This document shows positions 1 through 64,000 of a stretch of 64,000 bases of DNA, piece by piece; position 1 is the first letter of the stretch, and every line of letters begins with the position of its first letter. The notes beneath the pieces are model-generated. The model was not told the DNA's origin, made no database searches, and saw nothing but the letters and a program-made list of their open reading frames with translations. The translations under genes were made by a program, and so were the position numbers. The DNA is from Actinomycetes bacterium (GTDB lineage: Bacteria; Actinomycetota; Acidimicrobiia; Acidimicrobiales; RAAP-2), in the NCBI GenBank assembly GCA_021785695.1, contig JAJYEQ010000004.1, positions 11,840 to 75,839 of the forward strand, given 5' to 3'.

Positions 1-650
1 CGGCCCGCGACCTCGGGTTGGCCGCCGCCGCGGGCATCGACGGCGCGACGACCGTGGCGGGGACGATCGCCGTGGCCCACCAGGTGGGCATCGCCGTCAT
101 GGCGACCGGCGGGCTCGGCGGCGTCCACCGGGACGCCGCGACCACCTTCGACGAGTCGGCCGACCTGACGACGCTGGCGCGCACCCCGGTGCTGGTTGTG
201 GCCTCGGGCGTCAAGTCGATCCTCGACATCGGGGCCACGCTGGAGCGCCTCGACTCGCTGGGCGTTCCCGTCGTGGGCTACCAGACGGACCGCTTTCCCG
301 GGTTCTACCGCCGCGACGCCGGCTTCGCGCTGGAGTGGACGATGGACTCGCCCGCCCAGGCCGCCCGCGCCTTCGCCACCCACCGATCCTTCAGCCCGAG
401 CGGCTGGCTGCTGGCGAATCCGGTGCCCGCGGCCAGCGAGCTGGACGCCGAGCTCCACGACGCGGCGGTCGCCGCGGCCCTGGCGGAGGCCCGGATCGCC
501 GGCGTGTCGGGCAAGGCGGTGACGCCGGCGCTGCTGGCCAGCTTCGCCGAGCGCACCGGGGGGGCCTCGGTGGCCACGAACCGTGACCTGGTGGTGGCCA
601 ACGCCCGCCTGGCGGGCCACGTCGCCGTCGCCCTGGCCGCGCTCTCGTGA
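1..650 (+). CDS. psuG: pseudouridine-5'-phosphate glycosidase, 5'-truncated by the window edge
   Basis: The frame is open from the window start. The translation has GGLGGVHR, DESADL, PVLVVASGVKSILD and VPVVGYQTDRFPGFY blocks typical of the PsuG/YeiN family. Its TGA overlaps the GTG of the next gene (GTGA at 647-650). Confidence 0.85.
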   Translation, partial: ARDLGLAAAAGIDGATTVAGTIAVAHQVGIAVMATGGLGGVHRDAATTFDESADLTTLARTPVLVVASGVKSILDIGATLERLDSLGVPVVGYQTDRFPGFYRRDAGFALEWTMDSPAQAARAFATHRSFSPSGWLLANPVPAASELDAELHDAAVAAALAEARIAGVSGKAVTPALLASFAERTGGASVATNRDLVVANARLAGHVAVALAALS

Positions 651-1531
651 GCCGCGTCGCCCTGATCGGCGACGTGGTGCTCGACGTGGCCGTCGTGGCC
701 CGGGGTCCGGTGGCCCCGACCAGCGACACCCCCGCCGACATCCGCCTCGGCCGCGGCGGGTCGTCGGCCAACATCGCGACCCACCTGGCCGCCCGGGGTC
801 ACGACGTGATCTTCATCGGCGCGGTCGGGGACGACGCGGCGGGCCGGCTGGTGCGCGACGAGCTCGGGGCCGCGGGCGTGGACGCCCGCCTGGTCGAGGT
901 CGCCGCGCCCACCGGCGTCGTGGTGGCCCTGGTCGACGCGGACGGGCAGCGAGCCATGCGGACCCGCCGGGGGGCCGCCAGCGCCCTGGGCGCCGCGCAC
1001 GTCGCGGCGGTGCTGGCCGATCCCGTCGACCACCTGCACGTGTCGGGCTACACCCTCGTGGACCCGGCGACCCGCGCGGTCGGGGCGGCCGCGCTGCGCG
1101 CGCAGGCCGAGCGGGGTGCGTCGACCTCGGTCGACGTGTGCTCGATCGCGCCCTGGCGCGCCGCGGGCGCCGACGCGTTCCTGGCCTCCAGCGCCGGGGC
1201 TGGGCTCCTCTTCGCCAACCAGGAGGAGGCCGAGCTCATCGGGGGCGGGCCGCTCGCGGCGGCCCTGGCGACCCTGGCCGCGCGCTACCCCGAGGTCGTC
1301 GTCACCCGGGGCCCCGCCGGGGCGGTCGCCCGGCGCGGGGCCCAGGAGGTGGTCGCCCCGGCTCGCGCGACGCGGGTGGTGGACACCACCGGGGCCGGCG
1401 ACGCGGCCACCGCGGGCTACCTGGACGCTCGCCTGCGCGGTCGGTCACTCGCGGCGTGCCTGGACGCGGCCGTGAGGCAGGCCGCGGCGGTGGTGGGCGT
1501 CGTGGGCCCGGGGGCTCAGTCGCGCCGGTAG
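647..1531 (+). CDS. psuK: PfkB-family carbohydrate kinase, probable pseudouridine kinase
   Basis: 294-aa ORF with a ribokinase-like fold and the C-terminal DTTGAGDA motif. It has a 4-nt start/stop overlap with psuG, as in yeiN-yeiC type pairs. The substrate is assigned by context only. Confidence 0.75.
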   Translation: MSRVALIGDVVLDVAVVARGPVAPTSDTPADIRLGRGGSSANIATHLAARGHDVIFIGAVGDDAAGRLVRDELGAAGVDARLVEVAAPTGVVVALVDADGQRAMRTRRGAASALGAAHVAAVLADPVDHLHVSGYTLVDPATRAVGAAALRAQAERGASTSVDVCSIAPWRAAGADAFLASSAGAGLLFANQEEAELIGGGPLAAALATLAARYPEVVVTRGPAGAVARRGAQEVVAPARATRVVDTTGAGDAATAGYLDARLRGRSLAACLDAAVRQAAAVVGVVGPGAQSRR

Positions 1532-2790
1532 GGCACGCCGTCGGCGGCCGGGGGCCGCACCCGCCCGATGAGCCCGGAGACCACCGCGATGGTGATCAGG
1601 TAGGGGACCATGCCCAAGATCTCGGTCGAGACGGGGACCTGGAAGGTCTGCAGGTTGTAGGACAGGTAGAGCGACAGGCCAAAGACGATCGACGCCACGA
1701 CCGCGCCCGAGGGGCGCCAGCGGCCAAAGATCAGGGCGGCCAGGGCGATGTAGCCCAGTCCCGAGGTGTAGCCGGGCTGGAACTGGCCCTGGGAGGCCAT
1801 GAAGGCGACGCCGCCCAGGCCCGCCACCGCGCCCCCCAGGATCACGTTGGTGTAGCGCACGCCGATGACCTTGATGCCGACGGTGGCGGCGGCCTGGGGG
1901 TGCTCGCCGACCGCGCGTACGCGCAGTCCCCAGCGGGTCTGGAACAGCCCGTAGCTCACCGCCGTGACCAGGATGATCATCAGGTAGAAGAAGCCGTTCT
2001 GGTCGAAGAGCACCGGGCCGAGCACCGGGATCTTGGTCAGCAGCGGGATGGGCAGGTTGGGCGCCAGGTTGCCCGTGTTGTACTGCGGGAAGGGGGTGAG
2101 CACCTGCAAGTTGAGGTAGGACGACAGCCCCGACAACATGGTGACCAAGACGACGCCCACGATGATCTGGTCCGAGAGGTAGCGCAGCGACAGGAACGCC
2201 AGCACCAGGCCCAGCAGCCCACCGACGGCCGCGCCAGCCACGGCCGCGAAGAAGAAGTCGTGCGTGATCGAGGCGACCATCGACCCGATGAAGGCGCCCC
2301 CGATGAACTGGCCCTCGATGGCGATGTTGACCACGCCCGCCCGCTCGCACAGCACGCCCGAGAGCGAGCCGAAGATGAGGACCATCGTCAGGGCCGACGC
2401 CCCCACCAGCACCGCGGTCAGGTTGACGAAGTTGATCGGGGCCGGGCCCGTCGTGCGCACGGCCCACAGCAGCAGCGCGAGGAGGAACAGCAGCGCGACC
2501 GCGCCGAAGCGGGCCATCACGCCCCGGCGCGGCACGCGCACCACCAGCTCGACGCCGATGGCCGCCATCGCCAGGCCCAGCACCAGGTTGGCGAGCGCGG
2601 TGGGCAGCGTCAGCGTCCCCAGGTGGAGGGGGGCCGACGCGCTCAGGTCGACGGGGTTGAAGGTCAAGGAGGAGCGGGCCGCGCTCCCGCTGGCCAGGCC
2701 GAAGCCGAGGGCCGTCACCAGCCCCAGGAGAGCGCCAAAGACCCCGATCCCGCGGGTGCGCCGGCGCGAGACGGTGCTCACGAGCCCCAC
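1516..2790 (-). CDS. ABC transporter permease (BMP-family nucleoside/simple-sugar importer, YufQ-like)
   Basis: 424-aa ORF that is hydrophobic throughout and polytopic. It overlaps the upstream permease gene by 13 nt and lies in an operon with a dual-NBD ATPase and a BMP lipoprotein. Confidence 0.8.
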   Translation of the reverse strand: MGLVSTVSRRRTRGIGVFGALLGLVTALGFGLASGSAARSSLTFNPVDLSASAPLHLGTLTLPTALANLVLGLAMAAIGVELVVRVPRRGVMARFGAVALLFLLALLLWAVRTTGPAPINFVNLTAVLVGASALTMVLIFGSLSGVLCERAGVVNIAIEGQFIGGAFIGSMVASITHDFFFAAVAGAAVGGLLGLVLAFLSLRYLSDQIIVGVVLVTMLSGLSSYLNLQVLTPFPQYNTGNLAPNLPIPLLTKIPVLGPVLFDQNGFFYLMIILVTAVSYGLFQTRWGLRVRAVGEHPQAAATVGIKVIGVRYTNVILGGAVAGLGGVAFMASQGQFQPGYTSGLGYIALAALIFGRWRPSGAVVASIVFGLSLYLSYNLQTFQVPVSTEILGMVPYLITIAVVSGLIGRVRPPAADGVPYRRD

Positions 2791-4014
2791 CCGCTGGTCG
2801 CCAGGCGCACCTCACCGGCCGCGGCGTGGCGGAGGCGGAAGATCTCCTGGACCAGCACCGGCGTGGCGACGAAGAGCACGACGGCCGACTGGATCACCGT
2901 GGCCAGGTCGAGCGGGATCCCCGTAGCGACCTGCATCGCTCGCCCGCCCACGCCGAGCCCCGCGAACAAGAGAGAGGACCACACGATCCCGACCGGCCGG
3001 TTGCGCCCGAGCAGGGAGACGGTGATCGCCGTGAAGCCGATGCCGGCGTTGCCGATGAGGAACCCGCCATCGAGGTAGTGGGTGGTGCCGGCCAGCTGGA
3101 CGATCCCGGCCAGGCCGGCCAGGCCCCCCGAGATGACGAAGACCAGCACGATCACGGCGCGCGCGTTGATGCCCGAGGCGCGCGCGGCCTGCGGGTTGGC
3201 CCCCGTCACGCGGAAGTCGAAGCCGAGCGACGAGCGCTCCAGGAACCACCAGGCGAAGATCACGACCAGCGCGGCCACCGCCAGGCCCCAGTTGACGCGC
3301 AGGCCCGACGCGGCCCCGAAGAGCGGTGCCAGTTGGGCCGAGGGGGTCAGGGTGCGCGAGATGTCGTTCTGCTGGCCGGGCTGCTGCAGGACGGTCGACA
3401 GGAGCGTGAAGATGAGGAGGGCGGCCACCACGTAGTTGAGCATCAGGGTCACGATGACCTCGTGGGCGCCGGTGTAGGCCTTGAGCAGGCCCGGGACCAG
3501 CCCCACGACCACGCCGCCCACGATGCCCGCCGCCAGGGTCAAGGGCAGGTGCACGACCGTGGGCAGGTGGACGAGCGAGCCCATGTAGGCGCCCGCCACG
3601 CCGCCCAGGATCGCCTGGCCGTTGGCGCCGATGTTGAAGATGCCGGTCTGGAAGGCGATGCCCACGCCGATGCTGGCGATGATCAGCGGCGCGGCGTAGG
3701 TCAGGGTCTCCGACAGGGGCGTCAGGGCCAGCGTCCATCCGTGGCCGGTGGTCAGGGCGTGCCAGAAGATCCGCGGGTCCACGACGGCGCCGGTGAACAT
3801 GGCGCGGTAGGCCGCACCGACCACGTCGGCGGTGAGCTTGCAGGCGTGGCCGAAGGCCGCCCAGCTGGAGAACATCGCACGCCAGGCGTCCAGGACTGAG
3901 GCGGTCGTCGTGATGATCACCAGGGCGCCCACGACGAAGCCGAGGATCAGCGCGTCGAGGGTCACCAGCAGCGGGCTGCGGGTCGTCAGGCGGTGCCACC
4001 AGCGCCGGCGCGAC

Positions 4015-4022
<8 letters not shown>
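2778..4022 (-). CDS. ABC transporter permease (BMP-family importer, YufP-like)
   Basis: 414-aa polytopic membrane ORF. It overlaps the ATPase gene end by 8 nt, which suggests translational coupling within the operon. Confidence 0.8.
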
Positions 4023-5526
<1,504 letters not shown>

Positions 5527-5593
5527 GGGTCCGTATCGTAGCGAGAGGCCCGGCGCTCGGTCAGGCGACCGCGCGCCGGGCCTCTCGGTGGAT

Positions 5594-6700
5594 CTACTTG
5601 GCGGGGTAGCTGTTCGGGTTGATCGAGATCCGGCCGGACTCGATGCCCTTGGTGATCGCGGCGATCGCCTTCTTGACGGCCGCCGGGACCGGGATTCCGC
5701 CGTAGTCCAGGGCCGTCCCCTGGTTCTTCAGCGTGCCCAGGTAGGTGCCGCCGCGGAACTTGCCCGACGCCGCCTTGAGGACCGCGTCACGCACCGAGGC
5801 CTCGACGCCCTTGGCGACGGTGCCGATGAACCACGAGCAGTCCGCCGCGTCCGAGACGCAGCCGTTGGAGTCCACCCACATGATCGAGTGGCCCCGACCG
5901 GCCTGCTGGGCCGCGACGACCGACCCCAGGCCCACCGAGCCGGCGACCGGGAAGACGATGTCGGCACCAGCGGCGAAGTCGTTGGCGGCGATGGTCTTGC
6001 CGGCCGTCTGGTCGGTGAAGTTGCCCACGAAGGTGCCCGTGCCGTTACACGTGGCCAGGGTGCAGTTGCCCTTGGCGGGCGTCCAGCCCAGCACCTTGAC
6101 CGCAGCGCCCTTGACCTTGTCGAAGTAGCGCACGCCGGCCACGAAGCCGTTCATGTACATGGTGACCGACGGGAACTGCATGCCGCCGTAGGTCCCCACC
6201 ACGCCCGTGTGGGTCATGGCCGCGGCCAGGTAGCCCCCCAGGAACGCGGCCTGGTTGGTCTCGTACTGCAGCGCCAGGACGTTGTGGTACTTCAGGTGTT
6301 GGGGCGCGTCATCGACGATGGCGAACTTCTGCTTCGGGTGGGCGTTGGCCGCCTGCTGGGTGGCCTGGTCCATGAGGAAGCCCACAGTGACGATGATCCC
6401 GCAGCCTTCGTGGACGAACGAGTTGATGTTGGGCACGTAGTCCGTCGACGAACTCGACGACAGATACGACGGCACGATGTTCTTGTTGCGGGCGTGGGCG
6501 TCTTGCATGCCCTTCCAGGCCGACGCGTTGAAGGACTTGTCGTTGATGCCGCCGGTATCGGTCACCACGCACGCCTTGAACGGCTTGGCCGCCGCCTGCG
6601 CGCTCACCGAGCCGACGCCCAGCGTCAGTGAGCCCGCCAGCAGTGACGCGGTCCCGAGCCATGTGCCCAGGCGGACGCGCCGACTGTCTCCCCTGCTCAT
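5594..6700 (-). CDS. BMP-family (PnrA/Med-like) ABC substrate-binding protein, probably nucleoside-binding
   Basis: N-terminal signal-like segment ([17 protein letters not shown]) followed by [19 protein letters not shown], a block typical of basic membrane protein family binders. It is the first gene of the transporter operon. Confidence 0.85.
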
Positions 6701-6825
6701 GAATTTCCCTCCCAGCCAGGCGCGAACGCCCCAGTCCCCGTTGGCCTGCGCGTGCGCCGTGCACCGAGGACACTAGCCCGCCCGTCGGTGCGTTGCCCGG
6801 GTAGATGCTGGGCCACACTGGAGGG

Positions 6826-8505
<1,680 letters not shown>

Positions 8506-8521
8506 CGCGTTAGCGTGCGCC

Positions 8522-9760
8522 ATGACCCGTTACTCGCGCGCTGACGCCCTGGCCGCCGACGCCGCCGACCCGCTGGCCGGTCGGCGCGATGCCTTCGACC
8601 TGCCCGCCGGGCTGATCTACCTCGACGGCAACTCGCTGGGCCCCCTGGTGCGGGCCAGTGCGGCGCGGGTGGACGCGGTGGTGGCGGACCAGTGGGCCAG
8701 GGGCCTGGTCACCAGCTGGAACACGGCGGGCTGGATGGACCTCCCGCTGGCGGTCGGTGACCGGATCGCCCCCCTGATCGGGGCGGGACCCGGCGAGGTT
8801 GCGGCGATGGACACCTTGACCATCGTGCTGGCCAAGGCGATCGGCGCGGCCCTCGAGCTGCGCCCGGAGCGCTCGACCGTGCTGACCGATGCCGCCAACT
8901 TCCACACCGACCTCTACATCCTCGAGGCGATGGCCCGGCGGGCGCGACGCCCCCTGCGGGTGCGGGCCCTCGATCGCGAGGACCTGCTCGGTGCGCTCGA
9001 CGAATCCGTCGCCCTGGTCATGCTGACCCACGTCGACTTTCGCACCGGCGAGATGCTCGACCTGCCCGGGCTGACCGCACGGGCCCACCAGGCCGGTGCC
9101 CTGATGCTGTGGGACCTGGCCCACTCGACCGGCGCGGTGCCCGTCGACCTCGCTGGCGCCGACGCCGACTTCGCGGCCGGGTGCACCTACAAGTACCTGA
9201 ACGGGGGGCCCGGGTCGCCCGCATTTCTGTGGGTCGCTCCCCGCCTGGTGGCTGATGTCGCCAACCCGCTGCCCGGCTGGCTGGGCCACGCCCGACCCTT
9301 CGACTTCGAGTCGGCGTTCACGCCGGCGCCCGGCATCCGGGGACTGGTCACCTCGACGCCGTCGATCCTGGCGCTGGCCGCTCTCGACGGGGCCCTGGAC
9401 GTCTTCGACGGGGTCGATCTGGCGGCCGTGCGCGCCAAGAGCCTGGCCCTCACGGACCTGTTCATCACGCTGGTCGAGGAGCGCCTGCCCGGCGCGCTGT
9501 CTCTGGTCACGCCCCGCGACCACGCGCGCCGGGGCAGCCAGGTCGCCTGGCGGCACCCCGCGGCCTTCGGGATCGTCCAAGCGCTGATCGCCCGCGGCGT
9601 GGTGGGCGACTTCCGCGCCCCCGACATCGCGCGCTTCGGATTCGCCCCGCTCTACGTGCGCTTCGTCGACGTCCTCGACGCCGTCGAGCACCTCGCGGCG
9701 GTCCTGGAGGGCGGCGAGCACCTCGACGCGCGCTACGCGACGCGCCCGGCGGTGACCTGA
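8522..9760 (+). CDS. kynU: kynureninase (PLP-dependent)
   Basis: N-terminal DAFDLPAGLIYLDGNSLGP block and the PLP-lysine block CTYKYLNGGPGS typical of kynureninase. The ATG at 8522 (MTRYS) is preferred over the track start at 8498. Confidence 0.85.
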   Translation: MTRYSRADALAADAADPLAGRRDAFDLPAGLIYLDGNSLGPLVRASAARVDAVVADQWARGLVTSWNTAGWMDLPLAVGDRIAPLIGAGPGEVAAMDTLTIVLAKAIGAALELRPERSTVLTDAANFHTDLYILEAMARRARRPLRVRALDREDLLGALDESVALVMLTHVDFRTGEMLDLPGLTARAHQAGALMLWDLAHSTGAVPVDLAGADADFAAGCTYKYLNGGPGSPAFLWVAPRLVADVANPLPGWLGHARPFDFESAFTPAPGIRGLVTSTPSILALAALDGALDVFDGVDLAAVRAKSLALTDLFITLVEERLPGALSLVTPRDHARRGSQVAWRHPAAFGIVQALIARGVVGDFRAPDIARFGFAPLYVRFVDVLDAVEHLAAVLEGGEHLDARYATRPAVT

Positions 9761-9761
9761 C

Positions 9762-10607
9762 CTACTGGCGAAAGACGACCGTACGCCGGCCCACGATCAT
9801 CACGCGGTCCTCGGCCACCAGCCGTACGGCGCGGGCCAGCACGGTGCGCTCGATGTCGCGGCCCAGGGCCACCAGGTCCTCGACCCGGCGCGCGTGGGTC
9901 ACGCGCTCGACGTCCTGCTCGATGATGGGGCCCTCGTCGAGCTCGGCGGTCACGAAGTGGGCGGTCGCGCCGATGAGCTTGACGCCCCGGTCGTAGGCCC
10001 GATGGTAGGGGCGCGCGCCGGTGAAGCCCGGCAGGAACGAGTGGTGGATGTTGATGATGCGGCCGGCGAACTGCGTGCACATCTCGGGGCTGAGGATCTG
10101 CATGTAGCGCGCCAGGATGACCAGGTCCGCCCCGTGGGTGGCCCCCAGCTCGCGCACCTGGTCCTCGGCAACGGCCTTGGTCGCCGCGCTGAGGGGCACG
10201 TAGTGGAACGGCACGCCGTAGTGCGCGGCCACGCCGGCGCAGACCTCGTGGTTGGAGACCACCGCCACGATGTCCAAGGGCAGGTCGCCGCGCTCGCGCC
10301 GGTAGAGCAGGTCGACCAGGCAGTGGTCGAACTGGGAGACCATGACCACGGCGCGCCGGTGCTGGGCGTCGGGGCGCAGGGTCAGCGTGGGGCCGAACTC
10401 GGCCAGGTCGCTCGCCAGGTGCTGCTCGATCGCGGCGACCGTGGCGTCGGCCTCGAAGCGCGTGCGCATGCAGAACAGCTCGGTGGTGGGATCGGTGAAC
10501 TGGTCGTTCTCCAGGATGTTGCCGCCGATGGCGAAGATCGATGCGCTGAGCGCCCGCACGATGCCCGGCCGGTCGGGGCACTGCAGTGTGACGACGAGGT
10601 CGGTCAT
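9762..10607 (-). CDS. purU: formyltetrahydrofolate deformylase
   Basis: N-terminal ACT-like segment (VVTLQCPDRPGIVRALS) plus a formyltransferase core with IINIHHSFLPGFTGARPYHRA. The 281-aa size is typical of PurU. Confidence 0.9.
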   Translation of the reverse strand: MTDLVVTLQCPDRPGIVRALSASIFAIGGNILENDQFTDPTTELFCMRTRFEADATVAAIEQHLASDLAEFGPTLTLRPDAQHRRAVVMVSQFDHCLVDLLYRRERGDLPLDIVAVVSNHEVCAGVAAHYGVPFHYVPLSAATKAVAEDQVRELGATHGADLVILARYMQILSPEMCTQFAGRIINIHHSFLPGFTGARPYHRAYDRGVKLIGATAHFVTAELDEGPIIEQDVERVTHARRVEDLVALGRDIERTVLARAVRLVAEDRVMIVGRRTVVFRQ

Positions 10608-11462
10608 CTAGGCGCGATACGCGAAGAAGCCCTGTCCTGACTTGCGCCCGAGCAGCCCGGCCTGGACCATGCGCGACAGCAGCGGCGGCGGGGCCAGGTG
10701 CGACTCCTTGAACTCCGCGTACAGGGAGTCGGCGACGGCCAGCGTGGTGTCCAGGCCGATCAGGTCGGTGAGGGCCAGCGGCCCCATCGGGTGGGCGCAG
10801 CCCACCACCATGCCCGTGTCGATGTCCTCGGCGCTGGCGAAGCCCGACTCCAGCATGCGGATCGCCGACAGCAGGTAGGGGATCAGCAGGGCGTTGACGA
10901 CGAAGCCCGCGCGATCCGGCGAGCTGATCACCTTCTTGGCCAGCGTCGTGGTGGCGTACTCGCGCACGCGGGCCGTCGTCTCGGGGCTGGTGAGCAGCGA
11001 GGAGATCACCTCGACCAGCTTGAGCACCGGCACCGGGTTGAAGAAGTGCATGCCGATGACCTGCTCGGGCCGCTTGGTGGCCATCGCCAGCTTGATGATC
11101 GGGATCGACGACGTGTTGGTCGCCAGGATCGCCCCGGGGTCGGTCACCACGGCGTCGAGGCGCTGGAACACCTGCAGCTTGGTGGCCTCGTCCTCGGCGA
11201 CGGCCTCGACGACCAGCTCGCGGTCGTGGAGGCGCGTGAAGTCCTCCGAGAAGCTCAGGTGGCCCCGAGCGCGGTTGGCGTCGTCCTCGGGGAGCTTGCC
11301 CGCAGCCACGGCGCGCGTCAGCGATCGCTCGATGCGCGCGACCCCGGCGGCCAGCGCCTCGGCGTTGCGCTCGATGACCACGACGTCGGCGCCCGCTCGC
11401 GCGGCCACCTCCGCGATTCCCGAGCCCATCAGCCCGCACCCAACGACTCCGACGCGATCCAT
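10608..11462 (-). CDS. 3-hydroxybutyryl-CoA / 3-hydroxyacyl-CoA dehydrogenase (NAD-binding)
   Basis: N-terminal Rossmann motif VVGCGLMGSGIA and the 3HCDH N- and C-domain architecture in 284 aa. It abuts purU with no gap. Confidence 0.85.
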   Translation of the reverse strand: MDRVGVVGCGLMGSGIAEVAARAGADVVVIERNAEALAAGVARIERSLTRAVAAGKLPEDDANRARGHLSFSEDFTRLHDRELVVEAVAEDEATKLQVFQRLDAVVTDPGAILATNTSSIPIIKLAMATKRPEQVIGMHFFNPVPVLKLVEVISSLLTSPETTARVREYATTTLAKKVISSPDRAGFVVNALLIPYLLSAIRMLESGFASAEDIDTGMVVGCAHPMGPLALTDLIGLDTTLAVADSLYAEFKESHLAPPPLLSRMVQAGLLGRKSGQGFFAYRA

Positions 11463-11573
11463 CGGGACCTCCCTGTCACCTCGCCACGTGGCCCCTCGAG
11501 TCTAGGAGCCCGGCCCGGGGTGCTCGGGCCGGGCTCCCCTGGCTACGATGGCCCCATTGCCGGAAGGAGCGAC

Positions 11574-12059
11574 ATGGACAGCGTGACGGTCGTCGTCGAG
11601 ATCCCCAAGGGGAGCCAGAACAAATACGAGTACAACCACGAGACCCACGCGATCAGCCTGGATCGCCACCTCATCGTGTCCATGGGCTACCCAGCCGAGT
11701 ACGGCTTCGTCCCCGACACCTTGGGCGGCGACGGGGATCCGCTGGACGTGCTGGTGCTCACCGAGTACCCCACTTTCCCGGGCTGCCAGATCGAGGCCAA
11801 GATCCTGGCCATGTGCATCATGACCGACGAGCACGGCCCCGACGAGAAGCTCCTGGCGGTCCCGACCTACGACCCGCGCTGGAAGGCCGCCACGGACCTG
11901 GGTGACGTGCCCCGCGACGTGCTGGACCGCATCAGCCACTTCTTCACCGTCTACAAGGACCTCGACGAGGGCAAGTGGATGAAGGTGGAGCAGTGGGTCG
12001 GCCGCGACGAGGCCCTGGCCGAGCTCGCCAACGCGCGCCAGCGCTTCGCGGGGGCGTGA
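11574..12059 (+). CDS. ppa: inorganic pyrophosphatase (family I)
   Basis: EIPKGSQNKYEY and DGDPLDVLVL signature blocks. The ATG at 11574 follows the RBS GGAAGGAG (11562-11569). The longer track ORF (10698..) is an antisense run-on extension. Confidence 0.92.
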   Translation: MDSVTVVVEIPKGSQNKYEYNHETHAISLDRHLIVSMGYPAEYGFVPDTLGGDGDPLDVLVLTEYPTFPGCQIEAKILAMCIMTDEHGPDEKLLAVPTYDPRWKAATDLGDVPRDVLDRISHFFTVYKDLDEGKWMKVEQWVGRDEALAELANARQRFAGA

Positions 12060-12115
12060 CCGGACCCGCACCTCGACGGGTCGCCCTGGCGCCCACGCGT
12101 GAGGCGCGCCGCTGG

Positions 12116-12691
12116 ATGGTTGCGACCCAGGGGGTGTTCTTCGCCGCGCTGGTCGTCTGCGTCCTGATCAACGCCTCGTACACCGCCCAAAACGACGGCA
12201 TCTCCTTCTACGGGGTGTACGGACCCACCATCGCCCTGGTCGTCGTGGGCTACGGCACCGCGGCGGTGGGCCTGTGGCGCGTCGGCCAGTGGTTCGCTCG
12301 CCACGGCGGCCCCGCGGTCCTCTTCCTCGGGGCCCGGGTGGTGGCCGTGGGCCTGATGCTCCTGCTGATCACGCCCTACGACGAGGGCGCGTTCCTCAAC
12401 TGGTCCCACATGACCGTGGGCGTCGTGGTGGCCCTGGTCCAGCTGGCCAGCTCCATCGCCCTGCTGCGCCGCGGGGCGACTTGGCGGCGCGTGCTGCTCT
12501 TCTCGTTCCAGCTGGCGGGCGGGATCGTCGCGGCGGCGTCGCTGCCCGACTGGCACTTCCCGATGCTGCTCGTGGGTGAGTCGGTCTACGCCCTCGGCTA
12601 CGCCCTCAGCCTCTACGCGTGGGTTGACGTCGTCATCCCCCTAGGCCCGCGACAGCTCCGGTTGCGCGACGACGTCGACCAGGGCGCGTAG
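12116..12691 (+). CDS. hypothetical integral membrane protein
   Basis: From the ATG at 12116 the product is about 191 aa with 5-6 hydrophobic helices (FFAALVVCVLI, IALVVVGYG, VVAVGLMLLLI and others). No family is recognised. The 3' end overlaps the convergent TetR gene by 51 nt. Confidence 0.55.
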   Translation: MVATQGVFFAALVVCVLINASYTAQNDGISFYGVYGPTIALVVVGYGTAAVGLWRVGQWFARHGGPAVLFLGARVVAVGLMLLLITPYDEGAFLNWSHMTVGVVVALVQLASSIALLRRGATWRRVLLFSFQLAGGIVAAASLPDWHFPMLLVGESVYALGYALSLYAWVDVVIPLGPRQLRLRDDVDQGA

Positions 12692-13246
12692 GGAGCGACT
12701 CCAGGCCCCCGTGGTCTGGGCCAGGGGATGGCCCTCACCGGCCAGGGACACCTGCCCGAAGAACAGGGCGTACCACAGGCGGGCGAAGCCGATGGCGTCG
12801 ATCCCCGGAGAGGTCAGCCCGTGGTCGACCAGCGGCTGGACCGCGCCCACCACGATCGCGCCGGCCTCGCGCTTGGCCGCCTCGATGCCGGCGGCGGCCC
12901 GCGTGTTGTGCTGGGCGAAGGCCAGGCACTCGAGTCGCACGCCGTGGGTGCGGGCAAGCTCGGGCCGCTGGGACTGGTCGATCAGCTCGAACAGTGCCCG
13001 GCGCAGCTCGTCGCGGGTGGCGACCGCGCGCAGCGGGCGCGCGAAGCGCTCGGCCGCGCCCACCACGGAGCTCCGGTAGCGGGCCACCACGCTCTCGGCG
13101 ACCAGGGCCTCACGGTCCTCGAAGTACGCGTAGAGCAAGGAGACCGAGACGCGGGCGCGCTCGGCGACGCGCTTGATGCGGTAGGAGGTCACGCCGTGCT
13201 CGTCGAGCTCGCGCACCGAGGCCTCGAGGATGCGGTCCTGGGTCAC
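12641..13246 (-). CDS. TetR/AcrR-family transcriptional regulator
   Basis: N-terminal HTH (ILEASVRELDEHGVTSYRIKRVAERARVSVSLLYAYF) and a 201-aa size. It is a paralogue of the next gene. Confidence 0.85.
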   Translation of the reverse strand: MTQDRILEASVRELDEHGVTSYRIKRVAERARVSVSLLYAYFEDREALVAESVVARYRSSVVGAAERFARPLRAVATRDELRRALFELIDQSQRPELARTHGVRLECLAFAQHNTRAAAGIEAAKREAGAIVVGAVQPLVDHGLTSPGIDAIGFARLWYALFFGQVSLAGEGHPLAQTTGAWSRSLRALVDVVAQPELSRA

Positions 13247-13302
13247 CGCAGCAGGCTAGCCAGCCGGTCGCGGGGCGCTGGGGCGGTCGCCCGGGACCTT
13301 GG

Positions 13303-13896
13303 TCAGTCCTGGCGCACCATCGCGTCGGCCAGGACCTCGAGGGCACGCAGCCAGTCCTCGGCGGACACCGCCAGGTTCTTCTCGCCCTCTAAGGCGATCT
13401 GGCCGAAGAACAGCGCGTACCAGATCCGGGCGAAGGCGAAGCCCGTCACCCCGTCGGCCAGGAGGCCGCGCTGGACGAGGGGCTCGACCCAGCGCTCGAT
13501 GAGCTCGCCGATCTCCTCTTTGGCATCGGCGATCCCGCTGGAGGCGGTGAGGTTGTGGGTGGCGAACGACATGCCCTCCATGCGCCGGATGCGGGCCTCG
13601 GTGCGCTCGGGCAGCTGGGCGTCGCGGATCATGCGTCGCATGGCGGCGCGCAGCTCCTCGCGGGTGGTGACCTCGCGCAGCGGCGTGGTGAACACCTCGG
13701 CGTTGCCCATCAGCACCTGGCGGTAGCCGTGCACGATGGCGGCCGCGATCAGCCCCTCGCGGTCGTCGAAGTAGCTGTAGAGCAGGGCGACTGAGATGCC
13801 CGCGTCCATGGCGACGCGCTTGACGCGGAACTGGGTCAGGCCGTTGGCCTCGATCTCGCGCGCCGCCGCTTCGAGGATCCGATCTCGCGTCTCCAC
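13303..13896 (-). CDS. TetR/AcrR-family transcriptional regulator (tandem paralogue)
   Basis: HTH ILEAAAREIEANGLTQFRVKRVAMDAGISVALLYSYF. It is collinear with the neighbour, including ARIWYALFFGQIAL versus ARLWYALFFGQVSL. Confidence 0.85.
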   Translation of the reverse strand: METRDRILEAAAREIEANGLTQFRVKRVAMDAGISVALLYSYFDDREGLIAAAIVHGYRQVLMGNAEVFTTPLREVTTREELRAAMRRMIRDAQLPERTEARIRRMEGMSFATHNLTASSGIADAKEEIGELIERWVEPLVQRGLLADGVTGFAFARIWYALFFGQIALEGEKNLAVSAEDWLRALEVLADAMVRQD

Positions 13897-13906
13897 CGAG
13901 GGCAGG

Positions 13907-15262
13907 CTACCGGGTGGGGCCGCTCGCCGGGAGGTCGCCCAGCTCGGCTCGCCAGTCGCGCGTGGCCAGGATCTCCTCCAGGCGTCGCAGGAACCGCGCG
14001 GCGTAGGCGCCGTCGATGACGCGGTGGTCGAAGGTCAAGGCGGCCAGGCCCACCGAGTGGATGGCCAGGGCCTCGCCCGCGGGCGTGTCCACGACCACCG
14101 GAGCGCGCCGCACGCCGTCGGTGGACAAGATGGCCACCTGGGGCTGGTTGATGATCGCGCCGGTCATCAGCGTGCCGAAGGGTCCCGGATTGGTGATGGT
14201 GAACGTGCCGCCGGCCGCGTCGTCGACCGTGAGGCGCTTGGACCGCGCCGCCTCGGCCAGCTGGCGGATGCGCCGCGCCAGGTCGACCAGGCTCAGGCGG
14301 TCGGCGTGGTGCACCACCGGGACCACGAGACCCGTGTCCTCGAGATCGACCGCGATGCCCAGGTGCAGGTCATGGTGCACGACGAGCGCCTGGTCGCCGA
14401 CCGACGCGTTCAGCTGGGGGAACTCCCGCAGCGCCGCCAGCGTCGCGGCCGCGTTGAAGGGGAGGTAGGTGAGCGAGAAGCCGTAGGCGGCGCGGAACGC
14501 GTCGCCGACCTGGCGCCGGACGCGCTCGACGGGCTCGTAGTCGATCTGGCGGGCCATCAGCGTGTGGGCCGACGTCGCCTTGGACCGCGTCATGTGCTCG
14601 GCCGTGCGGGCGCGCAGGCGCGAGAAGGCGATCACCTCGTCGCCGCCCGGTGGGGCCGACGTGCGCGCCGCCTCGACGTCGCGACGCGTGATCCGCCCAC
14701 CGGGCCCGGTCCCGCGAACCTGGTCGGCGCGCAGACCCGCCTCGGCCAGCAGGCGGCGCACCACCGGGGAGAGCGACGCGGCGGCCGCCGGGTGGTGACC
14801 CCGCGCTGCGGCCACCACGTCGTCACGGGTGATGCGCCCGCGCGGTCCGGTGCCCACGACCTCCTCGGCGCGCAAGCCGCTCTCGGCCAGCAGGCGGCGC
14901 ACCACCGGAGAGAGGCGCTCGTCGGCACCCCCCGGCGCGGCGGGAGTCGCGGGCGCCGGCGGCGGGGCCGGGGCGGCGTCGAGGGTCGTGGCCGAGTCGG
15001 GTGAGGCAGGGGGCACCACCACCTCGTGGGCGCCCACGATCACCGCGAGCACCGTGCCCACGTCGACGGTCATGCCCGCGGCGACGTAGATGGCCGCCAG
15101 CGTCCCGCTGGCCGGCGCCGGGATCTCGGTGTCGACCTTGTCGCTGGCCACCTCGAAGAGGGTGTCACCGCGCGCGACGGCGTCACCGACCGCCTTGAAC
15201 CACCGGGTCACGGTGCCCTCGGCCACGGTCTCGCCCAGCTGGGGCATGACGATGTCGGTCAC
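13907..15262 (-). CDS. dihydrolipoamide acyltransferase (E2 component of a 2-oxoacid/acetoin-type dehydrogenase complex)
   Basis: Lipoyl domain with EVASDKVDTEIPAP, two peripheral-subunit-binding-domain-like repeats (LSPVVRRLLAE.GLRA...GTGP.GRITR.DV) and a C-terminal catalytic domain with DHRVIDGA. The GTG at 15262 overlaps the TGA of the upstream hydrolase gene. The 598-aa track ORF is an over-extension. Confidence 0.88.
   Translation of the reverse strand: MTDIVMPQLGETVAEGTVTRWFKAVGDAVARGDTLFEVASDKVDTEIPAPASGTLAAIYVAAGMTVDVGTVLAVIVGAHEVVVPPASPDSATTLDAAPAPPPAPATPAAPGGADERLSPVVRRLLAESGLRAEEVVGTGPRGRITRDDVVAAARGHHPAAAASLSPVVRRLLAEAGLRADQVRGTGPGGRITRRDVEAARTSAPPGGDEVIAFSRLRARTAEHMTRSKATSAHTLMARQIDYEPVERVRRQVGDAFRAAYGFSLTYLPFNAAATLAALREFPQLNASVGDQALVVHHDLHLGIAVDLEDTGLVVPVVHHADRLSLVDLARRIRQLAEAARSKRLTVDDAAGGTFTITNPGPFGTLMTGAIINQPQVAILSTDGVRRAPVVVDTPAGEALAIHSVGLAALTFDHRVIDGAYAARFLRRLEEILATRDWRAELGDLPASGPTR
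14672..14914 (-). repeat. in-frame tandem duplication (141-nt period) encoding two PSBD-like modules inside the E2 gene
   Basis: GGCCAGCAGGCGGCGCACCACCGG recurs at about 14745 and 14886. The peptide LSPVVRRLLAE[S/A]GLRA occurs twice, 47 residues apart. Confidence 0.8.
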
Positions 15263-16416
15263 TGGTCGCCTCCGGCGTTCGCGGGCCGCCCGAGGCGGTC
15301 GGCCAGCCAGTCGGCGGCCGGCCCGCGGTGGCGGGTCACCACGTTGGCGCAGCCGTGGTTGCCCTCGGGGAAGGCCCACAGCGTGGCCTCGCCGCGGGCT
15401 TCGGCCACCAGGCGCTCGCCCTCGTGCCACGAGAAGAGACGGTCCTGCTGGCCCTGGATCACCAGGAGGGGGACGGTGATGCGCTCGGCGTGCCCGGCCA
15501 TGGTCAGGTCGCTGGCCCGCTGGCGCGCCGCCGCGCTGGAGGCGGCGCGCGCGCGCACCGCGAAGGCCCGCTGGGTCAGCGGGTTCAGGTCGTCGTAGGA
15601 CGCCGCGAAGTCGTAGGGGCCCGACAGGGCGACGACGGCCCGCAGCCCCAGGTCGGCCGCGGCTAGGCGCGCCGCGTAGTAGCCGCCCAGGCTGACGCCC
15701 CACACGCCCACGCGCGAGACGTCCAGGTCAGGCTGGGTCGCCAGGTGGGCGAGGACCGCCTCGCCCACCGGCGCCCAGTCCGGGCGGATGGGCCACTCCC
15801 CCTCCGCCTCGCCTTGACCGGGCCCGTCGAGGGAGGCCGTCGCCAGGCCCCGGTCCAGGAATGCGCGCTCCACCTCGCCGAACTCCTCCTTGGTCGAGTC
15901 GAGCCCGGGGATCAGGATCACCACCGGATGGGGGCCCGGCCCCGCCGGCGTGCGCACCAGCGCGACCAGGTGGCCGCCCTCGAAGGCGACGAGCTCGCGC
16001 CGGCCCGGGGGCGCCAGCTCGGGCAGCGCGCGCGTCAGGGCGGCGACGGCCCGCTGGTGGGCGGCGCGCTCCTGGTCGCGGTCGTGGACGAAGAGGAACC
16101 GCCCGAAGTGGTAGTGGTGGGCGGCGCGCGCGTCGAACTCGCCGGCGCTGCGCGCGTGGCCGGCGGCCCGGCTGGAGGTGGCCAGCTCGGCGTACGCGTC
16201 GGCGGCCGCGCCCCAGGCGCCGCACCAGTCGTCCCAGCGCGCGATGGCCGCCGTGATGCGGGCGAAGTCGGCCCCGTCCACCCCGTTGGCCACGAAACGC
16301 GGCTCCCAGTTGGCGATGGCCGTCTCGACCAGCGGATCGGCCACGTCCCCCCCTTGGTGTCGACGTCGTTGGCCGTTGATGGTAGCGACCGAGGGTCGGT
16401 GCCGGTTCTCCGACAC
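15259..16416 (-). CDS. alpha/beta-fold hydrolase (FrsA/DUF1100-like esterase family, function unknown)
   Basis: Nucleophile elbow GVWGVSLGG, then downstream D and H (EGNHGC). The stop overlaps the E2 start. An alternative start is the GTG at 16344, behind a G-rich SD (AAGGGGGGG). Confidence 0.75.
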   Translation of the reverse strand: MSENRHRPSVATINGQRRRHQGGDVADPLVETAIANWEPRFVANGVDGADFARITAAIARWDDWCGAWGAAADAYAELATSSRAAGHARSAGEFDARAAHHYHFGRFLFVHDRDQERAAHQRAVAALTRALPELAPPGRRELVAFEGGHLVALVRTPAGPGPHPVVILIPGLDSTKEEFGEVERAFLDRGLATASLDGPGQGEAEGEWPIRPDWAPVGEAVLAHLATQPDLDVSRVGVWGVSLGGYYAARLAAADLGLRAVVALSGPYDFAASYDDLNPLTQRAFAVRARAASSAAARQRASDLTMAGHAERITVPLLVIQGQQDRLFSWHEGERLVAEARGEATLWAFPEGNHGCANVVTRHRGPAADWLADRLGRPANAGGDQ

Positions 16417-16480
16417 CGTGAATTGTTTTAACCCGCCGTCGAAGAAATTTCAAGAGAAGTGACGTTGCCTTCCCTCGCGC

Positions 16481-16515
16481 CGCTCGTTAGAGTGCCCAGG
16501 TCGCTCGACGAGCGA
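16481..16515. promoter_or_regulatory. inverted-repeat element in the divergent hydrolase-E2 / E1 intergenic region (candidate operator)
   Basis: Perfect 15-nt palindrome TCGCTCGACGAGCGA (16501-16515) plus a third CGCTCG half-site at 16481-16486. It lies in a locally AT-richer intergenic stretch. Confidence 0.3.
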
Positions 16516-16629
16516 GCGGGGCGTCGGCGCGCATCTAGTGGGAAGTCGTGGTGACCGCGGACGGGCCATCGATCCTGACCCACTTCCCGGCCCACGACCT
16601 GCTGATCGCCCACGAGTACTAGGAGGCTC

Positions 16630-17634
16630 ATGACGTCAACCCAGACCGCCGGCTCCACCGACCTGGCCCGCCAGGTCGCGATGTACCGCACGCAGGTGGC
16701 GCTGCGCGCCTTCGAGACGCGCGCCTACGACCTGTTCTTGGAGAACCTGGTCAAGGGGACGAGCCACCTGTCGTTGGGCCAGGAGGCGATCGCCGCGGGC
16801 GTGGCGGCCGCCATGGCGCCCGACGACTGGACCTTCGCCACCTACCGGGGCCACGCGCACACGCTGGCCCGCGGCGTGCCCATGACCCCGGTGCTGGCCG
16901 AGCTGCTCGGGCGCCGCAACGGCCTGATGCGGGGCAAGGGCGGCTCCATGCACCTGACCAGCGTCACCCACGGCGTGATGGGCTCCTACGCCGTCATCGG
17001 CTCGCACCTGCCGATCGCCTGCGGGGCCGCCTGGTCGGCCCAGTACCGCGGGACCGACCAGGTGGCGGTGTGCTTCTTCGGCGACGGCACGACCAACATC
17101 GGCGCCTTCCACGAGGCCCTGAACTTCGCGGCCATCTGGCACCTGCCGGTGGTCTTTGTCTGCGAGAACAACCTGTGGATGGAGTACACCCGCACCAGCG
17201 AGGTGACGGCCGTGGCCCACCCGGCCGCCGACCGCGCCAGCGCCTACGGGCTCGAGCCGATCCTGGTGGACGGCAACGACGCCGACGCGGTCTACGAGGT
17301 GGCCCGCACGGCCCTCGCCCGGGCGCGCGCCGGCCAGGGCCCCAGCCTCATCGAGGCCGAGACCTACCGCCACGGAGGCCACAGCCGCGCCGACCCGGGG
17401 ACCTACCGCCCCGACGACGAGGTCGAGGCGTGGCTGGCCCGCGACCCGCTCCCGATGTACCGGGCCCGGCTCGCGGCCAGCGGGGTGGGCGAGGACGAGC
17501 TGGCGGCCCTCGAGGCGCAGGTCGCCGACGAGGTCGAGGAGGCGACGCGGGAGGCGCGTGCCGGCGAGCAGCCGGGCGAGGACCTGCTGTTCGCCGATGT
17601 GTGGGCTGACGGAGGATCCGCATGGCGCAACTGA
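16630..17634 (+). CDS. TPP-dependent 2-oxoacid/acetoin dehydrogenase E1 alpha subunit
   Basis: TPP-binding motif GDGTTNIGAFHEALNFAAIWHLPVVFVCENN. RBS AGGAGG at 16621-16626. 334 aa. Confidence 0.9.
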   Translation: MTSTQTAGSTDLARQVAMYRTQVALRAFETRAYDLFLENLVKGTSHLSLGQEAIAAGVAAAMAPDDWTFATYRGHAHTLARGVPMTPVLAELLGRRNGLMRGKGGSMHLTSVTHGVMGSYAVIGSHLPIACGAAWSAQYRGTDQVAVCFFGDGTTNIGAFHEALNFAAIWHLPVVFVCENNLWMEYTRTSEVTAVAHPAADRASAYGLEPILVDGNDADAVYEVARTALARARAGQGPSLIEAETYRHGGHSRADPGTYRPDDEVEAWLARDPLPMYRARLAASGVGEDELAALEAQVADEVEEATREARAGEQPGEDLLFADVWADGGSAWRN

Positions 17635-18599
17635 CGTTTCGCGAGGCCATCGCGCGGGGCATCGCCCAAGAGATGCGCCGTGACCCGACGGTCGTGATGC
17701 TGGGCGAGGACGTGGCCGCGGCCGGCGGCGTCTTCAAGGGGACCGTCGGCCTGCTCGACGAGTTCGGCCCGCGCCGCGTGCGCGACACGCCCATCAGCGA
17801 GCAGGCCATCCTCGGGGCCGCGATGGGCGCGGCCATGACGGGCCTGCGGCCCATCGCCGAGATCATGTTCTCGGACTTCTTCGCGGTGTGCTGGGACATC
17901 GTGGTCAACGAGATCGCCAAGAGCCGCTACATGACCGACGGCCAGGTGTCCTTCCCGCTGGTCATCCGCTCGGGCAACGGCGGGGGCCTGCGCTTTGGGG
18001 CCCAGCACTCCCAGAGCGTGGAGAACTGGGCCATGATGATCCCCGGCCTCAAGGTCGTCGTGCCGGCCAGCGCCCGCGACGTCATCGGCCTGATGGCCGC
18101 GGCGGTGCGCGACCCGGACCCCGTGGTGTTCCTCGAGGCCAAGGCGCTCTACCCGACCAAGATGGACGTGCCCGACGGCGAGATTGTCGACGCGCTGGGC
18201 GTGGCCCGCGTGCTGCGCAACGGCGACGACGCGACGGTGCTGGCCCTGGGCTCGATGGTCCCGCGCACGCTGGCGGCCGCCGAGCGCCTGGCCGGCGAGG
18301 GGATCTCGGTGACCGTGATCGACGTGCGCTCGCTCATCCCCCTCGACACCGCCACCATTTTGCGCGAGGTCGCTCGCACCGGGCGCCTGTTCACGGTGGA
18401 GGAGAACCCGCGGGTGCTGGGCTGGGGCGCCGAGATCGCCGCCGTGGTCAGCGAGGAGATCTTCTACGACCTCGACGGTCCCATCGTGCGCATCACCACG
18501 CCGCACATCCCCCTGCCGGCGGCCGACGCCCTCGAGGACCTGGCGATCCCCTCGGTCGAGCGGATCGCGACCACCATCGCCAAGGCGCTCAGCGACTGA
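17622..18599 (+). CDS. 2-oxoacid/acetoin dehydrogenase E1 beta subunit
   Basis: Transketolase-like pyrimidine-binding and C-terminal domains (VVMLGEDV..GGVFK.T.GL...FG..RV.DTPISE). RBS GGAGGA at 17611-17616. It overlaps the E1 alpha end by 13 nt. Confidence 0.9.
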   Translation: MAQLTFREAIARGIAQEMRRDPTVVMLGEDVAAAGGVFKGTVGLLDEFGPRRVRDTPISEQAILGAAMGAAMTGLRPIAEIMFSDFFAVCWDIVVNEIAKSRYMTDGQVSFPLVIRSGNGGGLRFGAQHSQSVENWAMMIPGLKVVVPASARDVIGLMAAAVRDPDPVVFLEAKALYPTKMDVPDGEIVDALGVARVLRNGDDATVLALGSMVPRTLAAAERLAGEGISVTVIDVRSLIPLDTATILREVARTGRLFTVEENPRVLGWGAEIAAVVSEEIFYDLDGPIVRITTPHIPLPAADALEDLAIPSVERIATTIAKALSD

Positions 18600-19365
18600 G
18601 ACTGGCCGGGGGCGCCTCGGCCCAGGGGAACCCCCGGGTGGCCCGCCAGTGGCCGTCGGCGTCCACGACCAGGCCCTCGTAGTGCGCGAGGGCCTCGAGG
18701 CGCGCGAGCACCACGTCGCCGCCCACGGCCAGGGCGGTGGCCAGGGCGTCGCAGAGGCCCGGATCGGGTCCGGCGACGCTGGCCGAGGCCGCCCGGGCGG
18801 CCGCCGCACCGGCGAAGGGGTCGATCAGGTGCCCGGCCTGTTGGGCCGTCCCCGAGGTGGCCAAGGCCCCGGTGAGGCGCACCACGCCGGTGAGGGCCCC
18901 CGGGTCCCCGGGGGCGGCGATGCCGATGCGGAAGGGCTGCCCGCCCAGGTCGCCGAAGGACGCCAGGTCACCCGCGGCGTTGACCAGCGCCCCGGCGACC
19001 TGGGGGTGGCGCAGGTCCTCCAGGGCCTGCCCGGCGGCCCACCCCTTCACGTAGCCGGTCGGGTCGACGCCCCCGGGCAGGTGCCAGGGATCGAACCAGC
19101 CGCCCGAGAGGCGGTGGGCCTCGCGGCACGCGTCGAGCACCCGGGGCACCTCGGGCGGCATCTCGGCCAGCGTCGCCTCGCCCCGGCGCAGGCGGCTGAG
19201 CGGGCTCTGGTCGCGGTAGGTGGAGAAGACCCGGTCGATCTGGCGCAGCGTCGCGGCCGCGCGCGTCGCGAGGTCGTCGACGACGACGTCGAGGCCCTCG
19301 CCGAACAGGTCGAGGGTCACGATGGTCCCCATCGCCTCGACGCGGCGGTGCCAGGCGCCGCTCAC
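18589..19365 (-). CDS. apbE: FAD:protein FMN transferase (ApbE family)
   Basis: AMGTIVTL, FSTYRDQSPLSRL, GGWFDP, GYVKGWA, ATSGT..Q.GHLIDP and CDALATAL blocks match the ApbE family order. No obvious signal peptide or lipobox at the N-terminus. Confidence 0.8.
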   Translation of the reverse strand: MSGAWHRRVEAMGTIVTLDLFGEGLDVVVDDLATRAAATLRQIDRVFSTYRDQSPLSRLRRGEATLAEMPPEVPRVLDACREAHRLSGGWFDPWHLPGGVDPTGYVKGWAAGQALEDLRHPQVAGALVNAAGDLASFGDLGGQPFRIGIAAPGDPGALTGVVRLTGALATSGTAQQAGHLIDPFAGAAAARAASASVAGPDPGLCDALATALAVGGDVVLARLEALAHYEGLVVDADGHWRATRGFPWAEAPPASLSR

Positions 19366-19862
19366 GACAGCTTGAGCGAGCTGAGCGCCCCCTGGAGGGA
19401 CTGGGCGAATCCGGCGCTGGTGTAGCTGGCTCCCGAGACGCCCTGGATCTTGGCGCTCTGGGCGGCCATGGCCTGCTTGATGAGCATGGGCAGCGAGACG
19501 CTGTCGACGTAGTGCGAGTAGGCGTAGGCGCCGTCACTGAGCGAGGCGATGGCGATCTTGGTGATGTGGCCACTGGCCGCCGTCACGCGCACCGAGAGCA
19601 CGCCGTAGAAGTAGTTGACCTGCGGACCGGTCGCGCTGAGGACGCCACCGCTGGCGGCGGTGGTGGCGGGCGCGGCCGGGGCGGCGGGCCCCACGGTGCC
19701 GCTACCGGAGCCGCCACTGGCCGTGGTGCTGGCCGCGGCGGGGGTGGAGGTGGTCGGCAGCGTCGAGAGGGTGATCTTCTGGGGACTCGAGCGAAACGAG
19801 AGGATGCCGAACAGCCCGGCGACGGTGCCGGCCAGAACCAAAGGAGCGCGTCGCATGCTCAA
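19362..19862 (-). CDS. FMN-binding domain protein (membrane-anchored, flavinylation target candidate)
   Basis: N-terminal TM anchor (APLVLAGTVAGLFGILSF), an A/T/S/G-rich linker and a C-terminal FMN_bind-like domain with GVSGASYTSAGF. It overlaps apbE by 4 nt. Confidence 0.7.
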   Translation of the reverse strand: MSMRRAPLVLAGTVAGLFGILSFRSSPQKITLSTLPTTSTPAAASTTASGGSGSGTVGPAAPAAPATTAASGGVLSATGPQVNYFYGVLSVRVTAASGHITKIAIASLSDGAYAYSHYVDSVSLPMLIKQAMAAQSAKIQGVSGASYTSAGFAQSLQGALSSLKLS

Positions 19863-19866
19863 CCTC

Positions 19867-21282
19867 CTAGAACGCGAATGCCTCGAGGTGGACGCGCTCG
19901 GGAGCGACCCCGGCGCGCCGGGCCGCGTCGAGCACCACGTCGGCGAACCCGGCGGGCCCGCACACGAACAGGTCCCGCTGGGCGATGTCGGGCACCAGGC
20001 GCCGCAGCGTGCGCGCGTCGAAGCGCACCTTGGTGCGCGGGCCCACCAGCTCGTGGTACTGGCCGCCGCGGGCGGCCACCAGCACGGCGATCTCCTCGCC
20101 GTGGACCAGATCCTCGGGGCGCGAGGCGCGCTGGATGACGGTGACGGCCACGTCGCGGGGCAGGTCCTCGAGCAGGGCCCGCACCGGGGTGACCCCGACG
20201 CCGGCGCCCACCAGGACGGCGCGCCGGGTGACCAGGTGGTGGTGTGTGAAGGCCCCGTAGGGGCCCTCGGCCAGCACCCGGGTCCCGGGGCGCAGATGGG
20301 CCAGGGCCCGGGACTGGGCGCCTTGGGCCTTGACGGTCACGCGCAGGAAGGGCGGCTGGGGCAGGGCCGACAGCGAGTAGGGGTGGCTGTGCCACCACAG
20401 CCCCGGGGTCACGAAGCGCCACTGGAAGAACTGGCCGCCCGCGACGGCCAGGTCCTCGAGGTGGCGCCCGCGCAGCGTGAGGCTCGTCACCCCGGGGGCG
20501 ACCTCGGCGACCTCGGCCACGCGCAGCCGGTGGCGCGCGTTGCGCCACGCCGGCAGGACCACGCGTCCGGCGACCACCGTCACGGCGAGGAGGGCCCACA
20601 GCCCGATCCAGGCGTCGCGGGCCAGCGCGTGGGTGATCAGGGGGATGCCGACGCGGATCTGGTGGAAGAAGGCCAGGCTCAAGGCCAGGTACACGTAGAC
20701 GTGGACGGTCCACCAGGTCTCGTAGCGCAGGCGCTGGCGGGCCAGGTGGTGGGAGCTCACGGCCGCCATCACCAGCAGGGCGAAGCCGACCATGGAGGCC
20801 AGGATGTCGGGGTAGTGCAGGACGAAGACCAGCACCTGGTGCAGGGGGTTGGTGTGGTCCATGGCCGCGTAGCCCAAGATGACGGACACCACGTGGATCG
20901 AGATCAGCGACACCGGCCAGGGGCCCAGGCGGCGGTGCCAGCGCGACAGCCGGTCCTGGCCCACGGCGCGCTCCAGGGCCGGGACGCGGGCCATGAGGAC
21001 CACCTGGGCCACCAGGAGGTAGCTGCCGATCAGCCCGCACAGGCGCGCCACGGCGAGGAACCAGCCTCCTGGTGCGGCCAGGGCGGCGGGCGTCTCGCCC
21101 CACAGGGCGAGGACGGTGACCGCCGCCAGGCCGACCAGCGCGACGGCGACCAGGCCGCGCACCACGGCCGGTCGCGGCTGGGGGGAGCGCCGCGGGCGTG
21201 ACGAGGCCGGCCGCGCCCACACCGGACGGGTCTCGTGAGTCGTCACGGGACGGGTCTCGTGGGTCGTCGGGGCCGCAGTCAC
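19867..21282 (-). CDS. ferric-reductase-like transmembrane protein with FAD/NAD(P)-binding domains
   Basis: N-terminal multi-TM His-containing domain, an HPYSLS FAD-binding motif and VLVGAGVGVTP NAD-binding motif. 471 aa. Confidence 0.8.
   Translation of the reverse strand: MTAAPTTHETRPVTTHETRPVWARPASSRPRRSPQPRPAVVRGLVAVALVGLAAVTVLALWGETPAALAAPGGWFLAVARLCGLIGSYLLVAQVVLMARVPALERAVGQDRLSRWHRRLGPWPVSLISIHVVSVILGYAAMDHTNPLHQVLVFVLHYPDILASMVGFALLVMAAVSSHHLARQRLRYETWWTVHVYVYLALSLAFFHQIRVGIPLITHALARDAWIGLWALLAVTVVAGRVVLPAWRNARHRLRVAEVAEVAPGVTSLTLRGRHLEDLAVAGGQFFQWRFVTPGLWWHSHPYSLSALPQPPFLRVTVKAQGAQSRALAHLRPGTRVLAEGPYGAFTHHHLVTRRAVLVGAGVGVTPVRALLEDLPRDVAVTVIQRASRPEDLVHGEEIAVLVAARGGQYHELVGPRTKVRFDARTLRRLVPDIAQRDLFVCGPAGFADVVLDAARRAGVAPERVHLEAFAF
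21224..21271 (-). repeat. 24-bp tandem duplication (21/24 identical) in the 5' end of the ferric-reductase-like gene
   Basis: GGACGGGTCTCGTGAGTCGTCACG is followed by GGACGGGTCTCGTGGGTCGTCGGG. This encodes THETRPV twice at the predicted N-terminus. Confidence 0.8.
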
Positions 21283-21407
21283 GCTGGAACGGTACTGGGG
21301 CTGCCTAAGAGTCAGGGAAGAACTGCGGCAAGGTTTCCTCGCCGCTGAGGAACTCTCAGCGGTTCGCGCGAATGGCGCGCCGCGCCGGCGGGGACGATAC
21401 TGCCCCC

Positions 21408-23072
21408 ATGACCTACGACACGGCTCGCCAGGCCCTGCGCGCCTGGCGCGACGAGCTGCCCGCGGACCCCTACAGCGACGACCGGCTGCTGCGCGACCTG
21501 CTGGCCCACTACCTCGACGCGGACCGGCGCGCCGCCCTGGACATCGCGGCCGCCAGCTTCGCGCGGGCCCTCACCGGGGTGATCGCCCCGCGCGCCGCCC
21601 GCTACGACCGCCGCCACGACCCCGAGCACGTGGCCTACGACGGGCTGGGCGAGCGCATCGACGCCGTCGAGTTCGACCCCGGCTACCACGAGGCCGGCGC
21701 GGCCGTGTGGGCCAGCCGCGTGGTGGCCCACAGTGGCGAGCCGGGTCGGGCCTTCGAGCAGGCGACGCTGCTGCTGCTGTTGTCGCTGGAGGGGGAGGCG
21801 GGCCACGCCTGCCCGGCGACGTGCACCATCGGCCTGGCCCGCGCGCTGCGCCGCCGGGCCAGCGACGACGTACGGGCCCGCTTCCTGCCCGCCCTGCTCG
21901 ATCCCGACTACGCCCGCGCCGCCCGCGGCGCCCAGTTCCTGACCGAGGTCCAGGGGGGATCCGACGTGGGGGCCAACGCGTGCGTGGCCACGCCCGACGG
22001 GGAGCTCTTCCGCATCAGCGGGGAGAAGTGGTTCTGCTCGGTCGCCGACGCCGACCAGTTCTTCGTGACCGCGCGCGTCGCGGGGGGGCCCGCCGGGACG
22101 GCGGGGATCGGCAGCTTCGTGGTGCCCCGCGAGATCGACGGGCGACCCAACGGCTTTCGCCTGCGGCGCCTGAAGGACAAGCTGGGCACGCGCGGCCTGG
22201 CCTCGGGCGAGATCGACTTCACCGAGGCGGTGGCCTGGCCCATCGGGGAGCTGGCCGACGGGATCCGCACGGCGGTGGGCATCGTGCTCAACACCTCCCG
22301 CTGGATGACGGCGGTCGGCTCGGCCGGCCTGGCCCGGCGGGCCCGGCGCGAGGCCCTGGCCTACGCCCACCACCGCGAGGCCTTCGGCCGGCGCATCGAG
22401 GAGTTCGGATCGCTGCGCCGCCTGCTGGCGTCGATCTGCGCCCAGGCCGACGGGTCCTTGGCCCTGGTGATGGCGCTCACCGACCTCGAGGACCGCCTCG
22501 ACGGAGGCGCCAGCGACCCGGCGACCGTCGCGGCGCACCGCTTCTGGGTCAACGTCGCCAAGTACCTGGCCTCGCGCCAGGCGACGGCCGCGGTGCGCGA
22601 CGCCATCGAGGTCCTCGGGGGCAACGGGACCATCGAGGAGTTCAGCGTCCTGCCCCGCCTCTACCGCGACGCCATCGTCTACGAGTCCTGGGAGGGCACC
22701 CACAACGTGCTGGCCGCCCAGGTGATGAACGACCTGCGCCGCTTGGAGCTGCTCGAGCCCGCCGCCGACCTGGTGCGGCAGGCCGCGGCCGGCACGCCGC
22801 TGGCCGCGGCGATCGACGAGCAGATGGCCCCGGCGCTGGCCGGGCTGGCGCGATGCCGCCGGGACGCCGAGCACGCCGCCTGGCACGGGCGTGACCACCT
22901 CGACCGGCTCGGCCTGTGCGCCGAGGCCGCGCTGCTGGCGCGCGCTGGGCGCGTGGCCAGCGCCCAGTGGCTGCTCGCCCCGCTGGCCGCCGGCTACGAC
23001 GCGGGCGCCGACGCCGGCTTGGCCGACCGCGTCGACGCGGTGCTGGCCGAGGCCGGACGCCCGGGCAGCTAG
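21408..23072 (+). CDS. acyl-CoA dehydrogenase family protein (AidB-like, long N-terminal extension)
   Basis: ACAD middle and C-terminal domain layout (GAQFLTEVQGGSDV, GEKWFCS, ESWEGTHNV) in a protein of about 554 aa. The ATG at 21408 (MTYDT) is preferred over the track start. Confidence 0.75.
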   Translation: MTYDTARQALRAWRDELPADPYSDDRLLRDLLAHYLDADRRAALDIAAASFARALTGVIAPRAARYDRRHDPEHVAYDGLGERIDAVEFDPGYHEAGAAVWASRVVAHSGEPGRAFEQATLLLLLSLEGEAGHACPATCTIGLARALRRRASDDVRARFLPALLDPDYARAARGAQFLTEVQGGSDVGANACVATPDGELFRISGEKWFCSVADADQFFVTARVAGGPAGTAGIGSFVVPREIDGRPNGFRLRRLKDKLGTRGLASGEIDFTEAVAWPIGELADGIRTAVGIVLNTSRWMTAVGSAGLARRARREALAYAHHREAFGRRIEEFGSLRRLLASICAQADGSLALVMALTDLEDRLDGGASDPATVAAHRFWVNVAKYLASRQATAAVRDAIEVLGGNGTIEEFSVLPRLYRDAIVYESWEGTHNVLAAQVMNDLRRLELLEPAADLVRQAAAGTPLAAAIDEQMAPALAGLARCRRDAEHAAWHGRDHLDRLGLCAEAALLARAGRVASAQWLLAPLAAGYDAGADAGLADRVDAVLAEAGRPGS

Positions 23073-25177
23073 GTGGCGGCCTCGTCGGCGATGCGGGTGG
23101 CCGCGTTGACCGCGTCGACCAGCTCGTCGAGGTGGCTCGTCAGGCCCGCGGACCCGCCGCGGGCCGTGAGGTTGGCGGCCGCCTCGTCGTAGAGCGCGCG
23201 CAGCGCGGGGGCAGGTGGCGGGGACTGGCCCGCGACGCGCGCGGCCAGGCGCGCGAGAGCCGCGTCGAGACCACCGGCCAGCGCCTCGAGCCCGGGGCAC
23301 GCCGGCGCGGTCTCGCCGCGCTCGGCCCCCAGGCGCAGCTCGTGGGTGGCGCGCAAGATGCGCAGGGTGACCGCCAGCAGGGCTCGCCCACTGGCGGGGG
23401 CGAAGCGGGTCGAGGAGGGCTCCTCGACCGAACGCCCGACCGCCGCCTCGGCACGGCCCCAGGCGACGCGCGCGGCGCGCGAGGCGCTGGCCAGGCTCTC
23501 GGGGGTCCCCCCGGTGCCGGCCACCAGGCGCAGGCTTCCCGCCAGGTAGGTCTCCAGGGCCGTGAAGAGCCCGCTCAGGCTGGCGCGCACCCCCGCCTCG
23601 GCCGAGGTCGGCCACACCAGGTAGCTGGCGACGGCGATCGCCCCCCCGAGGGCCACGTCGACCAGGCGGTCGAGCGCGGTGCGCGAGGGATCGGGCAGCG
23701 ACGTCGACAGGAGCACCAGCACCAGCGCGGTGATGAACGTGACCCCGAGGGGGAAGCTCGCGGTCCAGGTGGTGAAGGCCGCCCAGGCCAGCAGGGAGAC
23801 GAGGAGGACGTCGGTGCCCAGGTCGGGTCGCAGGGCCCCGATCAGCAGCGCCGCCCCGGCCGCGCCCAGCGCCGTGCCGGCCACGCGGCCGGTGCCGCGG
23901 CGCCACAAGGTCGCGTAGTCGGCGCGCAGGACGACGGCCACCGCAAAGGGCACCCAGTAGCCGCGGGTCAGGTGGAAGCCGAGGGCGATGGCGGTCGCCA
24001 GCGGCACGGCCACCGCCAGGCGCAGCGCGTGGCGCCCGGCGCTGGTGTGGAGGGACAGCCCGTCGCGCAGCACGGCGGCCGCGGTGCGAGCGTCGCTCGG
24101 CTCGGCCCGGCGCCACGTCGGCGAGACGTGCCAGGCCCGCCGCTCGCCGCTCACCGCCTCGGTCACGCCGAGGCGCAGGGCCCGCAGCTGGCCGGCCAGC
24201 GAGTGCAGGTGCGCGACGTACTGGCCCATCACCACGTCCCCGAGGAGCTCCTCGGGGCGGCCCAGGGGCGCCAGCGCCACCGCGACCGGGTCGTGGGCCG
24301 GGGGCGGCGGGGCACTCCCGGAGCGCAGGGTGGCCGCGATGACGTCGAGCTCGTCGGCCACGGCCCGGCGCGCCGCGGCCAGCTCGGGGCGCGCGGCCTG
24401 GGGTGCCTCCAGGCGCAGGCGCAGCCCGGCCAGCGCGGTCAGCTCCAGGCGCACGCGCTTGAGCTGCTCGAGGGTGGCGCGCAGGTCGCGCACGTCGCTG
24501 CGCCCGAACAGGGCGGGCGAGCTGAGCGCGTCCTCGGCCTCGTCGAGGACGCGCAGTGCGGGGATGGCCGAGCCGCCGGCCGGTCCCCGGGCCAGCTCGG
24601 CCACCGCCGTGACGGCGTTGACCAGGCGGTGGCGCTGGTAGCGCAGCGAGGGCGGCAGGCGCAGGACCAGCAGGGCCAGCACCTGGCCGACGGCGCCCAC
24701 CACCACGGCCAGGCCCACCTGGGCGGCCGCCACCCAGGACCCGGCGAACTGGCCGAGCAGCAGGTAGGCGATGATCGACTGGGTCCCGATGGCGGCCGGC
24801 GTCTGGCCGAGCGCCACCAGCAGTCCGGCCCCGTAGCACAGGGGCACCAGCAAGGCGACGTGGACCCACGGGGTGCCCACGCTCAGGGTGCCGACGAAGG
24901 CGCTCAGCGCCAGCGCGGCCGCATCGGCCAGGGCCAGGGGCACCGAGAGCCGGGGGGACGCCGTCAGCGAGACGATGCCGATCAGCTCGGCGCCCACGGC
25001 GGCCGCGATGGCCAGACCGACCGGGGAGGTCGCCAGGCCCAGGGCCAGGATCCCCGCGACCGGCAGGGCGGTGATGGCGCCGGTCACCGGGGAGAACTGG
25101 TGGCGCTCGACGCGCAGCACCTCGCGCGCGGCCGCGCGCCAGGACCGCCGCGGGGGGGCGAGGGCGGGGCTGGTCAC
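23069..25177 (-). CDS. FUSC/ArAE-like integral membrane protein (putative aromatic-acid/fusaric-acid type exporter)
   Basis: 702 aa with two hydrophobic multi-helix blocks separated and followed by long helical soluble regions, as in the YccS/FUSC family. Assignment is by architecture. Confidence 0.55.
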   Translation of the reverse strand: MTSPALAPPRRSWRAAAREVLRVERHQFSPVTGAITALPVAGILALGLATSPVGLAIAAAVGAELIGIVSLTASPRLSVPLALADAAALALSAFVGTLSVGTPWVHVALLVPLCYGAGLLVALGQTPAAIGTQSIIAYLLLGQFAGSWVAAAQVGLAVVVGAVGQVLALLVLRLPPSLRYQRHRLVNAVTAVAELARGPAGGSAIPALRVLDEAEDALSSPALFGRSDVRDLRATLEQLKRVRLELTALAGLRLRLEAPQAARPELAAARRAVADELDVIAATLRSGSAPPPPAHDPVAVALAPLGRPEELLGDVVMGQYVAHLHSLAGQLRALRLGVTEAVSGERRAWHVSPTWRRAEPSDARTAAAVLRDGLSLHTSAGRHALRLAVAVPLATAIALGFHLTRGYWVPFAVAVVLRADYATLWRRGTGRVAGTALGAAGAALLIGALRPDLGTDVLLVSLLAWAAFTTWTASFPLGVTFITALVLVLLSTSLPDPSRTALDRLVDVALGGAIAVASYLVWPTSAEAGVRASLSGLFTALETYLAGSLRLVAGTGGTPESLASASRAARVAWGRAEAAVGRSVEEPSSTRFAPASGRALLAVTLRILRATHELRLGAERGETAPACPGLEALAGGLDAALARLAARVAGQSPPPAPALRALYDEAAANLTARGGSAGLTSHLDELVDAVNAATRIADEAAT

Positions 25178-25262
25178 GCCGTCACGCTACCCGCGGCCCT
25201 CCTGAAAACTTTCCAGATTCGAGCGCGTCGACGCCACGGATCGGCCGTGCCAGGATGACCGG

Positions 25263-26165
25263 ATGGGGGGCTTTCGACTGGGGACGTTCACGCCGTCGGT
25301 GCTGCTCGAGGTGGCGCGCCGAGACGGGCGCCTGGCCCGCGCGGGACTCGAGGTCACCGAGGTCGCCGTCACGTCGTCGCCCCAGCAGTTCGCCTCGCTG
25401 GCCGCCGGCGAGTACGAGGCCGTCTTCACCAGTCCCGACAACGTCCTGGCCTACCACTTCTTGTCGCACAACCCCCTGGGGCAGCGCCGGGCCCTGGAGG
25501 TCGTGGCGGCCCTCGACGGCGGGCTCGGGCTGGCCCTGGCCCTGGCGCCGGGGGCCAGCGACGTGACCGCCCTGGCGCACGGACCTCTCGGCGTCGACGT
25601 GGCCACCTCCGGGTTCGCCTTCGTCGCCTACGCGCTGCTCGAGCGCCGGGGCCAGGCGCCGGGCGACTACGAGGTCGTGGCCCTGGGCTCGACGCCGGCC
25701 CGGGCCGCGGCCCTGCTCGCTGGTGGCTGCGCGGCCACCATCGTGAATGCGGGCAACGACCAGCGCGTGGCGAGCGCCGGGGCCACCCTGGTGGCGACGG
25801 TCGCCGAGCTGGGGCCCTACCTCGGCGGGGTGCTGGCCGCCGAGGCCGGGGGCCGCCGGGACGCCCGGGCCGCGCGCGAGCGCCTGGCTGACGCGCTGGT
25901 CGCCACCGCGGCCGAGGTCCGCGCCGGCGCGCGCGAGCGCGACGTCGTCGAGGTGGCCGAGGACCTGCTCGGGCTGAGCGCCGCCGAGGCCCGCGCCCAC
26001 TACCGCGTGCTGTGCGACCCGCGGCACGGCTACGTGCCCGACGGCCGCGTCGACCCGGCCGCCCTGGGCACCCTGATCGACCTGCGCCGGCGCTACCTGC
26101 CCGACCCCGAGCTGGCCGGGCTCGAGGAGCGGGTGGGCGAGGTGCTGCTGGCGCGGGCCCAGTGA
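25263..26165 (+). CDS. periplasmic-binding-fold (NMT1/THI5/SsuA-like) protein without a signal peptide
   Basis: 300-aa ORF with a plausible codon bias. The N-terminal pattern (LGTFTPSVLLEVARRDG.LARAGLEV..V...S..Q.FASLAAGEYEAVF) resembles SsuA/NMT1-type binders. Weak assignment. Confidence 0.45.
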   Translation: MGGFRLGTFTPSVLLEVARRDGRLARAGLEVTEVAVTSSPQQFASLAAGEYEAVFTSPDNVLAYHFLSHNPLGQRRALEVVAALDGGLGLALALAPGASDVTALAHGPLGVDVATSGFAFVAYALLERRGQAPGDYEVVALGSTPARAAALLAGGCAATIVNAGNDQRVASAGATLVATVAELGPYLGGVLAAEAGGRRDARAARERLADALVATAAEVRAGARERDVVEVAEDLLGLSAAEARAHYRVLCDPRHGYVPDGRVDPAALGTLIDLRRRYLPDPELAGLEERVGEVLLARAQ

Positions 26166-26178
26166 GAGTGGAGGAGCC

Positions 26179-27702
26179 ATGACCCCGACGAGCGACCCGA
26201 CTGCCTCGGCCACCACCGACGCGCTACTGGCCCGCCGGCCGCTGTGGGGCGCCTTTATCGGCGGCGCCTTCTGCGAGGTCGGGTCCGCGGAGACCTTCGC
26301 GGTCACCGAGGCGGCCACGGGCCGGGTGCTGGCCCACGTGGAGGCCGCGTCGGCCGACCGGGTCGACGAGGCCGTCACCGACGCGCGTCGTGCCTACGAG
26401 GAGGTCTGGCGCCCGATGTCCCCGCGCGAGCGCGGCCGGCTGATGCGCGAGGTGGCCGTGCACATCCGGCGCCACGCCGACGAGCTGGGCGAGCTGGTGG
26501 CCCGCGAGATGGGCAAGCCTCGCCGCGACGCCCTGCGCGTCGACGTGGTGTCGGCCCACACCTCCTTCGACTACTACGGCGGGATCGCCGAGAGCGTGAC
26601 GGGCCAGATCCTCGACCAGGGGCCCATCGAGGCCCGCGTGGCCTACGAGCCCTACGGCGTGGTCGCCGCGATCCTGCCCTTCAACTGGCCCCCGATCCAC
26701 TTCTCCAAGAAGGCGGCCCCCGCCGTGGCCGTCGGCAACACCGTCGTGATGAAGCCCGGCGACCAGGCGCCCCTGACCGTGTTGCGCCTGGTGGAGATCG
26801 CCAACGAGGTCCTGCCCCCCGGGGTCCTCAACGCCGTGAGCGGGCTGGCGGCCGGTGCCCACCTGGTCGCCCACCCGCGCGTCGAGCGGGTCACCTTCAC
26901 CGGCTCGACGGCCACCGGGCGCCGCGTGCTGGCTGCCGCCGCGCAGAACCTGACCTACGTGACCCTGGAGCTGGGCGGCAAGAACGCCCTCATCGTGCGC
27001 GCCGACGCCGACCTGGCCTCCGCCGTCGACATCGCCATCGAGGGCATGTTCTACAACCAGGGCGAGGCCTGCACCTCGACGTCGCGCATCCTGGTGCACG
27101 CCGAGCGCTACGAGGAGTTCGCCGCGGCCTTCGTCGCGGCCACCGGCCGCCTGGTCATCGGGGACCCGCTAGCCCCCGGCACCGACATCGGCCCGATGGT
27201 CGACGCGCGCCAGCGCGAGCGCGTCGAGGGCTACATCGCGACCGCGCGCGCCGAGGGCGCGACGGTCCTGTTCGAGGCCACGGTGCCCGCGGCCGCCCGG
27301 GCCGCCGGCGGGTACTACGTGGCCCCGATCGTCTTCGGTGACGTGAGCCCCCAGATGACGATCTTTCGCGAGGAGGTCTTCGGGCCGGTGGCCGCGCTGA
27401 CGCGCTTTGGCGACGACGACGAGGCCGTCGCCTTGGCCAACGACTCCCTCTACGGGCTGACGGCGGCCATCTGCACTCGCGACGAAGGGGCCGCGGCCGC
27501 CCTGGCCGCCCGCCTGGAGGTCGGGATGGTGTTCGTCAACAACTACACCCGGCGCACCTTCATCGGCTCACCCTTCGGGGGCGTGAAGGCCTCGGGCTAC
27601 GGGCGCGAGTACGCGCCCGAGACGATGCACGAGTTCGTGCGGGCCAAGAACGTCCGCTTCCCCTCGGGCCGCGGCGAGATCCCGGGCTGGCCGCCCCGCT
27701 AG
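26179..27702 (+). CDS. NAD(P)-dependent aldehyde dehydrogenase
   Basis: ALDH family blocks: FNWPP, VTLELGGKNA (catalytic Glu region), YNQGEACTS (catalytic Cys) and EEVFGPV. RBS GGAGGAG upstream of the ATG at 26179. Confidence 0.9.
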   Translation: MTPTSDPTASATTDALLARRPLWGAFIGGAFCEVGSAETFAVTEAATGRVLAHVEAASADRVDEAVTDARRAYEEVWRPMSPRERGRLMREVAVHIRRHADELGELVAREMGKPRRDALRVDVVSAHTSFDYYGGIAESVTGQILDQGPIEARVAYEPYGVVAAILPFNWPPIHFSKKAAPAVAVGNTVVMKPGDQAPLTVLRLVEIANEVLPPGVLNAVSGLAAGAHLVAHPRVERVTFTGSTATGRRVLAAAAQNLTYVTLELGGKNALIVRADADLASAVDIAIEGMFYNQGEACTSTSRILVHAERYEEFAAAFVAATGRLVIGDPLAPGTDIGPMVDARQRERVEGYIATARAEGATVLFEATVPAAARAAGGYYVAPIVFGDVSPQMTIFREEVFGPVAALTRFGDDDEAVALANDSLYGLTAAICTRDEGAAAALAARLEVGMVFVNNYTRRTFIGSPFGGVKASGYGREYAPETMHEFVRAKNVRFPSGRGEIPGWPPR

Positions 27703-29135
27703 CCCTCGACGGCCACGACGGCCTCGGGGGAGGCCACCGCCCGCGCCGGCCGCAGCAGCACCAGGGCCCCCAGGAACGCGCCGAAGGCCCCCAGGGCCGC
27801 GCCGCGCACGGCCATCTGGTAGCCGTGGACGGCGGCCGCCTGCTGGAGGGCCGCCGTCACGGCACCGCTGGCCAGGACGTGGTGGGCCGCGGTGGCGGCC
27901 ACCGTGACCAAGACGGCCAGGCCGAGCGAGCCGCCGACCTGCTGGCTGGTGTTGAGGAGCGACGAGGCCAGGCCCTGCTCGTGGGGTGCGACGCCGGCGA
28001 GCGCGTTCACCGTGAGGGGCACGAAGGTCAGCCCCATCCCGAGGCCGGCCAGCGCCAGGGGCACGAAGACGTGCCAGTACGAGTCGGTGGGCTGCAGGAG
28101 CGAGGCGCCGAAGATCCCGACGCTGGCCAGCAGCGGGCCGGCCATCAGGAAGGGGCGCACCCCGACGTGGCGGATCCAGCGCTGGACGAGCAGGCTGGAG
28201 CTGGCGACCATGACCGGGATGGGCAGGTAGGCGACGCCGGCGACCAGGGAGGAGTAGTGGAGCTGCTCCTGGAGGAACTGGGTGAGGAAGTAGAGCATCG
28301 ACAGCAGCGCGCCACCGAGCAGCAAGATCACCGCGAACCCGCCGGCGCGGTTGCGATGGCGCAGGAACCCGAGAGGCACCAGGGAGGCCCGCCCGCGCGC
28401 CTCGATGAGGACGAAGGCGCCCAGCACGACCACGCCCAGGGCGAAGGCGCCCAGCGTCGTGGCGTTGGTCCAGCCCGCGTCGGGGGCGTGGATGAGCCCG
28501 TAGACCAGGCTGGCGATGCCGACCGAGGCGGTCAGTGCCCCGGGGACGTCGAGGCGCCCACCGTGGCCGTCGACGGTGGGCAAGACGGTCGGAGCGGCCA
28601 GCACCACGGCGAGCCCAATGGGGACGTTGACGAACAGGACCCAGCGCCACGAGGCGACGTCGACCAGCAGTCCGCCCAGGACCAGGCCGAGTGCTCCGCC
28701 GGCCCCGGTCATCGCCGCGTAGACGGCCATGGCGCGGTGGCGCTCGGGGCCCTCCTCGAAGGTCGTGGCCACCAGGGCCAGCGCGGTCGGCGAGGCGATG
28801 GCCGCGCCGATGCCCTGCAGGGCGCGCGCGGCGATCAGCCAGGCCTGGCTGGTCGCCAGGCCGCCGAGCAGCGAGGCGGCCGCGAACAGCGCGACGCCGA
28901 CGATGAACATGCGCCGGCGCCCGAAGATGTCCCCGACGCGCCCGCCCAGCAGCAGCAGGCCGCCGAAGACCAGCACGTAGGCGTCGATCACCCAGCTGAG
29001 GTTGGTCGTCGAGAACCCGAGCTCGTGCTGGATGGCCGGCAGTGCCACGTTGACGATCGTCAGGTCCAGCATGACCATCAGCTGGGCGGCCGCGATGACC
29101 ACCAGGGCTAGGCGGTGGTGGGGCCGCAGGCTCAC
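27699..29135 (-). CDS. MFS transporter, DHA2 (EmrB/QacA-like, 14-TM) drug:H+ antiporter family
   Basis: LDLTIVNVALP near the N-terminus and motif A GGRVGDIFGRRRMF, with about 14 hydrophobic helices. The GTG at 29135 overlaps the methyltransferase TGA (GTGA). The track start at 29159 is an alternative. Confidence 0.85.
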   Translation of the reverse strand: MSLRPHHRLALVVIAAAQLMVMLDLTIVNVALPAIQHELGFSTTNLSWVIDAYVLVFGGLLLLGGRVGDIFGRRRMFIVGVALFAAASLLGGLATSQAWLIAARALQGIGAAIASPTALALVATTFEEGPERHRAMAVYAAMTGAGGALGLVLGGLLVDVASWRWVLFVNVPIGLAVVLAAPTVLPTVDGHGGRLDVPGALTASVGIASLVYGLIHAPDAGWTNATTLGAFALGVVVLGAFVLIEARGRASLVPLGFLRHRNRAGGFAVILLLGGALLSMLYFLTQFLQEQLHYSSLVAGVAYLPIPVMVASSSLLVQRWIRHVGVRPFLMAGPLLASVGIFGASLLQPTDSYWHVFVPLALAGLGMGLTFVPLTVNALAGVAPHEQGLASSLLNTSQQVGGSLGLAVLVTVAATAAHHVLASGAVTAALQQAAAVHGYQMAVRGAALGAFGAFLGALVLLRPARAVASPEAVVAVEG

Positions 29136-29761
29136 GGAGCCACCGGGCGCGAGGCCCACAGCAGCACGTCGACGACGGGGCGGTCGCTGCCGTCCTCCAG
29201 GGCGCGCTCGATGCGCTCGAGGCGCTCGACGTGGAGGTCGGCGAAGGCGGCGGCCAGCTCGTCTGGCTCGTAGAGGCGCTCAACCATCGGCGGGCCGGCC
29301 AGGCCCAGCGCGTCGCGGTGGTGCCCGACGAGGTAGAGATGCCCTCCCGGGGCCAGGGCCTGCTGGGCCGTGGCGAACAGGTGGGGCCGCTCGGCGGGGG
29401 CCAGGTGGATGTTGGCCACGACGACCAGGTCGTAGGTCGCGGCCGGCTCGTAGTCGGTCAGGTCCGCCCGGATCAGCGTCAGGGAGCCGGGCAGGCCGAC
29501 CGCGGCGGCGCGTGCCTGGTCGAGGCCGACGGCCGAGGAGTCGACGCCCGTCACCGCCCAGCCGACCGACGCCAGGTGGACGGCGTTGCGCCCGGTCCCA
29601 CAACCCAGGTCGAGCGCGGTTCCCCCCTCGAGGGTGGCCGCGAGCGCGACCAGCTCGGCGTCGGGCACGCTCGACCAGCCGGTCGTCGCGTAGCGCTGGT
29701 CCCACGTGGCCGGCCCGTCGCCGCCCGCGGCGTTGTGGTGGTGGTGATGATGATGATCCAT
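29132..29761 (-). CDS. class I SAM-dependent methyltransferase with a native N-terminal His7 tract
   Basis: SAM motif I LDLGCGTGRN, with a size and layout like TehB/small-molecule methyltransferases. The N-terminus is MDHHHHHHHN (3 CAT + 4 CAC codons). The real start is the ATG at 29761; the 333-aa track ORF is an over-extension. Confidence 0.8.
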   Translation of the reverse strand: MDHHHHHHHNAAGGDGPATWDQRYATTGWSSVPDAELVALAATLEGGTALDLGCGTGRNAVHLASVGWAVTGVDSSAVGLDQARAAAVGLPGSLTLIRADLTDYEPAATYDLVVVANIHLAPAERPHLFATAQQALAPGGHLYLVGHHRDALGLAGPPMVERLYEPDELAAAFADLHVERLERIERALEDGSDRPVVDVLLWASRPVAP

Positions 29762-29763
29762 GG

Positions 29764-30219
29764 TCAGCCTTTCGTCGGGGGGACCAGACTCGCCTCGAGC
29801 TGGTCGAGGGCGGCGCGCAGCTGGGCAGTCGCCGCGGGGCCCAGGGCGGCCACCACGGAGCCCTCGCGATCCGCGGCGCGGCGCTCGATCTCGCCCACCA
29901 GGACCGCGCCGGCCGCGGTGACGCGGAGCGCCCGGGGCCGGCCCTCGCCCTGCCGGGTGCTCGCGACCAGGCCGCGGGCCTCGAGCGCGTCGACGCAGCG
30001 CTTGGTCGACATCGGGTCCGAGGCGAGGATCCGGGCCAGCTGGCGCAGCGCGGCGCCGGGCTGGGCGGCCACCACGCGCAGTGCGGCCGCCTCGGGGGGC
30101 TCGACGCCGAGGTCGGCCAGCTGGTCGCGCCACTGGGCGCGCAGCGCGCGGGCCAGGCGGCTCAGGCGGAAGCCGACGCTCTCGGTGACCCGGGGGGCGC
30201 GCGTCGGGGACGGGGACAT
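29764..30219 (-). CDS. MarR-family transcriptional regulator
   Basis: 151-aa winged-HTH protein (LRQLARILASDPMSTKRCVDALEARGLV). Its stop lies 2 nt before the methyltransferase ATG. Confidence 0.85.
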   Translation of the reverse strand: MSPSPTRAPRVTESVGFRLSRLARALRAQWRDQLADLGVEPPEAAALRVVAAQPGAALRQLARILASDPMSTKRCVDALEARGLVASTRQGEGRPRALRVTAAGAVLVGEIERRAADREGSVVAALGPAATAQLRAALDQLEASLVPPTKG

Positions 30220-30222
30220 GGG

Positions 30223-30255
30223 CGTTAGCGTAACGGGCGTGACAGTTGGCGTGAC
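30223..30255. promoter_or_regulatory. candidate MarR operator: palindrome CGTTAGCGTAACG plus direct repeat GGCGTGAC x2
   Basis: The palindrome is at 30223-30235, immediately upstream of the marR start. GGCGTGAC occurs at 30236-30243 and 30248-30255 (12-bp spacing), in the 51-bp divergent intergenic region. Confidence 0.35.
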
Positions 30256-30270
30256 CGGGCCGGGCGCCCC

Positions 30271-31113
30271 GTGAGGGGCCCGCGCGACCGGTCGGGCTCG
30301 GGCCTGCCCCCCGCGCTCGTCGGGGACCTGCTCAGTGGGCTGGTCCTGGTGGGAGCGGGGGCCAACGTGGTGTGGCAGCTGAGCCACCCGGCCGTCGGCC
30401 ACGCGGTGGCCGCCGAGCCCGTGCCCGAGGGTTCGCTGCGCCGCCACCCCGGGCGCCGCACGCGCACGACGCTGGCGTACCTCGCGGTCTGCCTGGTGGG
30501 CACCGACGCCGAGTGCCGCGCCCTGGGGCGCGCGATCACCGCCGAGCACCGCCGCGTGCGCTCGGCGCGCGAGGCCCCGGTGCCCTACGACGCCCTCGAT
30601 CCCGGCCTCCAGCTGTGGGTCGCCGCCTGCCTGTTCCAGGGGGCCATCGAGGTGCTCTCAGCCCTTACCCCGGACCCGGTGCCTGAGGCCGACCTCGACG
30701 CGCTCTATCGCCACGCCGCGCGCCTCGCCACCACCTTGCAGGTGCCCGCCGCGGCCTGGCCCGCCGATCGGGCCGCCCTGGCGCGCTACGTCGCGGCGGG
30801 GCTGGCGTCGGCGCGCCTCGACCCGGTGACGCGGGTCTACCTGCGCGAGGTGCTCGACCTGACGGCGTTCCCGTGGCCCCTGCGTGCGCTCGCCCCGCTG
30901 TCGCGGGCCCTGGCCGCGACGTTCCTGCCCCCGCACCTGCGCGAGGACCTCGGCCTGGATCTCAGCGCGGACGCCGAGCGGCGCCTGCGCCGGGGCCTGC
31001 GCCAGGTGGCGCGCGTGCATCGTCACCTCCCGCCGGTCCTGCGCGCCCTGCCGTTCTCCTGGGTGCTCGCCGACCTGCGCCGCCGCCTACGCGCCGGCCG
31101 GCCCCTCCTGTAG
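30271..31113 (+). CDS. MpaB/DUF2236-family oxygenase-like protein
   Basis: 280 aa. The N-terminal pattern (GAGANVVWQLSHPAVGHAV...GSLRRHPGRRTRTTLAYL) and the all-helical remainder match my recollection of DUF2236 proteins. Confidence 0.6.
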   Translation: MRGPRDRSGSGLPPALVGDLLSGLVLVGAGANVVWQLSHPAVGHAVAAEPVPEGSLRRHPGRRTRTTLAYLAVCLVGTDAECRALGRAITAEHRRVRSAREAPVPYDALDPGLQLWVAACLFQGAIEVLSALTPDPVPEADLDALYRHAARLATTLQVPAAAWPADRAALARYVAAGLASARLDPVTRVYLREVLDLTAFPWPLRALAPLSRALAATFLPPHLREDLGLDLSADAERRLRRGLRQVARVHRHLPPVLRALPFSWVLADLRRRLRAGRPLL

Positions 31114-31512
31114 GGGGACGATGACGACGGGCACCGTCGCGTGCTCGGCGAGCTCCAGGCTCGTCGACCCGAGCAGGCGCCCGCCGTGGGTGGTGTGTCC
31201 CCGGGTGCCGACCACGATCAGGTCAGCCGCCGGCTCGAGCTCGGCCGCGCGCAGCAGCGTCGTGCACGGGTCGCCGTCGTCGAAGGCGAAGTGGACCCGC
31301 GCGGCCGGCAGGCGCGACGCGGCGACCCGGGCGGCGACCTGGTCGGGCAGGTGGGTCACGTCGCGGTGCTCGTAGCGCTCTAGCAGCCCCGTCGCGTGGA
31401 GCACCAGCACTTCGGCGCGGCACGAGCCGGCCATCATCAAGGCGAAGTCGAGGGCCCCGTCGGCGTGCGCTGACCCGTCGTAGCCCACCACGATCCGCGA
31501 CGGTCTCTTCAT
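31087..31512 (-). CDS. universal stress protein (UspA family)
   Basis: 141 aa. IVVGYDGS at the N-terminus and the ATP-binding type motif VVGTRGHTTHGGRLLGSTSLELAEHATVPVVIV. The ATG at 31512 overlaps the deacetylase stop (ATGA). Confidence 0.88.
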   Translation of the reverse strand: MKRPSRIVVGYDGSAHADGALDFALMMAGSCRAEVLVLHATGLLERYEHRDVTHLPDQVAARVAASRLPAARVHFAFDDGDPCTTLLRAAELEPAADLIVVGTRGHTTHGGRLLGSTSLELAEHATVPVVIVPLQEGPAGA

Positions 31513-32546
31513 GGTGCCTCCCCGAGCGCCTGGGCCCGCACCAGCTGGAGCGTCTGGTGGCGCTCGGTGCGGATGCGGGCCACCTGGTCCACGCCGGGGC
31601 CGCCCTGGCTGCGATCCTCCAGCGGCGTGGGGGCGTCGAGCAGCGCGGCCAGCGTCCCGGCGACCGAGTGGCGCAGCGCGTCCAGGTCGTAGCCGCCCTC
31701 CAGGTAGATCGCCAGGCGGCCGGGGCGCGCGAAGCCGCGCACCCAGGCCGCGAGGCGCGCGTAGTCCCCGCTGGTCATCTCGAAGTCGGCCATCGGGTCG
31801 TCGCGGTGCCCGTCGAATCCAGCCGAGATCAGCGTCCAGGTGGGGTCGAAGTCGTCGATGACGGGCCCGGCGACCTCCTCGAGTGCCTGGAGGACCACGT
31901 CGCCGGTGGCCCCGGCGGGCAGGGGCAGGTTCACCGTGCGGTCCACGGCCGCCAGGCCGCCGACCTCGGCGGCCACGCCGCTGCCCGGGAAGAGCGGCCA
32001 CTCGTGGGCCGACACGTAGAGCACGTCGGGGTCGTTCCAGAAGATGGCCTGGGTCCCGTTGCCGTGGTGCACGTCCCAGTCGATCACCGCCACGCGCTCG
32101 CCGGCGCTGCGCAGGGCCGCGGCGGCCACCGCCACGTTGTTGATCAGGCAGAAGCCCATGGCGCGGTCGCGCAGGGCGTGGTGGCCCGGCGGGCGCACGG
32201 CCACGAAGCCGACGCCCTCGCCGCGCCGGTGGAGCTCCTCGAGCACGGCCAGCCCCGTCCCGGCGGCCTGCTGGGCGAGCGGCCACGAGTCGTAGGTGGC
32301 GTAGGTGTCGGGGTCCAACTCGCCGCCGCCCTCGAAGCAGAAGGCGCCCAGGTGGTCGAGGTACACCGGCTCGTGCACGCGCGCCAGCTCGGCGCGGCCG
32401 GCGCTGCGCACGGGCACGCGCACCACGTCGCTGTCCAGGTGGAGGTCGGCGACGCCCGCCCATACGGCGTCGAGGCGCGCGGGCCGCTCGGGATGCCCGG
32501 GATCCTCGTGTCCCGTCGAGTCGAGGATCTCGTGGGTGATCAGCAT
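31509..32546 (-). CDS. histone-deacetylase-family (AcuC/HDAC class) zinc amidohydrolase / protein or polyamine deacetylase
   Basis: RPPGHHA, DWDVHHGNGTQ and EGGY blocks of the arginase/deacetylase superfamily. 345 aa. Confidence 0.88.
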   Translation of the reverse strand: MLITHEILDSTGHEDPGHPERPARLDAVWAGVADLHLDSDVVRVPVRSAGRAELARVHEPVYLDHLGAFCFEGGGELDPDTYATYDSWPLAQQAAGTGLAVLEELHRRGEGVGFVAVRPPGHHALRDRAMGFCLINNVAVAAAALRSAGERVAVIDWDVHHGNGTQAIFWNDPDVLYVSAHEWPLFPGSGVAAEVGGLAAVDRTVNLPLPAGATGDVVLQALEEVAGPVIDDFDPTWTLISAGFDGHRDDPMADFEMTSGDYARLAAWVRGFARPGRLAIYLEGGYDLDALRHSVAGTLAALLDAPTPLEDRSQGGPGVDQVARIRTERHQTLQLVRAQALGEAP

Positions 32547-32547
32547 G

Positions 32548-33186
32548 TCAGCGCAGGGCGGTGGCCCGCGCCGCAGCCCAGCGCTGCCGGCGCGCCTCGC
32601 GGGCCGCCTCGCTCTCGGGCGTGGGGGCGATGGGGAAGCGCACGTAGATGATCTCGTCCTCCAGTCGCGCCGTCACGGGGAACCCCGAGGCGCGAAAGAC
32701 CGCCATCATCGCACGGTTGTCAGCCTGCGTCTCGGCGACCAGGGTGGTGATGCCGCAGTCCCAGGCGGCTTGGGCCAGATGGTCGAGCAGGAGCAGGCCC
32801 AGCCCCTGGTGCTGGTAGTTGTCCGACACCAGGAACGCCACCTCGGCACGATCCGAGGTGTCGATGCGGTCGTAGCGGCCCACCGCCACCAGGTCTTGGT
32901 GCTCGATGATGATGAAGGCCATGCGGTCCACGTAGTCCACGGTCGTCAGGTGGGTCAGCTCGGCCGCCGACAGCTCGGGATGCAGCGAGAAGTAGCGGCG
33001 AAAGACCGAGTCGGGGGAGAGCGCGCCGTGGAACCGCTGGAGGATCTCCGCGTCGTCGGGGCGGATGGGGCGCAGCACGTAGGTCACGCCGTGCTCGGTC
33101 GTCACGCGGCGGGTGAGGTGCGCCGGGTAGATCCCGGGCCGCGGCGACGGAGCCACCTCGGCGGGCCGGTCTTGCAACTCGATCAT
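32548..33186 (-). CDS. GNAT-family N-acetyltransferase (resembles the GNAT module of Pat-type protein lysine acetyltransferases)
   Basis: AcCoA-binding motif QHQGLGLLLLDHL. 212 aa from the ATG at 33186. The stop lies 1 nt before the deacetylase ATG. The upstream part of the 367-aa track ORF is non-coding run-on. Confidence 0.8.
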   Translation of the reverse strand: MIELQDRPAEVAPSPRPGIYPAHLTRRVTTEHGVTYVLRPIRPDDAEILQRFHGALSPDSVFRRYFSLHPELSAAELTHLTTVDYVDRMAFIIIEHQDLVAVGRYDRIDTSDRAEVAFLVSDNYQHQGLGLLLLDHLAQAAWDCGITTLVAETQADNRAMMAVFRASGFPVTARLEDEIIYVRFPIAPTPESEAAREARRQRWAAARATALR

Positions 33187-33390
33187 GGGGCGCCTTTCTC
33201 TACCCCCCGGGTTGACGTTCCCCCGTGGCCCCGTCATACCACCGCCGGGCGGTGCGCGCGACCCCAAAGTCGTGATGCTCGGCATCACTTTTGGTGATGA
33301 GCCATAGGGACCATCCGCACGAGCCAGATCAGGCGCCAGTAAACTGAGTGAAATCTCAGTAAGATTCTTGCGAGCGGAAGCGAGGTTCCC

Positions 33391-33606
33391 GTGGTGTCCG
33401 AGGCGATCATCCCCACCGATGACTGGTCGATCTACGACCGCGTCGCCGATGCCGCCGCCTCGGGGGCGATGGTGTCGCTGATGGTTGGCGACGAGGTCAT
33501 CGAGCTGCCCACCGATCTGGTCGACGCCCTGCGCCAGAGCGCCGAGTTCCTGGCGCGCGACAAGGCCGTCGTGATCACGTCGCGTTCGCGACTGCGCTTC
33601 GCCTAA
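33391..33606 (+). CDS. small acidic hypothetical protein (71 aa)
   Basis: GTG start, and strong GC3 bias typical of local coding sequence despite AT-richer flanks. No family recognised. It lies just upstream of pilB on the same strand. Confidence 0.45.
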   Translation: MVSEAIIPTDDWSIYDRVADAAASGAMVSLMVGDEVIELPTDLVDALRQSAEFLARDKAVVITSRSRLRFA

Positions 33607-33753
33607 ACGCCGCGCGGCGCGAACATACTTCACATTTCGCGACACGCTCACTACGCTGGGTCCGAGCAGAGGCGTGGCGTCGTTGCGTGGCGGGGTTGCG
33701 CTGGTGCTCGCCGTGTGAGAGATTCACTACCTACCGCGCAGAACGGAGTGTCG

Positions 33754-35610
33754 GTGGCGTTTAAGCGGCGAGACAAAGACGCTCCTCGAAAGGACCACAA
33801 GAAGGACGGGTCCCACAAGGGGCATGAGGCGCCGGCCCGCGCGTCGGGCGCGACCGCCGTGGGCCTCGTCGATCGGCAAGAAGACGAGTTCGCCGAGTTC
33901 GAGCTGGGGGGCATCAGCGCAGAGAACGCGCCCACCCCGGGCCGTCTGGGCGACACGCTGGTCAAGTCGGGAGCCATCACCACCGAGCAGCTGGCTCGGG
34001 CCCTCCACGAGCAGAAGCGCAGCGGCCAGCGCCTGGGCGAGATCCTGGTCGCTTCGGGCGCCATCGACGAGCGCTCCTTGACGACCGCCCTGTCGATCCT
34101 GCTGTCTTTGCCCGTCGTCAATCTCCACCAAGTGGATGTCGACGTGACGGTCCTCAAGATGCTCGAGGAGGAGTTCGCGCGCGAGTTCTTCGTCGTGCCA
34201 GTGCGGGACGACGCCGGAACCATCGTGGTGGCCTGCTCCGAGCCACGACCCGAGCTGACCGACGAGGTGGCGCGTCGCATTGGACGTCCCGTGCGCCTGG
34301 AAATCGCCTCGCTGTCGGACGTGCGGTGGGCCCTCGACTCCAACTACCGGGCCATCAGCGATGTGGGGTCCCTGGTCGAAGCCTTCAAGGCCGTCGAGGA
34401 GTCGCGGCGGCGCGGGCCCGACGTCGCGGTGCCCGAGATCGTGGCCGACGACGCGCCCATTGTCCAGGTGGTCGATCGGCTCATCACTCAGGCCATGCGC
34501 GACCGCGCCTCGGACGTCCACATCGAGCCCTCCAACGACGTGGTGCGCGTGCGCTTCCGCATCGACGGCGCACTCAGCCAGGTCCTCGAGCTGCCGGCCT
34601 CCATGGGGCCGGGACTGGTCAGCCGCATCAAGATCATGGCCGACATGAACATCGTCGAGCGCCGCCGTCCCCAGGACGGCCAACTCACCATGACGATCGA
34701 CGGCAAGGAGGTCGACGTCCGGGTCTCGACCGTGGCCACGATCATGGGCGAGAAGTGCGTGATGCGCATCTTGGACAAGACGCGCTCCCTGCTGCGCCTG
34801 GCCGACCTCGGGATGCCGACCGACACCCACCACGCCTACTCCAAGTTGGTGCGCGCCCCCTTCGGCATGGTGCTGTGCGCCGGGCCGACGGGGAGCGGCA
34901 AGACGACCACGCTGTACGCCACGGTGTCCGAGATCGGCAACGAGGCCATCAACGTCATGACCATCGAGGACCCCGTCGAGTACGTGTTCCCCATGATCAA
35001 CCAGATCCAGACCAACGACACCGCGGGCCTGACCTTTGCCACCGGCCTCAAGTCGATCCTGCGCCAGGACCCCGACGTGATCCTGGTCGGCGAGGTGCGT
35101 GACGTCGAGACGACGCGCGTGGCCGTCCAGTCCGCCCTGACCGGGCACTTCGTCATCTCGTCGATGCACGCGACCGACGCCGTGGCCGCCCTGCACCGCC
35201 TGCTCGACATGGGCATCGAGTCGTTCCTGGTGGCCTCGTCGGTGCTGGCCGTGGTCGGCCAGCGCCTGCTGCGCCGGATCTGCACCTCGTGCAAGACGCA
35301 GTACCGGCCGACCGACGAGGAGCTGCTCTTCTACGAGGAGAGCGGGGGCGAGCCCAAGGAGACCTTCTACCACGGCGCGGGGTGCAACTACTGCAGCCAC
35401 ACCGGCTACCAGGACCGCATCGGCATTTACGAGCTGCTCACCATGACACCCGAGATCCGGCGCCTGATCGTCGGCTGGGCGACCCAGGAGGAACTGCGGA
35501 CCCTCGCCGTCAAGCAGGGCATGCGCACGCTGCGCCAGGAGGCCCTCAACCTGGTGGCCCGGGACGTCACCACGATCAACGAGGTCATCCGGAGCGTGTA
35601 CACGCTATGA
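33754..35610 (+). CDS. pilB: type IV pilus assembly ATPase PilB (GspE family) with an N-terminal MshEN-type domain
   Basis: Walker A GPTGSGKTTTL, VILVGEVRD and a tetracysteine CTSC...CNYC. The N-terminal tandem RLG..LV..GAI motif is described in the findings. The GTG at 33754 follows GGAG. The track start at 33715 is possible. Confidence 0.92.
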   Translation: MAFKRRDKDAPRKDHKKDGSHKGHEAPARASGATAVGLVDRQEDEFAEFELGGISAENAPTPGRLGDTLVKSGAITTEQLARALHEQKRSGQRLGEILVASGAIDERSLTTALSILLSLPVVNLHQVDVDVTVLKMLEEEFAREFFVVPVRDDAGTIVVACSEPRPELTDEVARRIGRPVRLEIASLSDVRWALDSNYRAISDVGSLVEAFKAVEESRRRGPDVAVPEIVADDAPIVQVVDRLITQAMRDRASDVHIEPSNDVVRVRFRIDGALSQVLELPASMGPGLVSRIKIMADMNIVERRRPQDGQLTMTIDGKEVDVRVSTVATIMGEKCVMRILDKTRSLLRLADLGMPTDTHHAYSKLVRAPFGMVLCAGPTGSGKTTTLYATVSEIGNEAINVMTIEDPVEYVFPMINQIQTNDTAGLTFATGLKSILRQDPDVILVGEVRDVETTRVAVQSALTGHFVISSMHATDAVAALHRLLDMGIESFLVASSVLAVVGQRLLRRICTSCKTQYRPTDEELLFYEESGGEPKETFYHGAGCNYCSHTGYQDRIGIYELLTMTPEIRRLIVGWATQEELRTLAVKQGMRTLRQEALNLVARDVTTINEVIRSVYTL

Positions 35611-36986
35611 GTGCGGCCGAGGGCGACAAGTCGACGCGGGCCGACGCGAAGCGCGCGGCCAAGAAGGAGCACGAGGACGCCCGGGCTCGCCGGCGCGAGA
35701 ACGCGGTGGCCAAGAGCACCAGCAAGGATCGGCGGCGCACTCGCGGCAAGAAGCCCAAGAAGCAAAAGGATCTGCCGATAAAGCAGTTCAACTTCGTGGC
35801 CTTGGACGAGCAAGGGCAGTCGGTCAAGGGGGTCGAGAAGGCGATCTCGGCGGGGGCGGCCCACATGGCTCTCCTGCGCCGCGGCCTGCAGCCAGTCGAG
35901 GTGTCCGAGAAGCGCAGCATCCTCAAGTTCGAGATAACCAAGAAGATGGTCCCGCGCAAGGAGGTGATGAACTTCTCGCGTCAGCTCTCCGTCTTCATCC
36001 GTGCGGGAGTCCCCATCATGGAGTCGCTCGAGGTGATCCTCGAGGAGACGACGGGCAAGATAATGCGGATCGTGATCGCCGACATGATCGACTCGCTGCG
36101 CAATGGCGACACCTTCGCTGCTGCCGCGGCCGCTCATCCCGAGGCGTTTCCCAACTACTTCGTCGGGATCCTGGAGTCCGCCGAGTTGACGGGCAACCTG
36201 GACGTGGTCTTGAACCAGCTGGCCGACTACATGGACCGTGACCTGAAGGCGCGGGCCAAGATCACGTCGGCTCTGATCTATCCGGTGGTGGTCGCCGTGA
36301 TGTCGGTTGTGGTCGTGATCGTGTTGACCGTCTTCGTCCTCCCGCGCTTCGTGGTTTTCTTCAAGTCACTCGACGCCAAGCTCCCGCTGGTCACGCGGAT
36401 GCTGCTCAACTTCTCGGGCTATCTGACGCGGTGGTGGTTCCTCGTCGTGGGGGCGCTCGTTCTGCTCGTCGTCGGCTTCCTGACGATGCGCCGGACCCAG
36501 AACGGTCGAGCCATCCTGGACTCCTGGATTCTGCGCATCCCCGTCATCGGCGACATCACCCAGACGTCGATTCTCGAGCGCACCATGCGCATCCTCGCCT
36601 CGATGCTTCGAGCGGGTGTGGACATGCCTCGCTCGATGGCGGTGATGGCCGAGTCCGCTAACAACAGTGTGTATCGAACAGCCATCGAGCACATCCGCGA
36701 CGAGATGATGGAGGGCCAGGGTCTGGCGACACCGCTCGCGCGTACGGGGCTCTTCCCCGGAGCCGCGCGCCAGATGCTGCGGGTTGGCGAGGAGACCGGA
36801 ACGCTCGACACACAATTGGAAGTGGCCGCTGCCTACTATGGACGCGAACTCGAGACGAAGGTCGACCACGCGACGTCGCTCTTTGAGCCGGCCATCATTC
36901 TCGCAATGGGCGTCGTCGTAGGATTTGTTGCGATTGCGTTGATATCCGCAATGTATGGTATCTACAACCAGGTCCAGGTGCACTGA
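35607..36986 (+). CDS. pilC: type IV pilus platform protein PilC (GspF family)
   Basis: Two T2SSF-like repeats (FSRQLSVFIRAGVPI and RILASMLRAGVDM) and 3 TM segments. The ATG at 35607 overlaps the pilB TGA (ATGA). There is a K/R-rich N-terminal tail of about 60 aa. Confidence 0.9.
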   Translation: MSAAEGDKSTRADAKRAAKKEHEDARARRRENAVAKSTSKDRRRTRGKKPKKQKDLPIKQFNFVALDEQGQSVKGVEKAISAGAAHMALLRRGLQPVEVSEKRSILKFEITKKMVPRKEVMNFSRQLSVFIRAGVPIMESLEVILEETTGKIMRIVIADMIDSLRNGDTFAAAAAAHPEAFPNYFVGILESAELTGNLDVVLNQLADYMDRDLKARAKITSALIYPVVVAVMSVVVVIVLTVFVLPRFVVFFKSLDAKLPLVTRMLLNFSGYLTRWWFLVVGALVLLVVGFLTMRRTQNGRAILDSWILRIPVIGDITQTSILERTMRILASMLRAGVDMPRSMAVMAESANNSVYRTAIEHIRDEMMEGQGLATPLARTGLFPGAARQMLRVGEETGTLDTQLEVAAAYYGRELETKVDHATSLFEPAIILAMGVVVGFVAIALISAMYGIYNQVQVH

Positions 36987-37015
36987 AGGCTGTCGGCCGG
37001 GGCGGGGAGGTGTGC

Positions 37016-38482
37016 GTGAACGTTCGTCATCAACTCCCCCCGCGGGGGAGCATCGCAAAACCGGCGAAGCGGGAGTTAACCCGTCTCGTTCGTCTGCGGA
37101 GTGCCGGAGAGTCGGGATTCACCCTGATCGAGATGCTGGTGACCTTCCTCATCATCCCCGTCCTCATTGGTGCGGCGACGTTCTCGCTCATTGGGCTGAT
37201 GAAGGGCCACGCCACGGTGGCGAATCGCCTGACGTCGTCCGCGGACGCCCAAGTGGTCTCCTCGTCGTACTTCAACGATCTCCAGAGTGCGTCGCTGATC
37301 ACCCTGGACCCGTCCGCCGTCTCGCCCGCGGTGTGCCTCCCGAGCCTGCCGGGCGCCGACGAGTGGCTGCTAGGTCTCCAAATTCCAGCGTCACCGGGAC
37401 CGGCGACGCTGGACGTCTCCTACGGCCTGGTTCCCAGCTCCACCTTTGGCAACTTGTCCACGTGGGCGCTCGTGCGTTGGCAGTGCTCCATTGGCGACCA
37501 GGGCCAGGTCAACTACGACTCCATGGCTACCTTGGCCAGCCACGTGCCCAGTTCGAGCTTGAACGTCAGCATTTCAGGGGCCTCGTGCTCGCCTACGGCA
37601 TCGGGCTCGGAGTGCCTCACGAACCTCACGACGCCGACCCTGACTCAAGCGGCGAAGGGCGTGTGGATCTCGACGTACGGCATCCAGGCTGTAACGATCG
37701 ACGTCGTCGACACTGGGCTATCGGGGACCGGTGGCGGCTGGAGCTACAGCATTGGGGCGAGTCCTCGCAACTGGGTCCACGTGGTATGCGACCAGGGGAA
37801 CTGCAGCACCAGTGGCCAGCCGATTCAGAGCCCGGGCCTGGTCCTGGGTCTTGGTGGAGGATCGGGGAACACCACATTCAACGGCAACCCCTGCAATGTT
37901 TCTGCCGTTGCAGTGGGGCTCAATCGGTTGAAAATCTCCCAGCAAGGCAACTCGAATCCCTTCTCTGGTGTGACCAACGTCTACGGGACCGGCTACGGCA
38001 CCTCGACGACGGTCTACTTTGGTCCCCACAACAGCCTTCCACTGTCCATCAACTATGCGACGACATCCGATCCGCTGGCCAAGGACACTCTTTCCACGGC
38101 GGAGAGCCTGCTTGGATTCACCTCGATCAAGTACCTGGAGTCCTCCTGGCCCGCGACCTTCACTGCGGGCACGATGTACGTCATCGCATCAACGGCGCCG
38201 GCGCTGCAGACGATCCCCACGATCGACATGTCGAGCTCGGGTGGCTCCATCCTTCTGTGGGATGCCTTGCCATATAACACCTCACCGTCGCAGCTCGAAA
38301 TCAAAGGGAACACAACAGTCAATCTCGGACAGTACGGCATCCTGTATGCGCCAGCCACCACTCTGAGCGTGGCTGGAACAGCCAAGCTCACCGCGGAGAG
38401 TGTGATCGTGCAGAACCTGACCTGCAGTGGTGGAGGAACCGGCTCTAACTTGTCTCTCACCTCTCAGTACCCGAACTCCTAA
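37016..38482 (+). CDS. large pilin-like protein (prepilin-type N-terminal cleavage/methylation domain, about 488 aa), candidate minor pilin or tip adhesin
   Basis: Class III signal G|FTLIEMLV followed by a hydrophobic helix. The remainder is S/T/G/N-rich with 8 Cys. The GTG at 37016 is preceded by GGAGG (37006-37010). Locally lower GC. Confidence 0.8.
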   Translation: MNVRHQLPPRGSIAKPAKRELTRLVRLRSAGESGFTLIEMLVTFLIIPVLIGAATFSLIGLMKGHATVANRLTSSADAQVVSSSYFNDLQSASLITLDPSAVSPAVCLPSLPGADEWLLGLQIPASPGPATLDVSYGLVPSSTFGNLSTWALVRWQCSIGDQGQVNYDSMATLASHVPSSSLNVSISGASCSPTASGSECLTNLTTPTLTQAAKGVWISTYGIQAVTIDVVDTGLSGTGGGWSYSIGASPRNWVHVVCDQGNCSTSGQPIQSPGLVLGLGGGSGNTTFNGNPCNVSAVAVGLNRLKISQQGNSNPFSGVTNVYGTGYGTSTTVYFGPHNSLPLSINYATTSDPLAKDTLSTAESLLGFTSIKYLESSWPATFTAGTMYVIASTAPALQTIPTIDMSSSGGSILLWDALPYNTSPSQLEIKGNTTVNLGQYGILYAPATTLSVAGTAKLTAESVIVQNLTCSGGGTGSNLSLTSQYPNS

Positions 38483-38487
38483 GTCGT

Positions 38488-39102
38488 ATGTCCTCCTTGA
38501 CACCAAGCACCGTGGGGCTTCGAGCAGACGACGGCGCGCCTCGGAGGGGACGATCGGGTCGGCGTGTTGGTGAGCCCAGAAGATCGGACCGCGGTGACAC
38601 CCTGCTCGAGGTGCTGCTCGCCCTGCTGGTCATCTCCCTGACGTCAGTCGCGCTGATGTCGGGCTACGCCACGACGATCGCGGGATCGGCCACCCACCAG
38701 AGCCTCGCCGGACTCGACGTCGCTCTCCGCGACGCCGCCGAGCAGGTGACCTACCAGATCCAGTCGCAGCCGAGCCCGGACTACACCCCTTGCGCCACAG
38801 TTAGCGGTGCAGTCACCTCGGGCCAATCGGGCCAGACCAGCACGCTCAAGTATGGTCCGCACCTGTTGGATATGTCGGGTGTCGTACTGACAGGGGGGGA
38901 GTCGCTGTCGCTGAGTGCCCCCGAGTACTGGAATCTCCCGGCGAGCAACCCCACGTCCGGGACCTCCGGGACCTGGGTCAAGAACTGTCCGACCGACAAC
39001 CGACGCGGCGCGCAACTTCTGACCTTGAATGCCTTCGGACGTCACGGGGTGGCCGAAGCTGTGCAGATCGTCGTGATCGACCTTGCTGGTTCGGGTACCT
39101 AG
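38488..39102 (+). CDS. pseudopilin/minor pilin-like protein with an atypical class III signal (G|DTLLEVLLAL)
   Basis: A 36-aa Arg-rich leader, then G-DTLLE with Glu at +5 and a hydrophobic helix LLALLVISLTSVALM. 204 aa. Confidence 0.7.
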   Translation: MSSLTPSTVGLRADDGAPRRGRSGRRVGEPRRSDRGDTLLEVLLALLVISLTSVALMSGYATTIAGSATHQSLAGLDVALRDAAEQVTYQIQSQPSPDYTPCATVSGAVTSGQSGQTSTLKYGPHLLDMSGVVLTGGESLSLSAPEYWNLPASNPTSGTSGTWVKNCPTDNRRGAQLLTLNAFGRHGVAEAVQIVVIDLAGSGT

Positions 39103-39112
39103 GGGTGTCGTG

Positions 39113-39751
39113 ATGAGTGCCCTCTCGACGCGGCGTGCACCCGACGGCAACGTGGTGATAGGTGAGCGCACGGTGCGGATCGGCGTCGAGCGACGCGGCG
39201 CGGGGACGCGAGGCGATGCTGGCAGTTCGCTCATCTTCGCCCTGGCGTTCCTTTTGCTCGGCTCGTTGATTGTCACGACGCTGGCGGGATGGGCGAGCAG
39301 CGATCTGGGCAGCAGCGCCCACTTCCAGGTGGGGCGCAGCCTGACCTACAGCGCCGACGGGGCGGTCAGCGTAGCGATCAACGAGACGCGCTACTGGTAC
39401 CCCTCGAATGTAGGGACCAACGGCGCGTGGTCGGGCCCGTGTCCCAATGTTTCGGCTGTCGACTTTGGACAGACGACGATGCCCCCGGATGCACCGGCCT
39501 ACGAGCCGCCCATCTCCATCGACACCTGGTGCACGTTGCAGGTCGGTGGTGTGTTCAGCCGCCTGGTGACCGTTCAGGCCTACGACGTCAGCTCCGGTGG
39601 ATCGATACTGCCCAATGGGCCGACAAGCTCCTCGGTACCACTGGCCTCGGCGACGGTCGGGTATATCGACAGCCTGTCAAACCCTCCCGGAAGTTGCAGC
39701 ACTTCCACGTGTGATTTTTCGATGACGATCTTGACGTGGAGTGTGAAGTAG
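39113..39751 (+). CDS. membrane-anchored pilus-associated protein (PilX/GspK-like minor pilin lacking Glu+5)
   Basis: A basic N-terminus, then G|SSLIFALAFLLLGSLIVTTLAGW and a globular part with 4 Cys. The ATG at 39113 follows AGGGGTG. Assigned by position and N-terminal architecture only. Confidence 0.55.
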   Translation: MSALSTRRAPDGNVVIGERTVRIGVERRGAGTRGDAGSSLIFALAFLLLGSLIVTTLAGWASSDLGSSAHFQVGRSLTYSADGAVSVAINETRYWYPSNVGTNGAWSGPCPNVSAVDFGQTTMPPDAPAYEPPISIDTWCTLQVGGVFSRLVTVQAYDVSSGGSILPNGPTSSSVPLASATVGYIDSLSNPPGSCSTSTCDFSMTILTWSVK

Positions 39752-39859
39752 GGAGATACGACGTCTCGTACCCGCACCCGCCGGCACTACGCCACGGGCC
39801 CGCGACCGGGGATTGGGGCGCCCGCGGTGCAGCGTTGGGGATTCTCAGGGCTCTTCTAA

Positions 39860-39884
39860 ATTGTGCTGCGATTGTGTTGTGATT
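39860..39884 (+). promoter_or_regulatory. ATTGTG/TTGTG direct repeats upstream of pilA (candidate regulator or promoter element)
   Basis: ATTGTG at 39860 and 39871 (11-bp phasing) and TTGTGA at 39877. They lie in the AT-richest part of the 230-bp intergenic region preceding the major pilin gene. Confidence 0.25.
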
Positions 39885-39981
39885 CTTGCCAAACGCTCGG
39901 GCGCGTGATAGACAGGACCACGGAATTCGTGCGTGGCGAATATCCGTTTTGTTGGCTCCGGCTACTGAAAGGCAGGACGTA

Positions 39982-40545
39982 ATGATTTCTACCCTCCGGC
40001 GATTGCAGGAGCGCCGATCAAGCGGCGAGGGTGAGGGTGGATTCACCCTTATCGAGTTGCTGATCGTCATCGTGATCCTGGGTATTCTGGCCGCCATTGT
40101 GGTGTTTGCATTGGGCGGTGTGACCGGGAAGAGCTCGGTCGCGGCATGCCAGACCGACGCAAGCACCGTGAACACCGCGGTCGCCGCTCTCGAGGCCTCC
40201 AACCCACAATTGGGTGCTACTGGGGTAGATTCCCTAGCCGCCTGGAGCTCGGACATCATGGGGTCGAACAACGTGGACGCGGGCTTCACGATTAACGGTG
40301 GTCCCTTCCTACAGACCTGGCCGACCGGGAACGCAGCGACGTATTTGGTCGGGATTGCCTCCGATTCCACGGGGGCGGTGCTGGCACCGGGGGGTGCGAC
40401 AATCACAACGATCTCCGGCGGCAGCGCCCAGACGCCCCAAGCGGGCGACGTTGTGGTCGCCAAGACTACCTCCAGTCCGACGTGGTACGACGCGACGCTG
40501 AATCCCTCCGGAACCTATGGGGCGTGCTTTACGGCACTTGGGTAG
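39982..40545 (+). CDS. pilA: major type IV pilin (PilA-like)
   Basis: A 20-aa leader ending GEGEGG, then FTLIELLIVIVILGILAAIVVFAL (the canonical N-methyl-Phe / Glu+5 helix). 187 aa with two Cys (a D-region-type disulfide is possible). It has its own long upstream intergenic region. Confidence 0.9.
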   Translation: MISTLRRLQERRSSGEGEGGFTLIELLIVIVILGILAAIVVFALGGVTGKSSVAACQTDASTVNTAVAALEASNPQLGATGVDSLAAWSSDIMGSNNVDAGFTINGGPFLQTWPTGNAATYLVGIASDSTGAVLAPGGATITTISGGSAQTPQAGDVVVAKTTSSPTWYDATLNPSGTYGACFTALG

Positions 40546-40599
40546 CTGGGGACAAGACTCGTCGGATCTCGCTCAGAACGTGTGAGGGATGCGACGCGC

Positions 40600-40671
40600 A
40601 AGGACCGTTTCGACTGTCCTTCGGGGAAGAGGTGGGCGTGCTGCTCGACGAGCGGCGCTCACCTCTTCCCC
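40600..40671 (+). terminator. two consecutive stem-loops downstream of pilA (candidate intrinsic terminator or attenuator without a U-tract)
   Basis: AAGGAC(N10)GTCCTT at 40600-40621. GGGGAAGAGGTG(N25)CACCTCTTCCCC at 40623-40671 is a perfect 12-bp stem. They sit between pilA and pilT. Confidence 0.45.
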
Positions 40672-40700
40672 GTTGGCAGAGCGTGACGACGAGAGGTCAC

Positions 40701-41804
40701 ATGATGGCACCTGACGTAGATGTGAGTGGAGTTGACCAGTGGATCCAGATCCTCTGGGAGAACCAGGGCTCGGACCTGCTGCTCGCCGGGGGATCGGCGC
40801 CGCGGATCCGCGTCAACGGGCGCCTGATACCCGTGGAGGGTGCTCCGGTTCTCGCTGCCGGCGACGTCAGCAAACTGGCCTTCCCCCTCCTCACCAAGGG
40901 GCAGCAGAAGACATTTGACGAGATGATGGACGTGGACTTCGCGTTCTCGTGGCGCGACCTAGCGCGCGTGCGCGGCAGCATCTTCACCCAGCGCGGGCAG
41001 ACCGCCATATCCCTGCGCATCATCCCGACGAAGATTCCGAGCTTCGAGCAGTTGGGGCTCCCCTGGGTGGCCGAGTGGGTCTCCACCCAGCCCCGTGGAT
41101 TCGTTCTGGTGACCGGGCCGACGGGCTCGGGCAAGTCGACCACGTTGGCCTCGATCATCGATCGAATTAACGACACGCGCGCGACCCACATCCTCACCAT
41201 CGAGGACCCGGTCGAGTACGTGCACCACCACAAGGTCTCCGCGGTGAGCCAGCGCGAGATCGGACTGGACAGCCCGTCCTTCGAGCGGGCTCTGCGCTCC
41301 GCCCTGCGCGAGGACCCCGACATCTTGCTGCTCGGCGAGATGCGCGACATCGACTCGATCCAGATGGCCCTCACCATGGCAGAGACCGGCCACCTGGTCT
41401 TCGCGACGCTGCACACCAACGACGCACCCCAGGCGATCGATCGCATCATCGACGTGTTCCCCGCTTGGCGCCAGGAGCAGACGCGCGTGCAGCTGGCCGC
41501 CTCGCTGACCGCGATCATCGCCCAGCGCCTGGTGCCCAAGAACGACGGCGGCATGGTGGCCGCCTTCGAGGTGCTGGTGGCCACCAGTCCGGTGCGCAAC
41601 CTCATCCGGGAGGGACGCTCCAACCAGCTCATCAATGTGATGTTCACCAACGCCAAGGAAGGCATGCAGGTGATGGAGGCCGACCTGGCCAAGCTGGTGG
41701 TGGACGGGACGATATCGTACGAGAGTGCGGTCGCCACCAGCGCTCACCAGAAGGAGCTCACCCGCTCCCTGGAGTTCTTGGGGTTCAAGATCCCCAAGGA
41801 GTGA
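40701..41804 (+). CDS. pilT: type IV pilus retraction ATPase PilT
   Basis: 367 aa from the ATG at 40701 (RBS GAGAGG). Walker A GPTGSGKSTTL, ILLLGEMRD, GHLVFATLHTN and a PilT-type N-terminus (LLLAGGSAPRIRVNG). No MshEN or Zn-finger, consistent with PilT rather than PilB. Confidence 0.9.
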   Translation: MMAPDVDVSGVDQWIQILWENQGSDLLLAGGSAPRIRVNGRLIPVEGAPVLAAGDVSKLAFPLLTKGQQKTFDEMMDVDFAFSWRDLARVRGSIFTQRGQTAISLRIIPTKIPSFEQLGLPWVAEWVSTQPRGFVLVTGPTGSGKSTTLASIIDRINDTRATHILTIEDPVEYVHHHKVSAVSQREIGLDSPSFERALRSALREDPDILLLGEMRDIDSIQMALTMAETGHLVFATLHTNDAPQAIDRIIDVFPAWRQEQTRVQLAASLTAIIAQRLVPKNDGGMVAAFEVLVATSPVRNLIREGRSNQLINVMFTNAKEGMQVMEADLAKLVVDGTISYESAVATSAHQKELTRSLEFLGFKIPKE

Positions 41805-41810
41805 GGCGCC

Positions 41811-42515
41811 GTGACCCTGCATCGGGGTCCCGACCTGCCCTACGTCCTGGTGGCCGGCGTGGTGCCGGTGGCGCGTGGCTGGCTCGTGGCGTCGGCCAAG
41901 ATGCACGCGGCCACCTTCTCCCCGGAGTCCCCGAAGGTCTACGAGTCCATCGTCGAGGTGCTGAACGAGCGGCCCTCCTTCGCCACCATCGTGATCTACG
42001 CCCCGATCGGGTACCGCGATGACCTGTCATCGCCGCGACGTACGTGCGACGTCGAGGCCCGGACGCTGCTCGGGAACCGGGCACTGACCCTGACGGCAGC
42101 GCCCACGCGTTGGCACTTGCAGCCGTCCCAGTGGCACGCCGACGGGCTCGACGCGGTCACCATCGTGCGCCTCAATCACTATCGCGAGCTGTTCGTCGAG
42201 CTGCTGCCGTTTCGCCAGCGCACTGTGTACTCGGGGCATCCCGAGCTGAGCTTCTACCAACTGAACGGTGACGTCCCCCTGCGCTGGTCCAAGCGCCGTG
42301 AGGAGGGACGCGAGGAGCGCCGGGCGTTGCTGACGCGCCGCGTACCGGGCATCACCGCGGTGATCGACGCCGCGACCGCAGTGCCGGAAAAGCACCTCTA
42401 CGACGCAGCAGCGCTGCTGTGGACGGCCCGCCGCGTCAACGGGCGCGCGGCGACCCGGCTGCCGGCCGAGGGCGAGTGGGATAGCGACGGGCTGCGCACC
42501 GAGTTCGTGTACTGA
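41811..42515 (+). CDS. DUF429-like protein (predicted RNase H-fold nuclease family), possibly degenerate
   Basis: 234 aa. The N-terminal YVLVAGVVPVARGWLVAS resembles the VLG(V/I)DG.R.GWV start I recall for DUF429, but without the Asp. It begins 7 nt after the pilT stop. Confidence 0.5.
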   Translation: MTLHRGPDLPYVLVAGVVPVARGWLVASAKMHAATFSPESPKVYESIVEVLNERPSFATIVIYAPIGYRDDLSSPRRTCDVEARTLLGNRALTLTAAPTRWHLQPSQWHADGLDAVTIVRLNHYRELFVELLPFRQRTVYSGHPELSFYQLNGDVPLRWSKRREEGREERRALLTRRVPGITAVIDAATAVPEKHLYDAAALLWTARRVNGRAATRLPAEGEWDSDGLRTEFVY

Positions 42516-42516
42516 G

Positions 42517-43305
42517 CTATCCCAGCAGGGTGCGCAAGGCCGGCCAGGGGCTGAGGATCTGGGGGGTGAACAGGATCGCGACACCGGCCCCGATCGCCAG
42601 GAACACGCCGTAGGGGATGGGCTGGCGTCGCTGGAGACGGTGCGCGGCGAGCAGCGAGACGCCCACGATCGACCCCACCAGGTTGGCCACGAAGAAGCCG
42701 ACCACCACCGCGCTGACACTCAGCCAGCCGAGGGCGAATCCGAGCAGCGGTGCCAGCCGTACGTCTCCTGCACCCAGGGCCCGCGGGCTCACGACGTGGA
42801 TGGTGCCAAAGAGCGTGAGCCACGCGAGCGCGCAGAGAGCTCCGACCACGCTGTGGTGCCACTGATCGAGCAGGGCGGAGGATCCGAGCAGCAGGGCAAT
42901 CACGAGCACGCTGGCTGGATACACGATGCGCGAGGGCAGCCGCAAGTGCTCGACGTCGATGATGGCGAGTGCCAGGAGACTGGCCGCGCACACCAGGAAC
43001 GCCGCCAGCTGCGGGTGCGGGCCGATGCGCCACGCGACCAGCCCGAAGCTCAGCGCCGTTCCTGACTCGACGAGCGGGTAGCGCACCGAGATGGGGGCTC
43101 GGCACGAGCGGCACCGTCCACGCAGCACCAACCACGAGATGACGGGGACGTTGTCGCGGACCGCGATCGGCGTGTGACACGCGGGGCACGCCGATCGCGG
43201 CGCGACCACGGAGAGCCCTTGGGGGACCCGGTAGATGACGACGTTGAGGAACGATCCAACGATGAGGCCGGCGATCGCGCTCCAGATCACCAGCGCCGCG
43301 GTCAC
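42517..43305 (-). CDS. pilD: prepilin peptidase / N-methyltransferase PilD (peptidase A24)
   Basis: N-terminal GSFLNVVIYR, CPAC...CRSC zinc-knuckle, a polytopic membrane domain with GAGDVRL and a second Asp region. 262 aa. Confidence 0.9.
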   Translation of the reverse strand: MTAALVIWSAIAGLIVGSFLNVVIYRVPQGLSVVAPRSACPACHTPIAVRDNVPVISWLVLRGRCRSCRAPISVRYPLVESGTALSFGLVAWRIGPHPQLAAFLVCAASLLALAIIDVEHLRLPSRIVYPASVLVIALLLGSSALLDQWHHSVVGALCALAWLTLFGTIHVVSPRALGAGDVRLAPLLGFALGWLSVSAVVVGFFVANLVGSIVGVSLLAAHRLQRRQPIPYGVFLAIGAGVAILFTPQILSPWPALRTLLG

Positions 43306-43345
43306 GCCTGCACACTACTGAGTGCGTCTCGTGGTGGTGCGATGG

Positions 43346-43357
43346 CGTCACGTGACG
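43346..43357. promoter_or_regulatory. perfect 12-bp palindrome CGTCACGTGACG in the divergent pilD / E1-like gene intergenic region
   Basis: Read directly in the sequence. An extra CGTCAC half-site lies at 43430-43435. Confidence 0.25.
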
Positions 43358-43461
43358 GGCCCCGACCATGCACCGCTCCCTCCAGCACGATCGGTAGCCT
43401 GAATGTGGCGCCAAGCCGTGCGCCCGGTCCGTCACGAGCGAGGTGTTCGGAAAGGAGATCA

Positions 43462-46344
43462 GTGGCGCTTCGCTATCGATACGGAGCGAGTTTCATCGAC
43501 GAGGCCTCGGGGGTGCGCTTCGAGGGACATCACCCGCTCGAACGACCGGACCTGTGGCGCCGCTACCTCGACGATGCCGAGGGCAAGTACCGCAGCTACG
43601 GTTTCGAGAGCACCTTGCGGCGCCGCGATCTCGAAGAGGGTCGTGGCGTCCCTCTGTTCTTTGTGGGCTTCGCTCCCGACGGTGAGCCGGTCGCGGGCCT
43701 GCGATTTCACGGGCCACTCGAGAACCGCTGGGGTGCCGCGCTCATGGAGGAGTTGGCCTCTCTCCCCGAGATCGACGAGATCGGTGACTTGATCGACCGT
43801 GAGGCCCGCCTGGGCGTCATCGAGGCCAAGGGCGGATGGGCCAGGGGCGCCTCAGTCCTCGGCGTGCGGATGGTCGCGACGATCTCGCGGATGATGACGC
43901 ACGCGGCGACGTGGCTCGGCGCGGAGCGCACCATCGCCGCCGTCTCCGACCAGCTGATTCCCGTCGGCAAGGTGGCCGGGGGCGAGGTCCTGAGCCGCAA
44001 CTGGGTGCCCTTCCCCGACGAGCGCTATCGCACCTACGCCGTCACCTGGCAGCGCGGACGCACCTACGACCTGGCCGACGACGAGAACCGTCGGGCTCTG
44101 CGGCGCGAGGCCGAGCAGCTAGCTCGAGGTCCGCGCCAGACCGGTCCCGCATCACTGGACGCGGAGTCTCCGCGCACCCAGTCATTTCGCCCCCTGGTGC
44201 TCGACGTCGCCACGCGCAGCGACCGCGAGGTCCTGCGCATCTTGCGCGAGGATCCGGCCCTGCAGGCGATTGACCGTCTGGCCGAGCAGCAGGCCCAGGT
44301 GGCCGAGCTCAAGCCCACCCCCTCAGACAAGGAGCTCGACGAGCCGGCGCGCTGGGTCTACTACCCGTGGCGGCGCGCGGTCGTGCGCCTGCTCGGTCCT
44401 CGCGCGTTCAGCCGGGTGCGCCTGGACCGGAATCGGCCCAAGCTCACCGCCGAGGAGCAGCATCACCTGCGGGGCCTGCGCGTCGGCATCGTCGGCGCGA
44501 GCGCCGGGCACTCGGTCGCCCACGTCATCGCCCTGGAGGGACTGGCCGGCGAGCTGCGTCTCGCCGACCTCGACACGGTGGCCCTGACCAACCTCAACCG
44601 CTTGCCGGTCAGCGTGCTGGACCTCGGGATCAACAAGGCGATCGTCGCGGCTCGCCGGATCGGCGAGATCGACCCCTACGTGTCCCTAATGGTGCTGAGC
44701 GAGGGCCTGACGCACGAGAACCTCGACCAGTTCCTCGACGGTCTCGACGTGGTCATCGAGGAGTGCGACTCGCTGGACATGAAGTACCTGGTGCGCGAGG
44801 CGGCCCGGGCCCGCCGGATCCCGGTCCTCATGGAGACCAGCGACCGCGGGGTGCTCGATGTGGAGCGCTTCGACCTCGAGCCCGACCGGCCGCTCTTCCA
44901 CGGGCTCCTCGGCGACATGACCGCCGAGCGCCTGGCCAGCCTGACGCTGTTCGAGAAGGGGCCCTACCTGCTGCGTCTCCTGGGCACGGCCGAGGTGTCG
45001 GCGCGCGGCGCCGTGACCTTCTTCGAGCTGGGCGCCACGATCACCGGATGGCCCCAGCTGGCCAGCGAGGTGACGCTGGGTGCCGCCTCGGTGGCCACCG
45101 CTCTGCGCCACCTCGCCCTGGGCGCCGATCTGCCCTCGGGCCGGGTCCGCATCGACCTGGACGAGGCCCTCGGCGGGATCGCACCCGTCGACTTGGAGAT
45201 CGACTCCGACATTGACCTCGACGCCGCGCAACCGGAGGACCCCGTGCCCGTCGACGCCGACGACATCACGCTGATCGTCGATGCCGCTCGACGCGCGCCG
45301 TCGGGGGGAAACGTCCAGCCCTGGCGCTTCGAGGCCGACGACGACGAGGTGCGCTTCTTCGTGGTCGCCGACCACTCCGCCGCGATGGACGTCGCGCACC
45401 GGGGCACCTACGTGGCCCTGGGCGCGGCGGTGCTGAACGCGCGTACCGCTGCTGCGGCGACCGAGCGCCTGGGTGAGGTTCAGCTCTTCCCCCAGGGGGT
45501 CGCCAGCTCGCACGTGGCCACGCTGCACCTGGGTCGCGGCGCGGACTCCCAGCTCGCCGCGCTCTATCCCGCCGTGCCGCGCCGGATGACGAACCGCCAG
45601 GCCGGGGACCCCGAGGCCACGTTGAGCAGTGAGGATGTGGAGTCTCTCCAGCGGGCCGCCAGCGCCGAGGGCGCGCGGCTGCGCCTGCTGCGCTCACCCA
45701 CCGAGCTGGGCGCCGCGGGTGACATCCTGGGTCGCTGCGACCGCCTGCGCTTCCTCATCCCGTCCGTGCACGCCCAGATGCTCGGTGAGATCCGCCTGCC
45801 GGGACGTGACGCGCTCGACGAGGGCCTCGATGTGCGGACCCTGGAGATGGACCCGACGAGCGTGGCCGCCCTGGGGCTGCTCGGGCGCCCCGAGGTCATG
45901 GCGCACCTGGCCGAGTGGCGGGCGGGTCGGATGCTCGGCCTGCGCACCCAACTCTTGGTCTCGACGTCGTCGGCCCTGGCGGCGATCACGGTGCCACGCG
46001 TCGAGCCCCTGTGGTACATGCGCGCGGGGGCGGCGACCGAGCGCCTCTGGCTGACGGCGACGGTGGCTGGCCTGGCCGTGCAGCCGGTGGTCCCCGTCTT
46101 CCTCTACGCGACCAACGACTTCGAGCGACGCGAGCTCGGCGGCGAGCGCTATCTCGACGAGATGTACGATCTGGCCACACGCTTCAACGATCTGTTCGAT
46201 CTGGATCCCGGAGAGACGATCGCGATGGTGTTGCGGGTGTCGGTCGCGACGCCCGCCAGCGCGCACAGCATTCGTCGACGGCTCGACGACGTCTGGGTGC
46301 GCACAACAGCGCACGACAATGACGAGTCCGTTGTCGAAATGTAG
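43462..46344 (+). CDS. 960-aa multidomain protein: unknown N-terminal domain + ThiF/E1-like adenylyltransferase + tandem nitroreductase-like domain (Rv1355c/MoeY-like core)
   Basis: The GTG at 43462 follows AAAGGAGA. ARWVYYPWRRAVVRLLGPRAFSRVRLDRNR, then the Rossmann motif VGIVGASAGHSV and LADLD.V..TNLNR (E1-like). Later RRAPSGGNVQPWRF (nitroreductase/Acg-like). The first 200 aa or so are not assignable. Confidence 0.8.
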   Translation: MALRYRYGASFIDEASGVRFEGHHPLERPDLWRRYLDDAEGKYRSYGFESTLRRRDLEEGRGVPLFFVGFAPDGEPVAGLRFHGPLENRWGAALMEELASLPEIDEIGDLIDREARLGVIEAKGGWARGASVLGVRMVATISRMMTHAATWLGAERTIAAVSDQLIPVGKVAGGEVLSRNWVPFPDERYRTYAVTWQRGRTYDLADDENRRALRREAEQLARGPRQTGPASLDAESPRTQSFRPLVLDVATRSDREVLRILREDPALQAIDRLAEQQAQVAELKPTPSDKELDEPARWVYYPWRRAVVRLLGPRAFSRVRLDRNRPKLTAEEQHHLRGLRVGIVGASAGHSVAHVIALEGLAGELRLADLDTVALTNLNRLPVSVLDLGINKAIVAARRIGEIDPYVSLMVLSEGLTHENLDQFLDGLDVVIEECDSLDMKYLVREAARARRIPVLMETSDRGVLDVERFDLEPDRPLFHGLLGDMTAERLASLTLFEKGPYLLRLLGTAEVSARGAVTFFELGATITGWPQLASEVTLGAASVATALRHLALGADLPSGRVRIDLDEALGGIAPVDLEIDSDIDLDAAQPEDPVPVDADDITLIVDAARRAPSGGNVQPWRFEADDDEVRFFVVADHSAAMDVAHRGTYVALGAAVLNARTAAAATERLGEVQLFPQGVASSHVATLHLGRGADSQLAALYPAVPRRMTNRQAGDPEATLSSEDVESLQRAASAEGARLRLLRSPTELGAAGDILGRCDRLRFLIPSVHAQMLGEIRLPGRDALDEGLDVRTLEMDPTSVAALGLLGRPEVMAHLAEWRAGRMLGLRTQLLVSTSSALAAITVPRVEPLWYMRAGAATERLWLTATVAGLAVQPVVPVFLYATNDFERRELGGERYLDEMYDLATRFNDLFDLDPGETIAMVLRVSVATPASAHSIRRRLDDVWVRTTAHDNDESVVEM

Positions 46345-46356
46345 CGAAACGATATC

Positions 46357-46386
46357 TTGCCGAATTTTCCTATTTGGCCCTACGAT
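46357..46386 (+). promoter_or_regulatory. candidate sigma-70-type promoter for the c-di-GMP operon
   Basis: TTGCCG (46357-46362), an 18-nt spacer, then TACGAT (46381-46386), in an AT-rich 89-bp intergenic region. Confidence 0.25.
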
Positions 46387-46433
46387 GGCGGGACAGAACG
46401 GCGTTGAGTCGCCGGCGCGAAAGGCCTGTCCTG

Positions 46434-48722
46434 ATGGTCGAAACCACCGTGTCGCCCACGGCGCAGTCGCACGACGAGATGCGGCTGATTGTCGACTCAC
46501 TGGTTCACGTCGTCGCGGGCACGCAAATTGTCGCTGTTGTGGGGCCATTGGATGGTCCGATTCTGGAGCTCGAGCCCTTCGCCACGCCGGAGGCCGCTGG
46601 AGCCTTGGCGGCTCTGTCGACCAAGGTCCAGGTCGCTCTGCAGGCAGATCGCGCGGTGGCCTCGGTCTCGGCGACGGTTCTGGGGATCGAGTGGGGCGGG
46701 CTCGTCGAGGTGATCCGTGACGAGCGTGAGAAGGTCGTGGGGGTGCTCCTGGTCGCTCGCCAGGGCAAGACGTGGTCGAGGCGCGAGCGCTCAGTCGTGC
46801 ACGCCTTCGCGGGGCTGCTGGGCCGCATCACCACGCTGGCGCAGCGCGAGACCCTGCTGACGCGTCAGCAGCGTCTCGACGAGCTCGTCGCCCGCGTCGC
46901 CGAGCGGCTCATGTCGGCGACCTCGACAACCCGGGTCGCCGACTTGCAGTGGACGATCCGCGAGCTCGGCGAGTTCCTGGGCAGCGACGTCGCCCTGATG
47001 CGACGCAACGACCTGGTGCGGGGGCTCAGCATCATGGTGGCCGAGTGGCCGATCCGCGAGGACATCCCCGACCCGGACCCGCTCGGGGAGGTCCCCTTTG
47101 ACGCGGACCCGATCTTTGCGGCCACGCGAGATCTCAAGAGTCCCTACCTGACGGGCAAGGCCGACGACGTCGACGACACGTACAAGCAGCACATCAACGA
47201 CTCGACGGGGGCGACGCCCGCGGCCGGCGCCGCCGTGCCGCTGCTGGTCGGCGAGACCACCTGGGGCGTGCTGGGCTTCATCCACTTCAACCGGCACAAC
47301 TGGATCCCCGCCGAGATCAACGCGCTGCAGGCCGTGGCCTCCCTGCTGGTCCAGATGCAGTCGCGCATCGATGCCGAAGAGCGCATCATCTTCAACGCCA
47401 ACCACGACGAGCTCACCGGGCTGGCCAACCGGCGGGCCCTGCTCGAAGAGCTGCGTTCCCGGATCGCGGCGCGCCGCGACACCGCGGTGATGGTCATCGA
47501 TCTGGACCGCTTCAAGGTCATGAACGACTACCTGGGCCACGCCAGCGGGGACCGCCTGCTCGTCGTGATGGCCGACCGCCTGCGCACCTCGGTGCGCACG
47601 GGGGACTTCGTGGCGCGCCTCGGCGGCGACGAGTTCGTGTTCCTGGTCGATCGCGCCCGCACCGAGATGGAGGCGATGGCCAGCGCGTACCGGATGCTCG
47701 AGGTCATTGCCCAGCCCGTCGAGATCGCCGGGCAGGTGATGAACCACACCGCGAGCATCGGGATCGCGCTGGCTCAGACCGCGGTGGCCCCCACCGAGCT
47801 CCTCCGGCGCGCGGACCTCGCCATGTACCACGCCAAGTCGCGGGGCCGTAATCGGGCAGTCGTCTTCGACCGCGAGCTGCGCGAGCGGCATGACGCGCGC
47901 TCCGAGATGGAGCTGCAGCTGCGCGAGGCGATCGACGGCGATGGCCTGCGCCTGCACTACCAGCCCGAGATCGATCTGATAACCGGTCGCCTGTTGGCGG
48001 TCGAGTCGCTGGTGCGCTGGCAGCACCCCAGCAAGGGCCTGCTGGCCGCCTCCGAGTTCATCACCGTGGCCGAGGAGACGGGTCTGGTCACCAGCCTCGG
48101 GCGCTGGGTCTTCGCCGAGGCGTGCCGCCAGCTGAGCGTCTGGCAGCACGACTACCCGGGCCTCGACTTCAAGGTCCGCGTGAACATGTCGCCAGCGGAC
48201 TTCCGGCTCGGCGACCTGGTCGCCTTCGTGGAGAGCTCCCTGGCCCGCTACGGCGTGCCGGGCTCGCGCATCTGCATCGAGTTGACCGAGTACGCGGTCG
48301 TCGACGACCCCGAGCAGACCGCGCGCACCCTGCGCGGTTTCCGCGAGCTCGGGCTGGAGATCGCGCTCGACGACTTCGGGACGGGATTCGCCTCCATGTC
48401 CGAGCTCAAGCACCTGCCCATCGACCTGCTCAAGCTCGACATGAGCTTCGTGCGCGGCATCGCCCGTGACCCCTTCGACCGGGCGATCGTGGACGCGATC
48501 ATCCGCCTGGGCAAGGCCCTGGGCAAGGAGATCATCGCCGAGGGCGTGGAGTCGTCGGTGATCGTCGACAGCCTGCTCGAGTTGGGGTGTCACCGGGGTC
48601 AGGGCTTCCTGATCTCCATGCCCGTTGCGTCGGGCGATCTCCGGGAGCTGCTCAGCGTGGGAGCGGCTTCCGGGATCGCCGTGCCGACCTCGTCGGCTCG
48701 CCGGGACGTGCTCGAGTGGTGA
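46434..48722 (+). CDS. sensor (GAF-like) - GGDEF - EAL protein
   Basis: GGDEF intact (RLGGDEF) with an RxxD I-site (RTGD) 5 residues upstream. The EAL domain has ESLVRW, DDFGTG and QGFL. Starts at the ATG at 46434. Confidence 0.9.
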   Translation: MVETTVSPTAQSHDEMRLIVDSLVHVVAGTQIVAVVGPLDGPILELEPFATPEAAGALAALSTKVQVALQADRAVASVSATVLGIEWGGLVEVIRDEREKVVGVLLVARQGKTWSRRERSVVHAFAGLLGRITTLAQRETLLTRQQRLDELVARVAERLMSATSTTRVADLQWTIRELGEFLGSDVALMRRNDLVRGLSIMVAEWPIREDIPDPDPLGEVPFDADPIFAATRDLKSPYLTGKADDVDDTYKQHINDSTGATPAAGAAVPLLVGETTWGVLGFIHFNRHNWIPAEINALQAVASLLVQMQSRIDAEERIIFNANHDELTGLANRRALLEELRSRIAARRDTAVMVIDLDRFKVMNDYLGHASGDRLLVVMADRLRTSVRTGDFVARLGGDEFVFLVDRARTEMEAMASAYRMLEVIAQPVEIAGQVMNHTASIGIALAQTAVAPTELLRRADLAMYHAKSRGRNRAVVFDRELRERHDARSEMELQLREAIDGDGLRLHYQPEIDLITGRLLAVESLVRWQHPSKGLLAASEFITVAEETGLVTSLGRWVFAEACRQLSVWQHDYPGLDFKVRVNMSPADFRLGDLVAFVESSLARYGVPGSRICIELTEYAVVDDPEQTARTLRGFRELGLEIALDDFGTGFASMSELKHLPIDLLKLDMSFVRGIARDPFDRAIVDAIIRLGKALGKEIIAEGVESSVIVDSLLELGCHRGQGFLISMPVASGDLRELLSVGAASGIAVPTSSARRDVLEW

Positions 48723-49528
48723 GCCTGCACAGCCCGGCTCCCTCGACTCCCGGCGAGTCCGAAGGGCCGTGGCTCTTCGAGACGATGCTGGCCGAGCTGG
48801 TCGACGGCGAGCTCGGGCTGGGGTTCATCTACAGCCTGCTGGCGCGGCTGGCCGAGCGCTACGAGCTCAGCGACGCCGTGGTCGTCTTGCGCCACGAGTC
48901 GTTCGGCACCCAGAGCTTCCGCCTCGGCGGACGCCCGGTGCGCCCCGCGATGGTCGCCCAGCTGACCGATACCCCGGGGGTCCTCTGCGAGCCCGCCGTG
49001 GTCCCGGACCACGAGTGCGACGCCGTGCGCACGGCGTCGCAGCTGGCTCTCTCACTGCACCTGGCGCGCTTCAACGCCGGTCACGACGCCCTGACGGGCG
49101 TCGACAACCGGCGCACATTCGACCACGCCCTCGACGTGGGCTCCGCTCGCAGCGCCCGCTACGGCTGGGCCTTCACCCTGGTCATGATCGACCTCGACGA
49201 CTTCAAGGCGCTCAACGACCGGGCGGGCCACGCCTACGGTGACCACCTGCTGCGCCAGTTCGCGTTTGCCCTGCGGCGCAGCGTCCGCAACGGCGACACC
49301 GCGGCGCGTCTGGGGGGTGACGAGTTCGGCGTGATCCTGGCCAGTGCCGAGGGAGCCGAGGCCAGCGGGTTCCTCGACCGCCTGCGCGCCCAGGTCAAGT
49401 CCGTGGCCGACGATCTGGACTTCACGGCGGGCTGGGCGAACTCGCCCAAGGACTCGACGGATCCCGAGGAGCTCTACCGCATCGCGGACCACCGGCTCTA
49501 CGAGAAGAAGGGGGAGGGGCGATCGTGA
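48719..49528 (+). CDS. GGDEF-domain diguanylate cyclase with an uncharacterised N-terminal domain
   Basis: RLGGDEF with the I-site RNGD. The GTG at 48719 overlaps the upstream TGA (GTGA). Confidence 0.85.
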   Translation: MSLHSPAPSTPGESEGPWLFETMLAELVDGELGLGFIYSLLARLAERYELSDAVVVLRHESFGTQSFRLGGRPVRPAMVAQLTDTPGVLCEPAVVPDHECDAVRTASQLALSLHLARFNAGHDALTGVDNRRTFDHALDVGSARSARYGWAFTLVMIDLDDFKALNDRAGHAYGDHLLRQFAFALRRSVRNGDTAARLGGDEFGVILASAEGAEASGFLDRLRAQVKSVADDLDFTAGWANSPKDSTDPEELYRIADHRLYEKKGEGRS

Positions 49529-50112
49529 CCGCGCGGATCGACGAGGACTTCGAGCTCGAGTTGCGGAGCCTGCCCGGGGTGCTGAACGTGGCCATCGAGC
49601 ACGACGTCACCGCCGGAGGGCGCGTCACGCTGCTCGTCGTGGGCCCCCATCCCGACAAGACGGCCCAGGCGGCCGTCCAGGTCGCCGGCCTCTACTACCC
49701 GGAGATCACGGTCGTCGTCGAGCAGGCCGCCGAGACCTCGCCCGTGGTCGTGGGCGACGCCCGCGTCATCCTGGTGCGAGCGGACTACGACGCTGCTGCC
49801 GGCTCGTGCGAGGTGGAGCTGGCGCACCGCGGACGCGTGGGCATCGGCCACGCGTCCAGCGGGCCCCTGATCGGCGGGGCGGAGGCGACGCTGCTGGCCC
49901 TGCGCGACCTCGGCTACGACGTGCCCTTCCGCCTGGCCGGCGCCACGACGGTGCCGGCTCTGCGCACCTGGCCGGTGCTGGTCACGATGCGCTCGACGGC
50001 CGACGGCCAGGAGCGCTTCGGCGTGGCCCTGGCGGGTGACGACGTCGTCGCCGCCGCGCGAGCCGCGCTCGACGCGCTCAACCGTTATCCCATGGCCTTC
50101 CGTCACGGATAG
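49525..50112 (+). CDS. hypothetical protein (195 aa, no recognised family)
   Basis: GTGA overlap with the upstream GGDEF gene and RBS GGGGGAGGGG at 49510-19. Its stop TAG is immediately followed by the ATG of the next gene. High GC3. There appear to be two alpha/beta halves. Confidence 0.6.
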   Translation: MTARIDEDFELELRSLPGVLNVAIEHDVTAGGRVTLLVVGPHPDKTAQAAVQVAGLYYPEITVVVEQAAETSPVVVGDARVILVRADYDAAAGSCEVELAHRGRVGIGHASSGPLIGGAEATLLALRDLGYDVPFRLAGATTVPALRTWPVLVTMRSTADGQERFGVALAGDDVVAAARAALDALNRYPMAFRHG

Positions 50113-51654
50113 ATGACGGTTCCCGACGAGGTCGCGCCACCGCGACCTGATCGAGGGGGGCCGACCGCCCTGCGGCCCGCGTGGATCCTCGCGGGCACTC
50201 TCGGCGCGATCGGCCTGTACGTGGCGATGATCCGCGTGCTCGGGGGGATCAGCGAGGGCGACGCGGCCGTCTCGCTGTACTCGACCTGGGCGATCGCCCA
50301 CGGCCACCTGGCCTGCGCGTACCCGCCGCCGGCCTTCGGCTCCGCGCACCTGCCCGGCATCGCCCAGCCCTACACCAGCATCACCCCGTTCTACCCGGTC
50401 GTCTCGGGCCTGCTGGTGGCCCTCTTCCGCGTCGGACACGCCACGGCGTTCCCGAGCGCGGCGGCCCTGGGACCCCACTGCGCGAACGCCTTCCACGCCA
50501 TCTTCGCGTGGTCGGTGCGCTCGAGCTCGGCCCTGACCACGATGCAGGTGGGCTACGTCAGCGCCGCCCTCCTGGTGGTCGCCGTGGTCCTCACGTGGCG
50601 GGCCAGCGGGCGCCCGCTGCGGTGGCGCCACCTGGGCACGCTCGCGCTCGTGGCCCTGGCCGCCCCGGTCATCGGCTGCCTGCTGGAGTTCTACCATCCC
50701 CAGGATCTCCTGGCCCTGGCGTTGACCCTGGTGGGAGTGGCGGCGGCCCTGCGCAGCCGGTGGGGGTGGGCCGGGGTGGCGCTCGGCCTGGCGGTGGCGA
50801 CCCACCAGTTCGCCCTGCTCGTCGCGGTGCCGTTCTTAGTCGTGGTGCCGCGCGCGGCGTGGTGGCGCTACGTGGCGGGTTTGGCCGCGGCCGTTGGCGC
50901 CGTCGACCTGCCCTTCCTGGTGGCCACGGCCGGCCGGGCGGCGCGGGCGATCGTGATCGGCTCGGGCTTCACGCGCTCCTACGGCGGCACCGTGGTGTGG
51001 GAGCTGACCCAGCGCGGGGCCAGCTTGTTCGCGCTGTCGCGGGTGGCTCCGATCCTGGCCGGGGTGGCGCTCGCGGTTGTGGTCCGCAGGCGCCTGGGCG
51101 ACCAGATCTACGAGTCGACAACGCTGCTGTCGCTCGTCGGCGTGCTGCTCGGGCTGCGCCTGGTCTTCGAGGTCAACCTGTGGGACTACTACTTCGCGGC
51201 CCTGGCCACCCTCATCTTGATCGTCGAGGCCCAGCGCGAGCGCTGGCGGCCCGCGGTGGCGTTCTGGTGGCTCACCGTGTGGATGGCCTTCGACCCGCTG
51301 CCGGCGGGCTTCCAGACGAACTCCACGATCCTGGACATCCACCTGCGGATCTGGGGCCCGACGTACCTGACGCTGGCCGCGACGGTGGCGGTGGTGCTGG
51401 GTACCGCCACGCGCCGCCTGCGCTGGTGGTGGTGGCTCTGGGTGGCGGGCGCGGCCCTGGCCTTCGTCCATCTCCCGGTGGTCGACGTCCTGTCCCATCA
51501 CGGCTGGCCCCTCTGGCTGTGGCAGGTTGTCCTGGTCCCCTGGGGGCTGGTCCTCGTTGGCACACCGTTGCTCGCGGCGTTGCGCCAACATTTTGATCAC
51601 GACCACCAAGACGGGATCGCCGGTCAAAATGACTTAAATACCGTTTACAAGTGA
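50113..51654 (+). CDS. polytopic membrane protein, GT-C-fold / DUF2029 (GT87)-like glycosyltransferase candidate
   Basis: 513 aa with about 12 or more TM helices. An acidic residue sits in the first extracytoplasmic loop (ISEGDAAVSLY). Assigned by architecture only. Confidence 0.45.
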   Translation: MTVPDEVAPPRPDRGGPTALRPAWILAGTLGAIGLYVAMIRVLGGISEGDAAVSLYSTWAIAHGHLACAYPPPAFGSAHLPGIAQPYTSITPFYPVVSGLLVALFRVGHATAFPSAAALGPHCANAFHAIFAWSVRSSSALTTMQVGYVSAALLVVAVVLTWRASGRPLRWRHLGTLALVALAAPVIGCLLEFYHPQDLLALALTLVGVAAALRSRWGWAGVALGLAVATHQFALLVAVPFLVVVPRAAWWRYVAGLAAAVGAVDLPFLVATAGRAARAIVIGSGFTRSYGGTVVWELTQRGASLFALSRVAPILAGVALAVVVRRRLGDQIYESTTLLSLVGVLLGLRLVFEVNLWDYYFAALATLILIVEAQRERWRPAVAFWWLTVWMAFDPLPAGFQTNSTILDIHLRIWGPTYLTLAATVAVVLGTATRRLRWWWWLWVAGAALAFVHLPVVDVLSHHGWPLWLWQVVLVPWGLVLVGTPLLAALRQHFDHDHQDGIAGQNDLNTVYK

Positions 51655-51699
51655 TGTTGAACCTTCAGTAGGCTGACCCCGACGAGGGGGTAGGCAGGC

Positions 51700-53223
51700 G
51701 TGGACCAGGGAGTGCCCATGACGCTCGCGGACGCGCTCACGGCGAGTGGCTTCCTCGAGGCCACCGCGACGGCGTTCATGCTGCGCGACGCGTCCGGTCA
51801 CGTCCTGGACATCAACGACCGCGCCGAGCGCGTCTTTGGGTGCTCGCGCGAGGACCTGATGAGCGACGACCCCACGCGGCTCACCTGGGACCCGGTCCAC
51901 CAGGACGGCTCGCCCTTCTCGCGCGACGACCTCCCCTTCGCGGTCGCCCTCGACACCCAGGACCCGGTCTACGGCGAGGTCCAGGGACTCCTCACGCCGA
52001 CGGGCGAGCGGCGCTGGTACACCGTGAACGCCTATCCCGTCCTCCAAGGCGACCAGTGCACCGGGGTGCTGCTGGCGTACCTCGACGCCGGGGAGCGCGT
52101 GCGGCGCACGCAGCTCGTCGACCTCCTGCTGGCCGTCACCGAGCGTCCCGCGCATCCCACGGGCGAGGCCGAGACCTTCGCGCACGTGTGCCACACGCTC
52201 GTCGACGCCGGCCCCTTCGCCCTGGCGTGGGTTGGGGTGGCCGACGAGGGTCCCGAGCGCCGGGTCGACATCGTCGAGGCGGCGGGCGTCACCGGCTTCA
52301 TCACCCCGAACATGGTGTCGTGGTCCAGTGCCCAGCCCAACGGCCTGGGTCCCTCGGGCATCGCGCTGCGCAGCGGCCACCCGGTCGTGGTGAACGACAT
52401 GACGCTGTCGCCCATCGTGCACCAGTGGCGCGACCAGATCACGCGCTACGACCTGCGCTCGGCCGCGGTGCTGCCGTTCCGGCCGGCGGGGCGTCGCGCC
52501 GTGCTCGTCGTCTACGACCGCCATCCCAACTCCTTTGATGAGCTCACGGTGGTCGGGCTCGAGCGGATCGTCCACGAGGCCGAGCGCATGATCGCCCACG
52601 GCGAGTCGGTGCGTCGCCTGTCGACCGCCCTGGAGGGGACGCTGGCGGCGCTGTCCCAGGTGACCGAGGCGCGCGATCCCTACACCGCGGGCCACCAGGT
52701 GCGCGTCGGCGCGCTGGCGACGGCCCTCGGGACCCGCCTGGACCTCGATGCGGACCTGGTTGAGCTCATCGGCCAGGCCGGAGACGTCCACGACGTCGGC
52801 AAGATCGCGCTGGCCTCGGAGATCCTCATCAAACCGGGTCGCCTCAGCGACCTGGAGATGCGCATGGTGCGCCGGCACTCGTCGGTCGGACACGAGATCC
52901 TGGCCCGGGCCTCGCTGCCCTGGCCGATTCCCGAGGTCGCCCTCCAGCACCACGAGCGCCTCGACGGCTCGGGCTACCCGGCTGGGCTCACGGCCAGCGC
53001 CATCGGCCTGCCGGCCCGGATCGTTGCGGTGGCCGACGTGATCGAGGCCATGTCGAGCCACCGCCCCTACCGCCCGGTGGTGGGTAGGGAGGAGGCCCTG
53101 GGGTTCGTCGAGGCGAATGCCGGGACGCTCTTCGACTCCGACGTGGTCGCGGTGGCTCGCACCGTCCTGATGGAGGGCTTCGTCTTCCCGGAGCCATCGA
53201 CGTCGAGCATTGTCTCGATCTAG
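51700..53223 (+). CDS. PAS-GAF-HD-GYP c-di-GMP phosphodiesterase
   Basis: HDVGKIAL and HHERLDGSGYP motifs are intact. N-terminal PAS-like (MLRDASGHVLDINDRAERVFG) and GAF-like regions. Confidence 0.88.
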   Translation: MDQGVPMTLADALTASGFLEATATAFMLRDASGHVLDINDRAERVFGCSREDLMSDDPTRLTWDPVHQDGSPFSRDDLPFAVALDTQDPVYGEVQGLLTPTGERRWYTVNAYPVLQGDQCTGVLLAYLDAGERVRRTQLVDLLLAVTERPAHPTGEAETFAHVCHTLVDAGPFALAWVGVADEGPERRVDIVEAAGVTGFITPNMVSWSSAQPNGLGPSGIALRSGHPVVVNDMTLSPIVHQWRDQITRYDLRSAAVLPFRPAGRRAVLVVYDRHPNSFDELTVVGLERIVHEAERMIAHGESVRRLSTALEGTLAALSQVTEARDPYTAGHQVRVGALATALGTRLDLDADLVELIGQAGDVHDVGKIALASEILIKPGRLSDLEMRMVRRHSSVGHEILARASLPWPIPEVALQHHERLDGSGYPAGLTASAIGLPARIVAVADVIEAMSSHRPYRPVVGREEALGFVEANAGTLFDSDVVAVARTVLMEGFVFPEPSTSSIVSI

Positions 53224-53309
53224 ATGAGCGCGCGCGTGTCGGTTTGCCGGGGCGGCGTCGGGACCGCTAGGTTGGGGCGCCCGTCAGCGAGGACGGGTGG
53301 GGCGAAGGG

Positions 53310-54845
53310 ATGAGCGTGGACGACGGCACGAGCCCGATGCGCTCGGCGCGCTATCTCACCGAGTACCTCGGCGCCACCCACGTCGGCTTCGGGTACTTCG
53401 ACGAGCGCGGCGTCGTGCGCGACTGCAACGAGGCGATCGCCAACCTCCTGCACACCACGGCGGACCAGCTCCTGGGGCTGTCCGTGCGCACCATCTCCAG
53501 TGTGGAGATTGCGACGCCCTTCACCTTCGACGACCCGGTCATCGCCCGGACCTTCGACGCCTCCCGGGTGTATCGCAATGTCGTGGTGGGCTTCGTCTTC
53601 GCCGAGCACCCCCGCTGCTGGCTCTCGATCGACTCGTACCCCGTCCTCGAGAGCGGTCAGGTGCGCGGGGTCGTCGCCACCTTCACCGACGTCACCGCGC
53701 AGCGTACCGATGAGCGCATGCGGCGCCTGCTGGCCGAGGTGACCCGCCGCATCCCCGCGGCCCCCGACGAGGATGCCGCCCTCCAGTCGGTGGTCGACGC
53801 GCTGTGCAGCGTCGGCGGCTTCCTGGTGTCGTGGGTGTCACGGGCCACCGAGCAAGGCGCTGTGGTCACGCATCGTGCGGGACTCGCCGCCTACCTCGAG
53901 GGCCTGGACTTCGAGGCGCCCACCCACGACCCGATCTGGGAGGGCCCGACGCTGCGCGCCCTGCGCGACGAGCGGCCCGTCGGCGTCGAGGCGGTGCAGC
54001 TCGATCCCGTCTTCGCCCCGTGGCGCGAACGGGCCAGCCGCTTCGGCATCGAGTCATTTCTGGCCCTGCCGCTCTCCCTGGGACGCCGTCGGGCGACGCT
54101 GACGGTGGCTGCCCACGACAAGTTCGCCTTCCCGCCCGCGATCGAGGGCGAGCTGCGGGCCCTGGTGGCCGAGATCGAGCTCCTGGTCGCTCACACGCGC
54201 ACCCGGGCCGAGCTGGAACGGTCGCTGCGTGGGACGGTGAGCGCGATGGTGCGGCTCACCGAGATCCGCGATCCCTACACCGCGGGCCACCAAGCCCGGG
54301 TCAGCGCGCTCAGCCGGCAGCTCGCCGAGCGACTGCGCTGGTGCGCCGAGGACGTCGACGCGGTCGCCAGCGCGGCCGCCCTGCACGACGTGGGCAAGAT
54401 CGCCATCCCCTCGGAGATCCTGGGCCGGCCCGGACCGCTCAGTGCCCTGGAGTTCGAGGCCGTGGCCCGCCACGCCGAGCTGGGCGCCGAGATCGTGGCG
54501 GAGGCATCCCTGTCGTCCGTGTTCGTCGAAGTCGCGCGGCACCACCACGAGCGCCTCGACGGCTCGGGGTACCCCGACCACCTGGTCGATGGGGCCATCT
54601 CGCCGTTCGCCCGGCTCGTCGCGGTCGCCGACGTCGTCGAGGCCATGGTGCACCATCGCCCGTACCGGCCCGCCTGGTCGCTGGCCGATGCGCGCGAGGA
54701 GCTGCGCCGCGGCGCCGGCGTGCGCTACGACGCCGAGGTCGCCGACGCCTGTATCGCGCTCATCGATGAGGGGTTCACCTTCGAGTCCTCGACGCCGAGC
54801 GGCATGCCCATCAGGGTGCTGACCTCGGACAGCGGCACGGCCTGA
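53310..54845 (+). CDS. PAS-GAF-HD-GYP c-di-GMP phosphodiesterase (paralogue)
   Basis: HDVGKIAI and HHERLDGSGYP. Collinear with the preceding gene. The 3' end overlaps the convergent GGDEF-EAL gene. Confidence 0.88.
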   Translation: MSVDDGTSPMRSARYLTEYLGATHVGFGYFDERGVVRDCNEAIANLLHTTADQLLGLSVRTISSVEIATPFTFDDPVIARTFDASRVYRNVVVGFVFAEHPRCWLSIDSYPVLESGQVRGVVATFTDVTAQRTDERMRRLLAEVTRRIPAAPDEDAALQSVVDALCSVGGFLVSWVSRATEQGAVVTHRAGLAAYLEGLDFEAPTHDPIWEGPTLRALRDERPVGVEAVQLDPVFAPWRERASRFGIESFLALPLSLGRRRATLTVAAHDKFAFPPAIEGELRALVAEIELLVAHTRTRAELERSLRGTVSAMVRLTEIRDPYTAGHQARVSALSRQLAERLRWCAEDVDAVASAAALHDVGKIAIPSEILGRPGPLSALEFEAVARHAELGAEIVAEASLSSVFVEVARHHHERLDGSGYPDHLVDGAISPFARLVAVADVVEAMVHHRPYRPAWSLADAREELRRGAGVRYDAEVADACIALIDEGFTFESSTPSGMPIRVLTSDSGTA

Positions 54846-56857
54846 GAGAACAGGAAGCCCTGGGACAGGGCGCAGCCGGCCGCGCGCAGGCGGGCCAGGT
54901 CGTCGCTCGTCTCGATCCCCTGGGCCACGACGTCGATACCGGCGCGATGGCCGAGGGTCACGATGACCTCGACCAGTGCGTCGCGCAGGCTGGCGCCCGT
55001 GGGGGGGCGGATCAGGGAGCGGTCGATCTTCACGAAGCGCAGGTCCAGATGCAGCAGCTGGGCGAGCGAGGCCAGGCCGTCACCGAAGCCGTCGAGGGCA
55101 CAGCCCACGCCGAGGAGGCGCAGCTCGTCGACGACCAGGGACGCGCGGGCCGCGTCCTCGAGGGCTGCGCGCTCGGGGATCTCGATCACCAGCCGGCTCG
55201 GCTCCAGCGCGCTGTCGACCAGGGCGGTCCTTACCCGACTGGCGAGCTCGGGGTCGAAGAGCTGACGGGCCGACAGGTTCACGGTGACGTAGGGCCCGTC
55301 GGGCGCGCTCGACCAGCTGGCGGCCGCGCGCGTGGCCTCGCGCAGGGCGAAGGACCCGAGATCGCCGATGAGATCGGTCGACTCGGCGAGGCTCAAGAAC
55401 TCGGAGGGCGAGATCCAGCCGCGCTCGTGGTGGCGCCAGCGCATGAGGGCCTCGAAGCCCACAGCCGTCGTCGTCGCGGCCGAGACAATGGGCTGGAAGT
55501 GCATGGACAAGGAGCCGTCGCTCAGGGCGTCGCGCAGGGCCTGCAGGTCGTGACCACGTCCCGCGTGGCTCTGGTGGAGACGGGGGGAGAAGACGACGTA
55601 GCGGTTGCGCCCGAGCCGCTTGGCCTCGTAGAGGGCGAGATCAGCCTGCTCGAGGATGGCCAGATCGTCGGGTGACTCGATGTCCCAGGTCGCCACGCCG
55701 ATGCTGGCGTGCTGCTGCAGGCTGAGACCCATGATGGTGAAAGGTCGCTCGAGCGCGCCGAGCAGGCGCTCGGCGATGCGGCGGACCTGCTCGGCCTGGT
55801 GCACGCCCTCGACCAGGTAGACGAACTCGTCGCCCCCGAAGCGGCACAGGGTGTCGGCGGTGCGGGCGACCTCCTCGAGGCGTCGGGCCACGGCGATGAG
55901 GACCTGGTCGCCGATGAGGTGGCCGTGCGAGTCGTTGACGTCCTTGAAGTCGTCGAGGTCGACCATCAGGATCGCGCCGAAGCCGCCCTGGCGCGTGATC
56001 TTGGCGCGGGCGCGGGCCAGGCGGTCCTCGAGCAGGGCGCGGTTGGCCAGCCCGGTCAGGGGGTCGTGGAGGGCCTGGTGGGCCAGCTGGGCCGTCAGGG
56101 ACCGCTCCTCGGTGACGTCGCGCTCGCTGATCACGTTGAAGAGCAGGTGGCCGCTCGCGTCGTAGGCGGCGCGCCGGGCGACCTCGACCACCAGCACCCG
56201 GCCGTCGCGGTGCACGTAGCGCTTGACGTAGTGCTCCGCGTCGACCTCGCGGCGGCGCACGCGCTCCAGGGAGGCCTCGGTCAGGCCCAGGTCCAGGGGA
56301 TACGTGAACAACGTTGAGTCCTGGCCGAGCAGCTCGTCGCGGGTGCGTCCCAGGAGGTCGCAGAACGCGTCGTTGGCCGCGAGGATCCGGTCGTGGTCGT
56401 CGGTGAACACGATCGGGGCCACCGAGATGTCGAAGGCCAGCCGGTAGCGCAGATCCGAGTCACTGTGCAGGCTGGTGCGATGCAGGTCGTCCAGGTCGCG
56501 CACGATGGCCAGCGACATCGGCTCGCCGTCCAGGGTGATCTGCGACAGGGCGATGTCGACTTCCCGCAGGGTCCCGTCGCGGGTGGCCAGAGCGAGGTGC
56601 GTATGCGAGCCGAACGGTCGACTCTGGGCGCCCTCGAGGAACTTCTCGCGCGCCAGCACGTGGTCGCCCGCGACCTTCTGGGGCACCAGGAGCTCCACGG
56701 ACGCTCCGATCAGGTCGGACACCCCATAGCCGGTGTAGGACGCCAGGGCCTCGTTGGCCATGGCGATGTACCCGTCCGCGTTGACCAGGAGCGCGCCGTC
56801 GGGAATCGACGATAGGAAGAGCTGCCACCCGTCTGCTGAGTCGACCGACTCGCTCAC
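54725..56857 (-). CDS. PAS-PAS-GGDEF-EAL protein
   Basis: Two PAS-like modules, RFGGDEF with the I-site RTAD, and an EAL domain with FEALMRW. The GTG at 56857 is preceded by AAGGTGG. The track start at 57034 would run into the neighbouring gene. Confidence 0.88.
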   Translation of the reverse strand: MSESVDSADGWQLFLSSIPDGALLVNADGYIAMANEALASYTGYGVSDLIGASVELLVPQKVAGDHVLAREKFLEGAQSRPFGSHTHLALATRDGTLREVDIALSQITLDGEPMSLAIVRDLDDLHRTSLHSDSDLRYRLAFDISVAPIVFTDDHDRILAANDAFCDLLGRTRDELLGQDSTLFTYPLDLGLTEASLERVRRREVDAEHYVKRYVHRDGRVLVVEVARRAAYDASGHLLFNVISERDVTEERSLTAQLAHQALHDPLTGLANRALLEDRLARARAKITRQGGFGAILMVDLDDFKDVNDSHGHLIGDQVLIAVARRLEEVARTADTLCRFGGDEFVYLVEGVHQAEQVRRIAERLLGALERPFTIMGLSLQQHASIGVATWDIESPDDLAILEQADLALYEAKRLGRNRYVVFSPRLHQSHAGRGHDLQALRDALSDGSLSMHFQPIVSAATTTAVGFEALMRWRHHERGWISPSEFLSLAESTDLIGDLGSFALREATRAAASWSSAPDGPYVTVNLSARQLFDPELASRVRTALVDSALEPSRLVIEIPERAALEDAARASLVVDELRLLGVGCALDGFGDGLASLAQLLHLDLRFVKIDRSLIRPPTGASLRDALVEVIVTLGHRAGIDVVAQGIETSDDLARLRAAGCALSQGFLFSQAVPLSEVSTLMGMPLGVEDSKVNPSSMSAIQASATSAS

Positions 56858-56970
56858 ATCCGCCCACCTTCGCGCAGCCGGCACACCCCGGGCGCAACCT
56901 GACCACACTAGCAGCGGGAGCTTTGGGCCCAGGGGACGCCCGGGCGCCGTCGGCGACTCGGCCGGCGCTC

Positions 56971-58152
56971 TCAGCGAGCGTCGGCGTCGGCGCGGTCCAG
57001 CGCGACCAGGAAGTCGCCCACGGCCCGGTTCCACGAGGTGGGCTCCTCGAAGTAGGCCGAGTGCCCCGCCTCGGTGATCTCCACGACGCGGGCGTCGGGA
57101 AGGGCTTCGGCCACCGCGCGCATGACCGAGGGCGGGAAGATCCGGTCGTGGTCACCGACCACGCACAGCACCGGCATCGAGAGTCGGGCGGCCTCGGCGG
57201 GGCCGTAGGTCGCGTGCACCAGGCGGTCGATCATCGTCGCGGGGTCCACCGACCCCATAGCTCCGACCATCTGGTACAGGTGGGCGAGGGCCGGCGCGCG
57301 GTGGCGGAAGGTCGCGCCGAGGGCGGGATGGTCGCCCAGCACCTCGTGCTCGGGGTCGCGGGCCGCGTCGCGGGCCAGCGTGGCGATGACGGCGTCGGTC
57401 ACGATGCCGCCGATGGAGTCGGTGAGGATCACCGAGCGCACCAGGTGCGGCCGGGCCAGCGTGGCGCCCACGGCGGTCCATCCCCCCATCGACTGGCCGA
57501 CCAGGTCGGCGCGCTCGACCTCGAGCTCGTCGAGGATGGCCAGCAGGTCCCCGGGGGCGACCTCGGGGCCGGAGCGCTGGTCGAGATCGCTCGAGCGGCC
57601 GTAGCCGCGGTGGTCCCACGTGATGACCGGGCGATCGTGGGCCAGCGCGTGGACCTGCTGGAACCAGGAGGCGTGATTGGAGCCGGCCCCGTGGCACAGC
57701 ACCAGCGCCGGCCGCGGGCTGGAGCCACCGACCACCTCGAAGTAGAGGCGCTCGCCGTCGTGGTCGACGAAGCCGGTGCGCCGCGACAGGTCCCCGGAGG
57801 CTGGCCGCCGCGGGCGGTGCCCCACGATCTCGAAGGCCACGCGCGCGCCGGGCGGGGCCAGCGTGGCCGCCACGGTCCGCCGCGGCGGGGTCCCGGTGAA
57901 GTAGGCGCGGTAGTGGCTCGCGGCGGCGGCCTCGTCGGCGGTGGCGGCCAGGTGCGCGATCACCAGCTCGACGTCGTCCCAGGAGCTCCCGTCGGCCGCG
58001 AGTGCTCGGCCGAGTGCCGCCAGGGCCGCCCCCGTCTCGGCACCCAGGCTGTCCCCCGGGGCGCTCGTGGGGGCGATCCAGATGAGGTCGCCCGCCTCGT
58101 GCAGCGTCACGGGCGGGCTCGAGCCCTCGGTTGCGCGCGCTCGAGCCGCCAT
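56971..58152 (-). CDS. RidA/YjgF-like domain fused to an alpha/beta hydrolase
   Basis: The N-terminal 115 aa or so have the RidA pattern (GDLIWIA...WDDVELVIAHL...PPRRTVAATLAPPGARVAFEIVG). The C-terminal part has HGAGSNHASW, the nucleophile elbow GQSMGG and a late His (AGHSAYFE). Starts at the ATG at 58152. Confidence 0.75.
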   Translation of the reverse strand: MAARARATEGSSPPVTLHEAGDLIWIAPTSAPGDSLGAETGAALAALGRALAADGSSWDDVELVIAHLAATADEAAAASHYRAYFTGTPPRRTVAATLAPPGARVAFEIVGHRPRRPASGDLSRRTGFVDHDGERLYFEVVGGSSPRPALVLCHGAGSNHASWFQQVHALAHDRPVITWDHRGYGRSSDLDQRSGPEVAPGDLLAILDELEVERADLVGQSMGGWTAVGATLARPHLVRSVILTDSIGGIVTDAVIATLARDAARDPEHEVLGDHPALGATFRHRAPALAHLYQMVGAMGSVDPATMIDRLVHATYGPAEAARLSMPVLCVVGDHDRIFPPSVMRAVAEALPDARVVEITEAGHSAYFEEPTSWNRAVGDFLVALDRADADAR

Positions 58153-58239
58153 GGCCTCATCCTGCCACGCGCACTCGCGGACCGGGACTTCGCGCGAGGC
58201 CGGGATCCGGTGTAGACCTGGGGGGTCGGGGGGTGGTGC

Positions 58240-58776
58240 GTGGACGCTCGAACGAGGCGAGGATGGGCGGCGCGGGGTGCTGCAGCGGTGGTGCTTCTGG
58301 CAGCAGCGCCGCTCCTCGCCAGCTCGGCGTCGGCCCGAGCGGCCGGCGTGCCCGCCTGCACCTCCGCCCAGCTGGTGGTGCGCGTGGGCCGTCCCTCGGG
58401 GACGGCCGGGACGATCTACTACCCCCTGGTGCTCACCAACCGGCGCACGACGTGCGTGCTGTGGGGCGTTCCGGCCATCCAGCCAGTCGCCGGCCCCACG
58501 GGCCGTTCGGTCGGCCCGCCGGCGCGCAACGCCAGCATCGGTGAGATGCCCGCCCGCCACGTCGTGGCGCGAGGCGCCTCCGTGTCAGTCGCCTGGGGCG
58601 TGAGCGAGGTCGGCAACTACCCGCCCGCGCGCTGCCGCGCGGCCCACGCGTGGGGCGTCGTCATCGCGCTGCGACCGTTCCTGACGCCGCGCCGGGTGCG
58701 CCTGGCGAGCGCCGTGTGCACCCGCCAGCCGAGCACCACGACGCGCCTGGTGACTCCGGGAGTCACGGGCACCTGA
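58240..58776 (+). CDS. secreted DUF4232-like protein
   Basis: Signal peptide (AAAVVLLAAAPLLASSASARA), then C..QL and conserved Cys spacing reminiscent of DUF4232 from actinobacteria. Confidence 0.6.
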   Translation: MDARTRRGWAARGAAAVVLLAAAPLLASSASARAAGVPACTSAQLVVRVGRPSGTAGTIYYPLVLTNRRTTCVLWGVPAIQPVAGPTGRSVGPPARNASIGEMPARHVVARGASVSVAWGVSEVGNYPPARCRAAHAWGVVIALRPFLTPRRVRLASAVCTRQPSTTTRLVTPGVTGT

Positions 58777-58826
58777 CGCGACCGCCACCACGGGCCTACC
58801 ATCGGGCCCAGAGAAGGGAGAAACCC

Positions 58827-60524
58827 ATGCCGACCCCGACCGAGGAGTTCCGAGCGGCCCGCGATCAGTTGCAGGACCTGCGCGAAGACTACGACGGTGC
58901 CCGCAGTCGCTTCGCCTGGCCCCGCCCCGCGACGTTCAACTTCGCGCGCGACTGGTTCGACGCGGTTCTCGCCCACGAGACCCCCGATCAGCCCGGCCTG
59001 GTGGTGATCGAGGAGGACGGGTCGGCCACCAGCTACAGCTTCGCGGAGCTCTCGACGAGGTCGCACCAGCTGGCGTCCTGGCTGCGCGATCAGGGTGTCA
59101 GCCGGGGGATGCGGGTCCTGGTCCTGCTGGGCAACCAGGTCGAGCTGTGGGAGGTGACACTCGCCATCTTGCAGCTGGGCGCCGTGATGATCCCGGCGAC
59201 GACGCTGCTCACCTCGAGTGACCTGCAAGATCGCATCGACCGGGCGAGCGCCGGGGCGGTGATCGCCCAGGCCGACGTGACGGCGCGCTTCGCCAACGTG
59301 TCGGGCAGTTACGTCCGGGTCTCGGTGGGCGGTCCCTCGGCGGGCTGGCTCGACATCGCCGATGCTCGCCAGGCCAGCGCGGACTTCGTGCCCGAGGCCC
59401 CCACGGCCGCCGACGACCCGTTCCTCATCTACTTCACCTCGGGCACCACGGCGCTGCCCAAGATGGTCGGGCACACGCACGCCAGCTATCCGATGGGGCA
59501 CCTCTCGACGATGTACTGGATCGGGATCCGCCCCGGTGACGTGCACCTCAACGTGTCGAGTCCCGGCTGGGCCAAGCACGCCTGGTCGTCCATGTTCGCC
59601 CCCTGGATCGCCGGGGCCACCATCGCGGTGTACAACTACGCGCGCTTCGACGCCGCGGCCATGCTCCAGGTCCTCGTCGACCAGCACGTGACCACGTTCT
59701 GCGCACCCCCGACGGTGTGGCGCATGCTCATCCAGCAGGACCTGGCTCACTACGCGACCAGCCTGCGCGAGCTGGCCAGCGCGGGCGAGCCGCTCAATCC
59801 CGAGGTCATCGAGGCCGTCCAGCGTGCCTGGGGCATGACCATCCGTGACGGCTTCGGCCAGACCGAGACCACGGTGCAGATCGGCAACTCGCCCGGCCAG
59901 CCGGTGATCGCGGGCTCCATGGGCCGCCCCATCCCGGGCTACGACATCGAGCTCGTCGACCCGATCAGCGGCGAGGTCGGCGACGACGGGGAGATCTGCG
60001 TCTCCCTGGCCGGCGAGCGGCCCCTGGGCCTGATGACCGGGTATCGCACCTCCACGGGAGCCGACGACGCGCGCAACGCCGCGGCCTTCGCCGGCGGTCA
60101 CTACCACACCGGGGACATCGCCCACCGCGACGAGAGCGGCTACATCACCTACATCGGCCGGGCCGACGACGTCTTCAAGGCCAGCGACTACCGCATCAGC
60201 CCCTTCGAGCTCGAGAGCGTGCTGATCGAGCACCCCGCCGTGGCCGAGGCCGCCGTCGTGCCGGCGCCCGACGCGATGCGCCTGGCGGTGCCCAAGGCGT
60301 TCGTGTCGCTGGTGGCGGGCTACGAGCCGAGCCCCGAGCTGGCCCGCGACATCCTGGCCTACGCCCGTGACCACCTGGCCCCCTACAAGCGGGTGCGGCG
60401 CCTGGAGTTCGCCGAGCTGCCCAAGACCATCAGCGGCAAGATCCGGCGCGTCGACCTGCGCACGGCCGAGCAGGCGCGCGAGGGCCGGGCGCCGACCGAG
60501 TACCGCGAGGAGGACTTCGCCTAG
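58827..60524 (+). CDS. AMP-forming acyl-CoA synthetase (medium-chain/ACSM-like)
   Basis: AMP-binding motif YFTSGTTALPKMV, then GYRT..G...TGD and the C-terminal ISGKIRR. The ATG at 58827 follows GAAGGGAG. Confidence 0.88.
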   Translation: MPTPTEEFRAARDQLQDLREDYDGARSRFAWPRPATFNFARDWFDAVLAHETPDQPGLVVIEEDGSATSYSFAELSTRSHQLASWLRDQGVSRGMRVLVLLGNQVELWEVTLAILQLGAVMIPATTLLTSSDLQDRIDRASAGAVIAQADVTARFANVSGSYVRVSVGGPSAGWLDIADARQASADFVPEAPTAADDPFLIYFTSGTTALPKMVGHTHASYPMGHLSTMYWIGIRPGDVHLNVSSPGWAKHAWSSMFAPWIAGATIAVYNYARFDAAAMLQVLVDQHVTTFCAPPTVWRMLIQQDLAHYATSLRELASAGEPLNPEVIEAVQRAWGMTIRDGFGQTETTVQIGNSPGQPVIAGSMGRPIPGYDIELVDPISGEVGDDGEICVSLAGERPLGLMTGYRTSTGADDARNAAAFAGGHYHTGDIAHRDESGYITYIGRADDVFKASDYRISPFELESVLIEHPAVAEAAVVPAPDAMRLAVPKAFVSLVAGYEPSPELARDILAYARDHLAPYKRVRRLEFAELPKTISGKIRRVDLRTAEQAREGRAPTEYREEDFA

Positions 60525-60561
60525 CAGCGGGGCCCGCCGACCCACCAGCGAGGAGAGCAGC

Positions 60562-61350
60562 ATGCCAGAGTCGATCAGTGACGCCCCGGCCTTCGCCGAC
60601 AGCGGCGCGACCGGGGTGGCGCACCGCATCGTGGGCACGACCATGCCGGTCCTCGAGGTCGAGCTCCAAGACGGCCAGTCCGTCGTCTCCCAGGGGGGCG
60701 AGCTGTCGTGGATGAGCCCCCACGTGCAACTCACCACCGCCACGGCCGGTGCCGGCGCCTCGGGCGTGATGGGTGTCCTCAAGCGCGTGGCCGCCGGCGG
60801 GACGGTCTTCCTGACCCGCTACCAGGCGACCGGGGCCAGCGCGCGCATCGCCTTTGCGGCCAAGATGCCCGGCCACATCCGGCCGGTCCCGGTGGACGCC
60901 GAGCACGAGTACCTGGTCTCGCGCCACGGCTTCCTGGCCGCGACCGCCGACGTGACCCTGGCACTCGGCTTCCAGCAGAAGCTCGGGGCGGGGATCTTCT
61001 CGGGCAACGGCTTCCTGCTCCAGCGCATCGGGGGCCACGGGACCGCCTGGGTCGAGCTGTCGGGCGAGCTCATCACCTACCGGCTCGCCGCGGGTGAGAC
61101 CCTGCTGGTGCACCCGGGCCACATCGGGCTCTTCGACGCCTCGGTGCGCCTGGACATCCAGATGGTCAAGGGCATCAAGAACATCATCTTCGGGGCCGAG
61201 ACCCTGTTCCTGGCCCAGCTGACCGGGCCGGGCGAGGTTCACCTGCAGAGCCTGACCCTGCCCGGCCTGGCTCAGGCGATCGGGCCGTACCTGGCGTCGG
61301 GCGAGGCCGGCAAGACGGGCTTCGGGGGGCTGCCCTTCAACATCGGCTAG
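60562..61350 (+). CDS. TIGR00266/DUF124 (AIM24-like) family protein
   Basis: 262 aa. L.V.L..G.....GG.L.WMS, GNGFLLQR..G.G..W....G and FLAQLTGPG..HLQSL blocks match my recollection of this family. Confidence 0.65.
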   Translation: MPESISDAPAFADSGATGVAHRIVGTTMPVLEVELQDGQSVVSQGGELSWMSPHVQLTTATAGAGASGVMGVLKRVAAGGTVFLTRYQATGASARIAFAAKMPGHIRPVPVDAEHEYLVSRHGFLAATADVTLALGFQQKLGAGIFSGNGFLLQRIGGHGTAWVELSGELITYRLAAGETLLVHPGHIGLFDASVRLDIQMVKGIKNIIFGAETLFLAQLTGPGEVHLQSLTLPGLAQAIGPYLASGEAGKTGFGGLPFNIG

Positions 61351-61394
61351 ACGCCCCGTTGGCCGTTGCGACCCGCGGCCTAGACTGGGCACCC

Positions 61395-63269
61395 ATGTCA
61401 GACAGCGGGGGGACCGGGGACCAGCGACCTACCGACGACCTCGACGCGATGCTCTTCGGGGAGGGCTACCCCGTCGGCCTCCCGGTTCACGAGGTGGCCG
61501 TCGAGCCCCACCTGCGCAACCGCCGCACCGTCCACATCCCCGCCCAGCTCCAGCTGCTCCAGGAGCTGGTGCACTTCAAGCCGAGCCACAGCCGGTGGCG
61601 CATCACCAAGGACCTCGTCGGCCTGGTGCGGGGGGGCCACGCCGGCGAGAAGGACGAGTCCTACTTCGACAAGCTGCGCCGCGAGACGCGGCGCGGCAAG
61701 TCCGAGTCCTCGACCTACGGCACCGCCACCCTCGAGGGCCGGCCCGTCGTCCTGTACGCCATGAACTGGGACTTCTTCGCCGGCTCGCTCGGCGTGATCT
61801 CGGGCGAGGTGTTCCAGCAGGCGACCGACCTGGCGGCCTCCCGGCACCTGCCCCTGGTCGCGGTCTACGCGAGCAGCGGCGTGCGCCAGCACGAGAACTT
61901 CGCCGGCCTGACCCAGATGACCCGCATGGTCGAGGCGATCCGCGTCTACAAGGAGCGCGTGTCCCTGCCCCACGTGGCGGTCCTGCTGGGCAACGTCTGG
62001 GGCGGGGTCTCGGCCAGCGCCGTGCCCAACGCCGACATCATCGTGGCGACCTCGGGGACCAACTTCGGCTTCGCGGGTCCCAACGTGATCGAGGCCTTCG
62101 AGGGCACCGCGGTGCCCTCGTCCTCCCAGAGCGCCGAGGCCAACCTGATGGACCGCAACATCGACGCGGTCATCTCCGACGTGGCCGAGCTCGTCGACTA
62201 CCTGGCACGTCTCTACGCCGTCTCGGCGCCCGCCGACAAGCGCCCCGAGCTCAACCGGGAGACCGAGACGCTGATCCACAACGTCACCGCGGTCGACCAG
62301 CGCCGGGTCTTCTCCTTCGGTGCGCCGGGCATCCACGGCCCGCGCTTCGACGACGTGACCGGCGCCCCGGACCTGGTGCCCGCCGCGCAGCGCCCGCCGG
62401 TCCCCACCGAGCGCGCCGACGCGCTGCTCGAGCAGTACCAGGACCTGATCGTCGACGCCAACCGCGTCGACCTCGAGTTCCTGGTGCGCTACGCCTTCAC
62501 CGACTCGGTCGCGCTCTACAACCACGTCCAGGAGCCGGGCCTGCGCCACTACCCGGCGATCGTCACGGCCTTCGCGCGCCTCGGCCCCCAGCCCTTCCTG
62601 GTCCTGGGCACCCAGCCCTCGTACCAGCGGGTGGGCGACGCCGTGCTCAAGCGTCCGGCCAACCCCGGACCCGAGGACTTCGCCCACCTGCACCGATCCC
62701 TCGAGGTGGGCGCGCGCCTCGGCCTGCCGGCCCTCTTCGTGACCGACACGCTGGGGGCCAAGCCGACCCTGGAGAGCGAGCGGCGCGGCCAGTCCCGCCT
62801 CATCGCGCGCTCGATCCTGCGCGGCATCGACTACCCGCACCCGGTGATCTCGCTGGTGGCCGGGGCGCTGGGCAGCGGCGGGGGCCTGGCGACGACCCCT
62901 ATGGCCGACCACGTCATGATGCTGGAGCGGGCCATGGCCTACGTGGCCGAGCCCCGCTCGGCGGCCTCGATCCTCTACAAGACACCGAGCCCGACGCGCG
63001 ACCAGGTCAAGATGACGCTGGCCACCATGCGCTCGACCGCCGCCGACCAGCTCGAGCTGGGCCTGATCGACGAGGTGGTCCCCGAGGACCCCAATCCCTA
63101 CGTGACCGCCGAGAACGTGCACCGCGCCGTGCTGGCGGCCTTCGTCGAGCTGCGCGAGCTCTCCGGGCGCCGCCTGCGCAGCCGGCGCCACGATCGGATC
63201 CAGGCCCTGCGGGCCTTCGACATCATCGACGACGGCGAGATCGAGGCGATCGCCGAGTCCGAGCGCTAG
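61395..63269 (+). CDS. fused acetyl/acyl-CoA carboxylase carboxyltransferase (AccD-like beta + AccA-like alpha halves)
   Basis: The N-half has MNWDFFAGSLGVISGE and ASSGVRQHE (beta-subunit-like). The C-half has LVAGALGSGGGLA...AEPRSAASILYK (alpha-subunit-like). 624 aa from the ATG at 61395. Confidence 0.75.
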   Translation: MSDSGGTGDQRPTDDLDAMLFGEGYPVGLPVHEVAVEPHLRNRRTVHIPAQLQLLQELVHFKPSHSRWRITKDLVGLVRGGHAGEKDESYFDKLRRETRRGKSESSTYGTATLEGRPVVLYAMNWDFFAGSLGVISGEVFQQATDLAASRHLPLVAVYASSGVRQHENFAGLTQMTRMVEAIRVYKERVSLPHVAVLLGNVWGGVSASAVPNADIIVATSGTNFGFAGPNVIEAFEGTAVPSSSQSAEANLMDRNIDAVISDVAELVDYLARLYAVSAPADKRPELNRETETLIHNVTAVDQRRVFSFGAPGIHGPRFDDVTGAPDLVPAAQRPPVPTERADALLEQYQDLIVDANRVDLEFLVRYAFTDSVALYNHVQEPGLRHYPAIVTAFARLGPQPFLVLGTQPSYQRVGDAVLKRPANPGPEDFAHLHRSLEVGARLGLPALFVTDTLGAKPTLESERRGQSRLIARSILRGIDYPHPVISLVAGALGSGGGLATTPMADHVMMLERAMAYVAEPRSAASILYKTPSPTRDQVKMTLATMRSTAADQLELGLIDEVVPEDPNPYVTAENVHRAVLAAFVELRELSGRRLRSRRHDRIQALRAFDIIDDGEIEAIAESER

Positions 63270-64000
63270 CCCGCGGGCGCCGTCGTCGGGGTGACCGGGG
63301 TGGCCGGCGTGACCGTCATCGGGGCCCCCGCCGGGTAGATCTCGATCCAGGTGCGACCCGGGGCCAGCGGGATGCGATGCCCGGCGCCGTCCAGGAAGAT
63401 CGTCGGCGTTCCGGCCGGGCCGTTGGTCCACGTGCCGCTGATGAGGCGCCCGTTGCGCAAGATGGTGACCCGCCCGCTGGAGTCGAGGATGTGGGACTCG
63501 GCCTCCAGGCCGCCCTGGCTGTTCTCGACCCAGGGCCCGTAGGTGATCGAGACGTCCTGGATGATGACGTTCTGGGCCTGGTTCTGGACGCCGTTGGCCA
63601 GCAGGTCGGGCACGATGTCGGGGGACGTGGTGGTGCCGTCGTTGTAGAAGCGCAACCAGGTGCCCGTCGCGGGGTTCCAGCGCCAGTAGATGTTCGAGGT
63701 GATCGACCAGTCCAGGTGCACCTGGCTGACGGCCTGCCCGGCGGGGGGGACCTGCGAGAAGGTGAAGATGGGCGCGGGCGCCTTGGCGGGTGCGCTGATC
63801 GCCGACCAGACGGCCTGGGTCGTCGTGTAGGTGTCGTAGGGGGCGTAGCGCCCCGGCGGGTTGGTCTCGAGGCTCGGGTGGGTCCCCAGGTCCACGTTGA
63901 CCAGTGAGGACGCGTTGACGACGGCCAGCACCGGCAAGATGCCCCCCACGTGCACGAAGAGCGGGTGCCCGAGCTCGCTCAGCATCTGGACGTCGGTCCA
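63266..64000 (-). CDS. DUF3048 (YerB-like) domain protein, N-terminus beyond the window edge
   Basis: The frame stays open to position 64000 upstream of the listed Met. The C-terminal part has a P/T/A-rich tail. Its stop shares the CTAG tetranucleotide (63266-63269) with the convergent carboxyltransferase stop. Family call is from memory of YerB-like proteins. Confidence 0.55.
   Translation of the reverse strand, partial: WTDVQMLSELGHPLFVHVGGILPVLAVVNASSLVNVDLGTHPSLETNPPGRYAPYDTYTTTQAVWSAISAPAKAPAPIFTFSQVPPAGQAVSQVHLDWSITSNIYWRWNPATGTWLRFYNDGTTTSPDIVPDLLANGVQNQAQNVIIQDVSITYGPWVENSQGGLEAESHILDSSGRVTILRNGRLISGTWTNGPAGTPTIFLDGAGHRIPLAPGRTWIEIYPAGAPMTVTPATPVTPTTAPAG

What the first reader, a model, noticed from the sequence alone, without database searches (positions are those of the whole stretch)
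33754..43305. Compact type IV pilus locus with a retraction ATPase in a high-GC, apparently monoderm genome, with no pilMNOPQ in the window
- **Gene set:** nine adjacent genes encode PilB, PilC, three pilin-like proteins (488, 204 and 212 aa), a canonical major pilin, PilT, a DUF429-like protein and a convergent PilD.
- **Operon structure:** starts and stops are tightly coupled (ATGA between pilB and pilC; gaps of 5 to 30 nt elsewhere).
- **What is missing:** no alignment-complex (PilM/N/O) or secretin gene is present in or next to the cluster.
- **Why it is unusual:** actinobacteria are best known for Tad/Flp pili. A PilB+PilT retractile type IVa-like machine with this minimal gene set is not a well-described actinobacterial system.
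- **Composition:** the pilin genes are visibly less GC-rich than the rest of the window.
Basis: partly seen in the sequence, partly recalled or inferred. Interest (0 to 1): 0.65.

Follow-up and report, generated by a model that had tools for sequence, protein, structure and literature searches.

The report
Acidimicrobial type IVa pilus gene cluster

Summary
Window 33754-43305 encodes PilB, PilC, three minor pilins, the major pilin PilA, PilT, a DUF429 protein and a convergent PilD, all with intact catalytic motifs. The organism is an uncultured Acidimicrobiales bacterium (Actinomycetota).

The cluster is a lineage trait, not an island. In 80 related genomes pilA-pilT-DUF429-pilD keeps the same order.

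No PilM/N/O or secretin gene lies in the 64 kb window, in about 10 kb beyond each end, or within 10 kb of pilT in the relatives. The rest of the genome could not be searched, so a truly PilMNO-free machine remains unproven.

- PilB carries an MshEN c-di-GMP receptor domain with both 24-residue motifs, and five c-di-GMP turnover genes follow the cluster.
- DUF429 follows pilT in 80 of 80 loci and in a distant rearranged lineage. This RuvC-like subfamily has lost two canonical acidic residues.
- A strong hairpin separates pilA from pilT.

Type IVa pili with PilT are already described in Actinobacteria (Actinoplanes, Rubrobacter, Bifidobacterium), so that part of the claim is overstated. I rate it a new variant of a known kind, of moderate interest.

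The parts
33391..33606 (+). Small conserved ORF (71 aa) upstream of pilB, function unknown
   Evidence: Called as a gene on identical public contigs. tblastn finds it upstream of pilB in L001, L005, L006, L008, L010, L011 and L082, with the motif LARDKAVVITPRSRLRF. No Pfam or NCBIfam hit.
33754..35610 (+). pilB: extension ATPase with an N-terminal MshEN c-di-GMP receptor domain
   Evidence: T2SSE 408 bits, MshEN 58 bits, NCBIfam c-di-GMP motif NF053729 67 bits against a cut-off of 38. Twin motif RLGDTLVKSGAITTEQLARALHEQ-KRSGQ-RLGEILVASGAIDERSLTTAL, Walker A GPTGSGKT, CTSC and CNYC. Best solved relative is Geobacter PilB at 461 bits, against GspE at 361.
35607..36986 (+). pilC: platform protein, with a basic N-terminal extension of about 55 aa
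   Evidence: Two T2SSF domains, 180 bits. GspF/PilC NCBIfam hits. ATGA overlap with pilB.
37016..38482 (+). Minor pilin 1 (488 aa), canonical G|FTLIE prepilin signal
   Evidence: N_methyl 20.6 bits. The family N-termini G|FTL(I/V)E are conserved in 27 loci. The AF2 model is poor (pLDDT 56) but shows a long N-terminal helix (residues 37-90) followed by beta structure.
38488..39102 (+). Minor pilin 2 (204 aa), G|DTLLE signal; relatives carry giant adhesin-like versions
   Evidence: G|DTL(I/V)E is conserved in the family. Relatives of 600-2500 aa carry N_methyl plus He_PIG Ig-like repeats. The automated gene call (163 aa) cuts off the prepilin motif.
39113..39751 (+). Minor pilin 3 (212 aa), PilX/GspK-like, lacks Glu5
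   Evidence: Weak PilX_N hit at 17 bits. Family N-termini G|(A/S)xLILAL without E5 in 34 loci.
39752..39981 (+). 230-nt intergenic region, presumed pilA promoter and 5' UTR
   Evidence: It is the largest gap in the cluster and is richer in A+T. No sigma-70 consensus match and no WhiG-type match.
39982..40545 (+). pilA: major pilin, 20-aa leader MISTLRRLQERRSSGEGEGG|FTLIELLIVIV
   Evidence: N_methyl 30.6 bits, GspG/PilA NCBIfam hits. Translation. Conserved upstream of pilT in 63 of 63 loci.
40622..40672 (+). Strong stem-loop between pilA and pilT, probably a terminator or attenuator
   Evidence: 17-nt arms, 94% complementary. The intergenic fold has z = -4.9. A stem of median 18 bp sits at the same place in 73 related loci, with different sequences.
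40704..41804 (+). pilT: retraction ATPase
   Evidence: TIGR01420 432 bits, above the cut-off of 319. Motifs GPTGSGKS, PVRNLIRE, HLVFATLH. Best solved relatives are Geobacter and Aquifex PilT at about 330 bits.
41811..42515 (+). DUF429: RuvC-like (RNase H-fold) protein, probably catalytically degenerate, coupled to pilT
   Evidence: PF04250 77 bits. AF2 pLDDT 91. Best PDB fold is RuvC, probability 0.97 but low TM-score. Strand-1 and strand-4 Asp of canonical DUF429 are replaced. It follows pilT directly in 80 of 80 loci and in a distant lineage.
42517..43305 (-). pilD: bifunctional prepilin peptidase/N-methyltransferase, convergent
   Evidence: A24_N_bact 122 bits, Peptidase_A24 44.5 bits. Motifs CPAC, CRSC, IDVEHLRLP, GAGDVR. 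Convergent downstream of pilT in 67 of 68 loci.
43342..46344 (+). Rv1355c-family ThiF-nitroreductase fusion; a conserved neighbour, with no evidence of a pilus role
   Evidence: NF005901 868 bits against a cut-off of 476. Present downstream in 40 of 66 loci.
46434..49528 (+). GAF-GGDEF-EAL protein and a GGDEF diguanylate cyclase (c-di-GMP turnover)
   Evidence: Pfam hits. Intact GGDEF with RxxD sites. GAF-GGDEF-EAL is syntenic in 39 of 65 loci.
49525..51654 (+). Two unknown proteins translationally coupled to the GGDEF gene: a 195-aa soluble protein and a 513-aa polytopic membrane protein
   Evidence: No Pfam or NCBIfam hit. Homologues of the membrane protein sit between DUF429 and pilD in 15 of 68 relatives.
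51700..57034 (.). Two PAS-GAF-HD-GYP proteins (+) and a PAS-GGDEF-EAL protein (-): further c-di-GMP turnover genes
   Evidence: Pfam HD_5, GAF, PAS, GGDEF and EAL hits. HD...GYP, GGDEF and EALMR motifs are present.

Best explanation
The region is the chromosomal, vertically inherited type IVa pilus (T4aP) cluster of an uncultured Acidimicrobiales bacterium.

Shown by sequence:
- PilD has both catalytic Asp motifs and the Zn-Cys methyltransferase motifs.
- Four proteins carry class III (prepilin) signals: PilA and minor pilins 1 and 2 with Glu5, and minor pilin 3 without Glu5, as in GspK/PilX.
- PilB, PilC and PilT are full-length with intact motifs.
- PilB starts with an MshEN domain that carries both 24-residue c-di-GMP-binding motifs.

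Inferred mechanism:
- PilD cleaves and methylates the pilins.
- The three minor pilins form a priming or tip complex. In relatives, minor pilin 2 carries long Ig-like adhesin modules.
- PilB, activated by c-di-GMP made and degraded by the adjacent GGDEF/EAL/HD-GYP sensor enzymes, turns PilC to polymerise PilA through the cell wall.
- PilT depolymerises the filament, giving adhesion, surface motility and possibly DNA uptake.
- pilA is expressed from its own promoter and is largely insulated from pilT-DUF429 by a strong hairpin.
- DUF429, a RuvC-fold protein that has lost two canonical acidic residues, is a conserved non-nucleolytic partner of PilT. Its role is unknown.

Whether PilM/N/O act here from another locus is undecided.
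For: - Family hits and motifs.
- Nearest solved structures are T4aP PilB and PilT of Geobacter, ahead of T2SS GspE.
- Prepilin N-termini are conserved within each pilin family.
- MshEN twin motif in the window and in most orthologues.
- c-di-GMP enzymes downstream.
- Synteny in 80 Acidimicrobiia genomes: pilA 63/63, DUF429 80/80, pilD 67/68, GAF-GGDEF-EAL 39/65.
- Upstream HDAC-GNAT and downstream Rv1355c flanks are shared with relatives.
- Hairpin after pilA.
- DUF429 fold and loss of canonical residues.
- The pilT-DUF429 pair is kept after locus rearrangement in a lineage with only 55% PilT identity.
- Precedent for c-di-GMP-linked T4P clusters in Actinobacteria: PMC8325347.
Against: - There is no experimental evidence of any kind; every relative is a metagenome-assembled genome.
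- PilM/N/O, which Pelicic (PMC6916266) describes as specific to and essential for T4aP in studied monoderms, are not in the locus. Either the machine is incomplete here or it works differently.
- c-di-GMP binding by PilB is inferred from the motif only.
- The c-di-GMP genes are absent from the 10 kb downstream of pilT in about 40% of related loci, so the linkage is not obligatory.
- Inactivity of DUF429 is inferred from two substitutions. Other conserved acidic residues remain (D80, E145, D198, D224).
- The model of minor pilin 1 was too poor to confirm a pilin fold beyond the N-terminal helix.
Confidence: 0.8

Rival explanations
1. It is an ordinary type IVa pilus whose PilM/N/O genes lie elsewhere in the genome, as pilMNOPQ does in many diderms. 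The 'minimal gene set' would then be an artefact of looking at one window.
For: - Only about 84 kb of the genome could be inspected.
- KEGG pilM and pilO hits are reported for free-living members of another Acidimicrobiia order (PMC12008989).
- PilMNO are essential in every monoderm T4aP studied (PMC6916266).
Against: - In all described monoderm T4aP loci (Clostridia, S. sanguinis, Saccharibacteria, Bifidobacterium) pilMNO sit inside the pil cluster (PMC6916266, PMC11623550, PMC13091076).
- Here none lies within 10 kb of pilT in 80 related loci, or in the distant L094 locus.
- The KEGG hits in PMC12008989 are automatic and come from a different order.
Confidence: 0.5
2. It is a truly PilMNO-independent type IVa machine. 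The cytoplasmic and membrane scaffold is dispensable, or is replaced by lineage-specific parts such as the PilT-coupled DUF429 protein or the N-terminal extensions of PilB and PilC.
For: - PilMNO are absent locally across 80 loci and one distant lineage.
- DUF429 is strictly coupled to pilT (80/80) and has lost canonical catalytic residues, as expected of a protein recruited for a structural role.
- Com and Tad systems show that type IV filaments can assemble without PilMNO (PMC6916266).
Against: - The whole genome was not searched.
- DUF429 is a single RNase H-like domain of 234 aa with only weak fold similarity to anything but RuvC.
- There is no evidence of interaction with the pilus motor.
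- DUF429 is coupled to the retraction ATPase, not to pilB or pilC.
Confidence: 0.3
3. It is mainly a DNA-uptake (competence) pilus. PilT-driven retraction would bring DNA to the membrane and the nuclease-like DUF429 would process it.
For: - Retractile T4aP mediate DNA uptake in many bacteria (PMC6370729).
- DUF429 belongs to the RuvC/YqgF clade of RNase H-like nucleases (PMC3985635).
Against: - No comEA, comEC or dprA lies in the window or in the flanks of relatives.
- DUF429 has no signal peptide and lacks the strand-1 and strand-4 Asp of canonical family members.
- The giant Ig-repeat minor pilins in relatives point to adhesion.
Confidence: 0.15
4. It is a recently acquired genomic island, as suggested by its lower G+C content.
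For: GC is 0.63 over the pilin genes against 0.72-0.74 in the flanks. Pilin GC3 is 0.74-0.79 against 0.88-0.97.
Against: - The same locus lies between the same flanking genes (HDAC-GNAT upstream, Rv1355c and GGDEF genes downstream) in related genomes with PilT identity of 72-93%.
- No integrase, tRNA or repeat boundary was seen among the annotated genes.
- PilB, PilT, DUF429 and PilD have GC3 of 0.88-0.93.
- The dip is confined to the fast-evolving pilin genes (ORF3 69-71% identical where PilT is 91-92%) and owes much to low GC1, that is, to amino-acid composition.
Confidence: 0.04
5. It is a type II secretion-like or Com-like pseudopilus rather than a surface pilus.
For: PilB scores equally on the GspE (537 bits) and PilB (535 bits) NCBIfam models, both below their cut-offs.
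Against: - A bona fide PilT is present, above the family cut-off.
- PilB has the long N-terminal MshEN region that ComGA lacks, and ComGA scores only 261 bits.
- The best solved relatives are T4aP PilB.
- There is no secretin and no GspL/M/C.
- PilA is a 167-aa mature pilin.
Confidence: 0.03

Closest known systems
Monoderm type IVa pili of Firmicutes (Clostridium perfringens/difficile, Streptococcus sanguinis) as reviewed in PMC6916266
   Same: PilB, PilC, PilD and PilT, a major pilin with a long leader and G|FTLIE, three minor pilins, no secretin, and all genes clustered.
   Different: Those loci contain pilM, pilN and pilO, which are essential there; this one does not. They have no DUF429 gene after pilT. 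S. sanguinis has no MshEN-type PilB plus neighbouring c-di-GMP enzyme block.
Bifidobacterium T4aP locus (PMC13091076, 2026)
   Same: An actinobacterial host. pilT, pilB, pilC and pilD, a major pilin and three minor pilins (pilV/W/X), with retraction implied. The pilin genes also show atypical composition.
   Different: The Bifidobacterium locus includes pilM, pilN and pilO and is patchily distributed (13 species). The Acidimicrobiia locus lacks them locally, is lineage-wide, and carries DUF429 and a c-di-GMP module.
Rubrobacter type IV pilus cluster under RsiG-(c-di-GMP)-WhiG control (PMC8325347); Actinoplanes zoospore type IV pili (cited there and in PMC12871210)
   Same: An actinobacterial T4P cluster that is physically linked to DGC/PDE genes and functionally tied to c-di-GMP.
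   Different: Control in Rubrobacter works through WhiG promoters (TAAA-N15-GCCGATAA). No such promoter lies in the intergenic parts of this locus or upstream of pilA in 65 relatives. Here the predicted c-di-GMP input is the MshEN domain of PilB. The gene content of the Rubrobacter and Actinoplanes clusters could not be read: the Actinoplanes paper is not held.
MshE / MshEN-type extension ATPases (Vibrio MSHA pilus; cited in PMC8325347 and PMC12871210)
   Same: An N-terminal MshEN domain with tandem 24-residue c-di-GMP-binding motifs on the extension ATPase.
   Different: The rest of the system is not an MSH pilus. There are no Msh-specific components, a PilD is present in the locus, and the host is a monoderm.
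Canonical DUF429 / RNase H-like clade D (RuvC, YqgF); the DUF429 domain of M. smegmatis MSMEG_5849 with RNase HII activity (PMC3985635, PMC4429107)
   Same: A Pfam PF04250 match and a RuvC-like predicted fold. The HPELSF Glu and the C-terminal helix Asp are conserved.
   Different: The pilT-linked subfamily replaces the strand-1 Asp (GVD to GV[T/V/K/E]) and the strand-4 Asp (VDxPIG to [N/Y/H]xPIG). It is always encoded directly after pilT.

Membership tests
Type IVa pilus (T4aP) | PilB-type extension ATPase | tested here: met
   T2SSE 408 bits. TIGR02538 535 bits, which is below that model's equivalog cut-off of 676. Best PDB relative is Geobacter PilB at 461 bits.
Type IVa pilus (T4aP) | PilT retraction ATPase with the AIRNLIRE-type motif | tested here: met
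   TIGR01420 432 bits, above the cut-off of 319. PVRNLIRE and Walker A are present.
Type IVa pilus (T4aP) | Single PilC platform protein with two T2SSF domains | tested here: met
   PF00482 matched in two stretches, 180 bits.
Type IVa pilus (T4aP) | Major pilin with a class III signal (Gly-1, Phe+1, Glu+5) and a PilD peptidase | tested here: met
   PilA leader ...GEGG|FTLIE. PilD has A24_N_bact plus Peptidase_A24 and both Asp motifs.
Type IVa pilus (T4aP) | PilM-PilN-PilO assembly subcomplex (stated to be T4aP-specific in PMC6916266) | tested here: inconclusive
   No Pfam hit in any gene of the 64 kb window, in about 10 kb beyond each end, within 10 kb of pilT in 80 relatives or in L094. The rest of the genome could not be searched.
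Type IVa pilus (T4aP) | Secretin PilQ (diderms only) | tested here: not met
   No Secretin hit in the window. This is expected for a monoderm and is not disqualifying.
Tad / type IVc pilus | TadA/CpaF ATPase, two platform paralogues TadB and TadC, and a short Flp pilin | tested here: not met
   The TadA-family model scores only 30 bits on PilB. There is one PilC with two T2SSF domains. PilA is 187 aa with G|FTLIE, not an Flp pilin.
Com (ComG) competence pseudopilus | ComGA/ComGB/ComGC-GG set without a retraction ATPase | tested here: not met
   ComGA 261 bits (cut-off 300), ComGB 153 bits (cut-off 240), ComGC 22 bits (cut-off 75). PilT is present.
MshEN c-di-GMP receptor domain | Tandem 24-residue motifs RLGxx(L/V/I)(L/V/I)xxG(L/V/I)(L/V/I)xxxxLxxxLxxQ separated by about 5 residues (consensus recalled from memory) | tested here: met
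   PF05157 58 bits. NF053729 67 bits, above the cut-off of 38. Both motifs are present with a 5-residue spacer. Binding itself was not tested.
DUF429 (PF04250) RNase H-like nuclease | Pfam match and RNase H-like fold | tested here: met
   77 bits, above the cut-off of 23. AF2 pLDDT 91. RuvC is the best fold match, probability 0.97, but with TM-scores of only 0.34/0.46.
DUF429 (PF04250) RNase H-like nuclease | Conserved acidic active-site residues in strands 1 and 4 (PMC3985635) | tested here: not met
   Canonical members have AGVDG...GW and AVDxPIGL. The window protein and its subfamily have AGVVP...GW and VIYAPIGY, or N/H variants.

The most novel reading that the evidence does not exclude
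Acidimicrobiia, and at least one more distant high-GC lineage, build a retractile type IVa pilus without any PilM/N/O subcomplex. In this reading a catalytically dead RuvC-fold protein (the DUF429 subfamily), always co-encoded with PilT, is a new accessory subunit of the monoderm pilus motor, and extension is gated by c-di-GMP through MshEN-PilB.
Probability: 0.25. Interest if true: 0.7.

Novelty: new variant of a known kind. Interest (0 to 1): 0.5.

Why it matters
- **Role of PilM/N/O.** The role of PilM/N/O in type IVa pilus assembly is an open question, raised explicitly for monoderms in PMC6916266. A natural, widespread T4aP lineage lacking them would be a simple comparative system for working out what these proteins do.
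- **DUF429.** The invariant pilT-DUF429 pairing gives a testable first functional context to a divergent branch of a domain of unknown function, and a possible new pilus accessory factor.
- **Ecology.** Acidimicrobiia are abundant, mostly uncultured soil, peat and water bacteria. A c-di-GMP-gated adhesive and retractile pilus, with hypervariable and sometimes giant adhesin-pilins, would be a main determinant of their surface lifestyle.
- **If pilMNO turn up elsewhere.** The locus is then simply a new, uncharacterised member of the monoderm T4aP family.

Tried and rejected
- **WhiG/FliA-type promoters** (TAAA-N14-17-GCCGATAA), as found in Rubrobacter. There is none in the intergenic parts of the locus; the only perfect -10 box lies inside pilC. 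None was found upstream of pilA in 65 relatives.
- **Sigma-70 consensus scan.** No hits.
- **Rfam**, including c-di-GMP riboswitches. Nothing at gathering score in the window locus or in four relatives. One sub-threshold Actino-pnp hit antisense in pilT is taken as chance.
- **Structure of minor pilin 1.** The 13-sequence alignment gave pLDDT 56, and Foldseek gave no match with E below 0.09. Nothing beyond the N-terminal helix is usable.
- **Solved structures related to DUF429 by sequence.** None.
- **tblastn of DUF429 against plasmids.** No match.
- **Metagenome scan with a 12-sequence DUF429 alignment.** A single distant member was used instead.
- **GC3 dip of pilin genes across relatives.** My GC3-based gene caller biases this comparison, so I do not rely on it.
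- **Actinoplanes pilus paper (PMC6597397).** Not held.
- **Horizontal transfer as the cause of the GC dip.** Rejected on synteny.

Full report
**1. The observation**

A frame-specific GC analysis and ORF listing give nine genes between 33754 and 43305. Their identities come from profile searches.
- PilB: T2SSE 408 bits, plus an MshEN domain.
- PilC: two T2SSF domains.
- ORF3: 488 aa.
- ORF4: 204 aa.
- ORF5: 212 aa.
- PilA: N_methyl 30.6 bits.
- PilT: TIGR01420 432 bits, above the curated cut-off of 319.
- DUF429: 77 bits.
- PilD: on the opposite strand, with A24_N_bact and Peptidase_A24.

Independent gene calls on public contigs that carry identical proteins give the same sizes. The exception is ORF4, whose automated call (163 aa) removes its prepilin motif.

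Catalytic and structural motifs are intact.
- PilB: Walker A and two CxxC pairs.
- PilT: Walker A, PVRNLIRE and HLVFATLH.
- PilD: two CxxC pairs, IDVEHLRLP and GAGDVR.

pilB and pilC overlap by ATGA. The other junctions are 23-29, 5, 10 and 6 nt, and 1 nt to the convergent pilD.

GC falls to 0.63 over the pilin genes, against 0.72-0.74 in the flanks.

**2. The organism and the locus in other genomes**

PilT has thousands of close relatives. The named ones are Acidimicrobiales MAGs. A scan of one genome per species returned 80 loci. Almost all are labelled Acidimicrobiales, Acidimicrobiaceae, Actinomycetes or Actinomycetota MAGs, with PilT identity of 71-93%. Two carry other labels (Acidobacteria, Saccharibacteria) that I take to be misbinned.

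tblastn of the window proteins against these loci gives the following counts.

| Feature | Loci with it / loci with enough sequence |
|---|---|
| pilA upstream of pilT | 63 / 63 |
| DUF429 directly after pilT | 80 / 80 |
| pilD convergent, downstream of pilT | 67 / 68 |
| Rv1355c-family gene | 40 / 66 |
| GAF-GGDEF-EAL gene | 39 / 65 |

The closest relatives also share the upstream HDAC and GNAT genes. The cluster is therefore an inherited trait of the lineage, not an island.

The stretch between pilC and pilA varies from about 2.5 to 9 kb. This is because the ORF4 family ranges from 199 aa to about 2500 aa. The long forms carry an N-terminal prepilin motif followed by He_PIG Ig-like repeats.

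The GC dip coincides with these fast-evolving pilin genes. ORF3 is 69-71% identical in genomes where PilT is 91-92% identical. The dip also owes much to first-position GC, that is, to amino-acid composition.

**3. The pilins**

N-termini are conserved within each family.
- PilA and ORF3 have the canonical G|FTL(I/V)E.
- ORF4 has G|DTL(I/V)E.
- ORF5 has G|(A/S)xLILAL with no Glu5, and a weak PilX_N hit.

Lack of Glu5 is what is known for GspK/PilX-type tip pilins (from memory). I read the three as a minor-pilin priming or tip set, with ORF4 as a variable adhesin carrier. This is an inference.

An AlphaFold model of ORF3 was poor (pLDDT 56). It showed only the expected long N-terminal helix followed by beta structure, and Foldseek found nothing.

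**4. PilM/N/O and the secretin**

Every confident ORF of the 64 kb window was scanned against Pfam. None hits PilM, PilN, PilO, PilP or a secretin.

Exact-protein look-ups extended the view by about 9.3 kb upstream (nucleoside catabolism genes) and about 10 kb downstream. Nothing relevant appeared.

De novo clustering of ORFs from all related loci gave no PilM/N/O-like family within 10 kb of pilT.

I could not search the remainder of any genome. This matters for two reasons. Many bacteria keep pilMNO apart from pilBCD and pilT. A survey of another Acidimicrobiia order lists KEGG pilM and pilO hits (PMC12008989).

Against that, every described monoderm T4aP locus keeps pilMNO inside the cluster: Firmicutes, Saccharibacteria and Bifidobacterium (PMC6916266, PMC11623550, PMC13091076). 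The question stays open. I put roughly even odds on pilMNO being elsewhere.

**5. c-di-GMP**

PilB residues 64-118 of the 618-aa protein contain two 24-residue motifs separated by five residues: RLGDTLVKSGAITTEQLARALHEQ, KRSGQ, RLGEILVASGAIDERSLTTAL. They hit the NCBIfam c-di-GMP-binding motif model above its cut-off. The motifs are kept in most orthologues.

After pilD and an Rv1355c-family gene, the following genes come in order.
- A GAF-GGDEF-EAL protein.
- A GGDEF cyclase.
- Two unknown proteins that are translationally coupled to the cyclase gene.
- Two PAS-GAF-HD-GYP proteins.
- A PAS-GGDEF-EAL protein.

The GGDEF, HD...GYP and (in the PAS protein) EAL motifs are present; a canonical EAL motif was not found in the GAF-GGDEF-EAL protein.

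The likely logic is that sensory cyclases and phosphodiesterases set c-di-GMP, which gates pilus extension through PilB. This is known in kind for MshE-type ATPases. It also echoes the Rubrobacter pilus cluster with its embedded DGC/PDE gene (PMC8325347). WhiG-type promoters, which control that cluster, are absent here and upstream of pilA in 65 relatives.

**6. DUF429**

The protein models confidently (pLDDT 91). Its best structural match is RuvC, with probability 0.97 but a low TM-score. This agrees with the published placement of DUF429 in the RuvC/YqgF clade of RNase H-like nucleases, which has active-site residues in strands 1 and 4 (PMC3985635).

A full HMMER search found 4491 relatives. 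Aligning near and far representatives shows the difference between the two groups.

| Position | Canonical DUF429 | pilT-linked subfamily |
|---|---|---|
| Strand 1 | AGVDGCxxGW | AGV(T/V/K/E)P...GW |
| Strand 4 | AVDxPIGL | (N/Y/H)(A/V)PIG |
| C-terminal helix | DDxxDA | Only the last Asp of the helix motif is kept |

I infer a non-nucleolytic role.

A metagenome scan seeded with a distant subfamily member recovered loci with PilT only 55% identical and DUF429 only 43% identical to the window. In these loci pilA, the minor pilins, pilC and pilB lie on the opposite strand, yet pilT is still followed directly by DUF429. The 12.7 kb locus L094 again has no PilM/N/O.

A gene pair that survives rearrangement argues for functional coupling. 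I found no paper that links DUF429 to pili.

**7. Expression signals**

A 17-nt-arm stem-loop at 40622-40672 lies between pilA and pilT (z = -4.9). A stem of median 18 bp occupies the same position in 73 related loci, with different sequences.

This fits strong, separately terminated pilA expression, with pilT-DUF429 read through or separately promoted.

**8. Comparison and verdict**

PilB and PilT are closest to solved T4aP ATPases of Geobacter, ahead of T2SS GspE, and far from the Tad and Com models. On every testable feature except PilMNO, the system is a monoderm type IVa pilus.

Three things are not described, as far as I could find:
- the PilMNO-less locus architecture, conserved across a whole class;
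- the obligatory PilT-DUF429 pair;
- the combination of these with MshEN-PilB and a block of c-di-GMP enzymes.

I therefore call it a new variant of a known kind, of moderate interest (0.5). The interest would rise to about 0.7 if genome-wide searches confirm that PilM/N/O are absent.

Noticed in passing
window 33391-33606 (+): A conserved 71-aa ORF lies just upstream of pilB, with the motif LARDKAVVITPRSRLRF. It has no family hit. It is present in the closest relatives, twice in L082.
   Followed up: partly
window 50113-51654 (+); related loci such as L002 11894-13651 (-): A 513-aa polytopic membrane protein without any family hit is translationally coupled to a GGDEF gene here. In 15 of 68 relatives a homologue sits between DUF429 and pilD. 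It could be a pilin-modifying (GT-C-like) enzyme, but this was not tested.
   Followed up: partly
related loci L012-L045, about 35-42 nt upstream of the pilA ATG: The motif (G)TTCCGAGTGTCGG is conserved in the pilA 5' leader of 33 of 65 relatives, often about 35 nt downstream of a TATAAT-like box. It is not recognisable in the window. No Rfam family matches.
   Followed up: partly
L018, L023, L033 (contigs CAVRWO010000013, 14 and 05): One MAG (MFD05512.bin.1.178) carries three separate pilA-pilT-DUF429-pilD loci. This means either paralogous pilus systems or mixed strains in the bin.
   Followed up: no
window 38488-39102; L085 9976-10467: Automated gene calling starts ORF4 at an internal GTG (163 aa). 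This removes the G|DTLLE prepilin signal, so public annotation would not recognise it as a pilin.
   Followed up: yes
window 35607-35780: PilC begins with a lysine/arginine-rich, probably disordered extension of about 55 residues that more distant orthologues (408 aa) lack. PilB has a low-complexity N-terminal region of about 60 residues before MshEN.
   Followed up: no
window 43342-46344 (+): An Rv1355c-family ThiF-nitroreductase fusion (868 bits) follows pilD in 40 of 66 related loci. Its function is unknown, and it is not evidently related to pili.
   Followed up: partly
L020, L045, L054, L077 and others, between pilC and pilA: Giant pilin-like proteins of up to about 2500 aa, with a prepilin N-terminus and many Ig-like (He_PIG/PKD) repeats, replace the 204-aa ORF4 of the window.
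   Followed up: partly
window 41150-41211 (-): A sub-threshold Rfam hit to Actino-pnp RNA (27.5 bits against a gathering score of 47.7, E 0.022) lies antisense inside pilT. It is probably chance.
   Followed up: no

Follow-up and report, generated by a model that had tools for sequence, protein, structure and literature searches.

The gene at positions 33754–35610 of the plus strand in a 64,000-nucleotide stretch of DNA (hereafter, the window) encodes the extension (assembly) ATPase of a type IV pilus system of the monoderm kind, from an uncultured actinobacterium of the order Acidimicrobiales. Its product, PilB, consists of a leader, a complete MshEN domain (the four-helix MshEN_N plus the alpha/beta MshEN_C/N1), and the PilB ATPase module, in that order. 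Judging from the sequence and a structure model, PilB is probably a direct receptor of c-di-GMP via this MshEN domain, as had been predicted in a first-pass annotation; the profile hidden Markov model (HMM), the alignment with MshE, the model, 120 homologues, and the turnover enzymes encoded in the window all support that prediction. An MshEN-bearing PilB is an ordinary, already described arrangement and not a new mechanism: the likely receptors listed in 2016 by Wang et al. (PMC5013675) already include MshEN domains of actinobacteria, and the motif studied here is recognised automatically by a curated NCBIfam model.

Identity and Domain Organization of PilB

The longest open reading frame around pilB extends from 33715 to 35610 on the plus strand and encodes 631 residues. 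The start codon is likely the GTG at 33754, because GGAG is present at 33744–33747, homologues begin with MAFKKK, and exactly the resulting 618-residue product is called on public metagenome contigs (ENA). The features of the gene and the evidence for each are as follows:

33744–33747, plus strand: GGAG ribosome-binding site, 6 nt 5′ of the GTG start (read in the sequence)
33754–35610, plus strand: pilB, type IV pilus extension ATPase (GspE/PilB superfamily), 618 aa (Pfam, NCBIfam, and PDB matches; exact product on ENA contigs)
33754–33942, plus strand: charged leader, 63 residues (alignment of 40 homologues; low pLDDT directly before the motif)
33943–34014, plus strand: MshEN motif 1, RLGDTLVKSGAITTEQLARALHEQ, residues 64–87 of 618, equivalent to MshE R9–Q32 (translation, MshE alignment)
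34015–34029, plus strand: 5-residue spacer KRSGQ (translation, MshE alignment)
34030–34101, plus strand: MshEN motif 2, RLGEILVASGAIDERSLTTALSIL, residues 93–116, equivalent to MshE R38–Q61, with terminal Leu for Gln (translation, MshE alignment, homologues)
34102–34350, plus strand: MshEN_C/T2SSE_N1 alpha-beta subdomain (PF05157 at residues 130–212 of the 631-aa frame; three strands with helices in the model)
34444–35592, plus strand: T2SSE ATPase region, comprising N2 and the C-terminal ATPase with its Zn-binding tetracysteine (PF00437 at residues 244–626)

The protein scores 408 bits against Pfam T2SSE (PF00437) and contains a Walker A motif (GPTGSGKT), the sequence VILVGEVRD, and the tetracysteine CTSC/CNYC (Zn motif). 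Its scores against the NCBIfam equivalog models of PilB (TIGR02538, 535.4 bits) and GspE (TIGR02533, 536.8 bits) are below the respective cutoffs of 675.65 and 630.25; since both are missed, the protein is classed as a superfamily member, and its naming as PilB rests on gene context—that is, on the presence of pilC, two G/FTLIE pilins, pilT, and pilD, in an arrangement kept in relatives. The best PDB matches are PilB and PilF, and full-length similarity is highest to the PilB proteins of Geobacter and Myxococcus, with E values of 1e-127 to 1e-137. In the alignment of 40 homologues, the leader, which is probably disordered, comprises a conserved N-terminal peptide, MAFK(R/K)(R/K)DK, followed by a variable low-complexity stretch. 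The motif had been assigned to the PilB N-terminus, a location that needs correction, as it occupies residues 64–116, behind this leader.

The Tandem Motif

Translation of 33943–34101 (plus strand) yields RLGDTLVKSGAITTEQLARALHEQ-KRSGQ-RLGEILVASGAIDERSLTTALSIL, exactly the tandem motif and 5-residue spacer described earlier. The 24 + 5 + 24 residues constitute a 53-residue unit without gaps relative to MshE 9–61, and the alignment of the motif stretch with Vibrio cholerae MshE is gapless over residues 9–66. Only ~1e-16 tandem matches are expected in the window by chance, given the six-frame amino-acid composition; the half-motif was found in 0 of 20,000 shuffles of the protein, and a relaxed 24-residue pattern applied to all six frames of the window matched the two in-gene motifs and nothing else. 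A chance match, or a non-coding or miscalled frame, thus has a negligible probability and was ruled out by this expectation, by a GC3 of 0.91 in the pilB reading frame, by the thousands of homologues of the product, and by the calling of the exact protein in public metagenomes.

The base contacts were assessed by requiring R, K, or L at position 1, together with L2, G3, L17, L21, and the turn Gly at position 10, in both motifs. All are present, as R64/L65/G66/G73/L80/L84 and R93/L94/G95/G102/L109/L113 (618-aa numbering); these are the positions at which mutation abolishes binding or weakens it more than 10-fold. Compared with MshE, no hydrophobic or glycine contact residue has been lost, and the motif-1 Gln is present too; the residues kept are R9, L10, G11, D12, G18, L25, L29, Q32, R38, L39, G40, G47, L54, and L58. 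At position 24, Gln is found in motif 1 and Leu in motif 2, so that the protein falls short of the strict consensus; this Gln was demanded for the strict consensus alone, and membership without it was allowed, since MshE and PilF mutated at one Gln retain binding. The terminal Gln-to-Leu change had been given as the only deviation in motif 2, and the change itself is confirmed, but the aliphatic position 11 is also altered, to Ala. The resulting G-A-I (positions 10–12) is shared with the validated binders Myxococcus xanthus PilB and PA14_29490.

Profile Scores and Predicted Structure

Against NCBIfam NF053729 (c-di-GMP_motif; cutoff 38 bits), the full protein scores 67.2 bits and a 60-aa fragment 73.0 bits, exceeding the validated binders PilF GSPII-B (63.5), PilF GSPII-C (62.3), and M. 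xanthus PilB (62.4). The control, the non-binding PilF GSPII-A, also passes with 55.4 bits, which rules out the cutoff as proof of binding; the score indicates family membership, not ligand binding. Changing Leu to Gln in silico at the end of motif 2 gains only 1 bit. The Pfam family named MshEN (PF05157) was rejected as a motif test, since it matches only the C-subdomain (residues 130–212) and misses the binding helices, a point remarked on by Wang et al. as well (PMC5013675).

The AF2 model (pLDDT 87.6) shows helices at 8–16, 21–34, 38–44, and 50–61 (model numbering), followed by a beta-alpha-beta arrangement. Its best Foldseek match is 5HTL, the complex of MshE with c-di-GMP (E 3e-12, TMt 0.84, rmsd 2.3 Å), and the next matches are c-di-GMP complexes of PilF GSPII-B; also among the neighbours are the N-domains of XpsE, a non-binder, and of Xanthomonas PilB in complex with PilZ. 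Alignment to MshEN profiles and structures, suggested as a check, bears out the assignment, and the helices, far from being unable to form the MshEN four-helix arrangement, are predicted to form it. Ahead of R64, which follows P-T-P-G, the model predicts no helix, whereas the non-binder GSPII-A has a blocking N-cap helix turn.

Conservation Among Homologues

Among the 120 closest homologues, the spacer is invariably 5 residues long, with no insertions or deletions, and the motif-1 Gln at position 24 is found in all 120. The other contact positions are nearly as constant: G3 is conserved in 117 and 120 of the 120 (motifs 1 and 2, respectively), L17 in 118 and 120, and L21 in 118 and 116. At motif-2 position 24, by comparison, the residues are F (77), Y (23), L (9), M (7), V (3), and T (1), and Gln is never found; judged from these sequences, the loss of the motif-2 Gln is common to the whole close clade. 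Leu is frequent at motif-2 position 1 among clade relatives, the present protein itself having Arg.

Comparison with Characterized Proteins

V. cholerae MshE (PDB 5HTL; Wang et al., 2016, PMC5013675) likewise has two 24-residue motifs with a 5-residue spacer, the same fold as that predicted here, and the domain placed ahead of a GspE/PilB-type pilus extension ATPase. It differs in that Q61 is replaced by Leu, and I19 and F48 by Ala, in the present protein; in that its motif starts at residue 9, as opposed to residue 64 behind a charged leader; and in that the present host is a monoderm actinobacterium, with 31% identity to MshE over the domain. Thermus thermophilus PilF GSPII-B (PDB 8PDK; PMC11731258), which ranks second among the structural neighbours, is an MshEN-type domain that binds c-di-GMP and belongs to a PilB-family ATPase; it demonstrates that departures from the consensus can be accommodated. 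GSPII-B has Leu at motif-2 position 1, as do many of the clade relatives, whereas the protein studied here has Arg at the first position of both motifs. PilF contains three tandem GSPII domains, compared with one here, and GSPII-B keeps both terminal Gln residues, which are important for its 6 nM affinity, compared with one.

The PilB/PilB2 proteins of M. xanthus, Chloracidobacterium thermophilum, and Clostridium perfringens, cited in PMC11731258 and PMC6957770 as MshEN-positive and c-di-GMP-binding, have a single N-terminal MshEN domain followed by the PilB ATPase, as in the present case. M. xanthus PilB also has G-A-I in motif 2, but it and Geobacter PilB (the PilB proteins aligned) end motif 2 with Gln (…LSKQ) instead of Leu. 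The documented outputs of the M. xanthus, C. thermophilum, and C. perfringens group include EPS regulation, and no sign of an EPS link was seen at the present locus. Finally, the non-binding Xanthomonas XpsE N-domain (2D27/2D28), PilF GSPII-A (9G1W), and Xanthomonas PilB N-domain (7LKM) have the same fold, and all are matched by the model; they have several substitutions at contact residues, or else a pocket closed off by a stabilised helix turn, in contrast to the single contact substitution and absence of a predicted helix extension here.

Pilus Locus and c-di-GMP Genes in the Window

The genes of the pilus locus and of c-di-GMP turnover downstream of pilB are as follows:

35607–36986, plus strand: pilC platform protein (T2SSF), 459 aa; start overlaps the pilB stop codon
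37016–38482, plus strand: large pilin-like protein, 488 aa, with class III signal peptide GESG/FTLIEMLV
38611–39751, plus strand: two small pilin-block proteins, 163 and 212 aa, the second with a weak PilX_N match
39982–40545, plus strand: pilin, 187 aa, GEGG/FTLIELLIV (N_methyl, 30.6 bits)
40704–41804, plus strand: pilT-like retraction ATPase, 366 aa
42517–43305, minus strand: pilD prepilin peptidase (A24)
46374–48722, plus strand: GAF-GGDEF-EAL protein, GGDEF and DDFGTG motifs intact
48587–49528, plus strand: GGDEF diguanylate cyclase, true start probably later within the frame
51700–53223, plus strand: PAS-GAF-HD-GYP phosphodiesterase, with HDVGK and GYP motifs
53310–54845, plus strand: second PAS-GAF-HD-GYP phosphodiesterase
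54725–57034, minus strand: PAS-PAS-GGDEF-EAL protein

pilC is translationally coupled to pilB. The 187-aa pilin is likely the major pilin, and the 163- and 212-aa proteins are probably minor pilus components. Five genes for c-di-GMP synthesis or breakdown, with three intact GGDEF domains and two HD-GYP proteins among their products, lie 11–21 kb downstream of pilB. The pilT-pilD-…-GGDEF/EAL synteny is retained at three distant metagenome loci, and of the ~10 orthologous metagenome loci whose flanks are long enough, 3 have the pilus locus next to a c-di-GMP gene cluster; the idea of a conserved linkage between the pilus genes and a downstream GGDEF/EAL/HD-GYP cluster thus receives only partial support. 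Upstream (10–31 kb), metabolic and regulatory genes were found, and no further pilus or c-di-GMP genes.

WhiG/sigma-28-type promoters (TAAA-N-GCCGATAA, modelled on the Rubrobacter pilus clusters) were rejected, with 5 loose matches against 3.3 expected and 0 upstream of pil genes. No c-di-GMP riboswitch or other Rfam family was found in the window, no sigma-70 promoters were found in a scan of the locus, and terminator-like sites there are at chance level.

Predicted Ligand Binding and Alternative Explanations

The predicted MshEN bundle would bind one extended c-di-GMP monomer as MshE does. R64 and R93 would stack on the two guanines, above two leucine triangles (L65 with L109 and L113; L94 with L80 and L84), with guanine O6/N7 read by the backbone amides of G66/D67 and G95/E96, and Q87 would bond one ribose-phosphate. 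Since residue 116 is Leu, the symmetric ribose-phosphate contact would be missing; the predicted affinity is accordingly about tenfold below that of an all-consensus site, and the Kd probably lies in the high-nM to low-µM range. In MshE, the Gln at the end of motif 2 forms two hydrogen bonds, to ribose and phosphate, and Q61A has a Kd of 5.9 µM, 11.8-fold weaker (PMC5013675 and its supplement), while mutation of G3, L2, L17, or L21 abolishes binding or costs >10-fold (PMC5013675). PilF Q218E loses affinity 77-fold, to 460 nM, and Q190E reduces twitching and adhesion (PMC11731258).

Extrapolating from MshE, PilF, and PilB studies, occupancy would change the orientation of the N-terminal domain with respect to the ATPase hexamer, with high c-di-GMP favouring pilus extension or surface attachment and low c-di-GMP leading to PilT retraction; the signal could be made and removed by the GGDEF, EAL, and HD-GYP enzymes encoded nearby. 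Bound to MshE, c-di-GMP promotes extension (PMC7096442). The in vitro ATPase activity of C. thermophilum PilB is barely affected by c-di-GMP, and for Myxococcus it is EPS signalling that has been discussed as the output; both the direction and the nature of the output are accordingly uncertain.

Binding remains a prediction because motif 2 is without the ribose/phosphate-bonding Gln, because the non-binder GSPII-A passes the HMM cutoff, and because a return to the consensus sequence was not enough to make GSPII-A bind (PMC12002112). These points also favour a reading in which the MshEN fold is kept without serving as a physiological c-di-GMP sensor, and instead plays a structural role in PilB or docks other proteins, such as platform proteins or an adaptor, as in Xanthomonas PilB–PilZ; affinity would fall below cellular c-di-GMP levels because motif 2 has lost its Gln, or through contacts between subdomains or with the leader. 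The invariable lack of Gln at motif-2 position 24 in the 120 closest homologues, the exclusion of Leu from the published relaxed search motif (last position [QNKRYWST]; Wang et al., 2016, PMC5013675), and the XpsE and PilZ-bound PilB N-domains among the structural neighbours point the same way. Such a role is nevertheless unlikely: G3, L2, L17, and L21 are intact in both motifs, and MshE and PilF with a single Gln mutated still bind at the values given above. The non-binders, moreover, carry many changes (G11V, L29R, R38G, G40L, L54H, L58C, and Q61V in XpsE; only 45% of key positions matched by motif 2 of GSPII-A), and a pure scaffold would not need the strong clade-wide conservation of contact residues.

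The clade-wide asymmetry at position 24 (Gln in half-site 1, hydrophobic in half-site 2) could instead mean that an asymmetric site accommodates an asymmetric ligand, and hence a different nucleotide (3′,3′-cGAMP, pGpG, or c-di-AMP). That asymmetry is the sole point in favour of this idea, which is very improbable given that both half-sites keep the leucine triangles and the G-(D/E) pair whose backbone recognises guanine O6/N7 in MshE, that DSF showed no binding of MshEN to any other adenine or guanine nucleotide (PMC5013675 supplement), and that c-di-GMP enzymes are encoded in the window, with no other dinucleotide cyclase detected there. Somewhat less remote, and still doubtful, is the suggestion that the close Acidimicrobiales clade, with F/Y/L/M at motif-2 position 24, the conserved MAFKKKDK-plus-disordered leader, and the other contacts kept, has a variant asymmetric MshEN site with a distinct binding mode, affinity range, or ligand preference; there, for example, the aromatic or aliphatic residue might pack on the ribose or base in place of hydrogen bonding.

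Implications

The documented link between c-di-GMP and pili in Actinomycetota is transcriptional, namely the control of pilus genes by the RsiG–WhiG switch in Rubrobacter (PMC8325347), and a literature search found no c-di-GMP binding measurement for any actinobacterial PilB. If c-di-GMP does bind PilB through its MshEN domain, this would provide the first biochemical evidence found, within this phylum, for a direct action of c-di-GMP on the motor of type IV pili. Uncultured Acidimicrobiales are widespread in soils and waters, and such binding would offer a functional handle on surface attachment in these bacteria.

Motif sequence and reading frame

PilB, the 618-residue product of 33754-35610 (+), carries the tandem motif that defines MshEN, the c-di-GMP-binding domain described for Vibrio cholerae MshE. 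Translation of 33943-34101 (+) gives RLGDTLVKSGAITTEQLARALHEQ-KRSGQ-RLGEILVASGAIDERSLTTALSIL, identical to the residues reported in the first-pass annotation. The relevant segments are as follows:

33715-35610 (+), open reading frame containing the motif (631 residues; the long ORF)
33754-33942 (+), leader, PilB residues 1-63
33943-34014 (+), motif 1, 24 residues
34015-34029 (+), spacer
34030-34101 (+), motif 2, 24 residues

In the pilB frame GC3 is 0.91, as in genuine genes (window GC, 71.6%). About 1e-16 tandem matches with a five-residue spacer are expected from the six-frame amino-acid composition, 20,000 shuffled versions of the protein yielded no half-motif, and a relaxed pattern run over the whole window matched only the two in-gene motifs; the tandem motif is not a product of chance. 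The start codon is most likely GTG at 33754, with GGAG 6 nt upstream, MAFKKK as the beginning of homologues, and the exact 618-residue product already called on public metagenome contigs. With this start, the motif occupies residues 64-116 behind a charged 63-residue leader, rather than the N-terminus proper, where it had been placed. A conserved basic peptide, MAFK(K/R)(K/R)DK, opens all close homologues and is separated from the motif-1 GRLG by a highly variable low-complexity stretch of ~30 to >200 residues. MshE and Myxococcus xanthus PilB have no leader of this type, which could serve as a docking peptide or in membrane or partner contact.

MshEN membership and predicted fold

The curated NCBIfam model of exactly this motif (NF053729; 53 positions, cutoff 38 bits) scored full-length PilB at 67.2 bits and a 60-residue fragment of it at 73.0 bits. 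The same model was run on known binders and one non-binder.

NF053729 scores of PilB and control domains
MshE, 86.5 bits, binder
PilB of the window (60-residue fragment), 73.0 bits, candidate
PilF GSPII-B, 63.5 bits, binder
M. xanthus PilB, 62.4 bits, binder
PilF GSPII-C, 62.3 bits, binder
PilF GSPII-A, 55.4 bits, no c-di-GMP binding

Because the non-binder GSPII-A also exceeds the cutoff, passing it indicates family membership and not ligand binding. The PilB stretch aligns without gaps to MshE residues 9-66, retaining R9, L10, G11, D12, G18, L25, L29, and Q32, as well as R38, L39, G40, G47, L54, and L58, with I19 and F48 replaced by Ala, D41 by Glu, and Q61 by Leu. Motif 2 had been described as deviating only at its terminal Gln; the terminal Leu is confirmed, but Ala also occupies aliphatic position 11, as it does in motif 1. 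The resulting G-A-I at positions 10-12 is shared with motif 2 of M. xanthus PilB and PA14_29490, both validated binders. The terminal Leu falls beyond the relaxed pattern of Wang et al. (last position Q, N, K, R, Y, W, S, or T).

Residues 70-240 (long-ORF numbering), modeled with AlphaFold2 from a 50-sequence alignment (pLDDT 87.6), fold into four helices and then an alpha/beta subdomain. In the model the motif helices thus adopt the four-helix MshEN arrangement, contrary to the structural outcome that the first-pass annotation named as a refutation. The top PDB neighbor of the model is 5HTL, the structure of MshE with c-di-GMP (TMt 0.84 and rmsd 2.3 Å across 137 columns; E 3e-12), ahead of PilF GSPII-B c-di-GMP complexes.

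Loss of the motif-2 glutamine

In MshE, the terminal Gln of each motif makes two hydrogen bonds to ribose and phosphate, and the Q61A and Q32A variants bind 11.8-fold (5.9 µM) and 9-fold more weakly, respectively (Wang et al., 2016; PMC5013675). In PilF GSPII-B, Q218E causes a 77-fold loss and still binds at 460 nM, with binding abolished only in the double Gln mutant (PMC11731258). Since these single-Gln mutants still bind, a single Leu at position 24 should, by analogy, weaken binding and not abolish it.

In the 120 closest homologues, which are 65-93% identical, position 24 of motif 2 (34099-34101) is Phe in 77, Tyr in 23, Leu in nine, Met in seven, Val in three, and Thr in one, and is Gln in none; the motif-1 Gln is present in all 120, G3, L17, and L21 are nearly invariant in both motifs, and spacer length never departs from five residues. 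Farther out, this position is mostly Gln in Acidimicrobiia PilBs (roughly 50-58% identity), with Lys in a single Acidimicrobiaceae subclade and His in Chloroflexi and Dormibacterota relatives; the motif-1 Gln is essentially invariant across these lineages (loci L001-L080). The Gln loss is a derived variant shared across the clade, with strong constraint elsewhere, and such a pattern is more in line with a site that still functions than with one in decay. Known non-binders differ at many contact residues—XpsE by G11V, L29R, R38G, G40L, L54H, L58C, and Q61V, and GSPII-A with 45% identity at key positions of motif 2—whereas PilB differs at one. Restoring consensus residues in GSPII-A does not by itself regain binding, the pocket being occluded by an N-cap helix turn (PMC12002112). 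In PilB, P-T-P-G precedes R64 and no helix is predicted before it, in a region of low model confidence; the model, only a prediction, argues against such a block.

Pilus locus and c-di-GMP turnover genes

PilB matches Pfam T2SSE (408 bits; long-ORF residues 244-626) and MshEN/PF05157 (long-ORF residues 130-212), contains Walker A, an Asp-box region, and a CxxC…CxxC zinc motif, and has Geobacter and Myxococcus PilB and Thermus PilF as closest solved relatives (E 1e-127 to 1e-137). It misses the NCBIfam equivalog cutoffs for both PilB (535 vs 676) and GspE (537 vs 630), so its assignment rests on gene context, which is clear:

35607-36986, pilC, translationally coupled to pilB
37016-38482, large pilin-like protein (GESG|FTLIE)
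38611-39751, two small proteins
39982-40545, pilin, 187 residues (GEGG|FTLIE)
40704-41804, pilT
41811-42515, DUF429 gene
42517-43305 (-), pilD

The closest genomes come from uncultured Acidimicrobiales/Acidimicrobiaceae (MAGs; protein identity up to 94%), and a member of PilB's 90% cluster is named 'GspE/PulE family protein [Acidimicrobiales bacterium]' at NCBI. The pilin/minor-pilin block at ~37000-40700 has a GC content of 0.59-0.67, against 0.716 overall. Several close relatives (loci L001, L004-L008) align on both flanks at 70-88% but show no DNA-level similarity across the block itself, in line with the expectation that pilin genes diverge or are replaced rapidly. Directly upstream of pilB, a 71-residue ORF (33391-33606, +) without a Pfam match occurs at the same place in relatives with as little as 35-40% identity, with two copies in L007 and L008, and may encode an unrecognized pilus-associated small protein. 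Divergent histone-deacetylase-family and GNAT acetyltransferase genes (31509-33651, -) also lie upstream, adjoined by a universal stress protein gene in gene calls on identical contigs.

Five c-di-GMP turnover genes lie 11-21 kb downstream of pilB, all five proteins having intact GGDEF or HD…GYP signatures:

46374-48722, GAF-GGDEF-EAL
48587-49528, GGDEF
51700-53223, PAS-GAF-HD-GYP, paralogue of the next
53310-54845, PAS-GAF-HD-GYP, paralogue of the preceding
54725-57034 (-), PAS-PAS-GGDEF-EAL

Three metagenome loci (55-64% protein identity) share the gene order pilT-DUF429-pilD-ThiF/nitroreductase-GGDEF/EAL-GGDEF, and seven other orthologous GGDEF/EAL loci have no pil genes upstream; the linkage is suggestive, not strong. 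The ~1,000-residue protein with ThiF-like and nitroreductase-like domains (43174-46344, +) keeps tight synteny with a trio of GGDEF-EAL, GGDEF, and 195-residue proteins in metagenome loci whose flank reaches it. Two proteins inside the turnover cluster (49525-50112 and 50113-51654) have no Pfam matches. Neither a c-di-GMP riboswitch nor WhiG-type promoters above chance were found in the window.

Proposed mechanism and significance

The domain architecture, contact-residue conservation, fold prediction, pilus context, and presence of c-di-GMP enzymes are the direct results. On the 5HTL precedent, the four-helix bundle would hold one extended c-di-GMP monomer, minus one ribose-phosphate contact, and occupancy may shift the N-domain relative to the ATPase hexamer, favoring pilus extension or attachment. 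The direction of this output is the weakest step, proposed because MshE and PilF behave in this way: c-di-GMP binding by MshE promotes extension, with PilT-dependent retraction correlating with low c-di-GMP (PMC7096442), and weakened binding in PilF lowers twitching and adhesion by about 40% (PMC11731258). The in vitro ATPase activity of C. thermophilum PilB is barely altered by c-di-GMP, and EPS signaling has been proposed instead.

The 2016 description of MshEN already covered the domain and its motif, its occurrence in PilB/GspE ATPases, and its broad phyletic distribution, and listed Actinobacteria with MshEN as the only recognized c-di-GMP receptor (Arthrobacter, Cellulomonas, Eggerthella, and Rubrobacter); none of the proteins tested there was actinobacterial (PMC5013675). 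PilB of the window thus belongs to a known type. The documented link between c-di-GMP and type IV pili in Actinomycetota is transcriptional, through RsiG-WhiG in Rubrobacter (PMC8325347). The proposal that the assembly ATPase is a c-di-GMP receptor is supported as a prediction by NF053729, the MshE alignment, the AlphaFold2 fold, conservation, and the turnover enzymes encoded in the window, and PilB probably binds c-di-GMP physiologically. Overall, the functional prediction for this uncultured lineage is sound, and the clade-specific motif-2 variant is of modest interest.
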